Part shown: positions 1 through 64,000 of the stretch, piece after piece
Layout: every line of letters begins with the position of its first letter
Numbering within the stretch: position 1 is the first letter of the stretch
DNA from: a plasmid
Sequence record: NZ_CP096162.1
DNA: 64,000 nt
Direction: 5' to 3' (one strand)
Notes under the pieces: generated by a model
Database searches by the model: none
What the model was told of the DNA's origin: nothing
What the model saw: the letters and a program-made list of their open reading frames with translations, nothing else
Position numbers and translations under genes: made by a program

Positions 1-382
1 TGACCTGTGAAGCAAAGGATGAAGTGACACTCGTTCGGGTGTTGCCTCCAAGGGTCGTGAGCCCTTTTAGTAAATGATAGGCCGGATGATGTGGTCCAAG
101 GTCTTCATCGACCCAGTTCCGGAACGATTCCTCGTCAGGAGCAACATATTCATTGAAAGCATTTAAGACGTCCTGCATACTGGCGTTCGGGATCTCGGTC
201 TTGCAATAGACGATGAGTCCCGCAAGCATCTTCTGTGCACGTTCCATGAAGAAATCTTCTTTTCCGTCTTTCGTCGAGTTCTTGGCAATCGTGACGGAGA
301 CGCTTTGTGCATCCTGATCATCAAATACATAATCGAGCAAGTTGTAGTTGTCCTGATTGAAGTTGATAAAGTCGATCTGGTA
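1..382 (-). pseudogene. Truncated ORF fragment open through the window start (translation ...FMERAQKMLAGLIVYCKTEIP...FRNWVDEDLGPHHPAYHLLKGL...); its 5' end is cut by the IS1216 end at 383. Function unknown; could be part of a conjugation or ATPase gene.
   Basis: Reverse-strand frame stays open for 127 codons from 382 to position 1 with no start. It abuts the IS6 terminal inverted repeat at 383-400. Confidence 0.3.
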
Positions 383-1190
383 GGTTCTGTTGCGAAGTTT
401 GAAAATCAAACGCGCCCTCTCTGAACTCCAAATATCTTAGGCTGTTATTCCCATTAATACCTTGATTTCAGTAGACACCGAAAAGCCGAAGAGCGTTCCA
501 TTTCTTCGGTTCTTTTTATATATTCCTCGAATGGTCTCCATGCCCTTAATCGTGGAAGAGGCTGTACGGAGACTTTGATAAAATTTATTTCGTCGTTTAA
601 TAGGTCGATGGTCTTGTTCTATTAAATTGTTAAGATACTTCACAGTTCGGTGCTCTGTCTTAGTATATAAACCCACACTCTGTAACTTTCTAAAGGCGGA
701 GCCAAGAGAAGGTGCTTTATCGGTCACAATTGCTTTCGGCTCACCAAACTGTTTATGGAGTCGTTTTAAGAAAGCATAGGCTGCTTGCGTATCCCGTTTC
801 TTTCGTAACCAGATATCTAAGGTTAAGCCGTCCGCATCAATTGCACGATAAAGATAATGCCAACGTCCCTTAATTTTGATATAGGTTTCGTCCATTTTCC
901 ATGAATAGAAGGATTGTCTATTTTTCTTCTTCCAAAGATAATAGAGGACTTTGCTGTACTCTTGCACCCAACGATAAATCGTAGTATGACAAACATTTAT
1001 TCCACGATCATATAACAATTCCTGAACTTCACGATAGCTTAGATTGTAACGCAGGTAGTAACCAACAGCGACAATAATGACGTCTTTTTTGAATTGTTTG
1101 CCTTTAAAATGATTCATTACTCTGTCCTCTCTGTCTTTTTTCTCAATTTTACACTAAAATAGATTTTTTGGAAAACTTTGCAACAGAACC
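383..1190 (-). mobile_element. IS1216-type insertion sequence (IS6/IS26 family), about 808 bp, with terminal inverted repeats GGTTCTGTTGC[GA]AAGTTT
   Basis: Inverted repeat copies at 383-400 and 1173-1190 (reverse complement). The single transposase ORF fills the element. Confidence 0.88.
437..1117 (-). CDS. tnp: IS6-family DDE transposase (IS1216E-like; MNHFKGKQF...VLMGITA)
   Basis: 226-aa ORF. N- and C-terminal signatures match IS1216/IS257/IS26-family transposases. Flanked by the IS6 inverted repeats. Confidence 0.92.
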   Translation of the reverse strand: MNHFKGKQFKKDVIIVAVGYYLRYNLSYREVQELLYDRGINVCHTTIYRWVQEYSKVLYYLWKKKNRQSFYSWKMDETYIKIKGRWHYLYRAIDADGLTLDIWLRKKRDTQAAYAFLKRLHKQFGEPKAIVTDKAPSLGSAFRKLQSVGLYTKTEHRTVKYLNNLIEQDHRPIKRRNKFYQSLRTASSTIKGMETIRGIYKKNRRNGTLFGFSVSTEIKVLMGITA

Positions 1191-1626
1191 AATCAACCGC
1201 ATAAAATATATTTTCCACGATTCGATCTATACTAGTTGCCATGTAATCTATTCTATCAGTTTTAGGGATTACTTTATTTTCTGTACTTGAAATTATCTCA
1301 TTTACGTGTGCTATATCTATTGCAAGACTGCTTAATTGAGAACTCAATGAACTGGGTTTAGTGGCAGGTGCTGTCACAAATAGAGTATTGGTTTTTATCC
1401 CTTTTAACTTATCTATGACTAATTCCGGATTGAGTCTATTACCTTTTCTAGTTAAAATAGTTTCTAATCTATGCCAGTTTGCATAATGCTTTGCTGAAAT
1501 GGTCTTCCCGACACCTGGATTGCCATAACATATGCCAATATATTTATATTTCATGCATGCTCTACAAAATTCGGCAAATTTCTTGTATTCTTTAGTTTCA
1601 ATAAAGTTGAGTTCATTCATTTTCAT
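1117..1626 (-). pseudogene. Tn552-type transposition ATPase (p271/IstB-like, Walker A GNPGVGKT). C-terminally truncated by the IS1216 insertion; the ORF reads into IS sequence.
   Basis: 169 aa versus about 270 aa expected. The P-loop motif is present. Overlaps the upstream DDE transposase gene by 14 nt (operon). Native sequence ends at the IS inverted repeat at 1190. Confidence 0.55.
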
Positions 1627-3073
1627 ACCTCCTCAAACTTGATACATTATTTTTAACAGTACTACTATTCTCTTTTTGTCTCCCAACCAATTTTTCTATC
1701 ACTTTATTAGTGGAGACGATTAGTTCCCTTTTTAACTCTCTTTTCAGTTTGCTCCTTTCTTTTTCTATTTCTCTAATTCCGATAGCGTATTGTTCAAAAG
1801 ATGTAGACACTGCGGTACAAAGGAATACATTTTTATAAAAGACTCTAACATCACTAATATCTCTAGGATCATATCTAATCACCACAGGTTCACTAACAAA
1901 AGCTGAAAGAGTTGGGTGGACATACTTCATCCCAAATAAGTGAATACCGTCAGAGTGTACCACCCGTTCTTTCTTAACTTTTATTAAAAGAAGATCTAAA
2001 TCCTCCAAAGAGTTTGGCATATTCGGTAGAAAATCATAGTTATTCCACATAGCTATAGGTTTTTCTTTAGTTGTACTATGCTGTTTTTGATGGTATATTC
2101 TTAACAACCAATTTCTGAAAATATCGGAAAACTCCTCCAATGTTAGCATTGACTTTGCTTTCCGATTCTTAATATAACCTGGAAGATCTTGTAGTAACAT
2201 AGAATTTACAGTATGAAAAAACCGTTCGATTTTCCCTCTACCTCTAGGCACCCCAACCTTAGAAAACTTTAATTCTATTTTCAAATCAGCAGAGACCTGT
2301 TCAAGATGTTGAGAAGTAAAATCGCTACCGTGATCTGTATAAAAAATTCTAGGGATACCACAAATAGGCCAGTCAGCCTGATCTTTTCTCCATATTGCTT
2401 GTCTTAGAGTTAGAGCTGTTCGTAGTGAGTTTGGTGATTCAAACGCAATAAAGTACCCAGTAATTGCTCGACTGTAGTCATCCATTATTATTGTTAGCCA
2501 AGGCCTTTCAGGATAACCTTTCGCATTCAATACCTCAATGTCTAATAATGTATGATCAGCTTGCCATATGATATTGGGAGCTGTAGTTTCCCTAATATGA
2601 ACTAATTCGTAATGATTCATATATATTTTAGATCCCTGATGCGCTAGTACTTTCAATTTATCGGGAACTAATTGAATAATTTTCCTTACCTGATAGTAAG
2701 AAGGCTCCTGAATATTATTTTCTTTACACCAAGACACAGTTCTCCTATAAATGGAAGTTATAGAAACATTTTTATTTTCTAAGTAAATGTGTTTAATGAT
2801 TTTACAAAGGTCTTCAGAAATTTTCATTGAATTTTTATCCGACCTTTCTTTTGTAATTAATCCCACCAATCCCGATTTTTTATAATTCGAAATCCACTTT
2901 CTAAGTGTACGTGTTGAAATATCATTTTCTTCACTTACTTTGGAAAGTGGAATTTCTTTTTTTAAGTATGGCTGAAGTACCCGAAATTTTTTTAATGCTT
3001 TTAATCTCTGCTCCTCTGAGTAATTAGCTAAAATTTTTTTATTACTCATTTCCTCACCTCCTGATATGAACAA
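1613..3073 (-). CDS. Tn552/Mu-type DDE transposase (rve integrase core; p480-like)
   Basis: 486 aa. N-terminal HTH. DDE core around WQADHT...DDYSR...TDHGSDF...E. Length and the partner ATPase are typical of Tn552-family transposons. Confidence 0.65.
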   Translation of the reverse strand: MFISGGEEMSNKKILANYSEEQRLKALKKFRVLQPYLKKEIPLSKVSEENDISTRTLRKWISNYKKSGLVGLITKERSDKNSMKISEDLCKIIKHIYLENKNVSITSIYRRTVSWCKENNIQEPSYYQVRKIIQLVPDKLKVLAHQGSKIYMNHYELVHIRETTAPNIIWQADHTLLDIEVLNAKGYPERPWLTIIMDDYSRAITGYFIAFESPNSLRTALTLRQAIWRKDQADWPICGIPRIFYTDHGSDFTSQHLEQVSADLKIELKFSKVGVPRGRGKIERFFHTVNSMLLQDLPGYIKNRKAKSMLTLEEFSDIFRNWLLRIYHQKQHSTTKEKPIAMWNNYDFLPNMPNSLEDLDLLLIKVKKERVVHSDGIHLFGMKYVHPTLSAFVSEPVVIRYDPRDISDVRVFYKNVFLCTAVSTSFEQYAIGIREIEKERSKLKRELKRELIVSTNKVIEKLVGRQKENSSTVKNNVSSLRRYENE

Positions 3074-3131
3074 ATTATTTCATATATCAGATTATATGTC
3101 TAATTAGGGTCTACCCTAATTAGACATATAA
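3063..3131. promoter_or_regulatory. Divergent promoter/res-like region: perfect 17-bp palindrome ATATGTCTAATTAGGGT/ACCCTAATTAGACATAT plus a second inverted repeat TGATATGAA...TTCATATATCA
   Basis: Read directly. Lies between the divergent transposase and resolvase genes, the usual place for a serine-resolvase res site and autoregulatory operator. Confidence 0.4.
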
Positions 3132-3207
3132 AACAGATTGAAAACAAACGATTTTTAGTGTATGTTTAGGGTGTGTGATAAACAGTCAGAAAATAGGAAG
3201 TGGGAAA

Positions 3208-3807
3208 ATGAAAATTGCTTATGCTCGTGTTTCAACTTTAGAACAAAATTTAACACGACAAATCGAAACACTCAAAAGTTTTGGTGCTGAAAAAATTTTT
3301 ACGGAACAAAAGTCAGGAGCTTCTATTAAAAATAGAAAAGCATTTCAAGAAGCTTTGCAATTTGTTCGAAGTGGTGACACTTTTATGGTAGAAGCGATTG
3401 ATCGATTGGGTCGTAATTATGATGAAATCATCCAAACCGTTTATTTTCTAAAAGAAAAAGAGGTCAAACTGGTTATTACGAGTCTGCCTATTATGGCTGA
3501 AGCAATAGGAAATCCATTATTGGATAAGTTTATTAAAGACTTGATTATCCAGATATTAGCCATGATTGCCGAGCAAGAACGAGCAGAGAGTAAGAGACGG
3601 CAGGCACAAGGCATTCACAGTGCCAAGCAAAAAGGAATTTACAAAGGAAGACCTATTCTATATTCGCCTACTTCAAAAGATCCACAGAAACGAGTTATCT
3701 ATCAGAGAGTCATTGACATGTTAAGTAAAGGAGAGTCTATTTCAAAAATAGCTGAAGAAAGTGGTATTACAAGACAAACCGTATATCGAATTAAAAATTC
3801 GAACTAA
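3208..3807 (+). CDS. Serine recombinase/resolvase (BinL/TnpR-like)
   Basis: [14 protein letters not shown]-terminus holds the catalytic Ser motif. C-terminal HTH. The ORF track opens at 3175; the canonical start is the internal Met with an RBS. Confidence 0.85.
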
Positions 3808-3837
3808 TAAACTAAAAGGATCTCTTCAGCCAATAAA

Positions 3838-3880
3838 AAGTAGCCCTTTTGATCTAACAGCAAAAGGGCTACTTATATTA
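3838..3880. terminator. Stem-loop GTAGCCCTTTTG...CAAAAGGGCTAC followed by a T/A-rich run
   Basis: Perfect 12-bp inverted repeat immediately downstream of the resolvase stop. Confidence 0.5.
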
Positions 3881-4013
3881 TTATACGTTATTATATTTAG
3901 ATGAAAATTATCAATAAAAAGCGGTGAAATTTATTAATGGAAGTCACACGAAATTTAATAGGAAAAGAAGAGTGTTCAGAAAATGACCATTTTATGAACA
4001 TTCAAACATTCAC

Positions 4014-4065
4014 TTGAATATAGATGGATGTTCTGATATAATACATTCAAACAAACATTTGAATG
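4014..4065 (+). promoter_or_regulatory. cad promoter (TTGAAT-17-TATAAT) with a CadC operator-like inverted repeat ATTCAAACAAACATTTGAAT overlapping the start site
   Basis: -35 at 4014-4019 and -10 at 4037-4042, with 17-bp spacing. The inverted repeat lies at 4045-4064, immediately upstream of cadC. Confidence 0.6.
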
Positions 4066-4080
4066 TAAAGGAATGATCGT

Positions 4081-4440
4081 ATGAATAATGAAATTTGTGA
4101 AATAACTTGTATTCATGAAGACAAAGTTAATCGTGCTAAATCTAAACTAGCAAACTTTGATACTCCGTCAGTAAGTGGTTTCTTTAAAATATTGTCAGAT
4201 GAAAATCGACTTAAAATTGTACATGCTTTAGTTCATGAAGATGAGCTATGTGTTTGTGATATTGCTAATATCATTGATGCTTCGGTCGCAACAACTTCAC
4301 ACCATCTGAACTCCTTAAAAAAATTGGGAGTAGTTGATAGTCACAAGGATGGTAAGTTAGTCTACTATTTTATTAAAAATATCAAAATCTTAAATCTTAT
4401 GGAGCTTGGCGTAAATTTTAAAGAAGAGGTGCTAGCATGA
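4081..4440 (+). CDS. cadC: ArsR/SmtB-family metalloregulator CadC (cadmium/lead-responsive repressor)
   Basis: 119 aa with metal-binding Cys residues (CEITCIHE N-terminus; ELCVCDIA in the HTH region). Translationally coupled (ATGA overlap) to the P-type ATPase gene. Confidence 0.85.
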
Positions 4441-6554
4441 GTGAGAAAATGACCGAAAAAACCTATCGAATAGAAGGATTAAGCTGTACAAATTGTGCAG
4501 GTAAATTTGAAAAAAATGTAAAGCAGTTGCCAGGAGTTACGAGTGCAACAGTAAACTTTGGTGCAAGTAGGATTTCAGTAGAAGGCCAAACAACAATTGA
4601 AGAACTCGAAGAAGCGGGAGCCTTCGAAAATCTTATCATTCGTGATGATCAAGAAAATGATGAACAAGTTAGATCAAAAGAGTCTTTTATTAAACGGAAT
4701 ATCGCTTTAATCATCTCTCTTGGTTTTATACTTGTTGCTGTGATTTCCCAACTATCATTGGGCGAAGATCATTTATTAACGAAAGCTCTTTATATATTGG
4801 CAATAATAATTGGTGGATTTGATTTATTTAAAGAAGGGTTCTCTGATTTGATCAAATTGGACTTCTCCATGGAATCTTTAATGACTATTGCAATTATTGG
4901 GGCCGCATTTATTGGAGAATGGGCCGAAGGTTCTATTGTAGTAATACTATTTGCTATTAGCGAAGCTTTGGAACGATTTTCAATGGATAAAGCAAGACAG
5001 TCGATTCGTTCTCTTATGGATATAGCTCCCAAAGAAGCTCTTATCAGGAGAAACAATGTAGAGCAATTAGTCAGTGTCGATAAAATCGATATCGACGATA
5101 TTATGATCATTAAACCCGGACAAAAAATAGCCATGGATGGGCTTGTTATCAACGGTCATTCTTCAGTAAATCAAGCAGCAATAACAGGAGAATCGGTTCC
5201 TGTTGAAAAACAGTTAGATGATGAAGTGTTTGCAGGAACACTAAATGAAGAAGGTGTTCTTGAAGTCAAAGTAACAAAAAAAGTAACGGATACAACGATT
5301 GCCAAAATCATTCACTTAGTTGAAGAAGCGCAAGGAGAACGAGCTCCTGCACAAGCCTTTGTAGATAAATTTGCAAAATACTATACGCCATTCATAATTA
5401 TTATGGCCCTTTTGATAGTGGTTGTTCCTCCGCTATTCTTTGGTGGTGACTGGAATAAATGGCTTTACCAAGGGTTATCCATTTTAGTTGTCGGATGTCC
5501 TTGTTCATTAGTGATCTCAACACCTGTTTCAATTGTTTCGGCTATTGGTAATGCAGCAAAAAATGGTGTTTTAGTAAAAGGTGGAGTCTATCTGGAAGAA
5601 ATTGGTCATTTGAGAGCAATTGCTTTCGATAAGACTGGAACCTTAACAAAAGGAAAGCCTGTCGTAACGGATTTCATTGCAACCAGTTCTGAAACTGATA
5701 TAAATTATCTATCGATTATTTCATCGTTGGAATCTCTTTCTCAACACCCATTAGCTTCTGCTATTTTAAACGAAGCGGATAAAACTAATGTGGATTACAA
5801 GTCAATACAAATCGAGGATTTCCAATCTATCACAGGTAAAGGACTTACAGGTATACATCAAAACATACGTTACTATATTGGAAGCCCTAAACTGTTTTCT
5901 GCATCAGTAATCGAAGAAACAGCGGTCAAAGTACAATACAGACAATTTCAAGAACAAGGGAAAACCGCCATGTATTTCGGTACTGACGAACAAATTTTAG
6001 GAGTAATTGCTGTCGCGGATGAAGTAAGAGATTCAAGTGCTGCCGTTATTTCTGAACTCCACAAGTTGTCAATTGAACACACTATTATGCTTACTGGTGA
6101 TAATACTAAAACCGCTGAATCTATTGGTAAGCAATTAGGTGTGACTGAAATAAAAGGAGATCTAATGCCTCAAGAAAAATTAGATTCGATTAAAGCGTTG
6201 CGGACAACTTATAATAAAGTAGCAATGGTGGGCGACGGCATTAATGATGCACCAGCATTAGCTGCATCGACGGTTGGTATTGCAATGGGCGGTGCAGGAA
6301 CAGATACGGCTCTCGAAACTGCTGATGTTGCTCTAATGGGCGACGATTTACAAAAATTACCATTCATTGTTAGACTTAGCCGTCAAACTCTAAAAGTAAT
6401 TAAGCAAAATATCACCTTCTCATTAGGTATAAAACTATTAGCTCTACTACTAGTCATACCAGGTTGGCTAACACTATGGATTGCTATTGTAGCAGATATG
6501 GGAGCAACGCTTTTAGTAACATTAAACGGATTACGATTGATGAAAGTTAAATAA
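4437..6554 (+). CDS. cadA: Cd2+/Zn2+/Pb2+-translocating P1B-type ATPase CadA
   Basis: 705 aa. N-terminal GLSCTNCAG heavy-metal-binding motif, CPC transmembrane motif, DKTGTLT phosphorylation site, GDGINDAP hinge. Confidence 0.93.
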
Positions 6555-6568
6555 CACAACAAATAAAA

Positions 6569-6600
6569 GAAGGCATGTTTATAAGCGTGCCTTCTTTTTA
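6569..6600 (+). terminator. Rho-independent terminator GAAGGCATG...CGTGCCTTC + TTTTTAT after cadA
   Basis: Hairpin plus a T-run directly after the cadA stop. Confidence 0.5.
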
Positions 6601-6685
6601 TGATACTTTTTAGTTTTTTTGAACGCTAGTTATGAAGCAAACTATGCGCCATTTAAATATTAAAATGACAGTCTAACCTTATTAA

Positions 6686-6714
6686 GTAGGTGTTCCCATT
6701 AATACTTTGATTTC
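6686..6714 (-). mobile_element. About 30-bp remnant of an IS6-family transposase 3' end (encodes ...EIKVLMG..)
   Basis: Near-identical to the 3' end of the IS1216 tnp gene at 437-470. Isolated; no remainder of the element. Confidence 0.35.
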
Positions 6715-6786
6715 CTTAGATAATAGAAAGCTCCAGAGAAATAAAATAAGATCTTCAAATTATAAATTTCATCTCTTTAAAAATTA

Positions 6787-7206
6787 TTATTTTGAATTTT
6801 TAAAGAGAGCTTTTATGAGCACCACCATTATAAAAGCTAAAAACAAAGCTACTACACCAACGACAACAAAAGAAGTATAATCAGCATAGCTATCATCACT
6901 AAACATTTGAAGAGTAAAAACGATAAATGCTGCAATAAAGCTAATTAAAAATTGAAGCCATATCTGGTGGATATATTTTTGGAGGAGAAAAATATATCCA
7001 TACATGCCTATTAAAAGTAAAGTAAAATCTATATTTTGAAGTATAGGATTTCCTTGGATGATATTTATAATTAGAGTGGTAAATGTGACTACTAAAACAA
7101 TAAATATCATCCTAAAAACAGGTTTATTTATATTTTTTTTAAACAAACTAATGTAATTTTTTAACATAATGATCATCCCTCTTTTTAAATAAAAAATATT
7201 ATCCAA
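6787..7206 (-). CDS. Small polytopic membrane protein, unknown function
   Basis: 139 aa with about 4 hydrophobic helices. AT-rich. Confidence 0.45.
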   Translation of the reverse strand: MDNIFYLKRGMIIMLKNYISLFKKNINKPVFRMIFIVLVVTFTTLIINIIQGNPILQNIDFTLLLIGMYGYIFLLQKYIHQIWLQFLISFIAAFIVFTLQMFSDDSYADYTSFVVVGVVALFLAFIMVVLIKALFKNSK

Positions 7207-7762
7207 AATCTATTTGGTCTAACATATTCTCTCGACTGGCTTGATCTAATCCAAGATACGTTAAGGTCATAGCTTCACTTGAATGGTTTAATAAATGCAT
7301 CACTAAACCAATATTATAGTTTGACTGCGTATAGACCCGATAAGCGCCTGTTTTACGCATGGTATGCGTTCCTAGATAGTTAATTCCTAAAAGATCACCA
7401 ACTCGTGCCATAATCTTATAAAACTGTTTCTCGGTAATAGGACGATCAGGACGAGAAGTTGAAGGAAATAACCACTCTGAATTCATATTTTGTTGGATGA
7501 GCCATGCATGATAAAGCATTAAATCTTGTTGGACAGGTTTCAAATATAACGTATTTTTCTTACCTGTTTTTTGATCATGAATAAATGCAGTTTGTTTGAC
7601 TGTTCCATCAAGATTAAAGACATCTGTTTTTTTTAATTTCATGACGTCACTCACACGTAGCAAGGTCGCTTTCCCAACTTGGAAAATTGGGTTCTGTTGC
7701 AAAGTTTTATTTAACTGATTATTTAGTGTAGAATGGAAGAAACTACACGAGGAGAATAACAA
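7199..7762 (-). pseudogene. Tyrosine recombinase/integrase C-terminal fragment (HTMRKTGAYRVY...; R-H-R-Y family). Its N-terminus is replaced by IS6 sequence.
   Basis: The C-terminal catalytic region is present. The ORF 5' end runs into the IS inverted repeat at 7689-7706, so the apparent start codon is IS-derived. Confidence 0.55.
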
Positions 7763-8496
7763 TGTCCCATTTTAAAGGTAAACGATTCAAACAGGATATC
7801 ATCATGGTAGCCGTGGGCTACTACTTAAGATACAATTTGAGCTATCGTGATGTTTCAGAAATCCTTAATGAGCGTGGAATCAAGGTTTGTCACACAACTG
7901 TTTATCGATGGGTACAAGAATATGGTTCGATTATTTATTGCCTATGGAAGAAAAGAAATAAGTCTGCTAGCGATTCTTGGAGAATGGATGAAACATATAT
8001 TAAAGTAAAAGGAAAATGGCATTATTTGTATCGTGCCATCGATTCTACAGGTTTGACATTAGATATTTGGTTTCGAAAGAATCGGGATAAACAGGCGGCC
8101 TATGCTTTCTTTAAACGATTAATCAAGCAATTTGGAGAACCTAGAGTTTTTGTAACGGACAAAGCTCCTTCGCTAAGCAGTGCGTTCAATCGACTTAAAT
8201 CTGAAGGTTTATTTTCTAACACTGAACATCGAACGAGTAAATATTTGAATAATATCATTGAACAAGATCATAGGCCTATCAAGAAAAGGCACAAATTATA
8301 TCAGTCCATAAGGACTGCCTCATCCACAATCAAAGGAATTGAAACTATACATGCTTTATACAAAACTAGCCAAAGAGACTTTTCTCTCTTTGGCTTTTCA
8401 GTGATTCATGAAATAAATAATCTAATGGGTGTTCCAGCTTAAAATTAGAAAATAGTTGAGATATCATTTTACTTCTTTGAACTTTGCAACAGAACC
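7689..8496 (+). mobile_element. Second IS6-family element (about 808 bp, IS1216/ISS1-like but divergent), inverted relative to the first copy
   Basis: Inverted repeat GGTTCTGTTGCAAAGTTT at 7689-7706 and its complement at 8480-8496. Confidence 0.85.
7762..8442 (+). CDS. tnp: IS6-family DDE transposase (MSHFKGKRF...NLMGVPA), roughly 70% identical to the 437-1117 copy by eye
   Basis: 226 aa, co-linear with the IS1216 transposase. Confidence 0.9.
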   Translation: MSHFKGKRFKQDIIMVAVGYYLRYNLSYRDVSEILNERGIKVCHTTVYRWVQEYGSIIYCLWKKRNKSASDSWRMDETYIKVKGKWHYLYRAIDSTGLTLDIWFRKNRDKQAAYAFFKRLIKQFGEPRVFVTDKAPSLSSAFNRLKSEGLFSNTEHRTSKYLNNIIEQDHRPIKKRHKLYQSIRTASSTIKGIETIHALYKTSQRDFSLFGFSVIHEINNLMGVPA

Positions 8497-8661
8497 ATAA
8501 AAGATAATTTATATCACTATTTTGGGATTCGTCTTGGTTTTGCTAGTGACGGCCGTGTTTAGTCAAGTATCTTAAACTTGGAGAAATTGACTTATGAATC
8601 CGGTTGCAATGTGATAGAGAAGGATGAACACAATAAAAAAGGATATAATAGGGAGGATAAA

Positions 8662-9567
8662 ATGAAAAAGAGAATGTATTGTTTAGTGATGCTTCTTGCG
8701 TTCGTGTTGTTGGTTAGTTTATCAAATCAACAAGTAGCAGCATCAGAAACGGGAAATGATGATAAAGAAATTCAAACATTGTATCAAAAAGCGATTAATG
8801 AAAAGAAAGTAGATCCTAATAAGTATACCTTTGAGGCCTTTCAAGAAAATTACAACTTGGGAAAAATGGATTATAATGCGATGAAAGATATTATCGGATC
8901 AGGACTAGATTATAATAATTGGTTTGGAGAGATTATGAATTATGGTGCTTTTCCGGACGGTGAAGGCCATTCTCCTTCAGAAGCTAAGTCAAATAACATG
9001 TTGCGTAGTCAAACATCAAATGGCAATAAATTAGAAAAGGCGATTAAAAAAGGTGATATATTGATTGTTAAAAGTAGCTCCTTTGGACATGCGGCAATTG
9101 CTACTAGTAACAAGTATATTTTAGAAATGAGTGGTGGAGGAAATCCTTCGAAATGGGCAACTACGGGGATTAAAAATAATAATCACCAATTGAATAAGCA
9201 TAAATGGATTTTTGGAGGTAAGGAACAGGATTATATAAAAAAACCGACTATCAATTATTGGATACAACTATGGCGTGTTCCTCAATCGAGTATTGCTAAT
9301 AAAGCCGCTAGCTATGCAGACAAGACCTATTGGAATAGTAACCATAAATACGAAAAGAATAAACATATTACCTATAATTTAAGATCGGGGACTCTAACAA
9401 GAAACCCCAATTATTGTTCAAAGATGGTATATCAAGCATATTACTATGGAACAGGTAATGCAAATGTTATTGAAACAGCAACAACTGGAATGACATTCGT
9501 TTCCCCAGCAGCTATTCCAAATACATTTACTGGAAAATATGCTCCTAAAAAGGTTGGAACATATTGA
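8662..9567 (+). CDS. Secreted permuted papain-fold amidase (YaeF/YiiX, C92-like; His precedes Cys). Probable cell-wall hydrolase or toxin.
   Basis: Signal peptide MKKRMYCLVMLLAFVLLVSLS..AASE. GDILIVK...FGHAAIA then ...NYCSKMVYQAYY matches permuted NlpC/P60-like order. Start chosen at the internal Met with a GGGAGG RBS rather than the track start at 8578. Confidence 0.45.
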   Translation: MKKRMYCLVMLLAFVLLVSLSNQQVAASETGNDDKEIQTLYQKAINEKKVDPNKYTFEAFQENYNLGKMDYNAMKDIIGSGLDYNNWFGEIMNYGAFPDGEGHSPSEAKSNNMLRSQTSNGNKLEKAIKKGDILIVKSSSFGHAAIATSNKYILEMSGGGNPSKWATTGIKNNNHQLNKHKWIFGGKEQDYIKKPTINYWIQLWRVPQSSIANKAASYADKTYWNSNHKYEKNKHITYNLRSGTLTRNPNYCSKMVYQAYYYGTGNANVIETATTGMTFVSPAAIPNTFTGKYAPKKVGTY

Positions 9568-9588
9568 AAAAAGAGGTGAAGATATCTT

Positions 9589-10041
9589 ATGAAAAAAATC
9601 ATTATTGGGGTGCTTGTCGTTATAGTACTAATTATAGCTGTAGTTGAAGGAAAGTACTATATCAATATGTACTACCAAAAGGGACAAGCTAAAAAACCTA
9701 TAGAAGCTTCTATCAAGGCTTCAAAAATTCCTAAAAAGGACATTTATGTGATAAAGGAAAATGAGTATGAATCTGAATCTATAGGTGATAGTGTTCAAAA
9801 GGAAATCACTACAAAGAAAGATTACGAAAATTGGAAGCAACTTGTGAGCAAGAGAAAAAAATACTTAGATGGAAGTTCATGGCATAAGAAGAAGGGGTGG
9901 GATAAAATAGATAAATGTGAAATATCTTATCTATTTGTCTATGATACTCATACTAAAAAAGTACGAAAGTATTATATCCTTGCAGGAAATTCAGTTGATG
10001 ACAAAAAGAATAAACAATATTTTAGTTATCGTTTAAATTAA
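9589..10041 (+). CDS. Small N-terminally membrane-anchored protein, unknown. Positioned like an immunity or partner gene of the upstream secreted hydrolase.
   Basis: 150 aa, single N-terminal transmembrane helix, RBS AGAGGTGAAG. Confidence 0.4.
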   Translation: MKKIIIGVLVVIVLIIAVVEGKYYINMYYQKGQAKKPIEASIKASKIPKKDIYVIKENEYESESIGDSVQKEITTKKDYENWKQLVSKRKKYLDGSSWHKKKGWDKIDKCEISYLFVYDTHTKKVRKYYILAGNSVDDKKNKQYFSYRLN

Positions 10042-10202
10042 TTAGTAAATAAATTTTTTATTATGTGTTCATTCGCAAGCTTCAGTTTTTGGCTGGAGCT
10101 TTTTTATTATTTAATAAAATTTAAACTTGCCAAACAGAACATTTGTTTGTATAATTTAGTACATAAATAGAACATTTGTTCTTGTTGGAGGAGGTCATTT
10201 CA

Positions 10203-10547
10203 ATGGCTTATCGAGATCGAGGCATGCAAAAGTGGCAAGGCATGATTCTATCCGAGCATACAGAACAACTAGAACAAGCAAAAAGAAAGTTATCTTGGCT
10301 ACCGCAGCAAAGTGAAGAATGCCTGGTAGAAATTTTAAGCTACGCTGTTACAAAGCAGCATGCTATAACGATACAACGACTTACAGAAGATGAAAATGGT
10401 TATCCCCTACCCTTTGTAGTCGGTAGAATCGTTGGTGTGGAAGACGATCGTATTTATATGAGAGATATGGCCGGAGAGATCACTGTGTTGACATTTGACG
10501 ATATCAATCATATTTCAGAAGGGACAATCGAAAAATGGTACAGGTAG
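10203..10547 (+). CDS. YolD-like protein (UmuD-analogous accessory of Y-family polymerases in Firmicutes)
   Basis: About 115 aa. Directly upstream of and overlapping the UmuC-like gene. The arrangement is typical of uvrX/yolD-type cassettes. Confidence 0.5.
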   Translation: MAYRDRGMQKWQGMILSEHTEQLEQAKRKLSWLPQQSEECLVEILSYAVTKQHAITIQRLTEDENGYPLPFVVGRIVGVEDDRIYMRDMAGEITVLTFDDINHISEGTIEKWYR

Positions 10548-11815
10548 AAGATTACACCCACGTCCCCTCTCGCGATATTCTTTGTGTCGATGTGAAGTCG
10601 TTTTTTGCCAGTGTGGAGTGCGTTAAACGTGGATTAGATCCACTACAGGCTTTTCTTGTCGTCATGAGTAATGCAGATCGCGCTGGAGGATTGGTGCTTG
10701 CAGCAAGTCCTCAAATGAAAAAAGTTTTCCGAATTAAGACAGGATCTAGAAAATTTGAAGTGCCAGAGGACGATCCTCGCATCATTATTGCTCCACCTAG
10801 AATGCAACTATACTTAAAAGTGAATGAGCTCATCCAGAAAATCTTCCTTCGATATGTATCCAGGGAAGATTTTCATGTCTATTCTATCGACGAAGCCTTT
10901 TTGGATGTCACGCACAGTAAAAAGCTTTTTGGATCCGCTGAAGTCATCGCAAAAAAGATACAAGCAGATATTTTAAAGGAGTTAAAGCTGTATGTCACGG
11001 TTGGTATTGGAGACAATCCCCTTCTTGCAAAATTAGCATTGGATAACGAAGCCAAACATCAAAAATCTGGTATTGCGGAATGGCGATATAAAGATGTACC
11101 GGAAACAGTGTGGAAGATCCGACCGATCACTGATTTTTGGGGAATTGGAAAAAGGACTGCTTTTCAGCTGGAGCGAATGGGGATCTATAGCATCCATGGA
11201 TTGAGCCAGATGCTCCCCTCCTACTTAAAAAGACGTTTAGGTGTGATTGGGGAACAATTGTATTATCATGCGCATGGGATCGATTATAGCCGTTTATCAG
11301 AGAAGTATAAGCCAATCGAAAAGTCTTATGGTAAAAGCCAAATCCTCGAAAAAGATTATCATGATCCGAATCAGATCGCGATCATTATCCAAGAAATGGT
11401 GGAAGAAGTAGCAATGCGCCTGCGTAATCATCACGTCGATACCAGTGTCATTCATTTAAGCTGCGGTTACAGCCGATATTCCACTAAAAACGGTTTTAGC
11501 CACCAAAAAAAGATAATGTCCACTAGCAGTAGCAAGGAGCTTGTCCCCTACTTCCTTGAACTCTTTTGGAAGTATCAGGAAAATAATGCGGTGCGATCAG
11601 TTGCGGTTAGCTGCGCAGGCATTAAAAGAAAAACATCAATGCAGCTCTCAGTTTTTGAAGACTACACAAAAACGCTCCAGCAAGAACAGCTGGAGCGAAC
11701 AATTGATAAAATTAGAGAGCGTTATGGTTTTAAGGCGCTTATGCATGCGAATAGCTTAGTAGCCGGGGCTACAGGGTTGAAACGTGCCACATTGGTTGGT
11801 GGCCACAAAGGATAA
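10535..11815 (+). CDS. Y-family (UmuC/ImpB/UvrX-like) error-prone DNA polymerase
   Basis: 426 aa. ILCVDVKSFFASVE N-terminal motif, SIDEAFLDV catalytic motif, GIG...K HhH. Confidence 0.85.
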   Translation: MVQVEDYTHVPSRDILCVDVKSFFASVECVKRGLDPLQAFLVVMSNADRAGGLVLAASPQMKKVFRIKTGSRKFEVPEDDPRIIIAPPRMQLYLKVNELIQKIFLRYVSREDFHVYSIDEAFLDVTHSKKLFGSAEVIAKKIQADILKELKLYVTVGIGDNPLLAKLALDNEAKHQKSGIAEWRYKDVPETVWKIRPITDFWGIGKRTAFQLERMGIYSIHGLSQMLPSYLKRRLGVIGEQLYYHAHGIDYSRLSEKYKPIEKSYGKSQILEKDYHDPNQIAIIIQEMVEEVAMRLRNHHVDTSVIHLSCGYSRYSTKNGFSHQKKIMSTSSSKELVPYFLELFWKYQENNAVRSVAVSCAGIKRKTSMQLSVFEDYTKTLQQEQLERTIDKIRERYGFKALMHANSLVAGATGLKRATLVGGHKG

Positions 11816-11940
11816 GCCAAAGTATAATTTATTTGCATACTCCCCTTCTTATTTAAGAATGTCGTATAGTGTATTGATGTTACTAGAACATGTATGTTTT
11901 TCTTATCGGTTAAAGCAGAGAGTTTTTTCCTATTTAGTTA

Positions 11941-12180
11941 TCTAACAAACTAAAAATATCCCTATATCCCTATATCCCTATATCTATATATCGCTAAACA
12001 TGTTAACTATAAGAGTTACCTGAGCAATGTTAATTACAGATATATATAAATATCCCTATATCCCTATATCTATATATTACTAAAAATGTTAGCTATAAGA
12101 GTTGATTGAGCATTATTAATTATCGATATATAAAAATATCCCTATATCTATATATAGATATAGGGATATTTTTACTCTGT
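11941..12180. repeat. Iteron array A: 8-bp ATATCCCT/ATATCTAT tandem repeats in three clusters (about 2.5 copies of an 88-bp higher-order unit; last cluster palindromic). Candidate centromere/ParB-binding site.
   Basis: Read directly. Lies immediately downstream of the small ParB-like gene. Confidence 0.7.
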
Positions 12181-12531
12181 CATAGCTTTGAATTTACGAC
12201 GTTGTTCAGGAGCCAACTCATTGTTAACATAGGTATCGATTAGCAAATCAATAATTTCGTAATCAAATTTAGTTTTTGTTATGGTTTTTAGAGCTTGTAA
12301 TTCTTCTTTGGTTTGCATAGAAGTTTTTATTGTTCCAGCTTGATTTTTAAACTTAGCAGCGGACTTTGATATAGATTCTGTTTGAATGTTGCTTGACGAG
12401 GAAGGAAGATCTGAATCCGTGTATGATTCTTGTGGTTTGAAATTTCCTGGAACTCGGTTTGGTTTCGAATTGATTAAACCTCTGCCTTTTCCTTTGTTAT
12501 CCATTAATAGCACCTTCTTTTTCTTCTTCAA
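12172..12531 (-). CDS. Small partition protein (PrgO/RepC-like ParB-type centromere-binding protein)
   Basis: 119 aa, basic. Overlaps and follows parA. Flanked by iterons. Confidence 0.5.
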   Translation of the reverse strand: MKKKKKVLLMDNKGKGRGLINSKPNRVPGNFKPQESYTDSDLPSSSSNIQTESISKSAAKFKNQAGTIKTSMQTKEELQALKTITKTKFDYEIIDLLIDTYVNNELAPEQRRKFKAMTE

Positions 12532-13378
12532 AGTAATTAATTCTATCTAAAAGTTCATCTGAAACTTTATCATACAAATTTAGTACTTTTTGATCATGAC
12601 GATCTTTATCTGTAATACCGTTGACATCAAACCTTTTAATTCTCTCCATTTGGGGAACAACGTTTTCAAAGAGATTGTCCTCACCAAATGTTTCTTTTGC
12701 GACTTCCATTACATATTGATCTACTGAACCATTATTCTTATGGATCACAGGTAAAACGCCCACAACCTCTAAATCCAAGTCGTATTCATTATGAAGTTTA
12801 TTTAATTCTTCTACATAACTTTCAGCACCACTCAAAGATCTTTCATGAGTCTGTAATGAAATTAAAACATAATCAGAACATATGACTGCATTTCTTGTGA
12901 CTGCTTTAGACATTGGAGGAACATCTATTAGTACAATATCGTACTTACCTTGTAAAGGGGTAAAGATATTTTTTAAATAATAGTCTTCTTCTCTTTGATT
13001 GCTCGTATTTTTATATAGATATTTGGGGAAATCTTCAAAATCAATATACGAAGGTAAGAGGTAAAGGTTATCCATAATTTTCACTTCAAGGCCATCAAGA
13101 TTTTTTTCAGAGATTCCTGTCATTAATGTCTTTTCTATAGTTACAACTTCATCTTGATATAAACTGGATTTTGTTAGCAATAAACTTTTGGTAGCATTAC
13201 TTTGAGGGTCCAAGTCTAATACACATACTTTTAAGCCTTTCTTTGCCAACTTATATGCAAGTAATACAACGTTTGTTGTTTTACCTGCTCCTCCTTTATA
13301 ATTTCCAACAGTTATAACAGTAGCAGTATTTTTTTGCTGTATCTTGCTGATAATTGAATTAATATTATTACTCGACAT
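12497..13378 (-). CDS. parA: ParA-family partition ATPase (PrgP/RepB-like)
   Basis: Deviant Walker A KGGAGKTT, plus LDLDPQ. Confidence 0.88.
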   Translation of the reverse strand: MSSNNINSIISKIQQKNTATVITVGNYKGGAGKTTNVVLLAYKLAKKGLKVCVLDLDPQSNATKSLLLTKSSLYQDEVVTIEKTLMTGISEKNLDGLEVKIMDNLYLLPSYIDFEDFPKYLYKNTSNQREEDYYLKNIFTPLQGKYDIVLIDVPPMSKAVTRNAVICSDYVLISLQTHERSLSGAESYVEELNKLHNEYDLDLEVVGVLPVIHKNNGSVDQYVMEVAKETFGEDNLFENVVPQMERIKRFDVNGITDKDRHDQKVLNLYDKVSDELLDRINYFEEEKEGAING

Positions 13379-13389
13379 CTCTATTCCTC

Positions 13390-13650
13390 CTTAAATTTCT
13401 ATATATACTAATATCTAAATATCTATATTACTATATAAGTATATAATTAATTGTGAAATAAAGCAAGTATTACGATAATGAATTTATATAGTTGCAAATG
13501 GCTTAAATAAAAGGATTTCCAACATTTTTTATAGATATTACTAAATATCTAAATATCTAAATATCTATAAATAGATAAAAAAATAGATATATAGTAATAT
13601 TAATTTATCTATATATCTAAATATCTATATATCTATATTAAGAGTAAAAA
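13390..13650. repeat. Iteron array B: tandem ATATCTAA/ATATCTAT 8-mers (two blocks). Candidate second partition/replication control site and parA promoter region.
   Basis: Read directly, upstream of parA. Confidence 0.65.
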
Positions 13651-14004
13651 AAGTTCTTTACAAAATAAAATTTTGATTGTAAAGTAAAGTCAAACAAAAA
13701 AAGGACTCGCTCATGAAAAAGTACTACCAATACTTTTTCATGAATCCTCTCATCTACCAAATGAGGGATAACACGAAACCCTTCTTAATACTATAATTCG
13801 ATTAAAATCCTTAAAAAAATTATAGCATAAGTAGGCTTATTTAACAATGCTTTTAACCGCATTTTATCTAAGGTTTTTAACGTTTCGTGGCGATGACTTT
13901 GCTCCGGAACGTTTGTTGTTTTCTGACAAACTGGCTAGGTGGCAAAGTTTGTCCTTTTTTATTGGCAAATTGGTGCGGATAAAAACAGGAAAGGGGAGCT
14001 ATTT

Positions 14005-15654
14005 ATGCTTGTCAGTGATGCTATTTATACATACTCTGCAGTAATCAACACGGTGGTACATGAAGGTTTAACTGCTTATCGTAAAAAAAATAGTCGCGGT
14101 GTGATGGCCGTGCGTGATCATTTCGCTGCGATCGAAGCAGCAAGTACCAATCGGAAGGGTGTTCAGTTCGTCGTTCGGGACAAAAGTCATCTACAAACGA
14201 AGTGTGGCGTGAAAGGCTTTATTGTCACTAGTCAAGAAGCGTTGATCGCAGAAGTAGATCAGATTACACATTGGACACCGAATACATACCGAGTTGGCAC
14301 TTACTCGGACCGAAATCGGAAATACATAAAAGGACACGAAGAAAAGAACTTACAACAAATCAATACGTTTGTGATCGATATCGATACGCAAAAAGTCGAC
14401 GTGGCAAAAATGATCACGGCATCGATGCGTGTCTTGAATCAAACACCTACGTTCATCTTGAAAACCGATCACGGCTTTCAAATGTACTTCGTACTAGAAA
14501 CACCTAGCTTTGTTAGTAATGCGAATCAATTTAAATCGTTAAAAATCGCCAAAAGAATTTCGCAAAACGTCAAATATGCGTTTGCGGAAGAGTTGCCAGC
14601 TGTCGATATTGGCTGCAATGACTTTGGTTTCTTTCGCGCGCCAAATACGCAGAATGTAGCCTTTTTAAACCTAGAAAGTCAATTCGATTTCCATGAAATG
14701 ATGGAATGGTCGAAAAGTTACAGTGATCAAAAACGGCGTTCGGTGCTTTCTTTGGTACCGGAATCTTCAACTACAGTCTTTGATGCGACCAAACAAGAAT
14801 GGTTTTCCATCATGGCGAATCTAAAAAATGTACGTGGACGCAAAGGCCAATACGGCCGAAATAACGTTGCATTTACCCTAGCGTTAGCTTGTTATGCGTC
14901 CGGTAAAAGTAAGCAAGAAGCGACAGATTTGCTTGATCAGTTCAATGACACGCTGGATGCACCATTGCGATTTAGGGAAATCGAAACATGTATTCGTAAT
15001 GCATACTCGGGAAGATACCAGGGCGCAAATGCTGAAAAAATCAGCGATATCTTGCAGACGTATTGGAAATCTGAATACGAAATCAAGGGCTACACGCCAT
15101 TTATCTTTGATGAAGTAGGTAAGGTTAAACCTCAATTCTTTAGAAAGCACAGGAAGAGTAGGGAAGAACGTACGTATTCGCATTTTAGCGAATGGGAAAA
15201 GGACTTAGAATGTTACATCGAGTCACAGCTGTTATCCGGACAAACTTTTTTAGAACGTTCGCAGCGCTCGGTCGCTGAAGCATTAAAAATGCCTTATGCG
15301 ACGCTAAAAAAAATACTGAAGCAATCGGATCGTATTATTAGCAGAGTGAACGGGAAGGGGAGAGCTGCCCAAACCCTTTTTTCTACAGTGGCCATCGTTG
15401 TGGAGCAAGCGATACGACACGCTCTGACAAAGAAAGCGGCAGAAAAAGAAGCGTACATGGAATTTTTAGCAAGCTTTACGGATGCGGCACAACATGTGAT
15501 TACATTGATCGAATCTACTGGTAAGTTATCGGAGGCATATAAGCCACCTGTGAGTTTGATTGGAAATGGGGATCGTACTGTCCAGCTGTCATTAAACCTA
15601 CTGGGTAATGTCTACAGAAGGCGTAATAGCAACGATTATAGACGAAGTAGTTAG
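14005..15654 (+). CDS. repR: Inc18-type theta-replication initiator (RepR/RepE/RepS family of pIP501/pAMbeta1)
   Basis: Co-linear similarity to pAMbeta1 RepE (HWTPNxYRxGTY, NTFxIDxD, KxDxGxQxYFVLETP). Start set at the Met with a GGGGAG RBS (track ORF opens at 13939). Confidence 0.82.
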   Translation: MLVSDAIYTYSAVINTVVHEGLTAYRKKNSRGVMAVRDHFAAIEAASTNRKGVQFVVRDKSHLQTKCGVKGFIVTSQEALIAEVDQITHWTPNTYRVGTYSDRNRKYIKGHEEKNLQQINTFVIDIDTQKVDVAKMITASMRVLNQTPTFILKTDHGFQMYFVLETPSFVSNANQFKSLKIAKRISQNVKYAFAEELPAVDIGCNDFGFFRAPNTQNVAFLNLESQFDFHEMMEWSKSYSDQKRRSVLSLVPESSTTVFDATKQEWFSIMANLKNVRGRKGQYGRNNVAFTLALACYASGKSKQEATDLLDQFNDTLDAPLRFREIETCIRNAYSGRYQGANAEKISDILQTYWKSEYEIKGYTPFIFDEVGKVKPQFFRKHRKSREERTYSHFSEWEKDLECYIESQLLSGQTFLERSQRSVAEALKMPYATLKKILKQSDRIISRVNGKGRAAQTLFSTVAIVVEQAIRHALTKKAAEKEAYMEFLASFTDAAQHVITLIESTGKLSEAYKPPVSLIGNGDRTVQLSLNLLGNVYRRRNSNDYRRSS

Positions 15655-16109
15655 TTTTTAAAATAATGGGCTCAATTGCCAATTACTTATTTCTAGTTAC
15701 TAGGGCTGTTACCTTTGACTGTTCGCTGTTGTTATATCTCTTTATTTAACTTGGTACAACGTTTCTAAGTTTGTTGGCTTGTATAATTATATTTGTGAGT
15801 TAGGAAAATTAAAAAAGTCTCGTGGGTTTACGCTAATAGATCTTTAAGTTTTGGATTTGTTATTTTTTTAAAAAACGGAGTTTGTGTCTATTTAAGCAAC
15901 AATGAAAAGGGCTTTCATTGTTATTGTAAAAGAATTTACACCTAATAATATACTTTTGAATTAGAGGTTATTTTTTTAAAAAATAATTGAAATTAACTTT
16001 AAATTGTGCTATAATAATCACAAAGGTGGTATGTATTTTTATTGCCTTTGAGATACGCTTTGTGGAAAGCATTTAGCTTTGAACGGGAGAAATTTTCTGA
16101 AATTAGTTC

Positions 16110-16138
16110 TTGACTTTCAAAAGAATTGCGATTAAAGT
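16110..16138 (+). promoter_or_regulatory. Candidate sigma-A promoter TTGACT-17-TAAAGT
   Basis: Spacing and hexamers read directly. There is no ORF downstream for about 400 nt. Confidence 0.3.
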
Positions 16139-16348
16139 TAGGGCAGACATGAGCGTTAAGCTCTTATATGGTGCGTAAAATGCAAAAAAGGGCAAACCAC
16201 CTAAAACCTTGAGAAAGTTTTAGATGGCATAGCTCGACTACAGATTTAAACCCTTACTGTAGATCGAACCTCTTGCCCCTTATGTTGCACGACTAGCGTA
16301 CAACTACTCTAATATATCATAAAATGACGATATCGACCATTGTTTTTG

Positions 16349-16378
16349 GATTATTTTGGATTATTTTGGATTATTTTG
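16349..16378. repeat. Three perfect tandem copies of GGATTATTTT (a fourth degenerate)
   Basis: Read directly. Lies in the ORF-free region downstream of repR. Confidence 0.55.
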
Positions 16379-16456
16379 TATTGATTGTGAATTTAAAAAC
16401 ATGGGATTGAAGCTTATGATGGGTTAGTGAGTTGTGGCAGTTGTGTGATGAAGGGT

Positions 16457-16498
16457 GGAGTCAATGATCTTCGGGTCGTTGACTCCTTTTTTGTTTTT
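16457..16498 (+). terminator. Rho-independent terminator GGAGTCAATGATCTTCGGGTCGTTGACTCC + TTTTTTGTTTTT
   Basis: Perfect 8-bp outer stem with a nested stem and T-run. Confidence 0.6.
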
Positions 16499-16546
16499 AT
16501 AAGAGCCAGCTTATGCCAATTACATATTTTATTTGGAGGGATTCAT

Positions 16547-17092
16547 TTGGGAAAAGTACAAGTAATGCCTAAAGAGTTGACATTGGAAGAACTTGCATCG
16601 CTTGATTATGAAGTTTATGTAAAATTATTCGATCAATCTACTTATTCTTTAAAGAATGGGATAGCACTTAGCTTACTTACTCAAAAAGAACATCCTGTAT
16701 CCGCACTATATAACTTAATAAAAAATATCAAAGGGAAAGACAAACAAATTTTAGCGAAAAGAAAAAGCAAGTTTACGAAGCTTTTGAAGACGAGTGCTTT
16801 TTATGACCAATCGCCCTATATCCCTAGAAAACGAACTAAGAATCATTTTCCTATGGTAGATCAGCGACAAAGTATACATCCGTTAAATGATTTGAAACAC
16901 TATCAGAAATCACTCAAGGCAAGTAGAGCTAAAACAGTTAGCGTACCGTTGCAAGATCTTCCTTTTGAAAGCCTGGAAAAGTGCAGAGAGTATTTGATTG
17001 CTCATGGTTGTGAAACAGTTTTATTTTATGCTACCAAGCAAGGTTTTTCTGTAGTAGCTGATCCATCAACTCCTTTAGAAGCGTTGTTGTAA
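16547..17092 (+). CDS. Hypothetical protein
   Basis: TTG start 6 nt after a GGAGGG RBS. The track ORF begins upstream at 16427 but would span the terminator. Confidence 0.4.
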   Translation: MGKVQVMPKELTLEELASLDYEVYVKLFDQSTYSLKNGIALSLLTQKEHPVSALYNLIKNIKGKDKQILAKRKSKFTKLLKTSAFYDQSPYIPRKRTKNHFPMVDQRQSIHPLNDLKHYQKSLKASRAKTVSVPLQDLPFESLEKCREYLIAHGCETVLFYATKQGFSVVADPSTPLEALL

Positions 17093-17724
17093 AGATTTGA
17101 TTATCTATTCACGTTTGTCAGTAAGTGAAGGACTGACAAAGCAGCTGATGAATTTTTAATAGCTTATCAGTAAGCGTATAAAAGGGATGCCTCCCCTCCA
17201 GCATATAACCGCGCGACCAATATGTTTGGAATGAAAATGTTCTTTTCCTGTTGCGAGAAACGTACTTTTACACATTGTGGTGATGTGGAAAGCGTAGTAG
17301 ACAAACAGGTACCGTTAACAAGCGCACATTAGCAGATACACTTCAAGTGTATACTCGGCTGCTATAGGGTTCCGTGAGTATCGACTGCCACAAACTCACA
17401 GTTGCGAAACAGATTGCTTTTTATCTGGAGTAGAGACGAGGCAAGGTTCCAAGATCAACGATATTGGGAGAATAACGGAGAATCCCAGTTGATCTAATGT
17501 TCTTACTTTCTGCGAGATGGTAGACAGAGAGTACCGTGACATTGCTCGATTTTCGATTAGCCAACGAATTTTACACCAATTAAACTAGTAAAATGCTAAA
17601 GGGAATACTCGGCGAGCATAGAGTTTGTAGGGGAACGACTGCTAAAAACCTACTTTAGGAACCACTCTTCATTTATTTATTGATAAACGTGAGTAGATAT
17701 CAACGCTTAGAAAGGGAAATACGT

Positions 17725-18042
17725 ATGAAAAATTATTGGAAGAGATCACTTTATTATTTTAGATTTGGACCAACCTTTTTTTGGAAGTACTTACAAGGAT
17801 ATCGTCTTTATTTAATTTGGGAGAAAAAACTGTATCGCATTGATGGTTATTTTAAAGATTTCCAGCAATGTATGTGTACGAACATTGAAACAAGTTGGCG
17901 ACAAATTGCTTATGTAACTTCAAAACCTAATGCACAACACGAAAAATTTATTGTAATCGATAAGCAAGAACTTGTTTTTCGGAAAAAAGAAGAAGAAAAA
18001 CAGCTGCTTCACCAAACGATGGAGAAGGGTTGGCAATTTTAG
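17725..18042 (+). CDS. Hypothetical small basic protein
   Basis: Internal Met with an AAAGGGAAA RBS. Confidence 0.4.
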   Translation: MKNYWKRSLYYFRFGPTFFWKYLQGYRLYLIWEKKLYRIDGYFKDFQQCMCTNIETSWRQIAYVTSKPNAQHEKFIVIDKQELVFRKKEEEKQLLHQTMEKGWQF

Positions 18043-18054
18043 GAGGTTGTTTGA

Positions 18055-18594
18055 ATGGATGCTAGTGAACTATTTGACCGGTTAAAAGTCATTAATCGAC
18101 GAGGCATACACACCCTGATCAGCAGCTCCAATGGCGTCGAATGTAGTACAAAAAATTTAGAAGATGTCATTTATTTCATCGAATTAGTTGCAGAGCAACA
18201 GCAACCGGATTTTCCGGAAGCATTTCACGAAAATGTAGCTGTTTCAGATCCGAAAGCGAATTTACTTCAAGAAGTGCTGCATCATGTATCGGATAATTTA
18301 CGTACCGTGCTTGCTTTTGTTAAAGGAAATAGCTTGCTGGACTTGCTTTATATTAAGCAGCTGATCTTCTTAAAAGACGGTTTACATACCATTACGCTTC
18401 ATATAAAAGATTTACCGAAATTAAAAGGAAACTTACATTACCTAGAAAATATTTTCTTAGCAGCACCAACATCGATGATTGATTGGTCTAAGTCTATTGA
18501 TTCTGTCGAGGATTATCAAGCAATTCTTCCTCACAGCAAAGAAGTGCAAGATTTTCAGCAGATCTTGACCGTGTATACGAAAGATGCTTGTTAA
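18055..18594 (+). CDS. Hypothetical protein
   Basis: 179 aa, RBS GGAGG. Confidence 0.5.
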   Translation: MDASELFDRLKVINRRGIHTLISSSNGVECSTKNLEDVIYFIELVAEQQQPDFPEAFHENVAVSDPKANLLQEVLHHVSDNLRTVLAFVKGNSLLDLLYIKQLIFLKDGLHTITLHIKDLPKLKGNLHYLENIFLAAPTSMIDWSKSIDSVEDYQAILPHSKEVQDFQQILTVYTKDAC

Positions 18595-18653
18595 ATCACA
18601 TTTTGAAATCTATACTTAAAGTGGGGAAACTAAAGAGAAGGGAAGAAAGGAAA

Positions 18654-19676
18654 ATGAAAAAGAAACTATCTATCATTTCGATCTTAGTCATTGCTTTACT
18701 TGCAGTGGTCGGCGGCTATGTGGGTTATCAGCAGCATGTAGAAGCAGCTAACCGGGCAGCTGTGCAGCAAAAAGAGAAAGCAATCAAGCAACAGGTCAAT
18801 GCCTTGTACGTGGATAAAAATGAAAAAAAGTTAGCGAAGCAACTGACACAAGCGAAAATTACCAAAGCAAAGCACGCATTATCATCCTTGTCCGATAAGT
18901 CATTAAAAAAACAACTGAAAGTGAAGGTGGATGCTGCGCAGCACATGTATGATGCAGCAAAAGCAGTAGGGAATATCATCGACGCGAAGCAAGTTGTCAA
19001 AGACAACGTCACGGCGAAACAACTTCAACGGACGTTAACAAAAATCAAGCAAGTAGATGCGAGTAAGCAAACGTTTGTAAAAGAACTACAAACACGCTAT
19101 CAAGCAGCAAACAAACAGTGGAAACAGATCAAGCAACTGAAAAAAGGCATCGCAGCTGCTTCTATGCAAAATAGCAATGCGTATGATCGCTATGCGGCGT
19201 CCGTGAAAAAGGTTAAAAATAAGACGGCTAAAGCAGCACTGACGAAATCGCTGAAACAATTAAAAGCAAAAATCAACCGAAACCAAGCAGCGCAGAAGGA
19301 AAAGCAACAGCAAAATGCCCAAGAAAAAGCACAACAAGTACAAAAAGAGAAACAGGCGACAACTCAATCAAGCAACCAAACAGCAACGCCTAACACAAAT
19401 TCTAACAACAAACAGGCCACGAATGGTGGCAACTCTTCAAACGCTGGCTCTGAAGCTAAAAGTGGCAACAGCAGCACACCGAAAGGTGGTTCTTCCTCTA
19501 CTGCGCCAAAAACGTCAAGTAAGCAAAGCAGTGGGAAAAATAACAGTAAAAATGATAGTTATATGGATCGTGTAAATGGTTCACTAAATAATATTAATAA
19601 AGGAAATTATAGAGAAGTGGAACACGGTGATGCAGGCGGTGGCCACTCATATTCAGGTTATGAATTTAATAAATAG
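18654..19676 (+). CDS. Membrane-anchored extracellular protein with a long K/Q-rich coiled coil and an S/N/T-rich low-complexity tail
   Basis: N-terminal transmembrane helix MKKKLSIISILVIALLAVVGG, then heptad-like KQ repeats. Confidence 0.5.
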   Translation: MKKKLSIISILVIALLAVVGGYVGYQQHVEAANRAAVQQKEKAIKQQVNALYVDKNEKKLAKQLTQAKITKAKHALSSLSDKSLKKQLKVKVDAAQHMYDAAKAVGNIIDAKQVVKDNVTAKQLQRTLTKIKQVDASKQTFVKELQTRYQAANKQWKQIKQLKKGIAAASMQNSNAYDRYAASVKKVKNKTAKAALTKSLKQLKAKINRNQAAQKEKQQQNAQEKAQQVQKEKQATTQSSNQTATPNTNSNNKQATNGGNSSNAGSEAKSGNSSTPKGGSSSTAPKTSSKQSSGKNNSKNDSYMDRVNGSLNNINKGNYREVEHGDAGGGHSYSGYEFNK

Positions 19677-19832
19677 TAACAGAGACAGCCACAACGGCTG
19701 TCTTTTTTTATGGAATAAAAAGGGGAGATACCTGGCTATTCCACTGAATGAACACAGAGGAGGTGTTGAGTTTGATTGTGTAACTGTTTCTCGTCCCTTT
19801 TGTCAAACCAATACAATGAAAAGGAGCAAATT

Positions 19833-20534
19833 ATGGGAAATTATGATGTAAGTTATGCAGACCGCCTTAAAAAGCGGCCGCACACTCGGCTTTTCCGTTT
19901 CGCGATGACGCTAGCAATCAGTACGCTTATCGCAATCCCGTTTCTCGTCCCTCATTCCGTTAGCGCGGCCCAGTCCACTTCTACGAAAGGAACGGCTTCT
20001 GTAAAAGCTGGGGATCTAACGGCAAACTTTGCCGGCAATGCGATCGGGACCTTTAGTGATACGATCGATCTTTCCACCAATAAAAGTGGCAGTATCACGG
20101 CACAATTGAACAGTCTAACGGTTCAAGATTCTACCGGCACTAGCCGCGGGTATGATGTGGTTTTATCGGCCACCCAATTAAAAGAAGTGACCCCGACAGG
20201 AGGCTTCAAAGCTGGGACAACAGCCAAAACGCTTCCGACGAAATCACTTCAATTAAACGTAGCCGGATCAGAACTGCAAACAGCTTCTAATTCGACTTCT
20301 GTAAAGCCAGCCCTCCAAACCGGGAATAAAACGGTGGACGGCGACTCTGTTACTATTTTAAAGGCTGGGAAGAATGCCGGTCAAGGGCAATTTGATTATT
20401 CCTTTGGGAATCAATCGTTGACGCTCTTCTATGATCCAGCAACGACGCCTGCTGATCCGATCAACTATCCGAACCAAGATACCCCGTATGAAACGACGGT
20501 GACTGTCGCCGTCGTTCAAGGACCTCAAAATTAA
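19833..20534 (+). CDS. Small secreted WxL-domain-like surface protein (CscB-like), with divergent Y-x-V/L motifs instead of W-x-L
   Basis: Signal peptide. C-terminal region DSTGTSRGYDVVLSATQL...YETTVTVAVVQGP parallels the two conserved WxL-domain motifs. Same C-terminus as the 21605 gene. Confidence 0.45.
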   Translation: MGNYDVSYADRLKKRPHTRLFRFAMTLAISTLIAIPFLVPHSVSAAQSTSTKGTASVKAGDLTANFAGNAIGTFSDTIDLSTNKSGSITAQLNSLTVQDSTGTSRGYDVVLSATQLKEVTPTGGFKAGTTAKTLPTKSLQLNVAGSELQTASNSTSVKPALQTGNKTVDGDSVTILKAGKNAGQGQFDYSFGNQSLTLFYDPATTPADPINYPNQDTPYETTVTVAVVQGPQN

Positions 20535-20548
20535 TCGGAGGTGTTAGG

Positions 20549-21592
20549 ATGAAGCGATTCAACATCAAGCACGCACTTGTCTGCGTGCTTGTTTTCTTGG
20601 GAAGCTTGGGGCCTTTTGCGGCATCGACGCAGGCAGCAGAAACGCCGACACGAGATCTGGCGGTCACGCCTCTTTTTTCGGCGGATCAAGCGAAAAAGAT
20701 TACCAATTATTTTTCGGTTTCCGGAACTGGGAACCATGTTTTTCGGGCGCGCGTGACCAACAGTAGTGATAAACCGAAAAAAATAGTGGTGGAACTAACC
20801 GATGCGATCTCGACGCAAACCGGCATCCAGTACACGCACGCAACGAACAAGCAAGTCAAAAAAGCCTACCGGTTAGCGAAGTATAGTCCAACGCCAAAAA
20901 GAACGATTCGACTAGCAGCGCGGCAATCGAAAGTCATTTCGATCTCGATCAAGGTACCGAAAACGGTCAAAGGAACGATCTTAGGTGGCCTCCATTATTA
21001 TGAGGTGGCTCCACGTAAAGCTGGTTCCAAAACAGGCAAAAAGCAGGTATCGGTCCACTTGCATTATAGGCGTGATTACGTTCTCGCCGTTGCGATCCAT
21101 GCCAGTAAGTTTCCCAATCAAGATGCGTTTTATCTGAAGGAAGCAACATACCGCGTGTATCCGTCTGGCAGTGTGGTACAAACCGGTTTCGCCAATGAGT
21201 CGCCGGCGATCACCGCACCAAAAGGCTTTACCTATCGTGTGACGAAAAAGGATGCGAAGCATGCCTTGTTCCACGGAAAACTAGAGTCAATCAAAGCAGC
21301 GCCGATGACCACTGGTTTTTATGTGCTAGCATGGGGAGCCAAACGCGTGACCCCCGGCACGTATACGATCCACTTCTATGCGAAAGGAAAAGAAGTGGCT
21401 GTTCGTGATTTTACCATTCAAGCTGCGAAAGTAGAGCAGCTAGCGAAACAAAACAATCAACCGATCGCGGCGGTCACACCGTGGTGGATTATTCTCCTGT
21501 ATATGCTTCTCGGTGCAGGCATTGGGCTAGGCGTATTTTACGGCGCAAAACGCTATCAAGCAAACAAGCAGGCAGCGAAAAAACAAGAGTAG
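20549..21592 (+). CDS. CscA-like cell-surface protein (DUF916/DUF3324-type architecture) with a C-terminal transmembrane anchor and basic tail
   Basis: Signal peptide. C-terminus WWIILLYMLLGAGIGLGVFYGAKRYQANKQAAKKQE. Confidence 0.45.
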   Translation: MKRFNIKHALVCVLVFLGSLGPFAASTQAAETPTRDLAVTPLFSADQAKKITNYFSVSGTGNHVFRARVTNSSDKPKKIVVELTDAISTQTGIQYTHATNKQVKKAYRLAKYSPTPKRTIRLAARQSKVISISIKVPKTVKGTILGGLHYYEVAPRKAGSKTGKKQVSVHLHYRRDYVLAVAIHASKFPNQDAFYLKEATYRVYPSGSVVQTGFANESPAITAPKGFTYRVTKKDAKHALFHGKLESIKAAPMTTGFYVLAWGAKRVTPGTYTIHFYAKGKEVAVRDFTIQAAKVEQLAKQNNQPIAAVTPWWIILLYMLLGAGIGLGVFYGAKRYQANKQAAKKQE

Positions 21593-21604
21593 GAGGGGAA
21601 ATGG

Positions 21605-23197
21605 ATGCGATACAACTGGCAAGGATTTAGGTGGCTCCTATTTGCGTTAGTGGCTATCGGCTTTTTGACTCCTACAACCGTGTTTGCGGCAAATGGTGGC
21701 GATTGGGTCAAAGCAAATTGGGAGAATTATCCCGATAACACGGGAAAGTGGAACGTGCTTACACGAAACAAGATCACAAGTATCGGCAGCACGCAAAATG
21801 TAAAATGGACAGGCTTTCTCAACACCAAAGCGCTAAAAACCGTAGAGGCGACGTTTGAATTTGATTTCGTGCATGATGATCCAAACAACAAAGATACCGA
21901 TAACGACATGATCGGGTGGACCTTTCGGCACACCAGCTCAACGAGCAGCTTTAATGACATTACGAAGCAAAGCTTCTATTATGTGACGTTCCGTGGACCC
22001 TATGACGGCGACGGCACCGCACCAAGTCGATCGGGTGTGTTTAAAAATACGTCCGGCTTAGTTCCTCGAAGCAACAATGACACCGACAACACGACGCCGG
22101 CAGTCGGCGAAGGTCGAAACGATTATAAGTTACTGCAAGGAATCAATTTCATTTGGGCAGACAAGAAAACGTACCATGTCAAAATCACGGTAGAAGATGA
22201 AGCAGCCGGCACCCGTATTCGTGTCTACGTCGACGGAAAAAGTTATGCCAACTACGTAGATAAGGATCCACTGCCGATTGGTGGCTATGGCCCGTATACC
22301 TACAGTCAAGCACATGCTTATTTTTCAAATATCGAAATCAATGGAGCGTCCTTTTTGAATACACCTCCTGTCTTCACGCGAAGCAGCCCAGCCGACAATA
22401 CCACGTTTCGAAATAACCAAGCGATCCCCATCAAAGGGACGATGTCGGATAGCGATGCCACAGGCACGATCTCGGCTTACTATGCGATCGATAAACCCGA
22501 TGCGAAGCAGCTGATCCAGTCGGCGGCTAGTACCGGGAAAACTGTTTCCGTAAGTGGCCAAGTACCGGCAAGCGCGGTGAAGGATCTGACCGTTGGGAAA
22601 CATACGTTGTATGTTTGGTCGGAAGATAGTGAAAAAGCCGTTTCGGATAAGGTTGCGATCCCGATCGTGATCAAGGATGGGCAATTGAGCGTCGAGTGGC
22701 AAGGCGAACCCTTTTCTTTTGCGGCGATCGATCTAACGACTGGTCAAGACGGAAAAAGAACGACCACCTTACCAAAGCTAAAACTGCAAGACGGCACAGA
22801 CAGCACAAAGGGGTACCGACTTAGTGTTGAGGCAACTCCGTTAACGGAAGTTACGCCTCCAGGAGGATACGTCAAAGGCACCGCAGCACGCGCTTTTCCG
22901 GCGAATACGCTTCAGCTGAACGTAACCGGGAAAGAAACGATCACGTTAGGCGAGCAAGCATCGAACGCGCAGCAACCGACGATCCAACCGGGAACTTATC
23001 CGATTGACGCAGCGCCAGCTACCATCTTGCAGGCACAGGCAAGTAAGGGGAGTGGCATTTATACATTAGGCTTTCAAGCCAATAGTCTTTCTTTGAACTA
23101 TCAGCTGAAAAATGTCTATGCCGATCCTTACAATTATCCTAATCAAGAAACGCCCTATGAGACGACCGTCACAGCAACGATCGTTCAAGGACCATAA
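21605..23197 (+). CDS. Large secreted WxL-domain-like surface protein (CscC-like)
   Basis: Signal peptide. C-terminal GYRLSVEATPL...YETTVTATIVQGP is paralogous to the 19833 gene. Confidence 0.45.
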   Translation: MRYNWQGFRWLLFALVAIGFLTPTTVFAANGGDWVKANWENYPDNTGKWNVLTRNKITSIGSTQNVKWTGFLNTKALKTVEATFEFDFVHDDPNNKDTDNDMIGWTFRHTSSTSSFNDITKQSFYYVTFRGPYDGDGTAPSRSGVFKNTSGLVPRSNNDTDNTTPAVGEGRNDYKLLQGINFIWADKKTYHVKITVEDEAAGTRIRVYVDGKSYANYVDKDPLPIGGYGPYTYSQAHAYFSNIEINGASFLNTPPVFTRSSPADNTTFRNNQAIPIKGTMSDSDATGTISAYYAIDKPDAKQLIQSAASTGKTVSVSGQVPASAVKDLTVGKHTLYVWSEDSEKAVSDKVAIPIVIKDGQLSVEWQGEPFSFAAIDLTTGQDGKRTTTLPKLKLQDGTDSTKGYRLSVEATPLTEVTPPGGYVKGTAARAFPANTLQLNVTGKETITLGEQASNAQQPTIQPGTYPIDAAPATILQAQASKGSGIYTLGFQANSLSLNYQLKNVYADPYNYPNQETPYETTVTATIVQGP

Positions 23198-23216
23198 AAC
23201 AGGGGGTTAATGAAAA

Positions 23217-25520
23217 ATGAATTTATCTAAAAAGTGGATAATTCCACTTTTTTTATTAATCGTAATAATAGGTTTTTCCCTTCAACCGAAACTTGTTTCA
23301 GCAGCTACTGCAGAAGCGTGGGGACCTTATTCTTGGACTGATAGTAGTGGAACAACACATACTACGGCCCTAATTAAAATTGGTGGTAAGTTAGTCTATT
23401 GTATTGACCCGGATAAAAACGCGCCTTTTGGTGGACATAGCTATCAGAAAGGGAATCCTTATGACTATAGTACCCGTGCTATTTTTTACTATGGCTATGG
23501 TGGCGATGGTAATGAATTAGGAAATTCTATGACAGCTATGGTTAAAACATGGGTGGCACTAAACAATTGGTTAGAAGGTAAAGATACTCAAAAAACATAC
23601 AGTAATAAGGATTCACAAGTTTGGCGCCTAATTAAACATGCTAAGAAACAAGATGTACCGAAAAGAGATATAAAATTTAATAAATCAACGTATTCAAGTT
23701 CTATTAGTGGAAAAGTACAAAAGTCAGAAAAAGTAAAAATGACTGGTGATGGGCAAGCTACTATTAAAATACCTAAAAAAGTTACTATTCATCTTGATAA
23801 CAAAACACAAACTGGTGGAAATATAACAATAAAGACAAATGCAACATTCTATTTCACAGCTCCACTTGATTATGATAGTGAATTCAATACAGGAAATCTT
23901 AATGGAAAAGTCTCTGAATTTGCCTCAATTCTGTACTTGCCATCTGGTAATGGTATGCAAAGGTTAGCTGGAGGTGGATTTAAAGAAGACCCAGTTGTAA
24001 AGGCCGGTTTTAAAGTTCACTTTGAAGCAAGGCAAAGTAAAATCACAGTGGAACATCGTGATAAGTACGATGACGCTTTGCTGGAGAAATCTTCATCCGA
24101 GAAAACGATTGGAACATCCTACAGCTATAAAGCCAAGACAAAAATCACGAAGGGTTCTAACACGTATGTGCCAACTTCTACGAAAGAAAAAACTGGGACA
24201 GTCGGGTCTAAAGATAAAACGATTATCTTTTACTACAATTTACAACGTGAAATCAAAGTGGAACACCGGGACGCACGCGACGATCGGTTGATCAAGACCG
24301 AGAAATATACGAAACTGCGCGGTCAATCCTATTCTTACGGGCCAAAAAAAGACTTGAAAAAAGGCAGTTACACGTATCGACCAACAAGTACTAGTAAAAA
24401 AACCGGGACCGTTGGAAAAAGTAATGTGACGCTTACTTTCTATTATGATGTTCCGTTAGTAAAAGTAGCCCTAGAAAAAGTACAAGTCTATACGGCACTT
24501 TCTACCAAAGGGCTGCCGGTAAAAGTAAACCTAGCCAAAACCCTGATCTATAAAAATGCGACCAAAGGCATGACCAAGGCTGACCTTACGATCGGCTTAT
24601 ATCAAGGGAAAACGAAACTGGATAGCGTGACGTATAGTGCGCAAAAACTACCGAAGAAAGCAACCTTTACGATTAAAAAAGGACTGGCAGTGAATCAGCA
24701 TTTACCGTATACGATCAAGTTAGAAGGATTTAGTAAACATGATTTTGATGTAGTAAGTACGGCAAAGCAGCTCACTACACAAGGATACACAAGCTCGGAA
24801 GAGGTAGTGGAACCTAATGCTGCTAAAAAAACCAAAGTAGATGTGAAGCGCGTGATCATGACGGAAATCACACCAACAACGAAGATGAAAAGCTACTACG
24901 AGCGTTTTGTGTTGGAAAAAGCGAAGATCCAGGCGATGAAAACCGGATACGGCTTTGAAAACAATGTAGCCCTTACGTACAGCAACGAGTTAGCACAAAC
25001 AAAGACATTTAAGCCCTTTACCTTCGCCACACCGAAAAAGCTCATAGACAGCTTTGTAGAGGCGAAAACAAAGGGTGCTTCTTCTGGCTTAACTATGGTG
25101 GAAGAAAGCAGCAAAACCATGACAGCAGATGGAGTGACAACGACATCGATTCGGTACCAGCTGCCACATATCCAAGTAGAACGCCAAACTGGCTACCTAT
25201 TTTCCGATGAACAAGTAAAAGCCAAAGACAAACGGATTAAATATGGGCTTCGTGATGGTGGAAATAAGTTCTATTTACCGATTTGGATGGATCTTGGCAA
25301 GTACGATACGACCACAGCTACTGGAAAACTTGGGACACATGCGATTCAAGTGAATTGGAAAGATCAGGTCAATGTAGAAGCTTTCATGTATGTAGCAATG
25401 GACTCAAAAACGAAAGCAAAAGATGAAATTTTGTTAAAACCAATTAATGCAGACGATCCATTTCCTGAAGGATTACCTAATGGATGGAGCAAAGCAGATG
25501 TCAAATGGCTTGGCAAGTAA
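23217..25520 (+). CDS. Secreted adhesin-like protein with tandem MucBP-type repeats; no LPXTG
   Basis: Signal peptide. Two about 65-aa repeats (K/EI.VEHRD..DD.L...; ...TGTVG....T..FYY) typical of MucBP. C-terminus lacks a sortase motif or transmembrane segment. Confidence 0.55.
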   Translation: MNLSKKWIIPLFLLIVIIGFSLQPKLVSAATAEAWGPYSWTDSSGTTHTTALIKIGGKLVYCIDPDKNAPFGGHSYQKGNPYDYSTRAIFYYGYGGDGNELGNSMTAMVKTWVALNNWLEGKDTQKTYSNKDSQVWRLIKHAKKQDVPKRDIKFNKSTYSSSISGKVQKSEKVKMTGDGQATIKIPKKVTIHLDNKTQTGGNITIKTNATFYFTAPLDYDSEFNTGNLNGKVSEFASILYLPSGNGMQRLAGGGFKEDPVVKAGFKVHFEARQSKITVEHRDKYDDALLEKSSSEKTIGTSYSYKAKTKITKGSNTYVPTSTKEKTGTVGSKDKTIIFYYNLQREIKVEHRDARDDRLIKTEKYTKLRGQSYSYGPKKDLKKGSYTYRPTSTSKKTGTVGKSNVTLTFYYDVPLVKVALEKVQVYTALSTKGLPVKVNLAKTLIYKNATKGMTKADLTIGLYQGKTKLDSVTYSAQKLPKKATFTIKKGLAVNQHLPYTIKLEGFSKHDFDVVSTAKQLTTQGYTSSEEVVEPNAAKKTKVDVKRVIMTEITPTTKMKSYYERFVLEKAKIQAMKTGYGFENNVALTYSNELAQTKTFKPFTFATPKKLIDSFVEAKTKGASSGLTMVEESSKTMTADGVTTTSIRYQLPHIQVERQTGYLFSDEQVKAKDKRIKYGLRDGGNKFYLPIWMDLGKYDTTTATGKLGTHAIQVNWKDQVNVEAFMYVAMDSKTKAKDEILLKPINADDPFPEGLPNGWSKADVKWLGK

Positions 25521-25533
25521 GTGAGGCGATAAT

Positions 25534-25932
25534 GTGAAAGGTTATATCAGTATCTGTATTATCCTTTTTGTTAGTGCATTCCTATTGCTGGGGATATTTC
25601 ACTATGCGATAGAGGATTACAAGCATAAATCTGTTGTTTTAACAGCAACGGAGTCTGCCAGAGCGGCAAGTATAGAAAATGTAGACAAATCGTTGCGTGT
25701 TTCTAACGGAGAGGTAATACTATCTACCGATAATTTTGAGAAAGATTTTAAACGATTATTTGCAAAAAACACGAATATCGTTTTAAAAGACCCATCTTAT
25801 ACTTTTGATTATTTAAAGGAAAAAGATAGCGATAGTCTTAAAGCGGTACGCGTAAAGATCAAGAATGATGGGGTAAGCTATCAGGCGACCCTTGTTTCGG
25901 ATATCGAAACAAATAAGGAGGAAAAGAAGTAA
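25534..25932 (+). CDS. Pseudopilin/TadE-like small protein (N-terminal transmembrane helix plus beta-rich domain)
   Basis: GTG start after a GTGAGG RBS. N-terminal hydrophobic helix, about 100-aa extracellular domain. Confidence 0.35.
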   Translation: MKGYISICIILFVSAFLLLGIFHYAIEDYKHKSVVLTATESARAASIENVDKSLRVSNGEVILSTDNFEKDFKRLFAKNTNIVLKDPSYTFDYLKEKDSDSLKAVRVKIKNDGVSYQATLVSDIETNKEEKK

Positions 25933-27185
25933 TGCAAGCAATGACTGTAGATCCACATGCTTTTGTTAGTTCAGAGGTCATCGATAGTATTTCGCAAGAT
26001 CTCATAAAAAAGCACTCTGAACTTTATCTACAAGCGTTCACGGACGAAGAAGCCAGAGAAGTACTACGAGAACTGATTGCTGCTGAACATGCCAGTGTTT
26101 TAAATGAGGATCATTTGATTGACTATTGTATTCAAGAAATGGTGGGGCTGGGCATCATTGAGGCGATTATCCAGGACGAGAGCGTAACAGATATACGTTT
26201 TAACGGAACGGAATTGATTATTAAGACCAATGAACGCAAATATGTATATGAAGCCATTGAAGTCACGGAAGATTATATCATCAAGATCATCCAAAAGTTT
26301 GCGAACGCTGTGCAAAAAGAATTTACTACAAAATCGCCTATACTCAGTGCAGAATTTAAAAACTTGCGAATTAATGCCATTCATAAGGATATCAGTTCTT
26401 ATGGAACGGCAATGGCTTTGCGTGTAACGCGTCCGCATTTAGCGTTGAATGAAACTAATTTTAGCAGTTTTGCCCCTAAGCCGATAGAACGTTTCTTGCA
26501 GGCAGCTGCGCAAGCAAAATCAAATATAATCATTTCTGGAGAAACTGGAACGGGTAAAACGGAATTGCAAAAATTTTTAATCCAATCGATTGGCTTTCAA
26601 AACAATATCATCATGATCGAAGATACGAATGAAAGTCATGTAAAAACGATGTTTTCTGAAAAAGATATTACTTCCTTATTAACCTCTGAAACGATTGGTA
26701 TTGATAAATTAGTGCAACAAGCATTACGACAAGATGCAGATTATATCATCGTGAGTGAGACACGTGGGAGTGAAGCGTATCAGATGCTGCAAGGTGTTTT
26801 ATCTGGTCACGCTGTCATTACAACGCTACATGCAAGAAATGCAAATGCGATTCGAACGCGATTTATCAATATGTGTCGTATGGAGTACACCTTTGATGAA
26901 ACAGTGTTAAGTGAAGATTTTGACAGAGAATTTCAATTAGGTATTCATATCAAGGCTGCCACAATAGATGGCAAAGTACATCGCTATTTAGATGAAGTGA
27001 TTGAATTTCGACCAAATGGGGCGAACATCACACTTTACAAACAAACCTTAGATGCAGAAGGAAATTTGAAAATCAAAACAATAAATCCGTATAGTGAAGA
27101 ACTTCAGGAACACTTCAACGAGGGGCGTATCGATTATCATAATAACTTTACAAAAGAGCTAAGAACAGCTTGTCCTTCTGAATGA
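25932..27185 (+). CDS. TadA/CpaF/VirB11-family secretion ATPase
   Basis: 417 aa. Walker A GETGTGKTE, Walker B IIMIEDT, His box, N-terminal domain with DIRFNG. Confidence 0.8.
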   Translation: MQAMTVDPHAFVSSEVIDSISQDLIKKHSELYLQAFTDEEAREVLRELIAAEHASVLNEDHLIDYCIQEMVGLGIIEAIIQDESVTDIRFNGTELIIKTNERKYVYEAIEVTEDYIIKIIQKFANAVQKEFTTKSPILSAEFKNLRINAIHKDISSYGTAMALRVTRPHLALNETNFSSFAPKPIERFLQAAAQAKSNIIISGETGTGKTELQKFLIQSIGFQNNIIMIEDTNESHVKTMFSEKDITSLLTSETIGIDKLVQQALRQDADYIIVSETRGSEAYQMLQGVLSGHAVITTLHARNANAIRTRFINMCRMEYTFDETVLSEDFDREFQLGIHIKAATIDGKVHRYLDEVIEFRPNGANITLYKQTLDAEGNLKIKTINPYSEELQEHFNEGRIDYHNNFTKELRTACPSE

Positions 27186-27222
27186 TGTTTCTCAGAAAAG
27201 AAAAAAGGAGGCTTGAGCGTCC

Positions 27223-28026
27223 ATGAAACGGAAAACCTATACGATTGATGAGTTAAACGCTTATAAGACTGCTTACGACAAGCCGATTGTTCGACAAGAT
27301 ATTATCACTATCATGAGTAAACCTTTTATTTTCACATTTCTATTTGCGTACATCGTTTACTTTAATTGGTGGATCAGTTTGATCTATGCTGGAATAGCAG
27401 CCTTTTATGCCTATCGCGTGTTATTACCGGGACAAATCAAACGGGTGTATGTCGAGAAAAGTTTTATTGAAAGACATAATATGATCAACCATATTACGCA
27501 AATATTAACCAATGAAGAAGAAACCGTTTTGAGTGCATTGGCGCAAGTCACGGATGGGGCAAATGGAAAGTTTAAGGAGGATCTCTTAAAATTGCGTCTG
27601 CAGCTTTCAGGAGCAAATGATAGTCAGATACTCCGTGCATTTAAGGAGTTTGAAGACGCTTATCAAGAAGATAAGATTTTTCAAATGTATGTCAACCAAT
27701 TAACGACCACTATGATAGAAGGTCGTACCAATGTAGATACACTCAAAAATCTAAAATCTTACCATAATACATTAAAGAAAATGCAAGATGGTTTTTTTGC
27801 AGAAAAATTGCATTTACATCGAAAACTTATGGGCATGATTCAAGGTGGAGCTATTTTAATTGGTGCTATTATTGTTGGTCTTGGATGGCAGCAATTTATT
27901 GACCAGTATGCACATACGTTGATAGGGATTGTTTTTTCTACGGTGTACATGTTTGCCATTGGAATAGCGATTCATCGTCATAACCTTCTTATGCAAGACG
28001 ATAAAGTAATGGAGGTGAGGGTGTGA
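27223..28026 (+). CDS. TadB/GspF-like platform membrane protein
   Basis: Topology read directly: transmembrane segment, about 130-aa cytoplasmic helical domain, two C-terminal transmembrane helices. Confidence 0.45.
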   Translation: MKRKTYTIDELNAYKTAYDKPIVRQDIITIMSKPFIFTFLFAYIVYFNWWISLIYAGIAAFYAYRVLLPGQIKRVYVEKSFIERHNMINHITQILTNEEETVLSALAQVTDGANGKFKEDLLKLRLQLSGANDSQILRAFKEFEDAYQEDKIFQMYVNQLTTTMIEGRTNVDTLKNLKSYHNTLKKMQDGFFAEKLHLHRKLMGMIQGGAILIGAIIVGLGWQQFIDQYAHTLIGIVFSTVYMFAIGIAIHRHNLLMQDDKVMEVRV

Positions 28027-28814
28027 TGCGAAAACAAAAAGAAGCGCTACTTCAGGAAGAACGCCCATATGGTTCTAGTTTCTGGGTAAGAATTGCTGAA
28101 AAAAATCTATTCACCATGCTTATAGAAATGGAACAAATACCACCTTTTGAGACAAAGGAAGAACAGATCCACTATTTAATTAACTTGCAGCGAAAGAGAG
28201 TTTTCAAAGGGATTTTACTCCTTCTGATCGGTGTTCTTGGGGCCATTTTTATAAACAAATGGTTATTACTCGCTTTTTTTGTCCTAGCATGTCTTTTTTA
28301 CAGAATGGACTACACAAAAGTGGTTAAAACATACAAGTATTGGAAGTTCGAAAAGCAAATTGAATTTCTTAAATTTATTCGCTTACTCATTCCAATTTTG
28401 TTAGAAAAGAAAACCTCTCTTTATCTCGCCATGAATAAAATGCTTCATCGACTAGATGAGGATAGTAAGTATATCAAAGATGAAATAGAACGCTTCTTGA
28501 TCGCCTTGAACCAGCAACCAAATAGTATCGAACCATTTATAAACTTTGCGAAAAGAGCCTCTGGTACTGAAGAGGCTCTTTTAATGTTGCGAACACTTTT
28601 TGCGTATCAGCAAAAATCAAATGATCCAACGATTATTAAGGAGTTAGGCGAACTTTCCAATGAGCAATTGATGGGAGGGGTCGATGAGATTATTCGATTT
28701 AAAACGAAGCGATTCGGGATCTATCCTTCGCTAACGTTAGCATCGATTTTTTTCATCGTTATTGGCTATACCATTGCGATGCTTCTTCATGGCATGCAGG
28801 CCATTCATTTATAA
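28023..28814 (+). CDS. TadC/GspF-like platform membrane protein (paralogous topology to the 27223 gene)
   Basis: Overlaps the upstream gene (ATGA). Two transmembrane segments, a cytoplasmic domain and a C-terminal transmembrane segment. Confidence 0.45.
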   Translation: MMRKQKEALLQEERPYGSSFWVRIAEKNLFTMLIEMEQIPPFETKEEQIHYLINLQRKRVFKGILLLLIGVLGAIFINKWLLLAFFVLACLFYRMDYTKVVKTYKYWKFEKQIEFLKFIRLLIPILLEKKTSLYLAMNKMLHRLDEDSKYIKDEIERFLIALNQQPNSIEPFINFAKRASGTEEALLMLRTLFAYQQKSNDPTIIKELGELSNEQLMGGVDEIIRFKTKRFGIYPSLTLASIFFIVIGYTIAMLLHGMQAIHL

Positions 28815-28845
28815 GAAGAAATAGATTTGAAAAGGTGGTGATTTC

Positions 28846-29208
28846 TTGTTAGAAGGAACAACGATGGAACTATCAAAGATTTTTATTAGTATTTTTATGA
28901 TTTTAAGTATTGCTTCTGTCAGTATCTTTTTCATTAATCTGAATCAAGCGCAGGACTTTAAACAGATGGTTAATTATCAAATAGAGCGACATGGAGGACT
29001 CACAACGGAAGCACAAACGAAAATCAAAAACTACAGTAAAGATCACTTTGATAATCAATTTACCGTTAAAAGTAATTCTGGTACCGACAAGATGGAATAT
29101 GGAAAAGAAGTATCCTATACGGTAAACGGCAAAATTAAGTTGTTGTTTATCACGCTACCTGTCCAAAATATTGCGATTAAAGGTGCGGCAATTTCCATGG
29201 TGAGGTGA
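28846..29208 (+). CDS. Pseudopilin-like protein (N-terminal transmembrane helix plus beta-rich domain)
   Basis: 120 aa, hydrophobic helix ISIFMILSIASVSIFFI. Confidence 0.35.
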   Translation: MLEGTTMELSKIFISIFMILSIASVSIFFINLNQAQDFKQMVNYQIERHGGLTTEAQTKIKNYSKDHFDNQFTVKSNSGTDKMEYGKEVSYTVNGKIKLLFITLPVQNIAIKGAAISMVR

Positions 29209-29214
29209 CCAATC

Positions 29215-29361
29215 ATGCTAGATCAAAACACAACCCGTTTATTATTTGCTGTTCTGGGAGTCATTGTATTTGGGATTATCATTCAGTTGGTTCATGCAAC
29301 CTACCCAGATATATTGGCAGATATGCACCAAATGTTTATGGAACGAATTCCTAAGTTTTAA
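29215..29361 (+). CDS. 48-aa hydrophobic mini-protein (MLDQNTTRLLFAVLGVIVFGIII...YPDILADM...). Candidate pilin-like subunit.
   Basis: Not in the ORF track (below size cut-off). RBS GGTGAGGTGA 7 nt upstream. Paralog of the next gene. Confidence 0.35.
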   Translation: MLDQNTTRLLFAVLGVIVFGIIIQLVHATYPDILADMHQMFMERIPKF

Positions 29362-29401
29362 AGAAAAAAACTATAAACCAAAAATAGAATGGAGAATGTA
29401 T

Positions 29402-29572
29402 ATGTTAGATTCAAATACTGATCGTTTATTGTGGACCGTTGTTACTGTTGTTGTCGTAGGAGCTATTTTGCTTATTGTCAAAACGGCTTTTCCAGAGTTA
29501 GTTACGGACGTCATTTCTGCTGTTAGAAGCAAGCTAACGGCAGGTGCGATCACTGGTCCATTTGGTAGATAA
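29402..29572 (+). CDS. 56-aa hydrophobic mini-protein (MLDSNTDRLLWTVVTVVVVGAILLIV...FPELVTDV...), paralog of the 29215 gene
   Basis: Shared MLDxNTxRLL start and A.FP[DE][IL][LV].D motif. RBS GGAG. Confidence 0.35.
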   Translation: MLDSNTDRLLWTVVTVVVVGAILLIVKTAFPELVTDVISAVRSKLTAGAITGPFGR

Positions 29573-29658
29573 GCATAAGAATATATCAAGAGATCCCAGC
29601 ATATAGGATTATGTGTTGGGATTTATCAGTAAACTAACCTAGATAGAGGAGCAGGGGC

Positions 29659-29877
29659 ATGCGCACAAAGATAGAAAAAAATAGTGTTTGTTTAACGGTA
29701 AATAGCAATGAATGGTCAAAAATAAGCAAAACGAAAATCGTTCATTTACCGTATTCGGAAAAAATAACAGTTGGAACCAAAATCGAGATTACCTGTAAGC
29801 AAACAGGTACTTATACAACCTATCAGATCCATATGATATATGGACTGAAGCATTATACCAAAGTCGAACTTAGATAA
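29659..29877 (+). CDS. Hypothetical 72-aa protein
   Basis: RBS GGAG. Beta-rich. Confidence 0.35.
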   Translation: MRTKIEKNSVCLTVNSNEWSKISKTKIVHLPYSEKITVGTKIEITCKQTGTYTTYQIHMIYGLKHYTKVELR

Positions 29878-29889
29878 GGAGGGAGATCT

Positions 29890-30519
29890 GTGGGAAATCC
29901 GGCGTTAGAGGAAGCAGAAGAAATAAAAAAATTAAAAGAGAACCTTGCAGCTAACGGAGATAGTTTTGATGAGTGGCTTCTTATGACAGCTAAATATACA
30001 AACCAAGTGTATGAAGGCAATGAGGTTGTGGAAGAAACTTCTATTGAGACGCCAAGCTTTTGGGATAAATTTAAATATGCTTGGGTGACAACCTGGAAAT
30101 GGATTTGGAGAATGATCCAGCGTTATCGTCAATATCGGAAACAGAAGAAGGAAAAACGCAGTCATAATGAACAACCATCAGCACCAAAAGAAGAAGCCGT
30201 TCATCAAGAAAAAATGGCACAAGCGCTGACTGCAGTCATCCAAAACGTTCAAAAAGAAATGCAATATCAACTCGAAGAAGATCGTGCTGCTTCCAGGAAA
30301 CTGATTCGGCAACAGGAGAGAGCCATAAAAAAGAGTGAACGAAAGCAGCAAATGTTACTAAAAGACGTTAAACGGAGACAAACAACTACGCAATCTTTAT
30401 CTGTCATCCGTTCGGTTTTTCCGTGGGCTGTTGTCATTGGTACGGTTGTTTGTATTTATCTCATTTATCAAAGTCAACCTGAATGGATCGTACATGTTTG
30501 GAAAAAGATAGATGGATAA
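29890..30519 (+). CDS. Hypothetical charged coiled-coil protein with a C-terminal transmembrane anchor
   Basis: RBS AAGGAGGGAG. Hydrophobic helix near the C-terminus. Confidence 0.45.
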   Translation: MGNPALEEAEEIKKLKENLAANGDSFDEWLLMTAKYTNQVYEGNEVVEETSIETPSFWDKFKYAWVTTWKWIWRMIQRYRQYRKQKKEKRSHNEQPSAPKEEAVHQEKMAQALTAVIQNVQKEMQYQLEEDRAASRKLIRQQERAIKKSERKQQMLLKDVKRRQTTTQSLSVIRSVFPWAVVIGTVVCIYLIYQSQPEWIVHVWKKIDG

Positions 30520-30550
30520 ACAATATCTCAAATTATAAGGAGGATAAAAA

Positions 30551-30730
30551 ATGAATTATGTTATTTATGCAGTTATTGCTATTGTATTAGCTTTTGTGGT
30601 GCTAACGCTTGTTAGTTTATGGAAAAGAGATCTTCAAGAAAGTTTCAAGAAAATAGTCATTGTCTCTTTTGCAGCTGGAGTTGTGGTTGATGTTCTTTAT
30701 CTTATGCTTCATGGGTTTTTGATTGCATGA
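30551..30730 (+). CDS. 59-aa two-helix membrane mini-protein
   Basis: RBS AAGGAGGA. Not in the ORF track. Overlaps the next gene (ATGA). Confidence 0.35.
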   Translation: MNYVIYAVIAIVLAFVVLTLVSLWKRDLQESFKKIVIVSFAAGVVVDVLYLMLHGFLIA

Positions 30731-31581
30731 TCATACCTATCAGTAAGATGATCCGACGGTTAAAACTAGATGAAAAGACGACACGGTACACATGGACACT
30801 TACCATAAGTGTTTTGGTACGTAGGCTTGTTGAAGCAATGACTGCGATCTTTATAGTAGGAGTAGGATTTATTGGCATGCAAAGTTGGACCACTTGGATA
30901 GAAAAAGGTTTATCTGGAAATGAGGTAAGCACCAAATACTTAAAAGGAATGGCTGATGGTTATACAGTTTGCTGGATGCTACTTTATTTCGTTGCCTTTA
31001 TTTTTCTTCTCTCATTCGTGATGATGCGGATTCCTAGTGAAAAAAAATGGTGGGGGATTTTAACTATTGGAAATCTCTTTATTAATTCATTTGGTTTAAG
31101 TGCTTGGTTATTTAATCCTTATCTCAACAATCAAGGAAGAAAACATGCTTTGATACTTCTTGGAATATCCATTTTTCTAGTCGGCATCGTGAAATTTACG
31201 GAGTGGTATCTGAAGCGGAAAATCATGAAGGACATTATAAAAAATTGGCCTAAAGAGAATGTTTATTTAACAGACTTTAATCCCACTGAAGAACAAATTA
31301 AAGATTCTATATTACCAATCAATCATGAATGGGAACGCTACATTATAAGCGATGAGATATTTACGGTTCGCTATAAATGTCTCAAAAGTAATTACAAAAG
31401 AATCCAAAAGGATACCAGTGATATACAGCAACAAAAAGGAAACGAGCAACTAATTGTTACTCGGAAAATTAAGATCAATCAAGCTGTCGAAATGGATATG
31501 CTTAAAGAGATCAGAATTGTTACGAAAAGTCATCCGATTGTCTCTAAAATAATCCATCCTATGGAAGCAACAAAATTATAA
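30727..31581 (+). CDS. Polytopic membrane protein with a cytoplasmic C-terminal domain, unknown function
   Basis: 4-5 N-terminal transmembrane helices. Confidence 0.45.
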   Translation: MIIPISKMIRRLKLDEKTTRYTWTLTISVLVRRLVEAMTAIFIVGVGFIGMQSWTTWIEKGLSGNEVSTKYLKGMADGYTVCWMLLYFVAFIFLLSFVMMRIPSEKKWWGILTIGNLFINSFGLSAWLFNPYLNNQGRKHALILLGISIFLVGIVKFTEWYLKRKIMKDIIKNWPKENVYLTDFNPTEEQIKDSILPINHEWERYIISDEIFTVRYKCLKSNYKRIQKDTSDIQQQKGNEQLIVTRKIKINQAVEMDMLKEIRIVTKSHPIVSKIIHPMEATKL

Positions 31582-31605
31582 ATAGTTGGGAAGGAAGTTG
31601 AGAAA

Positions 31606-31785
31606 ATGTCAACAAAAGTAGAAAGAGATCGAAATAAAAAACTAGCACAAACGATTATGGGCGTTAATGGAGTTGACTATGATGAATGGTTAAACCAGCA
31701 GCATAGTGACTACATTGCCCAAAATGCAGATATCCTTATGAAAGGAGTAAAATCCTTAGAAAAACAAATAAACGTTACTAACTGA
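31606..31785 (+). CDS. Hypothetical 59-aa soluble protein
   Basis: RBS GGAAGGAAG. Followed directly by a terminator. Confidence 0.3.
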   Translation: MSTKVERDRNKKLAQTIMGVNGVDYDEWLNQQHSDYIAQNADILMKGVKSLEKQINVTN

Positions 31786-31816
31786 CCATGTAGTGAAGCT
31801 ACATGGTTTTTTTATT
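31786..31816 (+). terminator. Terminator ACCATGTAGTGAAGCTACATGGT + TTTTTTT
   Basis: Perfect 9-bp stem with a T-run. Sub-operon boundary. Confidence 0.55.
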
Positions 31817-31894
31817 GGGTTTGGTCGTTTCCCCAGCTATTCATAAAATTTTGTATCAGCGAAAAACGGAACCAACTTTGAAGGAGGAAGGAAC

Positions 31895-32185
31895 ATGAAT
31901 CAACTTTATCTTGCCACTATGGCAAAAATCCATCTTGCGGTAGGAGCAGCGGACGGAATGAATGGATTGATCCGAACCGGTCAAGGAGTCATCAAATGGC
32001 TTCAAAAAGGAGCGTTAGTGGGCGCGGCCATCGCGTTATGCTGGGGTGGTTACTTATTAATGCTTGGTGGAACGAATGGGCGACGTTCCTGCATTCCTAT
32101 TTTTCTAGGTGCTGCAGCTGGACTTGTCATTGTTATGGGTTGCTATCAACTCGCAAACGGCGTTAATACTAACGTCAAATTCTAA
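31895..32185 (+). CDS. VirB2/TrbC-like pilin-type protein (signal-like N-terminus, two hydrophobic helices, Gly/Ala-rich)
   Basis: 96 aa. Hydrophobic helices separated by a short polar loop; the layout is typical of T4SS pilins. Confidence 0.4.
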   Translation: MNQLYLATMAKIHLAVGAADGMNGLIRTGQGVIKWLQKGALVGAAIALCWGGYLLMLGGTNGRRSCIPIFLGAAAGLVIVMGCYQLANGVNTNVKF

Positions 32186-32238
32186 TAAAGAGAAGAGAGG
32201 GGATATCCTCTCTCTTTTTTACTTTTGAGGAGGTACCT

Positions 32239-32721
32239 ATGATTATAGAAAAAAAAGAAACGACCATAGAGAAAAGAAATCTCTTCAGTAGATGCTTTCA
32301 ACGTTATCAACAAAAAAGGGAAACAAGTATTTTATTTCATTCCATCTTATTTGATTATGAAGAGCTGAAACAAAAATACACCTTTGAAAACGGGAAAATC
32401 ATTGCAGCTGAAGAGAGTGATATACGTGCATTTAAGGAAAAATGGTTCTCGGAGGAACGTATCGATCAGATTGAAGAGGCTTTTCCAATGATTCGAGTTT
32501 TCTTGCTTCAAGAAGAGGGCCTGTTGAAAAGCGACATAGTAGATGGAGAAAAAGTTTTATTTCTCCAGCATGTCGGTAATATTTTGACAACCTGGAAACA
32601 ACAAAAAGTTTTTCCATGCTTATCGATTGCAAATAGTGTATTTCCACTTCATGAATTTATTATCCCGATGCTTTTTACTGCTTCCCTTGGCTTTATAGTT
32701 ATGAAGTATATTGGTGCTTAG
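32239..32721 (+). CDS. Hypothetical protein
   Basis: RBS GAGGAGG. Confidence 0.4.
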   Translation: MIIEKKETTIEKRNLFSRCFQRYQQKRETSILFHSILFDYEELKQKYTFENGKIIAAEESDIRAFKEKWFSEERIDQIEEAFPMIRVFLLQEEGLLKSDIVDGEKVLFLQHVGNILTTWKQQKVFPCLSIANSVFPLHEFIIPMLFTASLGFIVMKYIGA

Positions 32722-32739
32722 AAGAAAGGAGGAAAACGG

Positions 32740-35289
32740 ATGCATAAAACAGCAGGAAAATTTAGATCCTTTATTGGCAGCTGGTATTTTATTCTACCGT
32801 TTTGTGTTGTACTCTTTTTGTTTTTGATCGGTCTGGCTAACTTTGGGATTCATGTTTTTGAACAGTGGAATCAAAGTGGCCCTTTAGAATTATCCAACAC
32901 AAAAACAGCACCGACTTTTACTATCAGTAGTGATTACTTTTTCCAATATGCTTACGCGGATCATCCTGGATATTACAAGGTGATCTATTTTATTGCCATT
33001 TGCATTAGTTTGAACGTGGGCTATAGGATACGTTCCAATTTAGGGACTTTATTAAAAGGACTTAAATCTGGTGGTTCTTTTGAAGTGATGAAGGAATTAA
33101 AGAAACAATATATTATGGTTCCTGAAGCCGGAACGAAATTTCCAGGAGAAGGGGGAATGCCAATCGCAAGGTTTTCCTATTGGACGAAAAGAAAGGTAAC
33201 GATATTTGGAAAGCAACTAACAATATTTTGGCTCACTTACCGTCTATTAGTAGATAACAGTAATACGAATACAATGCTTTTGGGAACAACCAGATCTGGT
33301 AAATTCGTTTATTTCTTTTCCTATTACATCGATAATTTGTCACGTGCGCTGCTTTTAAAAGATCGGCCTAGTTTTGTTATATCCGATTTAAAAGGTGAGA
33401 TCCTCGTTGCGTTCAAGCGTTTATTAGAAGCAAGAGGATATGATGTTCATGCTTTAAACTTAATCGATCTTAAATTATCTATGTTTTATAATCCCTTACA
33501 AAAAGTCATTGATGCCTATATTGCAGGAGAGTATGACGAGGCACAAAAAGAATGCGCCACGATCGCAAAGATCTTATATAGCGAAGAAGGAGACTCCAAA
33601 AACAAATACTTTACAAATTCTGCGCAACATCTATTTTCAGCGCTAGTCCTAGCGATTTGCGATAAAGCAATAAATGTGACACGTCATATCACTATTGCAG
33701 ATGGAAAAATAGAACCGCTTACGGACCTTTCTAAAGAAATCATTATCAGGGGAAATAAAGGAGATAGGGTACTGTTGACGTATCCAAATGGCGAGCACAA
33801 ACAAATTGATTTTCTTCTATCAGAAACGAAGCATATTCCGCTAGAGGAGAAACTTCAAAAGGAGCAAACCTTTACCTTCCAGTTTGTAGATCGCGAAACA
33901 GGGGAAGTGGAGACCTTCAATGTTCCGGTATTTGAGACACACATTGAGACAATTACGCTTTATGGTGTCTATATGTTAATTCGGAAACTAGGAACAAGTT
34001 CGAGTAAGGTTGAAATCATGAGGACTGTTAATGGAGAAAAAATTCCAGATGAAAAACAAGCTTTAGAGTATTACTTTGAACAATTCGATGATCATCATCC
34101 AGCTGGTAACCAGTTTGCCCAAAGTGAATTTGGATCATCTGATTCCAAAGGAGACGTCTTCAGTACCACCGTTGAAAAATTATCTCAATTTTCACTTGGT
34201 GCTAACGGCCGTGTTACTTCAAAAAATAGTTTGGATTTTGAAAACATTGGTTTTGGGGATAGACCTGTTGCGTTATTCTTACTGATTCCTGAATCAGACA
34301 AATCAAATAACATGTTAGCATCTATTGCAATCAAACAAGTGTATCAAGCTAATATCAATCGCGCAAACAAAACACCAGGACGTAAATGTAAACGAAAAAT
34401 TTACTTTATGCTCGATGAAGCTGGTAACTTAATTCGCATTGAAGATTTAGATACTATGATGACGATGGGACTAGGCGCAAATATGATCTTCACATTAGGA
34501 CTTCAAGAAATTATTCAGCTTGAGAAAGTGTATGGTGCGCAAGATGCGGAAACCATACGCGGTGCTTGTGGGAACACGGTTTATTTGAAGTCTAGCTTAG
34601 GCAAAACGAATAAAAGCATCAGTGAAGAACTCGGCACCTATGAATATGAATCGAAAAGTCGTTCTGGCCAAACCTTCAGTTTGGATAAACATAAAAGTGA
34701 GAGCGTGGACGATCGGCCGCTTATGCGTCCAGAGGAACTTGCATTACTTAGAAAAGGAGAGATGATTATTTACCGAACGATGAAACGTGAAGATAACAAA
34801 GGGAAGGACATTACACCTAGACCGATTTTTATTCATGGTAAAAATCGAATTTTACCATCTTATAAAAGACTGAAAAACTGGATATCTATAAAAGGTAAGT
34901 CTTTGCAAACGATTGGACTTCCAGAGGAGGTTGGGAAAGTAGATTTAGAAGCTATCACACCAACAGACTATATTCCATATGCGAAGCAAATGCATGCCAA
35001 TAGACCTTATTTTCCGGATAGTTTCTTCCAATCATCTTGGGAAAATCAATCTCCAACAACGTTCTTCAGTGAAGCGCAGCGCAAGCAAATACAAACTTTA
35101 TTAGAAAAAGAACCCAACCTAGATATAGAGCAGAATCAACATTTATTAAATCCTTCCACGATGGAAGGTTTTTTAGATAACTGGAAGTTATTAAAGCAAC
35201 AACAATTCCTAAGTGATAAAGTATACAGTTTGATTCTTGCGTGGATCGAGCAAGGAATTGAAGCAAGCAAAAGAGAGGAGGCAAGTTAA
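32740..35289 (+). CDS. Type IV coupling protein (VirD4/TraG/TcpA-like, FtsK-like ATPase) with N-terminal transmembrane helices
   Basis: 849 aa. Walker A GTTRSGKF, Walker B IYFMLDEAGN. Confidence 0.78.
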   Translation: MHKTAGKFRSFIGSWYFILPFCVVLFLFLIGLANFGIHVFEQWNQSGPLELSNTKTAPTFTISSDYFFQYAYADHPGYYKVIYFIAICISLNVGYRIRSNLGTLLKGLKSGGSFEVMKELKKQYIMVPEAGTKFPGEGGMPIARFSYWTKRKVTIFGKQLTIFWLTYRLLVDNSNTNTMLLGTTRSGKFVYFFSYYIDNLSRALLLKDRPSFVISDLKGEILVAFKRLLEARGYDVHALNLIDLKLSMFYNPLQKVIDAYIAGEYDEAQKECATIAKILYSEEGDSKNKYFTNSAQHLFSALVLAICDKAINVTRHITIADGKIEPLTDLSKEIIIRGNKGDRVLLTYPNGEHKQIDFLLSETKHIPLEEKLQKEQTFTFQFVDRETGEVETFNVPVFETHIETITLYGVYMLIRKLGTSSSKVEIMRTVNGEKIPDEKQALEYYFEQFDDHHPAGNQFAQSEFGSSDSKGDVFSTTVEKLSQFSLGANGRVTSKNSLDFENIGFGDRPVALFLLIPESDKSNNMLASIAIKQVYQANINRANKTPGRKCKRKIYFMLDEAGNLIRIEDLDTMMTMGLGANMIFTLGLQEIIQLEKVYGAQDAETIRGACGNTVYLKSSLGKTNKSISEELGTYEYESKSRSGQTFSLDKHKSESVDDRPLMRPEELALLRKGEMIIYRTMKREDNKGKDITPRPIFIHGKNRILPSYKRLKNWISIKGKSLQTIGLPEEVGKVDLEAITPTDYIPYAKQMHANRPYFPDSFFQSSWENQSPTTFFSEAQRKQIQTLLEKEPNLDIEQNQHLLNPSTMEGFLDNWKLLKQQQFLSDKVYSLILAWIEQGIEASKREEAS

Positions 35290-35292
35290 TTT

Positions 35293-37497
35293 ATGGCAGT
35301 AAAAGATGAAACTGTTATAAAGCTCCATCAGAAGTTTCATGAACTTCTGCATCCCTCCAATATTGGTGTAGATATGATGCATAATATGGGCTGGTCATTT
35401 GTAAACGGACTCGCATGGATTATGGATCAATTGGAGGGCATCACAGATAACGTGTTATCCTTTTTTGGTTTCTTTAAATCGGCTCCAGTCAAGCAATTTA
35501 TTCAAGACTTCAAGCCGTTGTTAGTGGTTCTACTAGCCATTTCTTTTATGTATGTAGGCTATCTACTGATATTTCAACGTAAATTTGATCGGTCGCTTAT
35601 TCTCATTAACATGGTCCTGGCTATTTTCATGATCATTGCCCTTCCACATGGAATGAATAAAGGGGTTGAATTTACAAAAGAAGCAGTGACTGTCATTAAG
35701 AAACAAGGCACGAAGGCGAATGATACAAGTACGGCAGATAGTATCATACGAAAAAACACCTATGACCTAGCTCTTTTAGATGCAAAAGGGTGGAAGAAAA
35801 AGTCAAATGGCATAGTCAATTATTCTTCAGATACGCTGCGTAATTTATCGATGGACAGCACGATCGATGAAGATTTTGAACCAAAAAAAGGGAAAGAACT
35901 GTCGGAGAAAACACAACGTGTGTTGGAAACAAAGCTCTCTGCTGATGCTGAAGGGGAAGCAAAGTTAGAAGATTTAAATACAGGCTTAATGTCTAAAATC
36001 CTTCCAAGTGCTTATTATCGGTTTAAAGTAAACTATGGACCTGTTTTATGGCAACTCTTAGTCGGATCGCTTGTATTATGTTTTATTACGTATAAACTGT
36101 TGCGTGTTTCCTATGACTTTGCTATGAACCGAGTAATTTTTAATTTTGTTGCAGTATTAAATTTCCCTAGTTGGCAAAAAATAAAAGTCGTGATCAATGA
36201 CATACTGACTTCTCTGGCCATTGTGCCAGTGATGTTTATCAATTATAAAATGTATTTTTGGTGGGTGGAATTTGCTAATCATACTACCAATAATATTATT
36301 CTTCAATGTATTGCTGCATTAGTTGGTGCACTGGCTGTTATGGACGGACCAAATGTGATTGAAAAAATTGTTGGTGCCGATGCTGGACTTAAATCCGGAT
36401 GGAAAACGGCAGCAGGATTGTTTGCTGGCACGCAAGCTGCTAAGAACATTGGCGTAGGTATTAAAAATATGACTGGTAACTTTGCTCGTCGCGCAGGGAA
36501 AACGATGGACTTTGCAGGTGCGGCGGTTGGTGCAACAGGTGGGGGTGTTGCCGGGAATCTAGCAGGCTATTTCAGTAACAAAGGAAAAGAAAGTGGTGGA
36601 GATAAGACAGATAAAAAATCTTCTCCTTATAATTCCACAGTGACTGCTGGAAAAGAAAAGCCAGGAGAGACTAGTGGTGATGGAACCGGTGGTAGTGTGC
36701 CGAGCAAGGATAGTAAAGAAGCAAATCCACTTACCAAACATGCTAACGCTAATACGATAAAAGCACAAAGTCCAGAAACTGGATCTCTTGGGACGAATGA
36801 TTCTATGAATACTCCAGATTTCAAAGAGGATAACCCTCTCCAACAAAACGGAAACATAGGGGCTGATCAAACAGCGTCTGAAAATCAGAAGGAACAGCCA
36901 AATCAAGCTGATGAAAAAGATAAAGGGAATACCGATGCTAATAAACTTCAAACAAATCCAAAAACTACTACAGCATCGCTGTCCGCTGATAAATCAAAAG
37001 CTGCGGAAAGTATTTCTCCATCAAAAGCAAGTAACGGATCAAAGGTTGCTTCGCCCGATCAGACACAAGGAAAAACAACTTCTACATCACCAGGGAACAT
37101 CGCTTCTCCTGTATCTAGTAGCGATACGAGCATGATGACACCTTCTGCCTCATCTGGTGATGCAATTAGTGGAGGAGGAGTGACAGGCAACGAGCCACCA
37201 GCTGGCTATCAAGACTCGCAGAATGATACAAGTTCTCCAGAACCAACCACGCAACAAGTGGAGAATGTGAGTCAAGCGGTCGATCAAGCAGTAGCGGATC
37301 AAGTAACCCCTGCAAGACCAACAGAAAATCGTACGGTTGGGGAGTTCGCAAAAGATGTGGTGAAGGACAAAATCGTAAGACCTATTGCCAATACTAGAAC
37401 GGTACGGGCTTCGAAGAAATCGTTTGAAATTAGTAGGAATTCTGCTATCAAACGTGCATCGAAGAAAAATACGATCCCACCGAGAGGAGGTAAATAA
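35293..37497 (+). CDS. VirB6-like polytopic T4SS channel protein (ConG/Orf15/TcpH-type) with a long S/T/N/Q-rich disordered C-terminus
   Basis: At least 6 transmembrane helices, then about 300 aa of low complexity. Confidence 0.5.
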   Translation: MAVKDETVIKLHQKFHELLHPSNIGVDMMHNMGWSFVNGLAWIMDQLEGITDNVLSFFGFFKSAPVKQFIQDFKPLLVVLLAISFMYVGYLLIFQRKFDRSLILINMVLAIFMIIALPHGMNKGVEFTKEAVTVIKKQGTKANDTSTADSIIRKNTYDLALLDAKGWKKKSNGIVNYSSDTLRNLSMDSTIDEDFEPKKGKELSEKTQRVLETKLSADAEGEAKLEDLNTGLMSKILPSAYYRFKVNYGPVLWQLLVGSLVLCFITYKLLRVSYDFAMNRVIFNFVAVLNFPSWQKIKVVINDILTSLAIVPVMFINYKMYFWWVEFANHTTNNIILQCIAALVGALAVMDGPNVIEKIVGADAGLKSGWKTAAGLFAGTQAAKNIGVGIKNMTGNFARRAGKTMDFAGAAVGATGGGVAGNLAGYFSNKGKESGGDKTDKKSSPYNSTVTAGKEKPGETSGDGTGGSVPSKDSKEANPLTKHANANTIKAQSPETGSLGTNDSMNTPDFKEDNPLQQNGNIGADQTASENQKEQPNQADEKDKGNTDANKLQTNPKTTTASLSADKSKAAESISPSKASNGSKVASPDQTQGKTTSTSPGNIASPVSSSDTSMMTPSASSGDAISGGGVTGNEPPAGYQDSQNDTSSPEPTTQQVENVSQAVDQAVADQVTPARPTENRTVGEFAKDVVKDKIVRPIANTRTVRASKKSFEISRNSAIKRASKKNTIPPRGGK

Positions 37498-37499
37498 GC

Positions 37500-37853
37500 A
37501 TGGATGACAATCCAAGAGAACTTAGTATCACGATTCCAAAAGAAATCAAGTCAGAAATCAAACTAAAAAAGAATATATATTTAAAAGACTTTTTTACGAT
37601 GATAGGGTTAATTCCAATAACCATGATTTTCATGAATTTTGTCCATAGTTCTGTTATGTATTATTTTTATGGGTTGATGGCAGTCATTGCGATTACGTTG
37701 CTTATTCGACCGAAAAGTAATCCCGACTTACGGATTTATAGTGCTGTTTATTTAGCTTTAACGAGAAACCGAGCAAGATATCGTGCAGTGGATATGAATA
37801 TTGGCGATGCCATGTTATTTGAGGAGGAAGAAAATGGCCACTTTGAAGGATGA
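37500..37853 (+). CDS. Small two-transmembrane-helix protein (VirB3/ConB-like candidate)
   Basis: 117 aa, two adjacent hydrophobic helices, precedes the ATPase. Confidence 0.35.
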   Translation: MDDNPRELSITIPKEIKSEIKLKKNIYLKDFFTMIGLIPITMIFMNFVHSSVMYYFYGLMAVIAITLLIRPKSNPDLRIYSAVYLALTRNRARYRAVDMNIGDAMLFEEEENGHFEG

Positions 37854-38649
37854 ACATTTCCAAAAAAAGATAAAATCAGCCGTCCATCAACGTGTACGCG
37901 AAAAAAACACGACGATCGAGAAAACGAAAAAGCCCTTGTCTAAGACAGGGGCTTTTTCTGATAAGTCGGATAGTGTAGACGTCACTGTTTTAAACATAGG
38001 GCGCGAGGTATTACCCTCAAAAAATAAAGAACCTGATCAGCAAGTAAGGAAACCAGAAAAAACAAAAAGGGTTGCTAAAAAGCAACGGAAGCCCAAAGAA
38101 CGACGGATTAAAGTTCGACCTATTACCGTAAAACGAACGACAGCGGACGCTATTCCTTACGTCGAACTAGAGGATAATCATCGGCTTAAAATGAGAGGCC
38201 AAGTAGATACCTATTCGACGATTGTTCAAATTAATACCGATGATCATTTTGTGAAAAATAATGATGACTTATGGTTATATCTCCAGGCGCAAACTAATTT
38301 TTATCGGGTTTATTCCGGGGATATTAAAATTATTGGTATGCGATATCCGGTAATTACTAAAACGCAAGTAACACATCTGATCGCAAAGCAAGAACAAACG
38401 GAAGATCCATTGATGATCCAGTTATTAGATGAAGAGATCGATCAGTGTCGAGCTATTGAACAGACAAAAACAGTCAAAGAGTTTTTTATGGTTCTATACG
38501 GCTCATCGATTATTGAACTGGAAAAAAATGTGCGGACTGCCTATCAACTTGCAGGTCACTTGCCTGGATTAATAGAAATGTCTGATGAAAAAATTATCGC
38601 AGTACTAAACAAGTTAAATAATATTGAGAAAAAAATACTCATTAATTAG
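37801..38649 (+). CDS. Hypothetical basic protein. Could be a separated N-terminal module of the VirB4-like ATPase.
   Basis: 282 aa. Ends 13 nt before the VirB4-like gene. Confidence 0.4.
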   Translation: MAMPCYLRRKKMATLKDEHFQKKIKSAVHQRVREKNTTIEKTKKPLSKTGAFSDKSDSVDVTVLNIGREVLPSKNKEPDQQVRKPEKTKRVAKKQRKPKERRIKVRPITVKRTTADAIPYVELEDNHRLKMRGQVDTYSTIVQINTDDHFVKNNDDLWLYLQAQTNFYRVYSGDIKIIGMRYPVITKTQVTHLIAKQEQTEDPLMIQLLDEEIDQCRAIEQTKTVKEFFMVLYGSSIIELEKNVRTAYQLAGHLPGLIEMSDEKIIAVLNKLNNIEKKILIN

Positions 38650-38661
38650 GAGGAGATAAAA

Positions 38662-40596
38662 TTGGGACTCTTTCAAAAGACACTAACCAAAGAAGAAGAA
38701 ATTGATAAACAAGGCTTCTATGCTCCTTTTATAGCTGCGATACAACCACAAGGGGGCATCACTTTTCGACTTGAAAAAGTGGTTCAAAAAGGAAGTTCCT
38801 ATGAGGCCATCTACCATGTGACTGTTTATCCATCTGAAGCCAATCTGTTTTGGCTAGAAGGAATTATGGGGCTTGATGATATTGTTGTAACAACAGATGT
38901 TAAACACATCGATAAAGAAGAGGCGAAGGACTCCATTGGGAATAGTATTGAAGAATATTTAAACCGTGCTTATACAGAAAAGAAAGAACGTGGCCGAGTA
39001 GATGCATCCCTTGAATACAACGAGATTAAAGATCTTTATGAACTGGTCAGCAAAAATAAAGAAGTGATGAAACGGATCATTTTGCGGCTCTTTATCACAT
39101 CTCCTACCATCCATGATTTAGAACAAAGAATTAGAGATGTTCAGACATCCATTGAAACAGAAGGCTTTCAAGCGGATGTTTTTTCTAATGAAACGGAATA
39201 TGAATATTTAAGTAAGTTCGTTAGTTTTAGTGAACAAGAAAGCTATCCCAATAAACGATATGGACAGCCTATTCAAGCATCTGCATTAGCGCTTGGTGTT
39301 CCTTTTACGGGGGTTTCTTTACGAGATCCACGTGCTATTTATTGGGGAGAATCTCGAACAGGGGGCCCTATATTTTGGGATGTGACCCACGTCGATAAAT
39401 TTAGAAAGTCCTTCGATATTGTGGGTGTTGGTAAAAAGGGTGCTGGTAAGTCTACTACGATCAAAAAATTAACCGATGAACGATTGATGAAAGGGGACTA
39501 TATCCGGGCGTTGGATGTAACCGGAGAATATACGGAGCAAGCAATCCAGCGTGGGGGAACCGTGATTTCCATGGATGGTTCTTCCGGCGTATTGAACATT
39601 TTAGAGATCATGCGAACAGGCGAAACAAATAGTGTATGTTGGTCACTGCATACAACGAAATTAAAACAATTTTATAAACAAATTAATCAAAATGCGAGTG
39701 AAAATGAACTATCTACTTTTTCGGAAGTTGCAACTGATCTTTATAAAGCATATGGACTCTATCTTCCAACAGATCTAGAAGAAATCAATATGGTAAATCG
39801 TCCTAGTACGGATTATCCTATTCTTTCAGATTTACGAGAACATGTTCGTCAAGTTCTTTACAAAAATGGGTTGAATGGACATATGAATGAAGATATTTCA
39901 TTATCTAAACAGAACTATTTAGAAAACATTGAGACAACGATCAATGACTTAATTAGCAACTACGGGAATATGTTCAATTCCCATAGTACGATCCAAAAAA
40001 TTGAGGATATTCCATTCGTTGTTTTCAATATGCAGAATGTGGTGGATATGGAAATTTTCCCTGCTCAATTATTTAACATTTTATATTTAAACTGGCGTGG
40101 AATGTTCCATATCGGTGGACCACAATTGGAAATGTATCGACGCAATGAGATCGATTTAGAAGATGTCCATTTCTACTTTACTGTTTTTGATGAAGCCCAT
40201 CATATTCTAAACACTCGTTATCCGGATGCGATTAAACAATTGAAGAAATTTTCTCGTGAAGGTCGTAAATACTTTGCTGGACTTTGGTTGTTCACACAAA
40301 ATATCACGGATCTTGTTCCATCAAACGGTGCAGACCAAAGTAGTGAAGTCGTTCGTGACATTATCAGTTTGCTTGAAATGGCAGAATACAAAATGATCAT
40401 GCAGCAAGATCCAAATAGTATGGATGTTGTTCGTAATGTCTTTAAAAATACATTCTCAGAAAGTGAACTACAAGCGATTCCTCAGCTCGAACAAGGGGAA
40501 ATGATCTTATCCCTTTCAACCGTTAAAAACATCCGATTTAGCGTCCATACGACAGCGAAACAACGTGCTATATACGGTGGCGGTGTTGGTGCATAA
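38662..40596 (+). CDS. VirB4-like T4SS ATPase (ConE/Orf16/TcpF-type), short form
   Basis: TTG start after an AGGAGG RBS. Walker A GVGKKGAGKST, Walker B FTVFDEAHH. Confidence 0.72.
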   Translation: MGLFQKTLTKEEEIDKQGFYAPFIAAIQPQGGITFRLEKVVQKGSSYEAIYHVTVYPSEANLFWLEGIMGLDDIVVTTDVKHIDKEEAKDSIGNSIEEYLNRAYTEKKERGRVDASLEYNEIKDLYELVSKNKEVMKRIILRLFITSPTIHDLEQRIRDVQTSIETEGFQADVFSNETEYEYLSKFVSFSEQESYPNKRYGQPIQASALALGVPFTGVSLRDPRAIYWGESRTGGPIFWDVTHVDKFRKSFDIVGVGKKGAGKSTTIKKLTDERLMKGDYIRALDVTGEYTEQAIQRGGTVISMDGSSGVLNILEIMRTGETNSVCWSLHTTKLKQFYKQINQNASENELSTFSEVATDLYKAYGLYLPTDLEEINMVNRPSTDYPILSDLREHVRQVLYKNGLNGHMNEDISLSKQNYLENIETTINDLISNYGNMFNSHSTIQKIEDIPFVVFNMQNVVDMEIFPAQLFNILYLNWRGMFHIGGPQLEMYRRNEIDLEDVHFYFTVFDEAHHILNTRYPDAIKQLKKFSREGRKYFAGLWLFTQNITDLVPSNGADQSSEVVRDIISLLEMAEYKMIMQQDPNSMDVVRNVFKNTFSESELQAIPQLEQGEMILSLSTVKNIRFSVHTTAKQRAIYGGGVGA

Positions 40597-40626
40597 AGCA
40601 TATAAAATAAAGGAGGCTTTTGTAAT

Positions 40627-41292
40627 ATGGGGAAAAAATTAGGTGGAATAGGATTTGTTTTAGTGGCGCTGGGACTTATTGTCTATGCGCTTTTTTTATG
40701 GTTCCATACAGATAAGCCAGCACCCAAAGTAACTTCTTCTGCAAAGCAAGAACAACGACAAGAAGATAAAAAAACAGAAGAACAGGTTCATCATGATCTT
40801 CAAGCAACGACTACGAAAAAAGAACCGAACAAGCATGCAGAAACATCGGAAAAAAAAGAAGAAGTGATACAGCCAGAAAAGATTGCTTTACAGTTTATTC
40901 GTACGATAGTTCCTTATGATGGAACGAAGAGATCTGTTCAGGAAGATAAGGTATCCAAGCTAGAAAAATTAAAACCTATTTTGCAAGATGTTGTATATAA
41001 ACAATATCAAAATGGGGGGGACATGACTGCAGCTAATGACGAAAATGGTGGTAATCTTAATGAGTTTCCGCCTTTCCACTACATTGGAAAAATATCGGAG
41101 GTCACTGCAAAAGAAACAGACCATGAAGGCGACAGCTGGACATACCAAGTGAACTACCGAATTACTTTTTATAATCAATCTCATAAGGCTACGGATGATG
41201 TCAAGCAAGCAGGAATGATTCAATTAGAAAAATGGAAAGGGAAGATAGTGATTACTTCCTACTCCATCGGAATGGAACCGGACAATGAGTAA
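40627..41292 (+). CDS. Membrane-anchored extracytoplasmic protein (VirB8/TcpC-like candidate)
   Basis: N-terminal transmembrane helix, acidic linker, about 120-aa C-terminal domain. Confidence 0.4.
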
Positions 41293-42370
41293 TCTTGCCC
41301 GGATATGGTTGAAACGTACACTGTGGGGTTTGGTTTTCTCTGTTCCAGGATTAATCCTCTTTGGAGTGGTAGCAATAAGCATTATTATTGGTGTGTTAGT
41401 AGCAGATGATCAAGCAAAAAAGAATGCAACTACCGGCGCAGAAATGTCTGACGTTGGAGCAGAAGAAATACCAAAAGACTATATTGAAATCTATCAAGCT
41501 GCTGAAAAAAAATATGGCGTGCCGTGGACGCTTTTAGCTGCTCATCATAAAGTAGAAACGAACTTCAGTGTAGACTTAAATGTTTCTTCTGCAGGAGCGA
41601 TTGGACCAATGCAGTTCATGCCCCTTACGTGGTTAGGATGGAATTATCCAGGAGGTAGTCGACTAGGGAACGCATCGATTCCAGACGCGATAATAAGTAG
41701 CCCCAAGATGATTGCCAAGTATGGTGGTTATGGTGTAGATGGTGATGGGGACGGGAAAGCAGATCCATGGAATTTAACCGATTCCGTGTTTGCTGCAGCC
41801 AATTATTTAGCAGCAAATGGTGCAGCGAATGGGAATTACCAACAAGCGGTTTTTGCCTATAACCACTCTGATCAGTATGTCAACGCAGTGTTAGATTGGT
41901 TTGATAAATATACCAAAAATAAAGATGCTTTGTTAAGCGGAGGGTACACGGTAGTCGGTGGGAATAAAATCATTGAAAGGGCTATTCAGACTGGAATGAC
42001 GATCCTCAACAAAAGCCCCTATAATTGGGGAGGAGGCCGAACACAAGCAGATATAGATGCACGAAGTTTTGACTGTTCCTCTTTCGTTAGGTGGGCTTTT
42101 TCTGGAGCTGACGTGGACTTAGGACCAATTGCTTCCACTACGACAGATACCCTTGTAATAAAAGGAAAAGCTGTTTCTGTGATGAAGATGGAGAGAGGGG
42201 ATCTTCTCTTTTTTGATACCTATAAACGTAATGGCCATGTCGGAATCTACTTAGGAAACGGAAAGTTCTTAAATGATAATTCCAGCCATGGTGTTTCGAT
42301 CGATAGCTTAGATAATAGTTATTGGAAAGGCGTCTTTCATGGAACCGTGCGCCGGATAATTATCAAATAA
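41285..42370 (+). CDS. Bifunctional cell-wall hydrolase (CwlT/Orf14/TcpG-like): lytic transglycosylase plus NlpC/P60 peptidase
   Basis: N-terminal transmembrane helix. SLT motif [13 protein letters not shown]-terminal Cys (FDCSSFV) and His (NGHVGIYLG) of NlpC/P60. Confidence 0.8.
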
Positions 42371-42387
42371 AAAACAGATAGGAGAAG

Positions 42388-43308
42388 ATGTTGGTGGCAG
42401 GGAAAAGAAAAAACCGACAAACCGTTTTTTTAGAGCGTAATAACACAGTCCTACTATATAGTGGGACTTTTATTTTACTTGGATTACTGGTGTTCTTCTT
42501 AGTTTCTAAGCTCATCTTACCGGATGATTCTCCGGTGCTTGCGACCTCCCTTAATACCTTTGAACCGTTGGGTGATACAGACTATAAGATCGAAAGTTGG
42601 AAGTACAATCCCAAACAGAATTTTATGGAAGTAAGGCTTACGATTAGTGAAGAATCTGAAACGATTGCACCAAATTTAAAGTATGAGGCGAGAGAGAAAA
42701 CGCAAGTGGAGCAAGGTGTTAAATCGACTTTGAAAGCGAAGCTAGTGTATCAAGATGCACGCAATATTGTCGTGGTTATTTCTCACATCCCAACGAAGTG
42801 GGAGGCAGTGAATTTAACCCTTAGCAACAAGCAAATTTTTCTTCCTTCGGCAGATTTTATTACAGATCCTTCGGACGAAGAAGATAATGTAGCAAGTGAT
42901 ACGACCAGCGACGAAGAAGACAACCGCTTGTCTTTATATGCCGATTATCGAACGATCCACAAGGATAATAATTTGCAAATTCAAAGCGATATTGGCTACC
43001 AAGTACTGGTTGCAAAAACGAATAAAGCATATCAACTAAAGTTGCTAGAAGAATTAAAAAAGTATATTCAAAATGAAAAGGATCGCCGCATACAGCTGAC
43101 AAAAGAAATCCATATTTTGAAAGAGGAGTTACCAAGTCAAACACTACTTGATCAACAAGATACACGCGATTTAATCAAGCAAAAGCAAGGAGAGATAGTG
43201 GACTCCACGCAACAAGAGAAAGAGTATTTCAAACAACAAAAATTGATTGAAGAGAAAGTGGCGAAATTAGATGAGTTGATTACAAAACATCAATCTGATG
43301 TGAAATAA
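42388..43308 (+). CDS. Membrane-anchored coiled-coil protein, unknown T4SS accessory
   Basis: N-terminal transmembrane helix; C-terminal heptad-rich region. Confidence 0.4.
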   Translation: MLVAGKRKNRQTVFLERNNTVLLYSGTFILLGLLVFFLVSKLILPDDSPVLATSLNTFEPLGDTDYKIESWKYNPKQNFMEVRLTISEESETIAPNLKYEAREKTQVEQGVKSTLKAKLVYQDARNIVVVISHIPTKWEAVNLTLSNKQIFLPSADFITDPSDEEDNVASDTTSDEEDNRLSLYADYRTIHKDNNLQIQSDIGYQVLVAKTNKAYQLKLLEELKKYIQNEKDRRIQLTKEIHILKEELPSQTLLDQQDTRDLIKQKQGEIVDSTQQEKEYFKQQKLIEEKVAKLDELITKHQSDVK

Positions 43309-43315
43309 GCGTGGT

Positions 43316-43505
43316 GCAAAATTGGTGCAAAGTTTGTATAAACTGAAATATCAGATAATATTTTTCTCTACAAAGCGCTTTGCGCTCGTGTTTTTATAAG
43401 TGCAAAAATTGCACCGACTTGCACTGTGTAGTGCAAAAACCTATTTACGCTGATATCATCGAAACACCCGGCACTGCCGGGTATATCACGTAAGTGATAT
43501 CGGTT
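43316..43505. promoter_or_regulatory. Candidate oriT: repeated GTGCAAAA motifs, perfect inverted repeat ACCCGGCA-C-TGCCGGGT and adjacent palindrome ATATCAC-GTAA-GTGATAT
   Basis: Read directly. Lies immediately upstream of the RHH protein and relaxase genes. Confidence 0.45.
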
Positions 43506-43669
43506 TCTCCTTATGCTCTTGCAGTAAAAAGAGAGTTTTTTGAACTTCCTGCTTGGGTTTGCAGGGGTCAGGGGAGATGCTGTTTATTTGGCATAGCAAA
43601 ATAGAGCAGCTTAGTAACAATAATAACGTGCATGTTAAAGGCTTTATGATGAAAGAAGGAGGCGAGTAC

Positions 43670-43957
43670 ATGGATCTTGTTGTCCGTGGATTAAATCCAA
43701 AAGATGTTGCATTTTTAGAAGAGGAAGCCAATCGAAAAGGGCAGCGTGAAAAGAGGAAAGTATCCAGGAATGAGGTAATCGTTTCGCTGATCGAACGGTA
43801 TGCCAATCATCAATTTGAAAGTGAAATGAATCGGAAGTATGAAGCCTTAGTCCGGGAAGTATTGGTTTCATTAAAAGCGAATACTGATAGCAATCAACAA
43901 GTTCGGATAGTATTAGATACGCTGATGAACTTTGAGGAGGAAATAGAGAATGCATAA
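43670..43957 (+). CDS. Ribbon-helix-helix-type relaxosome accessory protein candidate
   Basis: 95 aa from the Met after a GAAGGAGG RBS. Small charged protein; its stop overlaps the relaxase start. Confidence 0.4.
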   Translation: MDLVVRGLNPKDVAFLEEEANRKGQREKRKVSRNEVIVSLIERYANHQFESEMNRKYEALVREVLVSLKANTDSNQQVRIVLDTLMNFEEEIENA

Positions 43958-45113
43958 GGTGAAGTCAGGGGTCAATATCATGTATAAATTTGCCTTATCA
44001 AATTCCAAAACATTTCAAGAATATATTGATTATATCGATCGTAATGAGGCAACAAGGAATCAGCATGCTGATAAATTTTCTTTGTTTAATGAGTATATGG
44101 GAAATCCAGCAAAAACATCTGCACTCTTTACAGCAGACCACGATAACTTGAGTGATGAGAAGAAAAAAGATTTAAAAAAGTCTTTTGAATCGGCACAAGA
44201 AAAAGGCAGCATCATGTGGCAAGATGTTATCAGCTTTGATCCGTATTTTTTAGAAGAACAAGGACTGTATAACCGGGAAACAAAAGAGATCGATCAGATT
44301 AAAATAAGAGAGATTACAAGGAACATGATGCAGGCAGTTTTGAAGCGAGAGGGTCTGGGTGAATCGGCAATATGGTCTGCGGCTATCCACTTGAATACGA
44401 AGCACCCTCACGTCCATATTGCTGTTGTAGAACCAGAACCGACAAGGACAAGAGGTAAGTGGGAGCAAGGGACATGGAAGCTCGCGAGAAGTAAAGTCGT
44501 CAATGATATTTTGAACTTAACGGAAGATCAAAAACTGATTACGGAACTGATACGTAATCAAATCGTTGGTGGTCAAAAACAGCGGCCAACTTTGCATGAT
44601 AAAGAACTGAAAAAGCAATTTATAAAAGTCTTTCAGCAGCTGCCGAGTGATCGCAGACAATGGTCTTATAATTACAATACATTAAATGCATTGCGGCCTG
44701 ACTTACATCAATTAATGGACATGTACTTGGCGAAGCATGAAGGAAGTAGCGTAGAAACGATCCACGAGATCTTGGATAAAAATATGGAGGCATACCGACG
44801 CGCATACGGGGAAGGTAAGTATGATCGAGGGTTGTATAAAGATTACAAAAAAAATAAGATCGATGAATTGTACGAGCGTCTGGGTAATAGCTTCTTAAAA
44901 GAAATGCGAGCGTATGATAAACGGTTACTTGCTATTGAGAAGAAAGGCTTCCATCCAGGTTCAACAGGTTATCAAATCAATCATGGTAGAGCCATTGATT
45001 TTGCATTAAAGAAAATAAATAAATATACCAAGCAAGATTATCAATCCTGGAAAAATCAAATGGTTTATCAGCGGATGCAAGAACAAATGGAAAGGGAGAA
45101 GATAGATGGATAA
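43950..45113 (+). CDS. MOBP-type relaxase (MobA/MobL family, HUH nuclease)
   Basis: 3-His motif AIHLNTKHPHVHIAVV. Confidence 0.65.
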   Translation: MHKVKSGVNIMYKFALSNSKTFQEYIDYIDRNEATRNQHADKFSLFNEYMGNPAKTSALFTADHDNLSDEKKKDLKKSFESAQEKGSIMWQDVISFDPYFLEEQGLYNRETKEIDQIKIREITRNMMQAVLKREGLGESAIWSAAIHLNTKHPHVHIAVVEPEPTRTRGKWEQGTWKLARSKVVNDILNLTEDQKLITELIRNQIVGGQKQRPTLHDKELKKQFIKVFQQLPSDRRQWSYNYNTLNALRPDLHQLMDMYLAKHEGSSVETIHEILDKNMEAYRRAYGEGKYDRGLYKDYKKNKIDELYERLGNSFLKEMRAYDKRLLAIEKKGFHPGSTGYQINHGRAIDFALKKINKYTKQDYQSWKNQMVYQRMQEQMEREKIDG

Positions 45114-45537
45114 TTTGAAAACATATCGGCACAATTGCCATTTGAACGAGCAATCACATCAATATTTATTAGAAGAAAAAGAGAAAACGCAATTAAGTGA
45201 TGGAAAAATCATGGACAAGATCATTGCAGAATATCAATCACTCAAACAAGAAAAAGCGTCGATTGCTTACGTGGGACAGGAGATTAATAAGACTGTTCAA
45301 GAAGCCTTCGGTGCTCTCTTTAATAGTATACGGTTAGGTATCAATTCAACGGATAAAAATACACGTATTTTAGTAGAAATTGCTAATGGCTTTTTGATGA
45401 AACAAAGTGATCAAACGATTATTACAACGGACGACTTAATATCCGTGGGACTCGAAGAAGCAACACGAAAAGTACAAGCAGATATCAAACGTGCGCAACA
45501 AATGAAATTAGATAAGCAGAAAAAAGAAAGGGGCTGA
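45106..45537 (+). CDS. Hypothetical protein
   Basis: Overlapping start; operon member. Confidence 0.4.
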   Translation: MDNLKTYRHNCHLNEQSHQYLLEEKEKTQLSDGKIMDKIIAEYQSLKQEKASIAYVGQEINKTVQEAFGALFNSIRLGINSTDKNTRILVEIANGFLMKQSDQTIITTDDLISVGLEEATRKVQADIKRAQQMKLDKQKKERG

Positions 45538-45539
45538 TC

Positions 45540-45761
45540 TTGTTGATAAAATTATTTCCAGATCACTTTGATTTTGCAGTTATAGAAGGGATCTCAAAAG
45601 GGACGCTGCATGTTGCTTATCAAGGTATTCCTCTTTTGATAGAAGTAAACGATCAAACAATAGAAACTATCATGGAACGAACGAATCAAGACAACCGAAT
45701 GGTTCTGATTGATTTGAAAACAAAGCACCTAGTATCGATTGAAGTGGAGGCAATAGAATGA
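45540..45761 (+). CDS. Hypothetical 73-aa protein
   Basis: Operon member. Confidence 0.35.
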   Translation: MLIKLFPDHFDFAVIEGISKGTLHVAYQGIPLLIEVNDQTIETIMERTNQDNRMVLIDLKTKHLVSIEVEAIE

Positions 45762-46324
45762 TTATTTTGGATTGGGTTCGCGATAATGCGTTCCTTTTTT
45801 TATTGCTTGTCATTACTGTTCTTTGCACGCGACCAGTAGTAAGACAAATAAGAAAAGCACGCTGGAAAAGAAAATTTTTAAAAAGTGGTATACGTGATGT
45901 CGATCGGATGAATGGACTCCAGTTTGAACACTTTGTAGGGCTACTATTAGCCAAACTTGGCTATCGATCGAAAGTAACAAAATCATCCGGGGACTTTGGT
46001 GCGGATGTGGTTCTGGAAGGTAAAGATAGAATCGTGATCCAATGCAAACGATATCGTCGTAAAGAAAAAGTAGGCATCGCTGCTGTCCAACAGATATTTG
46101 CTGCAAGAGCATTTTATGATGCCAAAGAAGCGTGGGTGATCACGAATAATGTATATAGTCCAAGTGCTAAAAAGTTAGCTTTTAAATGTGGTGTGACACT
46201 CATTGATCGAATTGGTTTATGCCAAATGATTTTAAAACTTCATCCAGATGAATCAGCGCGGCAAGTTTTAGATCGAAATGAATTTAAAGGGGGTGAAAGC
46301 TATGTAGGAAGAAAAAAGAGATAA
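45758..46324 (+). CDS. Membrane-anchored Mrr-cat (PD-(D/E)xK) restriction-endonuclease-like protein
   Basis: N-terminal transmembrane helix. GDFGADVVLE...IVIQCKRY matches the D-(E/Q)xK core of the Mrr catalytic domain. Confidence 0.6.
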   Translation: MIILDWVRDNAFLFLLLVITVLCTRPVVRQIRKARWKRKFLKSGIRDVDRMNGLQFEHFVGLLLAKLGYRSKVTKSSGDFGADVVLEGKDRIVIQCKRYRRKEKVGIAAVQQIFAARAFYDAKEAWVITNNVYSPSAKKLAFKCGVTLIDRIGLCQMILKLHPDESARQVLDRNEFKGGESYVGRKKR

Positions 46325-46350
46325 CCAATTAATTATAAATAAAGGAGTGA

Positions 46351-47802
46351 ATGGCAATGAGCGGTGAACAAACTTATGTAGATGACTTTTTCAAGGGGAT
46401 GGAAATCCCACCAGAAGTCGAGGGGTTACAAGGAGATACATTAGGACATATAGAGGACGATGTTCTAACAGAAACAGGAACACTTGCAGAAAAGCAAGCA
46501 GAGCAAGCCTTTATCAAAGAAGATCCATCGATAACAGCAAAAAAAGTGAAGGGTGCGCTTCAAAGTGCTTTTCCTGATTTACCTAAGAAACATTTTTCCG
46601 TTCAGGTAAATCGCTTAGGAGATATTGATGTAAAGTGGGTCGATTATCCAGCGAAAAAAACGGTGGAGGAGATTACAAAGGGCTATCAATCAGCTACTTA
46701 TGATAAAGAACTTGAAACAGATATTGTGCATGGCTATGAAGAGAATGGCCAACGTATTCAAGGAGCAGGATATATTACTTTGAGCGGAACGCTAAGTGAT
46801 CTCACAAAAGAAAGAATGCTTCAATTTGCCGATCGAATTGGATTAGATACTTCTAACCGGCAATTAGCGAAAGCAGCCATTGAAAAAGTAGCAGAAGGAT
46901 ATTATTTACTCTCTCATAATGAAGCGACTGCAGGTCTAGATGCTAAAGAAGTTCTTCCTGTGATCGAGATACCACCCACCCAACAAGAAGTTGAAGCAAT
47001 GAAGCATGAAATGGTCGGCCAAGCAAAAGAGCAGGAAAAAACAAGAGAAGCTTTTGATCCTTTAAAAGAAATAACGATAGAAGATACGCAGACTTCAGCA
47101 AAACAAGAAGCTGGGGAAGGTGAAAAGGTTAGTTACGTTATTGAAGTGGAAGACAAGCCCATTGATTTTACAGATACACAAGCAGATCTAGCGAACTTAA
47201 AGAATGGCTATACTGTTAAATTTTCTAATGGTAGTAAGAAAGAAATGCCAGGGTTCAATGCCAATTTGTATAAAGATCCGGAAGAACAAATTCGGACGCT
47301 GCTGGCTGGTAAATTATCTAATGAAGAACTTGCTGCTATTGACGTTTCGAAAAGAAAAGAAAGTAACATCGTGAACCAAGTGCGATCAAAGGAACCGAAA
47401 CGTACAGAAGAAAATGAAATTGAAAAAATATCCGATGAAGAACGTTTCAAAGAAGATTACAAGGCTTCTGTACTCTATGAATTGCAACAGACCACAACCA
47501 TCAGTAATTTCTTGCAGCCAAGTCATTCTCCAAAAACACAACTGACAGATGAGGATAAAGAATCGATTGATAAACGTTTAAAAGCCTATGAAGAAAAGAT
47601 GGGATTCAACAAAGTTTATGAATTGAAAATGGAGGCACTGAACGATTTAAAAGAGGAGCCAGAGCTTTCAGAAAGTATGAAAAAAGCAATATCACGTGTT
47701 CAGAAAGCTTTAACTGAGCAAAAAGAAAGTCAGACACAAGTACGTACTGAACGTAAAACAATCCATCAAAAGAAAATAAATCCATTTTCGTTATCAAGAT
47801 AA
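46351..47802 (+). CDS. Large acidic hypothetical protein
   Basis: 483 aa, about 20% D/E. Confidence 0.45.
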   Translation: MAMSGEQTYVDDFFKGMEIPPEVEGLQGDTLGHIEDDVLTETGTLAEKQAEQAFIKEDPSITAKKVKGALQSAFPDLPKKHFSVQVNRLGDIDVKWVDYPAKKTVEEITKGYQSATYDKELETDIVHGYEENGQRIQGAGYITLSGTLSDLTKERMLQFADRIGLDTSNRQLAKAAIEKVAEGYYLLSHNEATAGLDAKEVLPVIEIPPTQQEVEAMKHEMVGQAKEQEKTREAFDPLKEITIEDTQTSAKQEAGEGEKVSYVIEVEDKPIDFTDTQADLANLKNGYTVKFSNGSKKEMPGFNANLYKDPEEQIRTLLAGKLSNEELAAIDVSKRKESNIVNQVRSKEPKRTEENEIEKISDEERFKEDYKASVLYELQQTTTISNFLQPSHSPKTQLTDEDKESIDKRLKAYEEKMGFNKVYELKMEALNDLKEEPELSESMKKAISRVQKALTEQKESQTQVRTERKTIHQKKINPFSLSR

Positions 47803-47853
47803 AAAGAAATAAGGGACCATCGAGAGCTGGTCCTATTTTTAGGAGGGTATGTT

Positions 47854-48087
47854 ATGCAAGAACTTTGTTTATTAATGGAATTGGATTCGATCCAACGCTT
47901 AGCATCTTTTTATGATGATCAAGCAGACCGAACAATCATTTTATCCGTAAGTCAAGAAGAAATGGAAGCTTTAGAATTATTGGCCGAAGAAGTGGAAGCA
48001 GTTTATGTAGATATCAATGTAAAGGAATCTACGATCATATGGCCAACTGCAGAGGGAGGTTTTGGCATTGGCGAAGAAGCAATATAA
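47854..48087 (+). CDS. Hypothetical 77-aa acidic protein
   Basis: RBS AGGAGGG. Confidence 0.35.
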   Translation: MQELCLLMELDSIQRLASFYDDQADRTIILSVSQEEMEALELLAEEVEAVYVDINVKESTIIWPTAEGGFGIGEEAI

Positions 48088-49441
48088 AGTAAAAAGCCCA
48101 GAGGAAAAGAAATTAGAAAAACAGCAGTTGATGGACAACATGTTCAAAAAGATGGAGACATATACGAAAGATCCTGTAGAAATGAAAAAATTATTAACCT
48201 TTATGTCGAATTTCCATCAGTATTCTTCACGCAATAAATTTTTGATTAATGCTCAGTTTAATGGTGCTATAGGAGTCGGCTCTTTTGATTTCTTTAAGAA
48301 GAAAGGCTTCTCTGTGCAAAAAGGGGAAAAAGGGATTAAAATCTTTGTTCCAAAAAACGTTACATGGTTTAAAAGGGGAAATGAAACTGTTTCTCTAAGT
48401 AAAGCAACAAAAGAAGAAAAAGAGAAAATAAAGCAAGGGATTATTCGGACGCAGACAAAAACAAGTTTTGGGATAGGTAATGTCTTCGATATCTCTCAAA
48501 CAGATGCAACTGAAGCAGATATTCCGAAGCTATTTCCTAATAGACATGCTACCTACCAAGTAGAGAACCAAGAACAAATTGAAAAAGCGTTTGTTGCCGT
48601 TTCAAATCAAATGGGAATTCCAGTCCAAAACGGAAAGGAATCTCGCATAGAATTAGGTGTTGCCTTTGGAGGATACGCCCAGTATTTCGACGGAGATACA
48701 CTTAAAGAAGAAATCGTCTTAAACCCTAGAAATTCTGCCGGAGAAAATGTAAGAGTGCTTGCACATGAATTGAGCCATGCGTATCTTCACTCCGCCAAGA
48801 GAATTGAAGAACAAGAGAAGAAAGGAAATCCTATTATATATACGACGGAAGTAAAAGAGCTGCAGGCAGAAATGACCGCTTATGTCGTAGCGCATCACTT
48901 AGGTGTGGACACAGAAGACACATCCTTGCCATATATGGCCGAATGGACTCGAAACGGGCAGGAGATTGAAGAAAAATATAAAACGTTGGAAGAAGTAAAT
49001 GAAGCTGCAGACTACTTGATTAAGAATTTTGACGAACAATATGATCGCTTAACGACGACCAGAGATCTTGAAAAAGAAACCTTAGTGAAAGAGAATGCAG
49101 AAATCAAGGTATTTGGCGAGGAAGATTATATTAATGAATACAGAAATACAGTAATCAAGCAAGCTCAAAATGATTCTTTTAAAGCAGAATCTATGCCATT
49201 CAGTGAAACAATGATGAAATTTGAAGACGGGGAAGAACCAGTTAAATTGCACGAGATTCAATTGAAAACCTTAAATGATCTTCAGAGCGATTTCCGTTTT
49301 AATAATGACGAAAGAAAACATATTCATCAGTTATATCAAGAACTTCAAGAAAAAGGAGTTCAGTCAGAATCTAAACAAAGTCCTTCGTTTAAGCATGCAA
49401 GTAATCTTTATAAAAAAAGTACGACATCAATAAAACGATAA
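48062..49441 (+). CDS. ardC: ArdC-like antirestriction protein (ssDNA-binding N-domain plus HExxH metalloprotease domain)
   Basis: The N-terminal domain resembles ArdC; HELSH zinc motif. Confidence 0.65.
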   Translation: MALAKKQYKVKSPEEKKLEKQQLMDNMFKKMETYTKDPVEMKKLLTFMSNFHQYSSRNKFLINAQFNGAIGVGSFDFFKKKGFSVQKGEKGIKIFVPKNVTWFKRGNETVSLSKATKEEKEKIKQGIIRTQTKTSFGIGNVFDISQTDATEADIPKLFPNRHATYQVENQEQIEKAFVAVSNQMGIPVQNGKESRIELGVAFGGYAQYFDGDTLKEEIVLNPRNSAGENVRVLAHELSHAYLHSAKRIEEQEKKGNPIIYTTEVKELQAEMTAYVVAHHLGVDTEDTSLPYMAEWTRNGQEIEEKYKTLEEVNEAADYLIKNFDEQYDRLTTTRDLEKETLVKENAEIKVFGEEDYINEYRNTVIKQAQNDSFKAESMPFSETMMKFEDGEEPVKLHEIQLKTLNDLQSDFRFNNDERKHIHQLYQELQEKGVQSESKQSPSFKHASNLYKKSTTSIKR

Positions 49442-49499
49442 AATAAATGGAAAAGCTGTAGCCCAAGGGTTGCAGCTTTTTTGAAAGGAGAGGTATTTT

Positions 49500-51263
49500 A
49501 TGATGGCCGTGGAAAAGGTTGAAAAGGCAAAAAAGGTAGATATTCAAGATTTCTTAGATAAAAATAGCATTGGTTATAAGCAAGAAGGAAATTATTTACG
49601 ATTAGAGGAGCATGATAGCTTTTTAATACATCTTCCAACACAAGGTTTTTCGTGGAACTCCGAAAATAAACAAGGTTTTGGTGCTGTGAAATTTGCATCT
49701 GTTTATTATGGTATTCCTTATGCGGAAGCAGCTGAAATGGTAAATAGTGGAGATTATAAACAAGCCGTGCATCGAGAACCAATTAAGAAAGAATTTCAAT
49801 ACGATCAGCAAGACGAAATCAAGGACACAACACAGCTTTACCGGTATTTATGTGATGTACGTGGAATTGATCGTGAATTGGTTCGGAAAGTTTATGAACA
49901 GGGCATTTTACAGCCGATGAAAAAAAACTGGATTGCAGCCAAGTGGTTGAAAGAAGGAAAACTTGTTGGCTGTACCAAACAAGGGACATGGCAACCCAAA
50001 GACGGGGGGAGATCGCCGAAGTTTATTTATCCGAACCAAGAGCCGTTTGGTGGCGTAACGATTGATTTTGGCAAACCCGAAAAACTAATCATTTGTGAAA
50101 ACTTTGTCGACGGATTATCTCATGCGACACTACGTCCGGAAGTTTATCAAAATGCTAGAATGGTTGCTTTAGATGGTGCTTCTACCAAACTGAAAACGGT
50201 ATTTCGTGCTGCGTATCAAATGCGGAAAGAAGGTCTTCCTATTTATGAATTCAATATTGCAGCGGATAATGATAAAGCAGGACTTCAGTTAGTCGAAAGA
50301 GTATTAAACTATGTTGATGAAAGTATGGTCAAACAAATGCTTCCTATAAGTGAAGAGGGGGAAGATACCGACTGGAACGAAGAACTAAAAAAAGCGAGAA
50401 AAGACGGACGAGAAATCCCAAAAGCTAATTGGGATCATGTTAGTAGCCCAGGCGGTCAAATTGCAGCGCCAATTCCTGACAATCAAAAGCTAGTGCATTT
50501 GCCTGATGCAAAAACTAAAAAAGAGTCTAATCTATCTGGCCGTACCCAAAGCAAAACAGCTGCGAGACGATTAAGTAATCGACTAGCCCATCAAAAAGAT
50601 TTAGTGGATCAGAATGTTTCAGTAGATCCATATTCAGCCAGCTTGACTAGTATGACTCCTCCAGAAGATTATTCGACCATAAATACAGAAGACGTAGGAG
50701 AACAATCACAAGTTGCTGTGAAGCCCTCAGCTGAGAAAAGAAACGGGCAGGCTAATCCATCCGAAAACAAAAAGGATCTATTTGAAGATCCGAAAGCACA
50801 TGAGAGATTCAACAGAATCGTTCAAAAACGGAATAAAAATCCATATCAACAGTCAAATTACGCCAGGAAAAAATATTCAGATACTGTGAAAGAAAAAAAT
50901 ATAGACGATGATCTGGAAAAAGTGGCGAAGGATAGGGATAACCTACAAGAGCGTGAATATATTGATTTAGTTAAGGAAGCTATTCTACGCCCGGTATTTA
51001 ATCAAAAAAACACGGTGAAGCTTTCCGCAGAAATGACTCGCAGTATGATCTTAGAGGAGCAAGAAAAAGAAGAAAGACGCAATCAATTAGAACGTCTTTA
51101 TACGCCAAGAAAATTATATGAGCTAAGAATGACTGCTGTGGCAGAACTAAAACAATTACCTTTAGATGAAAAAATGAAAGCTGCTGTAACGAAGTATGAA
51201 CATAAGGTGTCAATAGAATACAAATTGCGTCATGGCATGGGGACGAAAGGAATTACACGATAA
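49500..51263 (+). CDS. TOPRIM-domain DNA primase-like protein (conjugative primase, DUF3991+Toprim type)
   Basis: ICENFVDG and DNDKAGL motifs; long basic C-terminus. Confidence 0.55.
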   Translation: MMAVEKVEKAKKVDIQDFLDKNSIGYKQEGNYLRLEEHDSFLIHLPTQGFSWNSENKQGFGAVKFASVYYGIPYAEAAEMVNSGDYKQAVHREPIKKEFQYDQQDEIKDTTQLYRYLCDVRGIDRELVRKVYEQGILQPMKKNWIAAKWLKEGKLVGCTKQGTWQPKDGGRSPKFIYPNQEPFGGVTIDFGKPEKLIICENFVDGLSHATLRPEVYQNARMVALDGASTKLKTVFRAAYQMRKEGLPIYEFNIAADNDKAGLQLVERVLNYVDESMVKQMLPISEEGEDTDWNEELKKARKDGREIPKANWDHVSSPGGQIAAPIPDNQKLVHLPDAKTKKESNLSGRTQSKTAARRLSNRLAHQKDLVDQNVSVDPYSASLTSMTPPEDYSTINTEDVGEQSQVAVKPSAEKRNGQANPSENKKDLFEDPKAHERFNRIVQKRNKNPYQQSNYARKKYSDTVKEKNIDDDLEKVAKDRDNLQEREYIDLVKEAILRPVFNQKNTVKLSAEMTRSMILEEQEKEERRNQLERLYTPRKLYELRMTAVAELKQLPLDEKMKAAVTKYEHKVSIEYKLRHGMGTKGITR

Positions 51264-51841
51264 TGAAAAAATACCTAGTTCTTGTACTAACTACCTTACT
51301 TTTACTTTCGGGGTGTAGCTTTAGCTTCACTCCGAATCAAGGAATGGTAAAAATACCGGATGAGCCTGATTTGGTGCAAAAAAAGGCAAGAGTAGTACGT
51401 GTGATTGATGGAGACACTCTGATTTTGGCAATGGGGAACCAGCAGAAGAGAGTGCGTCTTCTATTGATCGATACACCGGAAAGTGTTAAACCAGGTGTGA
51501 GTGTCCAGCCAGTGGCTAAGGAAGCATCAGATTATCTGAAGGAATCACTTACTGATCAAGATGTTACCTATGCCTATGATCTCGGTAATAAGCAAGATAA
51601 ATACGGACGTGAACTTTGCTACGTGTTTGTAGAAGGCACATTGGTTCAAAAAGATTTGATTGAGCGTGGTTACGCGATCGTTCGTTATGCGGAAGCTCCA
51701 AACACTACCTATTTAGAAGAATTAAAAAACGCGGAGAAAATAGCGAAAGAACAGCATTTTGGAGTTTGGGGGATCGATGACTATGTTCAAAGTAAAAATG
51801 GAGATGAGTCATTCAACATGAAGGAGGATGCGAACAAATGA
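51263..51841 (+). CDS. Thermonuclease (SNase-family) lipoprotein
   Basis: Lipobox LLSGC. VIDGDT and LLLIDTPE motifs. Confidence 0.8.
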   Translation: MKKYLVLVLTTLLLLSGCSFSFTPNQGMVKIPDEPDLVQKKARVVRVIDGDTLILAMGNQQKRVRLLLIDTPESVKPGVSVQPVAKEASDYLKESLTDQDVTYAYDLGNKQDKYGRELCYVFVEGTLVQKDLIERGYAIVRYAEAPNTTYLEELKNAEKIAKEQHFGVWGIDDYVQSKNGDESFNMKEDANK

Positions 51842-53145
51842 ATTGGCAAATGAACACAAAAATGGTTGGGAAAGAAATGCTGCGAATACCAGATTACTAT
51901 CCGCGCCAAGAATTAGAGATTGCAGATAAAAAGTACCAGCAACTTAAACAATCAATTGAAAAAGATGGCTACCTAGAACCAATTGTATGGAATCAGAGCA
52001 CAGGAAACATTGTAAGTGGTGTATTAAAGTACCGAATATTTTTAGAAGAATCCAATGGTCAGGAGATCGAAGTATGTGTGATCGATGCGACCGAGCAACG
52101 CGAAAAAGAGCTTTGTATTTATTTGAATCAACACGCTGGAGCATTTGACGAAATTAAACTTGCAGAATTGATTCAGTCTTTCCCAGACGCCGAAGCTATC
52201 ATGATGGCTGGTATTGATGGGAAAGAAGTCGATCGTTTAATTAATCAGCTGGACTTTCATTTAGATATGGAGATCCCTGTGGAAGATGATGGCTTTAAAA
52301 TAGATGAAGTAGTAGAACACATTCAAGAACCACAAACGAAGCTAGGAGATATTTGGCAGCTAGGGAGACATTTTTTAATGTGTGGGGACACCACTAATAT
52401 TGTTGACGTACAACAATTAATGCAAGGTAAACAAGTAGACCTAGTCATTACTGATCCACCCTATAATGTGGCCGTGGAGAGTGATAATAAAAATTTAGAA
52501 AAGAGTGGCCGCAGTTCCATTTTAAATGATGATATGACGGATGAACAATTTGATATGTTTTTAGCCAAGGTCTTTCAAAGTTATCAAAAAGTGATGGCCG
52601 GTCATGCAGCAATTTATGTTTTTCATCCATCTTCTTATCAGATCGAGTTTGAAAATTCCATGAAATTAGCGAATATACAGGTGCGATCGCAATGTATTTG
52701 GATAAAAAACTATCCTAGCTTTGGCTGGAGCCAATATAGGTGGCAGCATGAACCGGTATTCTATGCACATTTGAAAGGAGAATCCCCATTCTGGTATGGA
52801 GACCGGAAACAGACAACAACCTGGCGTGACCATTCTTATCTTGGAGAGGAAGCATCAACGATTTGGGAGATCGCCCGTGATAGCAATAATACTTACATCC
52901 ATCCCACACAAAAACCACTAGATTTACTTGCTATACCTATGCGTAATTCCAGTAAAAAAGGGGATACGATTGCTGATTTTTTTGGTGGATCAGGAAGCAC
53001 TTTATTGACGGCCGAACAATTGGGGCGAATTTGCTATACAATGGAATTAGATCCGAAGTTTTGCGATGCGATAAAACAACGGTTTGAAGCATATACTGGG
53101 ATTAAGCCGGTTCTAATGCAGCAACTAACTACCATAGATAATTAA
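51838..53145 (+). CDS. ParB-like-nuclease-domain/N6-adenine (or N4-C) DNA methyltransferase fusion (orphan methyltransferase, beta class)
   Basis: DPPYN motif IV precedes FGGSGST motif I. N-terminal ParB-like domain. Confidence 0.8.
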   Translation: MNWQMNTKMVGKEMLRIPDYYPRQELEIADKKYQQLKQSIEKDGYLEPIVWNQSTGNIVSGVLKYRIFLEESNGQEIEVCVIDATEQREKELCIYLNQHAGAFDEIKLAELIQSFPDAEAIMMAGIDGKEVDRLINQLDFHLDMEIPVEDDGFKIDEVVEHIQEPQTKLGDIWQLGRHFLMCGDTTNIVDVQQLMQGKQVDLVITDPPYNVAVESDNKNLEKSGRSSILNDDMTDEQFDMFLAKVFQSYQKVMAGHAAIYVFHPSSYQIEFENSMKLANIQVRSQCIWIKNYPSFGWSQYRWQHEPVFYAHLKGESPFWYGDRKQTTTWRDHSYLGEEASTIWEIARDSNNTYIHPTQKPLDLLAIPMRNSSKKGDTIADFFGGSGSTLLTAEQLGRICYTMELDPKFCDAIKQRFEAYTGIKPVLMQQLTTIDN

Positions 53146-53253
53146 AAAAAGGGCGCTCACTGCAGCGCCCTTTTCTTCATTTTATTCAGTGAGAAAATAA
53201 AGCACATGATAGAAGACCATGCGCATTTATTTTACTGAGGAAAGGAGGGGAAT

Positions 53254-53463
53254 ATGGTGCCGTTATCGACAATTACAGATCAAAATGTTTCAGAGGAACT
53301 TGCAAAGGCATTAGAAGTAGCAGAGTTAAAAGAACAGTATCGAATGGTTGTCCAGATATCTATTAAAAAATGGATCACAAATCTACAAAATAATAGTATT
53401 CCTTTAAACACTGTAGAAGATTTTCAAAAACTGATTGAATTAGATCTTAAACTCCGGGAGTAG
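53254..53463 (+). CDS. Hypothetical 69-aa protein
   Basis: RBS AAAGGAGGGG. Confidence 0.35.
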   Translation: MVPLSTITDQNVSEELAKALEVAELKEQYRMVVQISIKKWITNLQNNSIPLNTVEDFQKLIELDLKLRE

Positions 53464-53509
53464 TTTTAAAAAAACAAACTCAAAGGTTGCATAGTAAAGG
53501 AGTGACGAG

Positions 53510-54181
53510 ATGGATAAGAAACAAGTGTATGAAGGCTACTTTCAAGGTCAAACGTTAACGGAGTTAAGCAAACAATCGAACATTCCTGTAGGAACACTAA
53601 AATCATGGGCGCACCGAGAATCTTGGAAACGAAAAGAGGTAGTTTTACCTGGTGCGCCGAATGGTAATCAAAATGCTGTAGCCAATCAAGGAGGGAGTCC
53701 CCCGATTGGTAATAGAAATGCACTGAAAACTGGAGAGTATGAGCAATTGACCCTATTTCATGTTTCTGAAGAAGAAGCTGCATTGCTGAAGCAAATACCT
53801 AGAGAAGCAGGAGCACTACTTCAACGTCAGCTTGATTTATTACATTATCGAGAATCTAAGATGCTGCAGCGGCTCTATAAGTTAGAGGAAAAGTTATCCG
53901 AAGAGGAAAAAGTCCAGGTTTATGAACGAAGAAAAGTGAGGGAATATCAATCGATTGAAAAGAATAGTAAGACTTACCATGTTCCGATTGAAAAAGAAGA
54001 ATTAGTTTTAGTGAAGGAGCAAATTCAGTCAAAAAATGTTTTGGGAAGGATCCTAGCGATAGAAGAAGCCTTGACCCGAATTAGTGCGCAAATACTTAAA
54101 GTGGTTAGTCAACGTGAAGCGCTTCTACAAGAAAAGCATATTGGCCAACCAACTATTTTTGATTGGCCACAAAAAAACTAA
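53510..54181 (+). CDS. Terminase-small-subunit-like HTH protein (GNxNAVANQGG repeats)
   Basis: N-terminal HTH. GAPNGNQNAVANQGGSPPIGNRNALKTG resembles phage/PICI TerS-type repeats. Confidence 0.35.
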   Translation: MDKKQVYEGYFQGQTLTELSKQSNIPVGTLKSWAHRESWKRKEVVLPGAPNGNQNAVANQGGSPPIGNRNALKTGEYEQLTLFHVSEEEAALLKQIPREAGALLQRQLDLLHYRESKMLQRLYKLEEKLSEEEKVQVYERRKVREYQSIEKNSKTYHVPIEKEELVLVKEQIQSKNVLGRILAIEEALTRISAQILKVVSQREALLQEKHIGQPTIFDWPQKN

Positions 54182-54193
54182 TGCCAAGTTGCA

Positions 54194-54436
54194 TTAGTTT
54201 TTACTGTTTCGAGACTTTGCCTGTCTTTCGGCTATTCTAGCTGCATAGGCTTCTATATCTTGTTTGAGATATAGTCGTATCATTTGACGTTGTTCCCCTT
54301 TTTGAAAAAAGGGTTGAATAAGACCGGTTCTGATCGATTGATCGAAGGCTGGTTTTGATTGTTTCGTAATTTTCATTGCTTCTTGTCGTGTAAGTAAATT
54401 TTCGTATATCCAATCCTGGAGTTCTTTGTTTTCCAT
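54194..54436 (-). CDS. Small HTH DNA-binding protein (excisionase/AlpA-like), the only minus-strand gene inside the transfer region
   Basis: 81 aa from the Met with a GGAGGG RBS (track ORF opens further upstream). Divergent from the downstream plus-strand genes. Confidence 0.4.
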   Translation of the reverse strand: MENKELQDWIYENLLTRQEAMKITKQSKPAFDQSIRTGLIQPFFQKGEQRQMIRLYLKQDIEAYAARIAERQAKSRNSKN

Positions 54437-54555
54437 AAGTGCCCTCCGTTCTATATATAAAAATAGTATCATATGCGAAAGATAATGTAAATGCTTGCTA
54501 TGTCTTCCACATTCTGATATAATTATCATATACAAAAGACAATGTATAAAAGGGT

Positions 54556-54792
54556 ATGCAAAACGAGGTGGACGTTATCGTGGATGTTCGTTGTTATTTA
54601 CCAGATATGTGCTACAGTTACGATCCTATTCATGGCCGGACAGTATGCATCAGAAAAGACATCATAGGAACTTTTGTTGCACTAGGCAGATCCGTTCCTC
54701 CTGAAAGACTGAATAAGGTGATGAACCTTACTCCACTACAGGTAGAAGCAATGGAATATGGGTCAAAATATGGTTTTGACAAGATAGAATAA
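54556..54792 (+). CDS. Hypothetical 78-aa Cys-containing protein
   Basis: ORF only. Confidence 0.3.
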   Translation: MQNEVDVIVDVRCYLPDMCYSYDPIHGRTVCIRKDIIGTFVALGRSVPPERLNKVMNLTPLQVEAMEYGSKYGFDKIE

Positions 54793-54839
54793 AATCACAT
54801 ATTAGTTTCTAAATTATCTAAAGAAATGGGGGAAAGAAA

Positions 54840-55334
54840 ATGGTACATCTTTTAAACTCACAAGTAGTGGTTTACCGTAAAGAAAAAGAAGCAGCTTTAA
54901 AAATGCTGCCATTGTATAAGCATGACCTATTTCTGGAATTATCTATTCCGCCGAAAGGGATCACACTTATAAAAGAAGCACCTTTACAAACAACGGACAA
55001 AAAAGAGATCAAACGCTATAAAATAGTTACATTCCCACAAAGAAATCGTGATATACTAGTACTAGAGCAAGATGTGGCAGGAGATTCGGATGATTATCTA
55101 ACCTTTATGTGTTTGGATCAAGCGTTATCTATAGAAATGGTGCAAGCGTACCTAGCGGAGCTTGAAATGATCATTAATGATGAAATATATATGATCATCT
55201 GCAGCGATGAAGATACTGGAATGGTAAGACAGCAAAGATACTCCATTGGACGGGAAAAAACCATCCATATTTTAGAACATGACTTCGATATGGTACAAGA
55301 GGAAGCAATGCTAGCACTCGATATGGCTCTTTAA
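54840..55334 (+). CDS. Hypothetical protein
   Basis: RBS GGGGGAAAGAAAATG. Confidence 0.4.
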   Translation: MVHLLNSQVVVYRKEKEAALKMLPLYKHDLFLELSIPPKGITLIKEAPLQTTDKKEIKRYKIVTFPQRNRDILVLEQDVAGDSDDYLTFMCLDQALSIEMVQAYLAELEMIINDEIYMIICSDEDTGMVRQQRYSIGREKTIHILEHDFDMVQEEAMLALDMAL

Positions 55335-55352
55335 AAAAAGGAGGAGATAGGG

Positions 55353-55730
55353 ATGCAAGTTGTTCAAGGGTTATTTCATTTTGTCGATTGGATCGTGGAA
55401 GGGATTATGCAATTAGGGATGATTATCCTAGCCCTTTTAGGAAAGGGATGTTTAGCGTTCCTTCATTTTTTAGGCGATCAATTTCAAGCGAGTTCCAATG
55501 GCACAAAGTTTATTTATGCGATCGCGATTGCGGTAACAATCCTTATTATCCTCTACTTTACCTGGCATATATTACTTATGAGTGCCTTCGTACTTGCTAT
55601 TGTGATTCCTCTCTTTTTATTTGTGGGAAAAATCGTGGTAAGTATGTTACTTGTCGCAGCCGTTATTTTTGTCGTGCGATGGTTGTTTATTACATCAAAA
55701 ACCATTTATCAAACTAAAATGGCACAATAG
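55353..55730 (+). CDS. Membrane protein (3-4 transmembrane helices)
   Basis: RBS GGAGGAG. Confidence 0.45.
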   Translation: MQVVQGLFHFVDWIVEGIMQLGMIILALLGKGCLAFLHFLGDQFQASSNGTKFIYAIAIAVTILIILYFTWHILLMSAFVLAIVIPLFLFVGKIVVSMLLVAAVIFVVRWLFITSKTIYQTKMAQ

Positions 55731-55791
55731 CTTTCCTAGCTGCAGATACTTGAGATAATCGTTTACATGATGTACAATAAAAGAAATTAGG

Positions 55792-55885
55792 GAAGTTTTA
55801 TTGGTGACCTTCACAGAAAAAATAAAAAACCAAGCGTATTCGAGAAGTTTTATTGGTGATCTTCTCATAAAAAAATAAAAAACCT
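55792..55885. repeat. Two about 40-bp direct repeats GAAGTTTTATTGGTGA[CT]CTTC.CA.AAAAAATAAAAAACC
   Basis: Read directly. Followed by a weak hairpin and a T9 run around 55893-55930. Confidence 0.5.
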
Positions 55886-55936
55886 ACAAACTTATAGAAA
55901 AAGACTCGTCTAAAAACTAGATGGGTCTTTTTTTTT

Positions 55937-56608
55937 ATGGATAAGAAGGTGCTGCAAGAAATGAACGATAAACCATACAAATATCAAGTAGTACGATTGA
56001 AAAAAGAATTTTTTCAGTCGAATCCCCATTCCATTAATATGCTTGATCCAGGGAATCCAGAAAAACAAATGCGGCGTACTTATTTATATCTAGATATTCA
56101 AAAGGATCACTATCACTATTTAATTCCTTTCAGAAGTCATTTGAATCATCGGAATGGTGTAGCGACACCATTTAAAGACCGACCTAAAGCTGGACTAGAT
56201 TACAGTCATACACTTATTATCAAGGATAGTACATACATTCAGCCAGCTTTCATCTCTAATGATCAGTATCGGGAAGTCAAAAATAAAATGAAGCCTATTT
56301 ATTCCCGGACGTCGCGATATATCTCAGATTTTATGAATGCCTACAAAAAAGGAATCGTGCTCGATCTACCGAAGTATCAGAATTCTACTTTGATAAATTT
56401 TGTTGGCTATTTGGAAAAAGAGTGGACCAAACAAGTTCCACTTCAAGACAGGAAACAAACACAGAAAGTAAAAGAAAATAATAGACCTAAAAATTCCGTT
56501 CCTAATATGCGCATCCCATTTATAGCCGATATAGACATGCCTATATCGATAAACCTGTATCGGCAAGTTTTCTATAAAATAGGAGATAAGATCAAGGAGA
56601 TGGGGTAG
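55937..56608 (+). CDS. Hypothetical protein
   Basis: 223 aa. Confidence 0.4.
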   Translation: MDKKVLQEMNDKPYKYQVVRLKKEFFQSNPHSINMLDPGNPEKQMRRTYLYLDIQKDHYHYLIPFRSHLNHRNGVATPFKDRPKAGLDYSHTLIIKDSTYIQPAFISNDQYREVKNKMKPIYSRTSRYISDFMNAYKKGIVLDLPKYQNSTLINFVGYLEKEWTKQVPLQDRKQTQKVKENNRPKNSVPNMRIPFIADIDMPISINLYRQVFYKIGDKIKEMG

Positions 56609-56614
56609 AATAAT

Positions 56615-56875
56615 TTGCGGTTATATGAGGAACCAGATGTGCGTATCAGGATCAATATCAAAGGAATTTGTGAAAAATATAAGCTGACAATGGGAGAACT
56701 TTCTAGGCGAACCGATATTGAGCCGTCCAAAATTAGTGCGTATGCCAATGATCGTCGACAACGTGTTCAAATTACTCATTTAGAACGAATCTGTCAATCT
56801 CTGCATATTCGGGACATGAACGAATTGTTTATTTTGGAAGTTCTGGAAGATGAACAAGTCGATAATAAGGAGTAG
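56615..56875 (+). CDS. XRE-family HTH transcriptional regulator
   Basis: ELSRRTDIEPSKISAYANDRR is HTH_XRE-like. Confidence 0.5.
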   Translation: MRLYEEPDVRIRINIKGICEKYKLTMGELSRRTDIEPSKISAYANDRRQRVQITHLERICQSLHIRDMNELFILEVLEDEQVDNKE

Positions 56876-56881
56876 AGAAGC

Positions 56882-57871
56882 ATGAGGACAGTAGAAGATA
56901 TCTTATATGATAAACAATCTGCTATTTTCTTATTGGCCGAATTGTATGAGACGCACGAAAAAGAACACGAAGATCATAATGAAGGGACGCTGACAACTTG
57001 CGAGATATGTCGACAAATTGAAACGTGTTCGACATTGATCCGGAGGTTGGAACAGGAGCTGCTTCACAAAAAGGATGAGATACGGGCAGAAGAAAAAAGA
57101 CATGCAAAAGATCTCTTAAAATGGCATTATATCAAGTACCCGATGAATGCGACTAATTTAGAACGAATCTTACATTGGCAAAAGATGTTTAGTAAACGGA
57201 TGTTTGATGAGTTGACGAGAATGGGTTGGTCTGTAGAGGAGATACAGCGAAGGTATGATATCCCAGACTTTTTCTTTAAGCGCTGGTTGTTTAAGAATGG
57301 TCTATATGCTGTGGTTCCATTAATACTTAGGATAAGGACGATCGATGATCGAATTTTTATTTATAAAGTCTTTCAGGAAGCGGATCTGAATTTGCTTTTG
57401 ACATTGGATGATATTGTGATGAAGTCTTATGATCGAATTGAAAGAGAAGACTGGAAACATGTGTATTTCTGGCACCATGGCGCTTACCATCACTTAGAGC
57501 AAATCATTGTCCAGAGTGAGTTTGGAAAGGTTGGCGAAACGGTTTATCACGCTGAAGAGCAATTAGGCTGCAAGAAAAAGGCGACGGATCAAGTTATTTT
57601 TTATGATGGATTTAACCAGGAAGCAGTCGCCTATTTTTGTGAAGAAAATGAGATGAAACGCTTAGCCAAGGGGAATCGACTCCTTATAAACACCCGATAT
57701 GGTACAATTACGCTTTTTCCAGGGGAATATGTAGTGAAAGAAATTACAGGTCGTTTTGTGAAGTATTCAGCTAACCAATTTTCGCAGTTGTATGAGATTG
57801 TTGATACAGTTCGGCCTATGGGGCTTGTGAGTGAAACTTCTAGTTATAATGAATATACAAATAAAATATAA
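56882..57871 (+). CDS. Hypothetical protein
   Basis: 329 aa. Overlaps the HTH gene region. Confidence 0.45.
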   Translation: MRTVEDILYDKQSAIFLLAELYETHEKEHEDHNEGTLTTCEICRQIETCSTLIRRLEQELLHKKDEIRAEEKRHAKDLLKWHYIKYPMNATNLERILHWQKMFSKRMFDELTRMGWSVEEIQRRYDIPDFFFKRWLFKNGLYAVVPLILRIRTIDDRIFIYKVFQEADLNLLLTLDDIVMKSYDRIEREDWKHVYFWHHGAYHHLEQIIVQSEFGKVGETVYHAEEQLGCKKKATDQVIFYDGFNQEAVAYFCEENEMKRLAKGNRLLINTRYGTITLFPGEYVVKEITGRFVKYSANQFSQLYEIVDTVRPMGLVSETSSYNEYTNKI

Positions 57872-58147
57872 TAAAACGCATCATAGCGTGATTATTTTCC
57901 TAGTGTTTTCTTTCCGAACAGAGCGGTGGTGGCTGGAACGCCGTGAGGAAAGTATCCTATGGTCTTGCCTTTAAATAACGAAAGAAGAAAATATTGTTTT
58001 TAAAATGGCTATTGTGGTATACTAACAATGAAAAGAGAGCTATGCTTCAACATAGCTCTCCAGCAGTAGCACCGTTAAAAAGACGGTAACCATAGATATA
58101 TTAAGAAGTAACCCTCTAACACACCCGGTCAAAAGCGAGTTAGATGG

Positions 58148-58231
58148 TTATTTTTTTTGCTCAAAGCCTAGTATCAGCACGACTAATGTCGCAAAAGCGA
58201 TCATCAGCGTAAGTGCTTCAAACACAGACAA
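58148..58231 (-). CDS. Candidate type-I toxin-like hydrophobic peptide (27 aa, M/L-SVFEALTLMIAFATLVVLILGFEQKK; Fst/Lpt/holin-like-toxin type)
   Basis: TTG start 6 nt after a GGAAAGGAG RBS. Single transmembrane helix plus KK tail. Extended -10 TGTATAGT upstream. Perfect 10-bp hairpin GAGAGCTATG...CATAGCTCTC downstream on the same strand. Confidence 0.35.
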   Translation of the reverse strand: MSVFEALTLMIAFATLVVLILGFEQKK

Positions 58232-58433
58232 GTCTAGCTCCTTTCCAGGAGTAAAACTATACATTCAAGCATAGGCATCACCCCCTAATGAGGATTTAGC
58301 CACCATCTTTCTCACTTTGCTACTGCCTTTATATTATAACATAATATTTATTGAACTTTATCGAAGAAAGTATAATAATGAAAGTAGTGGTGGAAAATGA
58401 TAGGAGGTAATTGTACTATGAATTGGATCAATG

Positions 58434-59321
58434 TCAATAAAGTAGACACAAAAAAGAATCATTTACTGATTGCTGAAATAAAAAATTTTCTTTTTCTTCA
58501 GGAGTTAGCATGTTAATAGTCGAGTGAGGACGGTGCCGATTATAAAAGCTTTCAATATATTCAAAACAAGCTAATTGCACATCTTGAATGGAAGAAAAAG
58601 CTCGCCGATCTAGTTCTTCTTTTTTCATATACTTAAAGAAGGCTTCGGTGACAGCGTTATCCCAAGGATAAGCCTTTTTGGAATAAGAGGCGAGCAGATC
58701 ATGCTCGTCTAACCATCTGCGATACGCTTTGGCTGTATATTGTGACCCTCGGTCACTGTGAATCATGACAGTTTGAGACGGTCGCCGTTGTTTATAGGCA
58801 ACTTCCAGTGTTTGAAGAGCTAAATCTGTATTGATCTTATGGGCGACTTGCCAGGCAATGATTTTTCGTGAGAATAAGTTCATGACAATGCATAAATAAA
58901 CAAAGCCTTTTTTTCCTACAGGGATGTAAGAAAAATCGGTTGTCCAAACCTGATTAGGTGCAGGTGGATTAAACGCTTGCTTTAAATGATTAGGACAAGA
59001 GTCATGAGGTGCTTCATCCACTTTTCTCTTTTGATAGCTTGGTTTTACGGTGGACATTTTAGGCAATTGAAGTTGACGAAGTAGGCGATAAACCCGACCT
59101 AAACTAATGGATACGCCATAATCACGCTTTAAAACAACTTGAATCTTAGCAGCGCCAAAGCGCTTTTTGGCTTGGCTATAAATCTCTAAAATCCATTTTT
59201 TGAGTTGTTGATTTTCTTGCTTTCGCTTCGATGGTTGTCGTTGAATGAATTTGTAATACGTCGAACGATTTACCTGTAAAGCCCTGCATAATCGAACGAT
59301 GGTGTGTTCATGTTGAAGCAA
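58434..59321 (-). CDS. IS3-family transposase OrfB (rve DDE integrase core)
   Basis: WTTDFSY...HSDRGSQYT...E motifs. Confidence 0.85.
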   Translation of the reverse strand: MLQHEHTIVRLCRALQVNRSTYYKFIQRQPSKRKQENQQLKKWILEIYSQAKKRFGAAKIQVVLKRDYGVSISLGRVYRLLRQLQLPKMSTVKPSYQKRKVDEAPHDSCPNHLKQAFNPPAPNQVWTTDFSYIPVGKKGFVYLCIVMNLFSRKIIAWQVAHKINTDLALQTLEVAYKQRRPSQTVMIHSDRGSQYTAKAYRRWLDEHDLLASYSKKAYPWDNAVTEAFFKYMKKEELDRRAFSSIQDVQLACFEYIESFYNRHRPHSTINMLTPEEKENFLFQQSVNDSFLCLLY

Positions 59322-59332
59322 AGAAATCGCTT

Positions 59333-59626
59333 TTAATCGTTGTTGGAGTGTGGCGTGAATATGGCAATCGCTTTTTTTAAGATTAAATTTTCCTCCTCAA
59401 GTTGTGCATTCCGTTTTTGAAGCTTTTTGACTTGTTGCGCAGTAAGAATGGTATCATCATCGATTTTGACTTCCGAAAATTGCTTGACCCAACGTGCTAT
59501 CGAAGATAGGGCAATACCGTACTCCTTCGCCAATGCATTTTGGGATTTCCCACTTTCATACAGTTTGACAATGGATTTTTTAAAGTCCTCATCAAAGGAA
59601 CGAGTAGGTTTTCTGGCTTTTGTCAT
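59333..59626 (-). CDS. IS3-family transposase OrfA (HTH plus leucine zipper)
   Basis: 97 aa, KLYESGKSQNALAKEYGI HTH. Confidence 0.8.
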   Translation of the reverse strand: MTKARKPTRSFDEDFKKSIVKLYESGKSQNALAKEYGIALSSIARWVKQFSEVKIDDDTILTAQQVKKLQKRNAQLEEENLILKKAIAIFTPHSNND

Positions 59627-59683
59627 GGATAGTTCTCTCCTTATTCTGAAAGTGTCTACTTTCTTGATAGTATAGCAGATTTT

Positions 59684-59959
59684 GTGTCTACTTTTTTAGT
59701 ATATATCCAGATAAAGAATTATGAAAACCAAGCAAATAATTTAATCGAAGTACAGAAGCAAACACAAAATCTTTTAGACCAACAACAACGACTAGCCTTA
59801 CAAGATAAAAAGTTGTTAGAAGAATACAAAGCAGAAATCAAAGAGTTAAAATCATTAACAACTCAATCAACACCTGCTACTTTATCCAAGGATGTTAACC
59901 AACCCAAAGATATAGAGATAGATAAGAAAAAACGACGTTGGTGGCCATTTGGTAAGTAA
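59684..59959 (+). CDS. Hypothetical coiled-coil 91-aa protein. Its 5' end may derive from the IS end.
   Basis: ORF only. Confidence 0.25.
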   Translation: MSTFLVYIQIKNYENQANNLIEVQKQTQNLLDQQQRLALQDKKLLEEYKAEIKELKSLTTQSTPATLSKDVNQPKDIEIDKKKRRWWPFGK

Positions 59960-59994
59960 GGAAAAATATTATTTAGAAGGGGTGTTGGGAGAAA

Positions 59995-62900
59995 ATGAAA
60001 AATTTTAATAATATTGATGAACGTGTAGTGGATGATTTAAAAAAAGAACTAAAAGCACAGAGCAAGTTAAAGATTGCTGCAGCATCATTTTCAATCTATG
60101 CGTACGAGGAATTAAAAAAAGAGTTAGAAAAAGTCGATCAAATTCAGTTTTTATTTACTAGTGATCTATTTACGAAAGAAAAAGCACCGAAAGAAAAAAG
60201 AGAGTTCTTTATTCCTCGTCTAAATCGTGAAAGTCAGCTGTATGGGAATGAGTTTGAATTAAGAATGCGCAATGAATTATCTCAAAAGGCTATCGCTAAA
60301 GAAGCTGCAGAATGGATTCGTCAAAAAGTTACGTTTAAGTCAAATATTTCTGGGCAACGTTCTGATAATTTCATGGTCGTGGAAAATAAAGGAAATATAA
60401 ATGTATATGCACCTTTCGATGAATTTACAACCGCTGAAATTGGAACAACAAAAGGTGAAAAGCTTTTTTATAATATTTCAAAATTTGAAAATGAAAATAC
60501 ACAACAATTCTTAAATGCGTTTGAGCAAGTTTGGCATAATCAGGATTATGTCGATGAGGTCACGAATACAGTATTAGATAATATTACGGCTGCATATCAA
60601 GAGAATGCCCCAGAGTTTATCTACTATATTGCGTTATATAATTTGTTTGGTGAATTTTTGTCTGATTTAGATCAGGATTATATTCCTGATGAACGTACAG
60701 GGTTTAAAGACTCAAAAATCTGGTCATTATTGTATGATTTTCAAAAGGATGCTGTGTTGGGATCCATTAGTAAATTAGAGAAATACAATGGTGTTATTTT
60801 GGCAGATTCTGTTGGTTTGGGAAAAACGTTCTCGGCTATAGGAGTCATTAAATATTATGAATCACGTAATAAAAATGTCTTAGTTTTAGTACCGAAAAGA
60901 TTGAAAGATAATTGGAATAATTACAAGAATAACTACAAAAACAACCCCTTAGCTGAAGATCGTTTACGGTATGATGTCTTATTTCATACAGATATGGATC
61001 GCGAACGTGGTGAAAGTAATGGAATTGATTTAGGAAAGATAAACTGGGGGAATTATGATTTAGTCGTAATTGATGAAAGTCATAACTTTAGAAATGGCGA
61101 GGGTACTACACATAAAAAAGAAGAAGGTGTAGAAAATCGTTATCAAAAGCTAATGCGCAAAATTATTAAATTAGGAGTAAAGACAAAAGTTTTAATGTTA
61201 TCTGCAACTCCTGTGAATACCGATTTTTCTGATCTACGTAATCAATTGATGCTAGCATCTGAAGGTGATAGTAGTAATCTTACGAAAACTTTGACTACTA
61301 AAAAAACAGTAACAGAAATTTTTGGTCAAGCTCAACGAGCTTTTAAAGATTGGTCTTCTTTGGAAACTGAAAATCGCACAACGGAGTATTTACTTGACAT
61401 GTTGGATTTTGATTTTTTTGAGTTATTAGATAGTGTGACTATTTCTCGTAGTCGTAAACATATAGAAAAATATTATGACCAATCGGATATTGGGAAATTC
61501 CCAAAAAGATTTGCTCCAATTAACGAAAGTCCGAAATTAACAGACTTAGATATAACCTATAATGATCTATTTCAGTTTATCGATTTGCTAAATCTGGAAG
61601 TTTATACGCCGCTTAAATATGTATATCCCTCTAAAATAGAGAAGTACACAGAGCAGGCAACAGCTGGAGCTTCAAGTTGGGCAAATCGAGAAAAAGGACG
61701 CAATCAGCTGATGATTACGAACTTACTCAAACGAGCTGAAAGTTCTATTCATGCATTTAAATTAACAAGTGAACGAATTTTAGAGAATATTAGTTTGAAA
61801 TTACAAGTTATTGAAGAGTATAAACAATCAAAAAATGGCATTGTAAAAAGCGATTCAGATGATTTTGAAGATGATGTGTTTACCGTTGGACAGGACTTAA
61901 AAATTGATATAGCAGATATGGATTATCAATCATGGGAAAAACAATTAGTAGCGGATAAGTATGTGTTTACTGAACTATTGGATGTTGTAAATCGTATTAT
62001 TCCGGAACACGATACAAAGATGGCAACACTTCAAGAAATAATTCTTAAAAAGATAGAGAATCCGATTAATAAAGGAAATAAAAAGGTCATAATCTTCACG
62101 GCCTTTTCTGATACAGCAGACTATTTATATAAATATTTATCTAATCAATTAATCCAAAAAGATGGGGTTCATACAGCTTTGATATCGGGAACACGAACAG
62201 AGTCAACCATTCCAGGAAGAAAAAACGATTTTAATGAGTTGCTTACTTTATTTAGTCCCAAATCTAAAAATCGTGATGCATTAGGTTTAGATGGTGAAAT
62301 TGATGTAGTGATTGCAACAGATGTCATTAGCGAAGGTCAAAATTTGCAAGATGCAGATTATCTCATCAATTACGATATCCACTGGAATCCCGTTCGTATT
62401 ATTCAACGTTTTGGTCGTATTGACCGAATTGGATCTACCAATGATAACATTCAAATGGTCAATTTTTGGCCTGATATTAGTCTTGATGAATATATTAATT
62501 TAAAAGCACGGGTTGAGAACCGAGCAAAGTTAGTGGCTATATCCTCAACAGGGGAGGATACCATCGATAATACAGATCCAGATATGGAGTATCGGAAAAA
62601 ACAACTAGAAACGTTACAGAATGAAGTGGTTGATTTAGAGGATATGTCAAGTGGAGTCAATATTATGGATTTAGGTCTGAACGAGTTTCAACTTGACCTG
62701 CAAAAATTGAGGGAAAAATACGGAGATTACGAAGCAAAACCTTATGGAATTCATGCGATAACAAAGGCTGATAGTAATCATCCAGCAGGTGTTATCTTTG
62801 TTTTAAGAAATCGGAATAATGCTATGAATATAGACAAACAAAATCGATTACATCCGTTTTATTTAGTCTATATCGCTGAAAATGGTAAAATCATTTCGAA

Positions 62901-63189
62901 TCATTTTAATCCTAAAAAAATTCTAGATGATATGAGGTATCTATCCAGCGAAAAATCTGTACCGATTGAGAACCTAGTTCAATCATTTAACATAGAAACA
63001 CTTGAGGGGAAAGATATGAGTAAGTATTCGAATTTACTTAATCAAGCAATTGACTCCATGATTAGCGTTAAGGAGGAAAAGGATATCGATAGTCTCTTTA
63101 CTACTGGTGGTACAACAGCTTTGGAGAATGATATAAATGGATTAAATGATTTTGAATTAATTGATTTTCTAGTTGTTAGGGGTGAGTAG
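59995..63189 (+). CDS. SNF2-family (SF2) helicase-like ATPase
   Basis: 1064 aa. Motif I ILADSVGLGKT (SNF2-type LADxxGLGKT), motif II VVIDESHNFRN, C-terminal helicase motifs (QRFGRIDRIGS). Confidence 0.8.
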   Translation: MKNFNNIDERVVDDLKKELKAQSKLKIAAASFSIYAYEELKKELEKVDQIQFLFTSDLFTKEKAPKEKREFFIPRLNRESQLYGNEFELRMRNELSQKAIAKEAAEWIRQKVTFKSNISGQRSDNFMVVENKGNINVYAPFDEFTTAEIGTTKGEKLFYNISKFENENTQQFLNAFEQVWHNQDYVDEVTNTVLDNITAAYQENAPEFIYYIALYNLFGEFLSDLDQDYIPDERTGFKDSKIWSLLYDFQKDAVLGSISKLEKYNGVILADSVGLGKTFSAIGVIKYYESRNKNVLVLVPKRLKDNWNNYKNNYKNNPLAEDRLRYDVLFHTDMDRERGESNGIDLGKINWGNYDLVVIDESHNFRNGEGTTHKKEEGVENRYQKLMRKIIKLGVKTKVLMLSATPVNTDFSDLRNQLMLASEGDSSNLTKTLTTKKTVTEIFGQAQRAFKDWSSLETENRTTEYLLDMLDFDFFELLDSVTISRSRKHIEKYYDQSDIGKFPKRFAPINESPKLTDLDITYNDLFQFIDLLNLEVYTPLKYVYPSKIEKYTEQATAGASSWANREKGRNQLMITNLLKRAESSIHAFKLTSERILENISLKLQVIEEYKQSKNGIVKSDSDDFEDDVFTVGQDLKIDIADMDYQSWEKQLVADKYVFTELLDVVNRIIPEHDTKMATLQEIILKKIENPINKGNKKVIIFTAFSDTADYLYKYLSNQLIQKDGVHTALISGTRTESTIPGRKNDFNELLTLFSPKSKNRDALGLDGEIDVVIATDVISEGQNLQDADYLINYDIHWNPVRIIQRFGRIDRIGSTNDNIQMVNFWPDISLDEYINLKARVENRAKLVAISSTGEDTIDNTDPDMEYRKKQLETLQNEVVDLEDMSSGVNIMDLGLNEFQLDLQKLREKYGDYEAKPYGIHAITKADSNHPAGVIFVLRNRNNAMNIDKQNRLHPFYLVYIAENGKIISNHFNPKKILDDMRYLSSEKSVPIENLVQSFNIETLEGKDMSKYSNLLNQAIDSMISVKEEKDIDSLFTTGGTTALENDINGLNDFELIDFLVVRGE

Positions 63190-63747
63190 ATGATCATAGA
63201 GATTCCAAAACAAGCAGTTGTGAATCGTATTGTTCCTAAAGATCGATTTAACTTTGATGATGCTACAAAAATTGAGCGTATTCGTTGGTTAGGGAAATTA
63301 GGACCTACTACGATTAATTTACCTGCGAAAAAAATACAAGAAATTGAAATTTTTAGTGTTGATATGATCGACTTTGATTTAAGTGTTATTAAAGAGATTG
63401 TTTCTAAAATACCACAAGAGATTCTATTCATTATCAATGATGAGATTCTCATAATGTACTATCAAGGATACTGTATTTCTAAAAGAGTAGAGAATCATCT
63501 TCAAATTAAAGGATTATCTATTGATGAAGTTCGTGATAATTTTATTCGTCAATTGTTAGATCTTAAGGATATCTCTAAACCATTAAAGCAACAAGTTGCT
63601 AACATAAAGATAATCAATGAATTGGAATTTGAAATAGATCGAATCAATACACAGATTAAAAGATCTATCCAAACTAATAAAAAACAAGCGTTGGCTAGAG
63701 AAAGATATACAATAGAACAGAACTTAGCCAAATTAAGGGGAGAATAA
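63190..63747 (+). CDS. Small conserved-partner protein (DUF4391-like by position), translationally coupled to the helicase
   Basis: TAGATG overlap with the helicase stop. 185 aa. Confidence 0.45.
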   Translation: MIIEIPKQAVVNRIVPKDRFNFDDATKIERIRWLGKLGPTTINLPAKKIQEIEIFSVDMIDFDLSVIKEIVSKIPQEILFIINDEILIMYYQGYCISKRVENHLQIKGLSIDEVRDNFIRQLLDLKDISKPLKQQVANIKIINELEFEIDRINTQIKRSIQTNKKQALARERYTIEQNLAKLRGE

Positions 63748-63749
63748 AG

Positions 63750-64000
63750 ATGTCTGATAGACCAGAAAAAATTAATTTATCTGATGTTCACTCACGTCAA
63801 GTAGATACTGACCTGTTGAATGAATTACGTGATTTATTTGTCAAAGCAGAAGAACAAAAAGAACGTTACGATTTTACGTGGAATGGCAAAGCAAAAGCCT
63901 ATTTTGAAGCTGCAGCTCCAACGACTAAAACACTGCGTGCACAACCGGAAGAAAGTGTGAACTTTGAAGGATCTGAGAATCTATTTATTACGGGAGATAA
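63750..64000 (+). CDS. N6-adenine DNA methyltransferase, Type III Mod-like (N-terminal 83 codons only; continues past the window)
   Basis: TWNGKAKAY ... ENLFITGD matches the NWxGK ... LLIxGDNLxxLK N-terminal motifs of Type III Mod-like methyltransferases. RBS AAGGGGAG. Confidence 0.5.
   Translation, partial: MSDRPEKINLSDVHSRQVDTDLLNELRDLFVKAEEQKERYDFTWNGKAKAYFEAAAPTTKTLRAQPEESVNFEGSENLFITGD

Follow-up and report, generated by a model that had tools for sequence, protein, structure and literature searches.

The stretch of DNA analyzed here (the window; 64,000 nucleotides of plasmid, sequence record NZ_CP096162.1) is Listeria plasmid sequence, 100% identical to pLIS25 and 99% identical to pLGUG1. 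Every open reading frame that a sequence-only reading had described between positions 25534 and 32185 is present, on the + strand, and the block lies upstream of the VirD4, VirB6-like, VirB4 and CwlT genes. According to the RefSeq annotation of identical or near-identical plasmids, this T4SS core spans 32740-42370 (+) and encodes VirD4 (32740-35289), a VirB6-like protein of the pLS20_p028 family (35293-37497), a DUF5592 protein (37500-37853, also matched by Pfam DUF5592), VirB4/DUF87 (38662-40596) and a CwlT-like hydrolase (41285-42370), all on the + strand; the same source places a MobP2 relaxase at 43950-45113. On the other side of the block is the gene for a thioester-domain (TIE) adhesin (23217-25520, +; Pfam TED_2), an orthologue of pLS20 p34 in which a motif search for LPxTG found no LPXTG sorting signal. 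The pLGUG1 TIE orthologue is 51% identical to p34 (PMC8092201). Genes for WxL/WxLIP surface proteins are also located upstream of the block.

The gene at 25932-27185 (+), which corresponds to pLS20 gene 37, pAW63 CDS22 and the pXO2 'VirB11' gene, encodes a CpaF/TadA-like motor ATPase, of hexameric type, of the T2SSE superfamily (Pfam T2SSE, E = 5.4e-28), in agreement with the family first proposed for it. Its catalytic motifs are intact (Walker A GETGTGKT at residue 203, Asp box at 230 and His box at 298). The NCBIfam profiles TadA-conjugal (2.3e-32) and VirB11 (1.5e-31) both match below the NCBIfam cutoff, and the NCBIfam profile search gave no SpoIIIAA family match. Among PDB chains the ranking was CpaF (86.8 bits, 1.2e-23), archaeal GspE and then VirB11 (57.6 bits, 9e-15); with phmmer, the CpaF proteins of pXO1 and pCE3 scored ~139 bits, Gram-negative CpaF 68-98 and VirB11/TrbB 42-56. 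The pLS20 orthologue, labeled 'CpaF family protein' in UniRef, gave 394 bits. By these scores the ATPase is nearer to the CpaF of Tad pili than to VirB11; Gram-negative VirB11 belongs to the same superfamily, and is likewise encoded in conjugative T4SS operons with VirB4 and VirD4, but its similarity to the window ATPase is lower. A neighbor-joining tree groups the ATPase with pXO1/pCE3 CpaF at a bootstrap of only 54%, which counts against the reading that we favor below.

Two further genes that overlap by 4 nt (27223-28026 and 28023-28814, both +) encode orthologues of pLS20 p38 and p39. Each product has an N-terminal transmembrane (TM) hairpin or single TM, a ~140-aa cytoplasmic helical domain and C-terminal TMs; relative to TadB and TadC, the first N-terminal TM is missing. 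The first is of TadB/GspF type: Pfam T2SSF matches 12 of the 76 members of its family (best 2.1e-9), hhalign gives 95-98% against TadB and against the TadB-like protein of pXO1/pCE3, and identity to the pLS20 orthologue is 46%. The second, the TadC equivalent, is matched by hhalign to the TadB-like family (94.2-94.4%, E~1e-7, 171-185 columns) and to the second pCE3 membrane protein (93.9%), with no direct match to Gram-negative TadC, and UniRef names its pLS20 orthologue 'GspF domain-containing protein'. Relatives of ~550 aa are natural fusions of both proteins (P0025: 34% identity, E 8e-28). Together with the comparison of a predicted model with GspF-like folds, these matches establish that the two membrane proteins are paralogous and of GspF/TadB-TadC type, as had been suggested.

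The platform model is matched equally well by PilC and by SpoIIIAB, a GspF-like component of a channel that is not a pilus and one of the model's top structural matches, which counts against a filament. In SpoIIIAA-SpoIIIAB of the Bacillus sporulation channel, a Firmicute system with no known pilus, a secretion-type ATPase likewise goes with a GspF-like membrane protein, whereas the window has two platform paralogues, pilin-like proteins and a conjugative context. It is possible, if doubtful, that here too no filament is made and that the ATPase energizes the channel as the VirB11 equivalent of a Gram-positive T4SS; the GspF-like pair would then only anchor the ATPase at the channel, as in the SpoIIIAA-SpoIIIAB pair of the sporulation feeding tube, and the small proteins described next would be structural parts of the channel or of a wall-spanning conduit, not polymerizing subunits. 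Against this stand the clearly higher CpaF scores of the ATPase and the fact that, to our knowledge, Gram-negative VirB11 has no GspF-type partner.

The block also encodes two small N-anchored proteins. The 132-aa product of 25534-25932 (+), orthologous to pLS20 p36, has a single N-terminal TM (residues 4-22), and three orthologues of this P36 family match Pfam DUF5411 below threshold (window 0.0017, pLS20 1.4e-5, E. faecium 0.047); it is a candidate minor pilin-like component. The 120-aa product of 28846-29208 (+), the DUF4320-like orthologue of pLS20 p40 (P40), has a predicted model with a pilin-like helix-plus-sheet 'lollipop' architecture, which makes it a candidate minor pilin or pseudopilin. 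The earlier description of two pseudopilin-like proteins is supported for the 120-aa protein by this architecture; neither protein matched Pfam TadE at E<=0.1, and hhalign against Gram-negative TadE/TadF was not significant. DUF4320 and DUF5411 genes also occur in fuller Tad-like loci of pXO1 and pCE3 that contain CpaB, a TadZ-like ATPase, CpaF and two membrane proteins, a setting that speaks against a role confined to a channel.

Two tandem genes after that for P40, at 29215-29361 and 29402-29572 (both +), encode the 48- and 56-aa mini-proteins that the sequence-only reading had recognized as paralogues, a relationship confirmed by alignment; the first belongs to the pLS20 p41 family (family HMM 8.5e-25). 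They start with MLDQNTTR and MLDSNTDR and have the motifs YPDIL and FPELV, respectively, and in the first the short polar N-terminus is followed by one TM and an amphipathic tail. Genes of this kind, with strong Shine-Dalgarno sites, are present in one to three tandem copies in 12 of 14 related loci (in Lysinibacillus by annotation only; a short Eubacterium contig ends before the mini position), and their products are 45-60 aa long with a single TM. The N-terminal octapeptide is kept from Listeria to Clostridia via synonymous codon changes, and two pLS20 copies with identical products have different codons at 12 of 40 positions, every change being synonymous, a pattern indicating strong purifying selection. 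The mini-proteins have no leader, no G/XXXXEY motif and no Pfam match; the Flp profile, with which the earlier reading had proposed to search them, gave nothing at E<=0.1, and hhalign against Gram-negative Flp was not significant. We consider the 48-aa protein a candidate for the major filament subunit, and tandem, identical and strongly constrained mini genes, along with the pilin-like P40, are easier to reconcile with a polymer than with a fixed channel.

Between the mini genes and the end of the block, the window carries an insert specific to the pLGUG1 lineage (29659-31581, +; ORFs of 72, 209, 59 and 284 aa), which is missing from all other loci compared. The 72-aa ORF is uncertain as a gene; the 209-aa product has a coiled coil and a C-terminal TM, the 59-aa product has two TMs, the 284-aa product has ~3 TMs by hydropathy, and none had a family match in Pfam and NCBIfam profile searches. 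The p44 and VirB2-like genes come almost directly after the mini genes in pXO2, E. faecium and pLS20, and the insert is probably outside the module core. The p44 orthologue of the window is a 59-aa soluble protein (31606-31785, +) of a type detected by HMM in 10 of the 14 loci. The last gene of the block (31895-32185, +), orthologous to pLS20 p45, encodes a divergent VirB2/TrbC-family (T4SS pilin-like) protein with two TMs. The window copy alone gives a weak Pfam TrbC match (E=0.0023), but syntenic orthologues exceed the Pfam thresholds (TrbC 4.9e-14 in pXO2 and 2.8e-15 in E. faecium; T4SS_pilin 1.3e-7 in pLS20), upholding its original assignment, and the gene is syntenic in 12 of the 14 loci, the remaining two ending before that position.

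VirB11 is needed for pilus biogenesis in Gram-negative T4SSs, and a genuine TrbC/VirB2-family gene syntenic with the block raises the idea that the ATPase and platform extract and polymerize this protein, the mini-proteins being chaperones or accessory factors. We regard this as quite unlikely: the handling of VirB2 pilins is generally ascribed to VirB4 and not to GspF-type platforms, and the VirB2-like gene is nearer to those for VirD4, VirB6 and VirB4, with lineage-specific inserts separating it from the module in the window.

The ordered block was found in 14 loci, from Listeria, Bacillus, Enterococcus, Lysinibacillus, Peribacillus, Niallia, Paraclostridium, Terrisporobacter and Eubacterium. 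The order adhesin-P36-ATPase-TadB-TadC-P40-mini-VirB2-VirD4 is invariant, with the mini and VirB2-like genes each confirmed in 12 of the 14; the TIE adhesin gene is directly 5' of the module in all 14, and T4SS genes adjoin the block in all 14, so that the same-strand association first noticed in the window extends to its relatives. Such conservation, with the synonymous codon changes, indicates real genes and not chance ORFs. It is very unlikely that the block is plasmid cargo for a Tad pilus of adhesion or biofilm formation that has no functional tie to DNA transfer. Tad pili are adhesion organelles, plasmid-borne cargo Tad loci exist (e.g. Photobacterium pPHDD1) and the WxL/WxLIP genes upstream would suit such a role, but in all 14 loci, which span Bacilli and Clostridia, the block sits inside a co-directional transfer operon, with the conjugation adhesin on one side and VirB2/VirD4 on the other. 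Of the 260 plasmids in which the TadB-like gene was found, 223 are typed conjugative, and gene overlaps suggest translational coupling with neighbors.

By gene content and order, the block corresponds to genes 36-45 as conserved throughout the pLS20/pXO2/pAW63 family of conjugative plasmids, and is not the undescribed system that had been proposed. Its genes have one-to-one orthologues, identically arranged, in pLS20 genes 36-45, pXO2-14 to -22 and pAW63 CDS 17-25 (Val-Calvo et al. 2021, PMC8557374; Van der Auwera et al. 2005, PMC1196294), with the adhesin upstream and the T4SS core downstream as in the window, which differs in its four-ORF insert, its more divergent VirB2-like protein and in having both mini genes after P40. 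The family ATPase was named a VirB11 homologue in 2005 (PMC1196294), that of Listeria pLM5578 was published as VirB11 in 2010 (PMC2834635) and that of pLS20 as 'putative VirB11' in 2021 (PMC8557374). Because it was already published as VirB11 in Gram-positive conjugation, the ATPase falls into a known conjugative family, an outcome that the sequence-only reading had itself named as refuting it and that applies to the ATPase. The claim of novelty is only partly right: the searched literature names just the ATPase and lists the neighboring genes as unknown (PMC8557374, PMC1196294), and the pLS20 papers describe the family as having no pilus components (PMC8557374; PMC11730352), a point against the reading given below.

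Tad/Flp systems (type IVc; TadA/CpaF, TadB, TadC, Flp, TadV, TadE/F, TadZ, CpaB/RcpC) resemble the module in their CpaF-like ATPase followed by two paralogous GspF-domain proteins, their small N-anchored accessory proteins and the size of Flp (~45-60 aa), which the often tandem subunit candidates share. The window module differs in its leaderless candidates, its embedding in a T4SS operon and its lack of a prepilin peptidase, TadZ, CpaB, the Flp motif G/XXXXEY and a TadE Pfam signature; searches of the plasmid and of all 14 loci turned up no prepilin peptidase, TadZ or CpaB, which, like the missing Flp and TadE matches, counts against a filament. Outside the family, the ATPase (~139 bits), the platforms (hhalign 98% and 94%) and DUF4320/DUF5411 have their closest relatives in the Tad-like loci of pXO1 and pCE3 (B. 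cereus group), and a Tad-like locus has also been noted for Listeria LGI1 (PMC2834635). The pXO1 and pCE3 loci likewise adjoin Gram-positive conjugation genes (a WxL/DUF916 cluster and Tcp-type genes, respectively), but they retain CpaB as well as a TadZ-like AAA ATPase, which the window module has lost, and their 67-88-aa subunit candidates, with no Pfam match, show by eye a long Flp-like leader that the window's lack.

We therefore favor, at a probability of roughly 0.55, the reading that the block is a reduced Tad-derived (type IVc) filament or pseudopilus module fixed in the conjugation operon of the pLS20/pXO2/pAW63 family. Its ATPase and platform part is well supported; that a pilus is actually made we infer. 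The ATPase would dock on the platform heterodimer and pull the mini-proteins out of the membrane; with the two pilin-like proteins as primers, the mini-proteins would polymerize as a pilus or pseudopilus that is short and crosses the thick cell wall. Since the mini-proteins have neither leader nor G/XXXXEY motif, polymerization would proceed without prepilin-peptidase processing; we know of no type IV filament system that functions without a prepilin peptidase, which counts against this reading. The filament would most plausibly serve mating-pair formation; it may carry the adhesin, a context gene whose product, with no sortase signal, could be its cargo or sit at its tip, and/or help the T4SS channel (VirB2-like, VirB6, VirB4, VirD4) to span the wall.

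A possible functional analogue is the thin pilus of IncI1 R64, a conjugative plasmid that requires this type IVb pilus for mating in liquid only; there too a type IV filament kit in a conjugative element stabilizes liquid mating pairs. R64 itself encodes a prepilin peptidase, its pilins are classical, and its pilus differs from the window module in class and host envelope. pLS20 mates efficiently in liquid, its TIE adhesin is required mainly there, and the anchoring of that adhesin is an acknowledged open question (PMC8092201). As pLS20 and pXO2 carry the same block, Gram-positive plasmids of this family may build a mating filament.

Although an earlier sequence-only reading put it forward as an undescribed system, the block at 25534-32185 belongs to the known pLS20/pXO2/pAW63 family of conjugation operons, and its ATPase is already in the literature. 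In 2005, a 'VirB11' and four flanking 'conserved hypothetical' genes with L. monocytogenes homologues were described in pAW63, pXO2 and pBT9727 (PMC1196294); virB11 was reported in Listeria pLM5578 in 2010 (PMC2834635), and pLGUG1 was found to carry a pXO2-like 40-kb 'incomplete T4SS' region (Kuenne et al., 2010); and in 2021, gene 37 of Bacillus subtilis pLS20 was listed as a 'putative VirB11' and genes 36 and 38-41 as 'unknown', in a paper which says that the family encodes no pilus components (PMC8557374). Reviews and primary papers likewise describe Gram-positive conjugation systems as lacking pili (PMC8092201, PMC8557374, PMC11730352). The premise that Firmicute T4SSs have no such ATPase thus holds for Tn916, ICEBs1 and pCW3 and fails for the pLS20/pXO2/pAW63 family, whose ATPases have been published as VirB11. 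The sequences and the ATPase are well known, and the labels CpaF, GspF domain and DUF4320 in databases already hint at a Tad-like reading. In the openly searchable literature, that is, outside subscription journals, we found no paper in which genes 36-41 are interpreted as a filament module of Tad-like type, or in which a pilin candidate is seen in the p41 family. Mutagenesis papers on lactococcal pNP40 and pUC11B were set aside as functional data for the block because the system there differs (pIP501-like).

The 6.65-kb region matches L. monocytogenes pLIS25 (NZ_MZ090005.1) at 100% identity and L. grayi pLGUG1 (NC_014496.1) at 99.2%. All the ORFs originally listed for it are present on the + strand; RefSeq labels one of them 'ATPase, T2SS/T4P/T4SS family' and all the rest hypothetical. 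By HMM synteny and RefSeq annotation, the window carries the collinear family set of a thioester-domain (TIE) adhesin (23217-25520), p36, p37 (the ATPase), p38, p39, p40, p41, p44 (31606-31785) and p45, which continues downstream with VirD4, a pLS20_p028-family VirB6-like protein, DUF5592, a DUF87/VirB4 ATPase, a CwlT-like bifunctional lytic transglycosylase/C40 peptidase and a MobP2 relaxase. WxL and WxLIP surface proteins and a 530-aa protein lie upstream together with the adhesin. The same order is found in pLS20 (genes 36-45, where PGAP calls the ATPase gene tadA), in B. anthracis pXO2, and in one E. faecium and one Lysinibacillus plasmid.

An HMM survey of 14 loci, made up of annotated plasmid loci and nine from a genome scan with a narrower alignment, shows how tightly the block is tied to T4SS genes, as had been anticipated. 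The adhesin gene is directly upstream of the module in all 14, and 12 have the order TIE adhesin, optional mini-protein, P36, ATPase, TadB-like, TadC-like, P40, one to three mini-proteins, optional p44 and VirB2-like protein; the other two (survey loci L016 and L020) stop short of the VirB2-like end. VirD4 and VirB6-like genes come next in 8/8 loci whose sequence extends far enough, and VirB4 in the 4/4 that reach its position, with zero exceptions. That the module makes adhesion pili carried as cargo is a minor alternative: it has the WxL/WxLIP surface-protein genes upstream on its side and this unbroken linkage to transfer genes against it. By tblastn, the TadB-like protein is encoded on 260 PLSDB plasmids (Bacillus 179, Listeria 34, Enterococcus 31, Lactococcus 5), 223 of them typed conjugative. 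The sequence-only reading had named the MPF_FA class; the MOB-suite types given by PLSDB are MPF_T for the relatives pXO2, pLS20 and E. faecium p32, and mobilizable only for pLIS25 and pLGUG1.

Several further features of these plasmids were recorded. Between the mini-protein and p44/VirB2-like genes, window 29659-31581 holds ORFs of 72, 209, 59 and 284 aa (three membrane proteins), an insert seen only in the pLGUG1/pLIS25 lineage and without a family match. Terminator-like hairpins with T-runs lie directly before and after the VirB2-like gene (31784-31808 and 32194-32213, + strand); a promoter/terminator scan of the region gave a count not above chance. Operons of the pLS20 type use processive antitermination. 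Just upstream of the WxL genes, a 362-aa ORF (18588-19676) has a near-threshold Pfam match to Endotoxin_C2 (Cry1Aa domain IV; E 7.8e-7, 30.0 bits against a cutoff of 30.7), and G+C over the surface-protein genes (18000-24000) is 0.41-0.48, compared with 0.33-0.40 in most of the window. In pXO2, the VirD4 gene (20257-22090) aligns to that of the window in four separate pieces only; judged from this alignment, the gene is probably disrupted in this record, which fits the published non-self-transmissibility of pXO2.

The ATPase (25932-27185) has an intact Walker A motif (GETGTGKT, residue 203), Asp box (230) and His box (298), and a Walker B motif that we read by eye as DYIIVSETRG. Among NCBIfam models it scores 112.5 bits with TadA-conjugal TIGR03819 and 109.6 bits with VirB11 TIGR02788 (cutoff 249.95), both far below their cutoffs; since no equivalog cutoff is reached, it is a divergent member of the CpaF/TadA group. 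Against PDB sequences, Caulobacter CpaF ranks first (1.2e-23, 86.8 bits), ahead of archaeal GspE (4e-21), with VirB11-like/HP0525 (~9e-15, 57.6 bits) and FlaI (1.8e-13) lower. In phmmer comparison with references from annotated plasmids, the scores are 138-140 bits with CpaF from the pXO1 and pCE3 Tad-like loci, 98 and 68 bits with CpaF of Gram-negative origin, and 42-56 bits with VirB11/TrbB. In a neighbor-joining tree the ATPase family lies beside pXO1/pCE3 CpaF, with 54% bootstrap only, and apart from the VirB11 clade (88%). On these comparisons CpaF/TadA-like is a better description of the ATPase than VirB11; membership of VirB11 was rejected on the sub-cutoff TIGR02788 score, the position outside the VirB11 clade and the bit scores lower than those to CpaF.

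Searched alone in Pfam and NCBIfam, the membrane proteins, mini-proteins and P40 of the window had zero matches, so that family-level and structural tests were needed. A profile search for the TadB-like protein (27223-28026) found only 106 relatives among 1.84 billion representative proteins, and the family is therefore small. Scanned singly, 12 of 76 members match Pfam T2SSF (best 2.1e-9) and 2 of 76 match Spore_III_AB. The TadC-like protein (28023-28814) retrieved itself alone in a homologue search, and neither alignment matched PDB sequences when used as a profile. In profile-profile comparison the TadC-like protein aligns in register with the TadB-like family (94%, E ~1e-7, 171-185 columns) and with the second pCE3 membrane protein (93.9%). 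There are also natural TadB-like/TadC-like fusions of 545-572 aa (relatives P0025, P0079, P0086, P0094 and P0095), in one of which, P0025, the C-terminal half matches the TadC-like protein with 34% identity (E 8e-28); by sequence, such fusions recreate the two-repeat GspF-like architecture. Both proteins have the hydropathy expected of the GspF type, with TM(s), a cytoplasmic domain and TM(s) again, and their pLS20 orthologues are named 'GspF domain-containing protein' in UniRef. Because of the T2SSF matches, profile comparison, fusions and layout, the GspF-like character first suggested by topology stands, and two single-domain GspF-family proteins are encoded after the ATPase, as TadB and TadC are in Tad loci. 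We are confident that these three genes encode an ATPase and a pair of platform proteins derived from Tad machinery. The main rival is that they form a VirB11-like or SpoIIIAA/AB-like energiser of the channel, with no filament; this agrees with the published VirB11 label, the ATPase comparisons, the tandem mini-protein genes and the pilin-like P40 speak against it, and we regard it as rather unlikely.

Two small anchored proteins flank this trio. P36 (132 aa; 25534-25932) repeatedly gives sub-threshold matches to DUF5411 (1.4e-5 for pLS20, 0.0017 for the window, 0.047 for E. faecium). P40 (120 aa; 28846-29208) belongs to DUF4320 by sequence comparison: hhalign gives 90% to the pXO1/pCE3 DUF4320 proteins, its orthologues in pLS20 and pXO2 have sub-threshold Pfam DUF4320 matches, and NCBI names relatives DUF4320. 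An AlphaFold2 model of P40 (pLDDT 88.9, from a 63-sequence alignment) has a 48-residue N-terminal helix, the first part of which is the TM segment, followed by another helix and a sheet of three strands. Such a 'lollipop' is the general plan of type IV pilins. Of the top 60 hits, at least 14 are type IV pilins or pseudopilins, including Thermus PilA4, PilX, GspK, GspI, EpsI, S. sanguinis PilE1 and C. difficile PilJ; Foldseek found no significant match to the model in the PDB. We take the predicted architecture as pilin-like rather than as proof of homology. P36 and P40 had no Pfam TadE match, and hhalign comparison with Gram-negative TadE/TadF profiles was not significant.

The mini-proteins (29215-29361, 48 aa; 29402-29572, 56 aa) are present in one to three copies in 12/14 loci, the Lysinibacillus copy, below the HMM threshold, being counted by annotation and the short Eubacterium contig ending earlier. 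Each gene has a strong Shine-Dalgarno sequence in front of it. From Listeria to Paraclostridium and Terrisporobacter the N-terminus, MLDQNTDR, is near-invariant; after it come a hydrophobic helix of ~20 residues, in most cases F/Y-P-D/E-L/I, and a tail that is amphipathic. In pXO2-like plasmids another subtype, MLENNVFR, occurs after P40. In pLS20 (NC_015148.1) there are tandem genes at 13019-13162 (start tentative), 13191-13334 and 13361-13504, of which RefSeq annotates the middle one only. The octapeptide is kept through synonymous codon variation, and the pLS20 copies 2 and 3 encode identical proteins while differing, always synonymously, in 12 of their first 40 codons, strong evidence that the mini-proteins are expressed and maintained in several copies. 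A degenerate remnant was considered and rejected on the intact ORFs, this purifying selection and the occurrence in 14 loci of ~9 genera. In size, single helix, tandem duplication and position beside the platform and pilin-like genes, the mini-proteins match what is expected of an Flp-type major subunit, and we infer a filament-subunit role for them. Their eight-residue polar N-terminus, with no Gly, EY motif or leader, differs from that of Flp prepilins; there was no Pfam Flp match at E<=0.1, and hhalign with Flp gave a non-significant 8.8%.

The window VirB2-like protein (31895-32185), with two predicted TMs, scores 18.5 bits against a TrbC cutoff of 27.9, which is weak alone; its syntenic orthologues are above the Pfam TrbC or T4SS_pilin thresholds, which contradicts the published absence of a VirB2 homologue from pLS20-family operons (PMC8557374). 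That the module assembles the VirB2-like protein is a minor alternative; the two are encoded in one conserved order, in which the mini-proteins stand nearer to the platform genes.

The module shares with Tad/Flp systems a CpaF-like ATPase followed by two GspF-family platform proteins, and differs from them in having no Flp leader or G/XXXXEY motif, dedicated prepilin peptidase, TadZ/CpaE or CpaB/RcpC. No TadV/CpaA peptidase is annotated on pLIS25 or pLGUG1, phmmer with Photobacterium TadV, a weak test, found no match in the 14 loci, and TadZ/CpaE and CpaB/RcpC are absent from the window and from those loci; a ComC peptidase of the host might supply the activity in trans. Because several defining Tad features fail, we do not class the module as a Tad system: it is a reduced, peptidase-less, T4SS-embedded Tad derivative. 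Fuller Firmicute loci, of which it looks like a reduced version, are found in B. paranthracis pCE3 (9717-25083) and pXO1 (4298-15624); these encode CpaB, a TadZ-like AAA ATPase, CpaF and ~300-aa membrane proteins (two in pCE3, one annotated in pXO1), flanked by DUF4320 and DUF5411 genes, the family of P40 and the one to which P36 gives sub-threshold matches. Both loci also encode 67-88-aa proteins with, judged by eye, an Flp-like leader. The pCE3 locus adjoins TcpD/TcpE genes of Tcp-type, pCW3-like conjugation, so that Tad-like kits are linked to another Gram-positive transfer system, unrelated to the first, and the pXO1 locus adjoins WxL/DUF916 genes. In the window, the adhesin and module are preceded by genes for one WxL-domain and one WxL-interacting protein (DUF916 / WxLIP_PGBD + HBD; 19776-21592), and a WxL and DUF916/DUF3324 pair follows the pXO1 locus (15696-17457), which hints at a recurring link of WxL surface complexes with these modules. 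A more distant reduced module without a peptidase, in Evansella clarkii MTIV01000022.1 (6099-10761), has a T2SSE ATPase (591 aa), two membrane proteins (273 and 350 aa), a DUF4320-like protein (162 aa) and a protein of 77 aa; a large protein with a PXO2_28_C domain is encoded a few kb upstream of it.

The reading that we favor, at a probability of roughly 0.55, is that the CpaF-like ATPase and TadB/TadC-like platform assemble a filament or pseudopilus of mini-proteins without prepilin processing. The ATPase would drive a TadB/TadC-like heterodimer, and the short filament would be primed by the DUF5411/DUF4320 proteins. This central claim, that a filament exists, is unproven. The pLS20 TIE adhesin has no known anchoring signal, is sortase-independent and is needed mainly in liquid mating (PMC8092201), and the window orthologue also lacks LPXTG; the C-terminus of TIE is conserved (INADDPFP...GWS...WL). 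The filament might be the stalk of the adhesin, which is plausible. The full form of the proposal, in which the pLS20, pXO2, pAW63, Listeria and Enterococcus plasmids build a true Tad-derived surface pilus of leaderless 45-60-aa p41-family subunits, primed by DUF5411/DUF4320 proteins, independent of a peptidase and serving as anchor or stalk for TIE, is more tentative, and we hold it to be doubtful.

How TIE, which has no sortase signal, remains attached to the cell, and why liquid mating is efficient, are acknowledged questions for pLS20 (PMC8092201); a filament acting as anchor or stalk would explain the latter and makes TIE anchoring directly testable. Reading genes 36-41 as a Tad-derived kit turns about six conserved 'unknown' genes into a concrete model testable by pLS20 genetics; the reading also bears on pXO2-like plasmids in the B. 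cereus group and on resistance-gene-bearing Listeria and Enterococcus plasmids. Even if the module proved to be no more than a VirB11-like energiser anchored by GspF-type proteins, it would be an unusual T4SS/type IV filament hybrid. The filament reading conflicts with the textbook view of pilus-free Gram-positive conjugation and, if true, would give Gram-positive bacteria their first conjugative pilus of the type IV filament class, and would be the first case of a type IV-filament-like machine working without prepilin processing.
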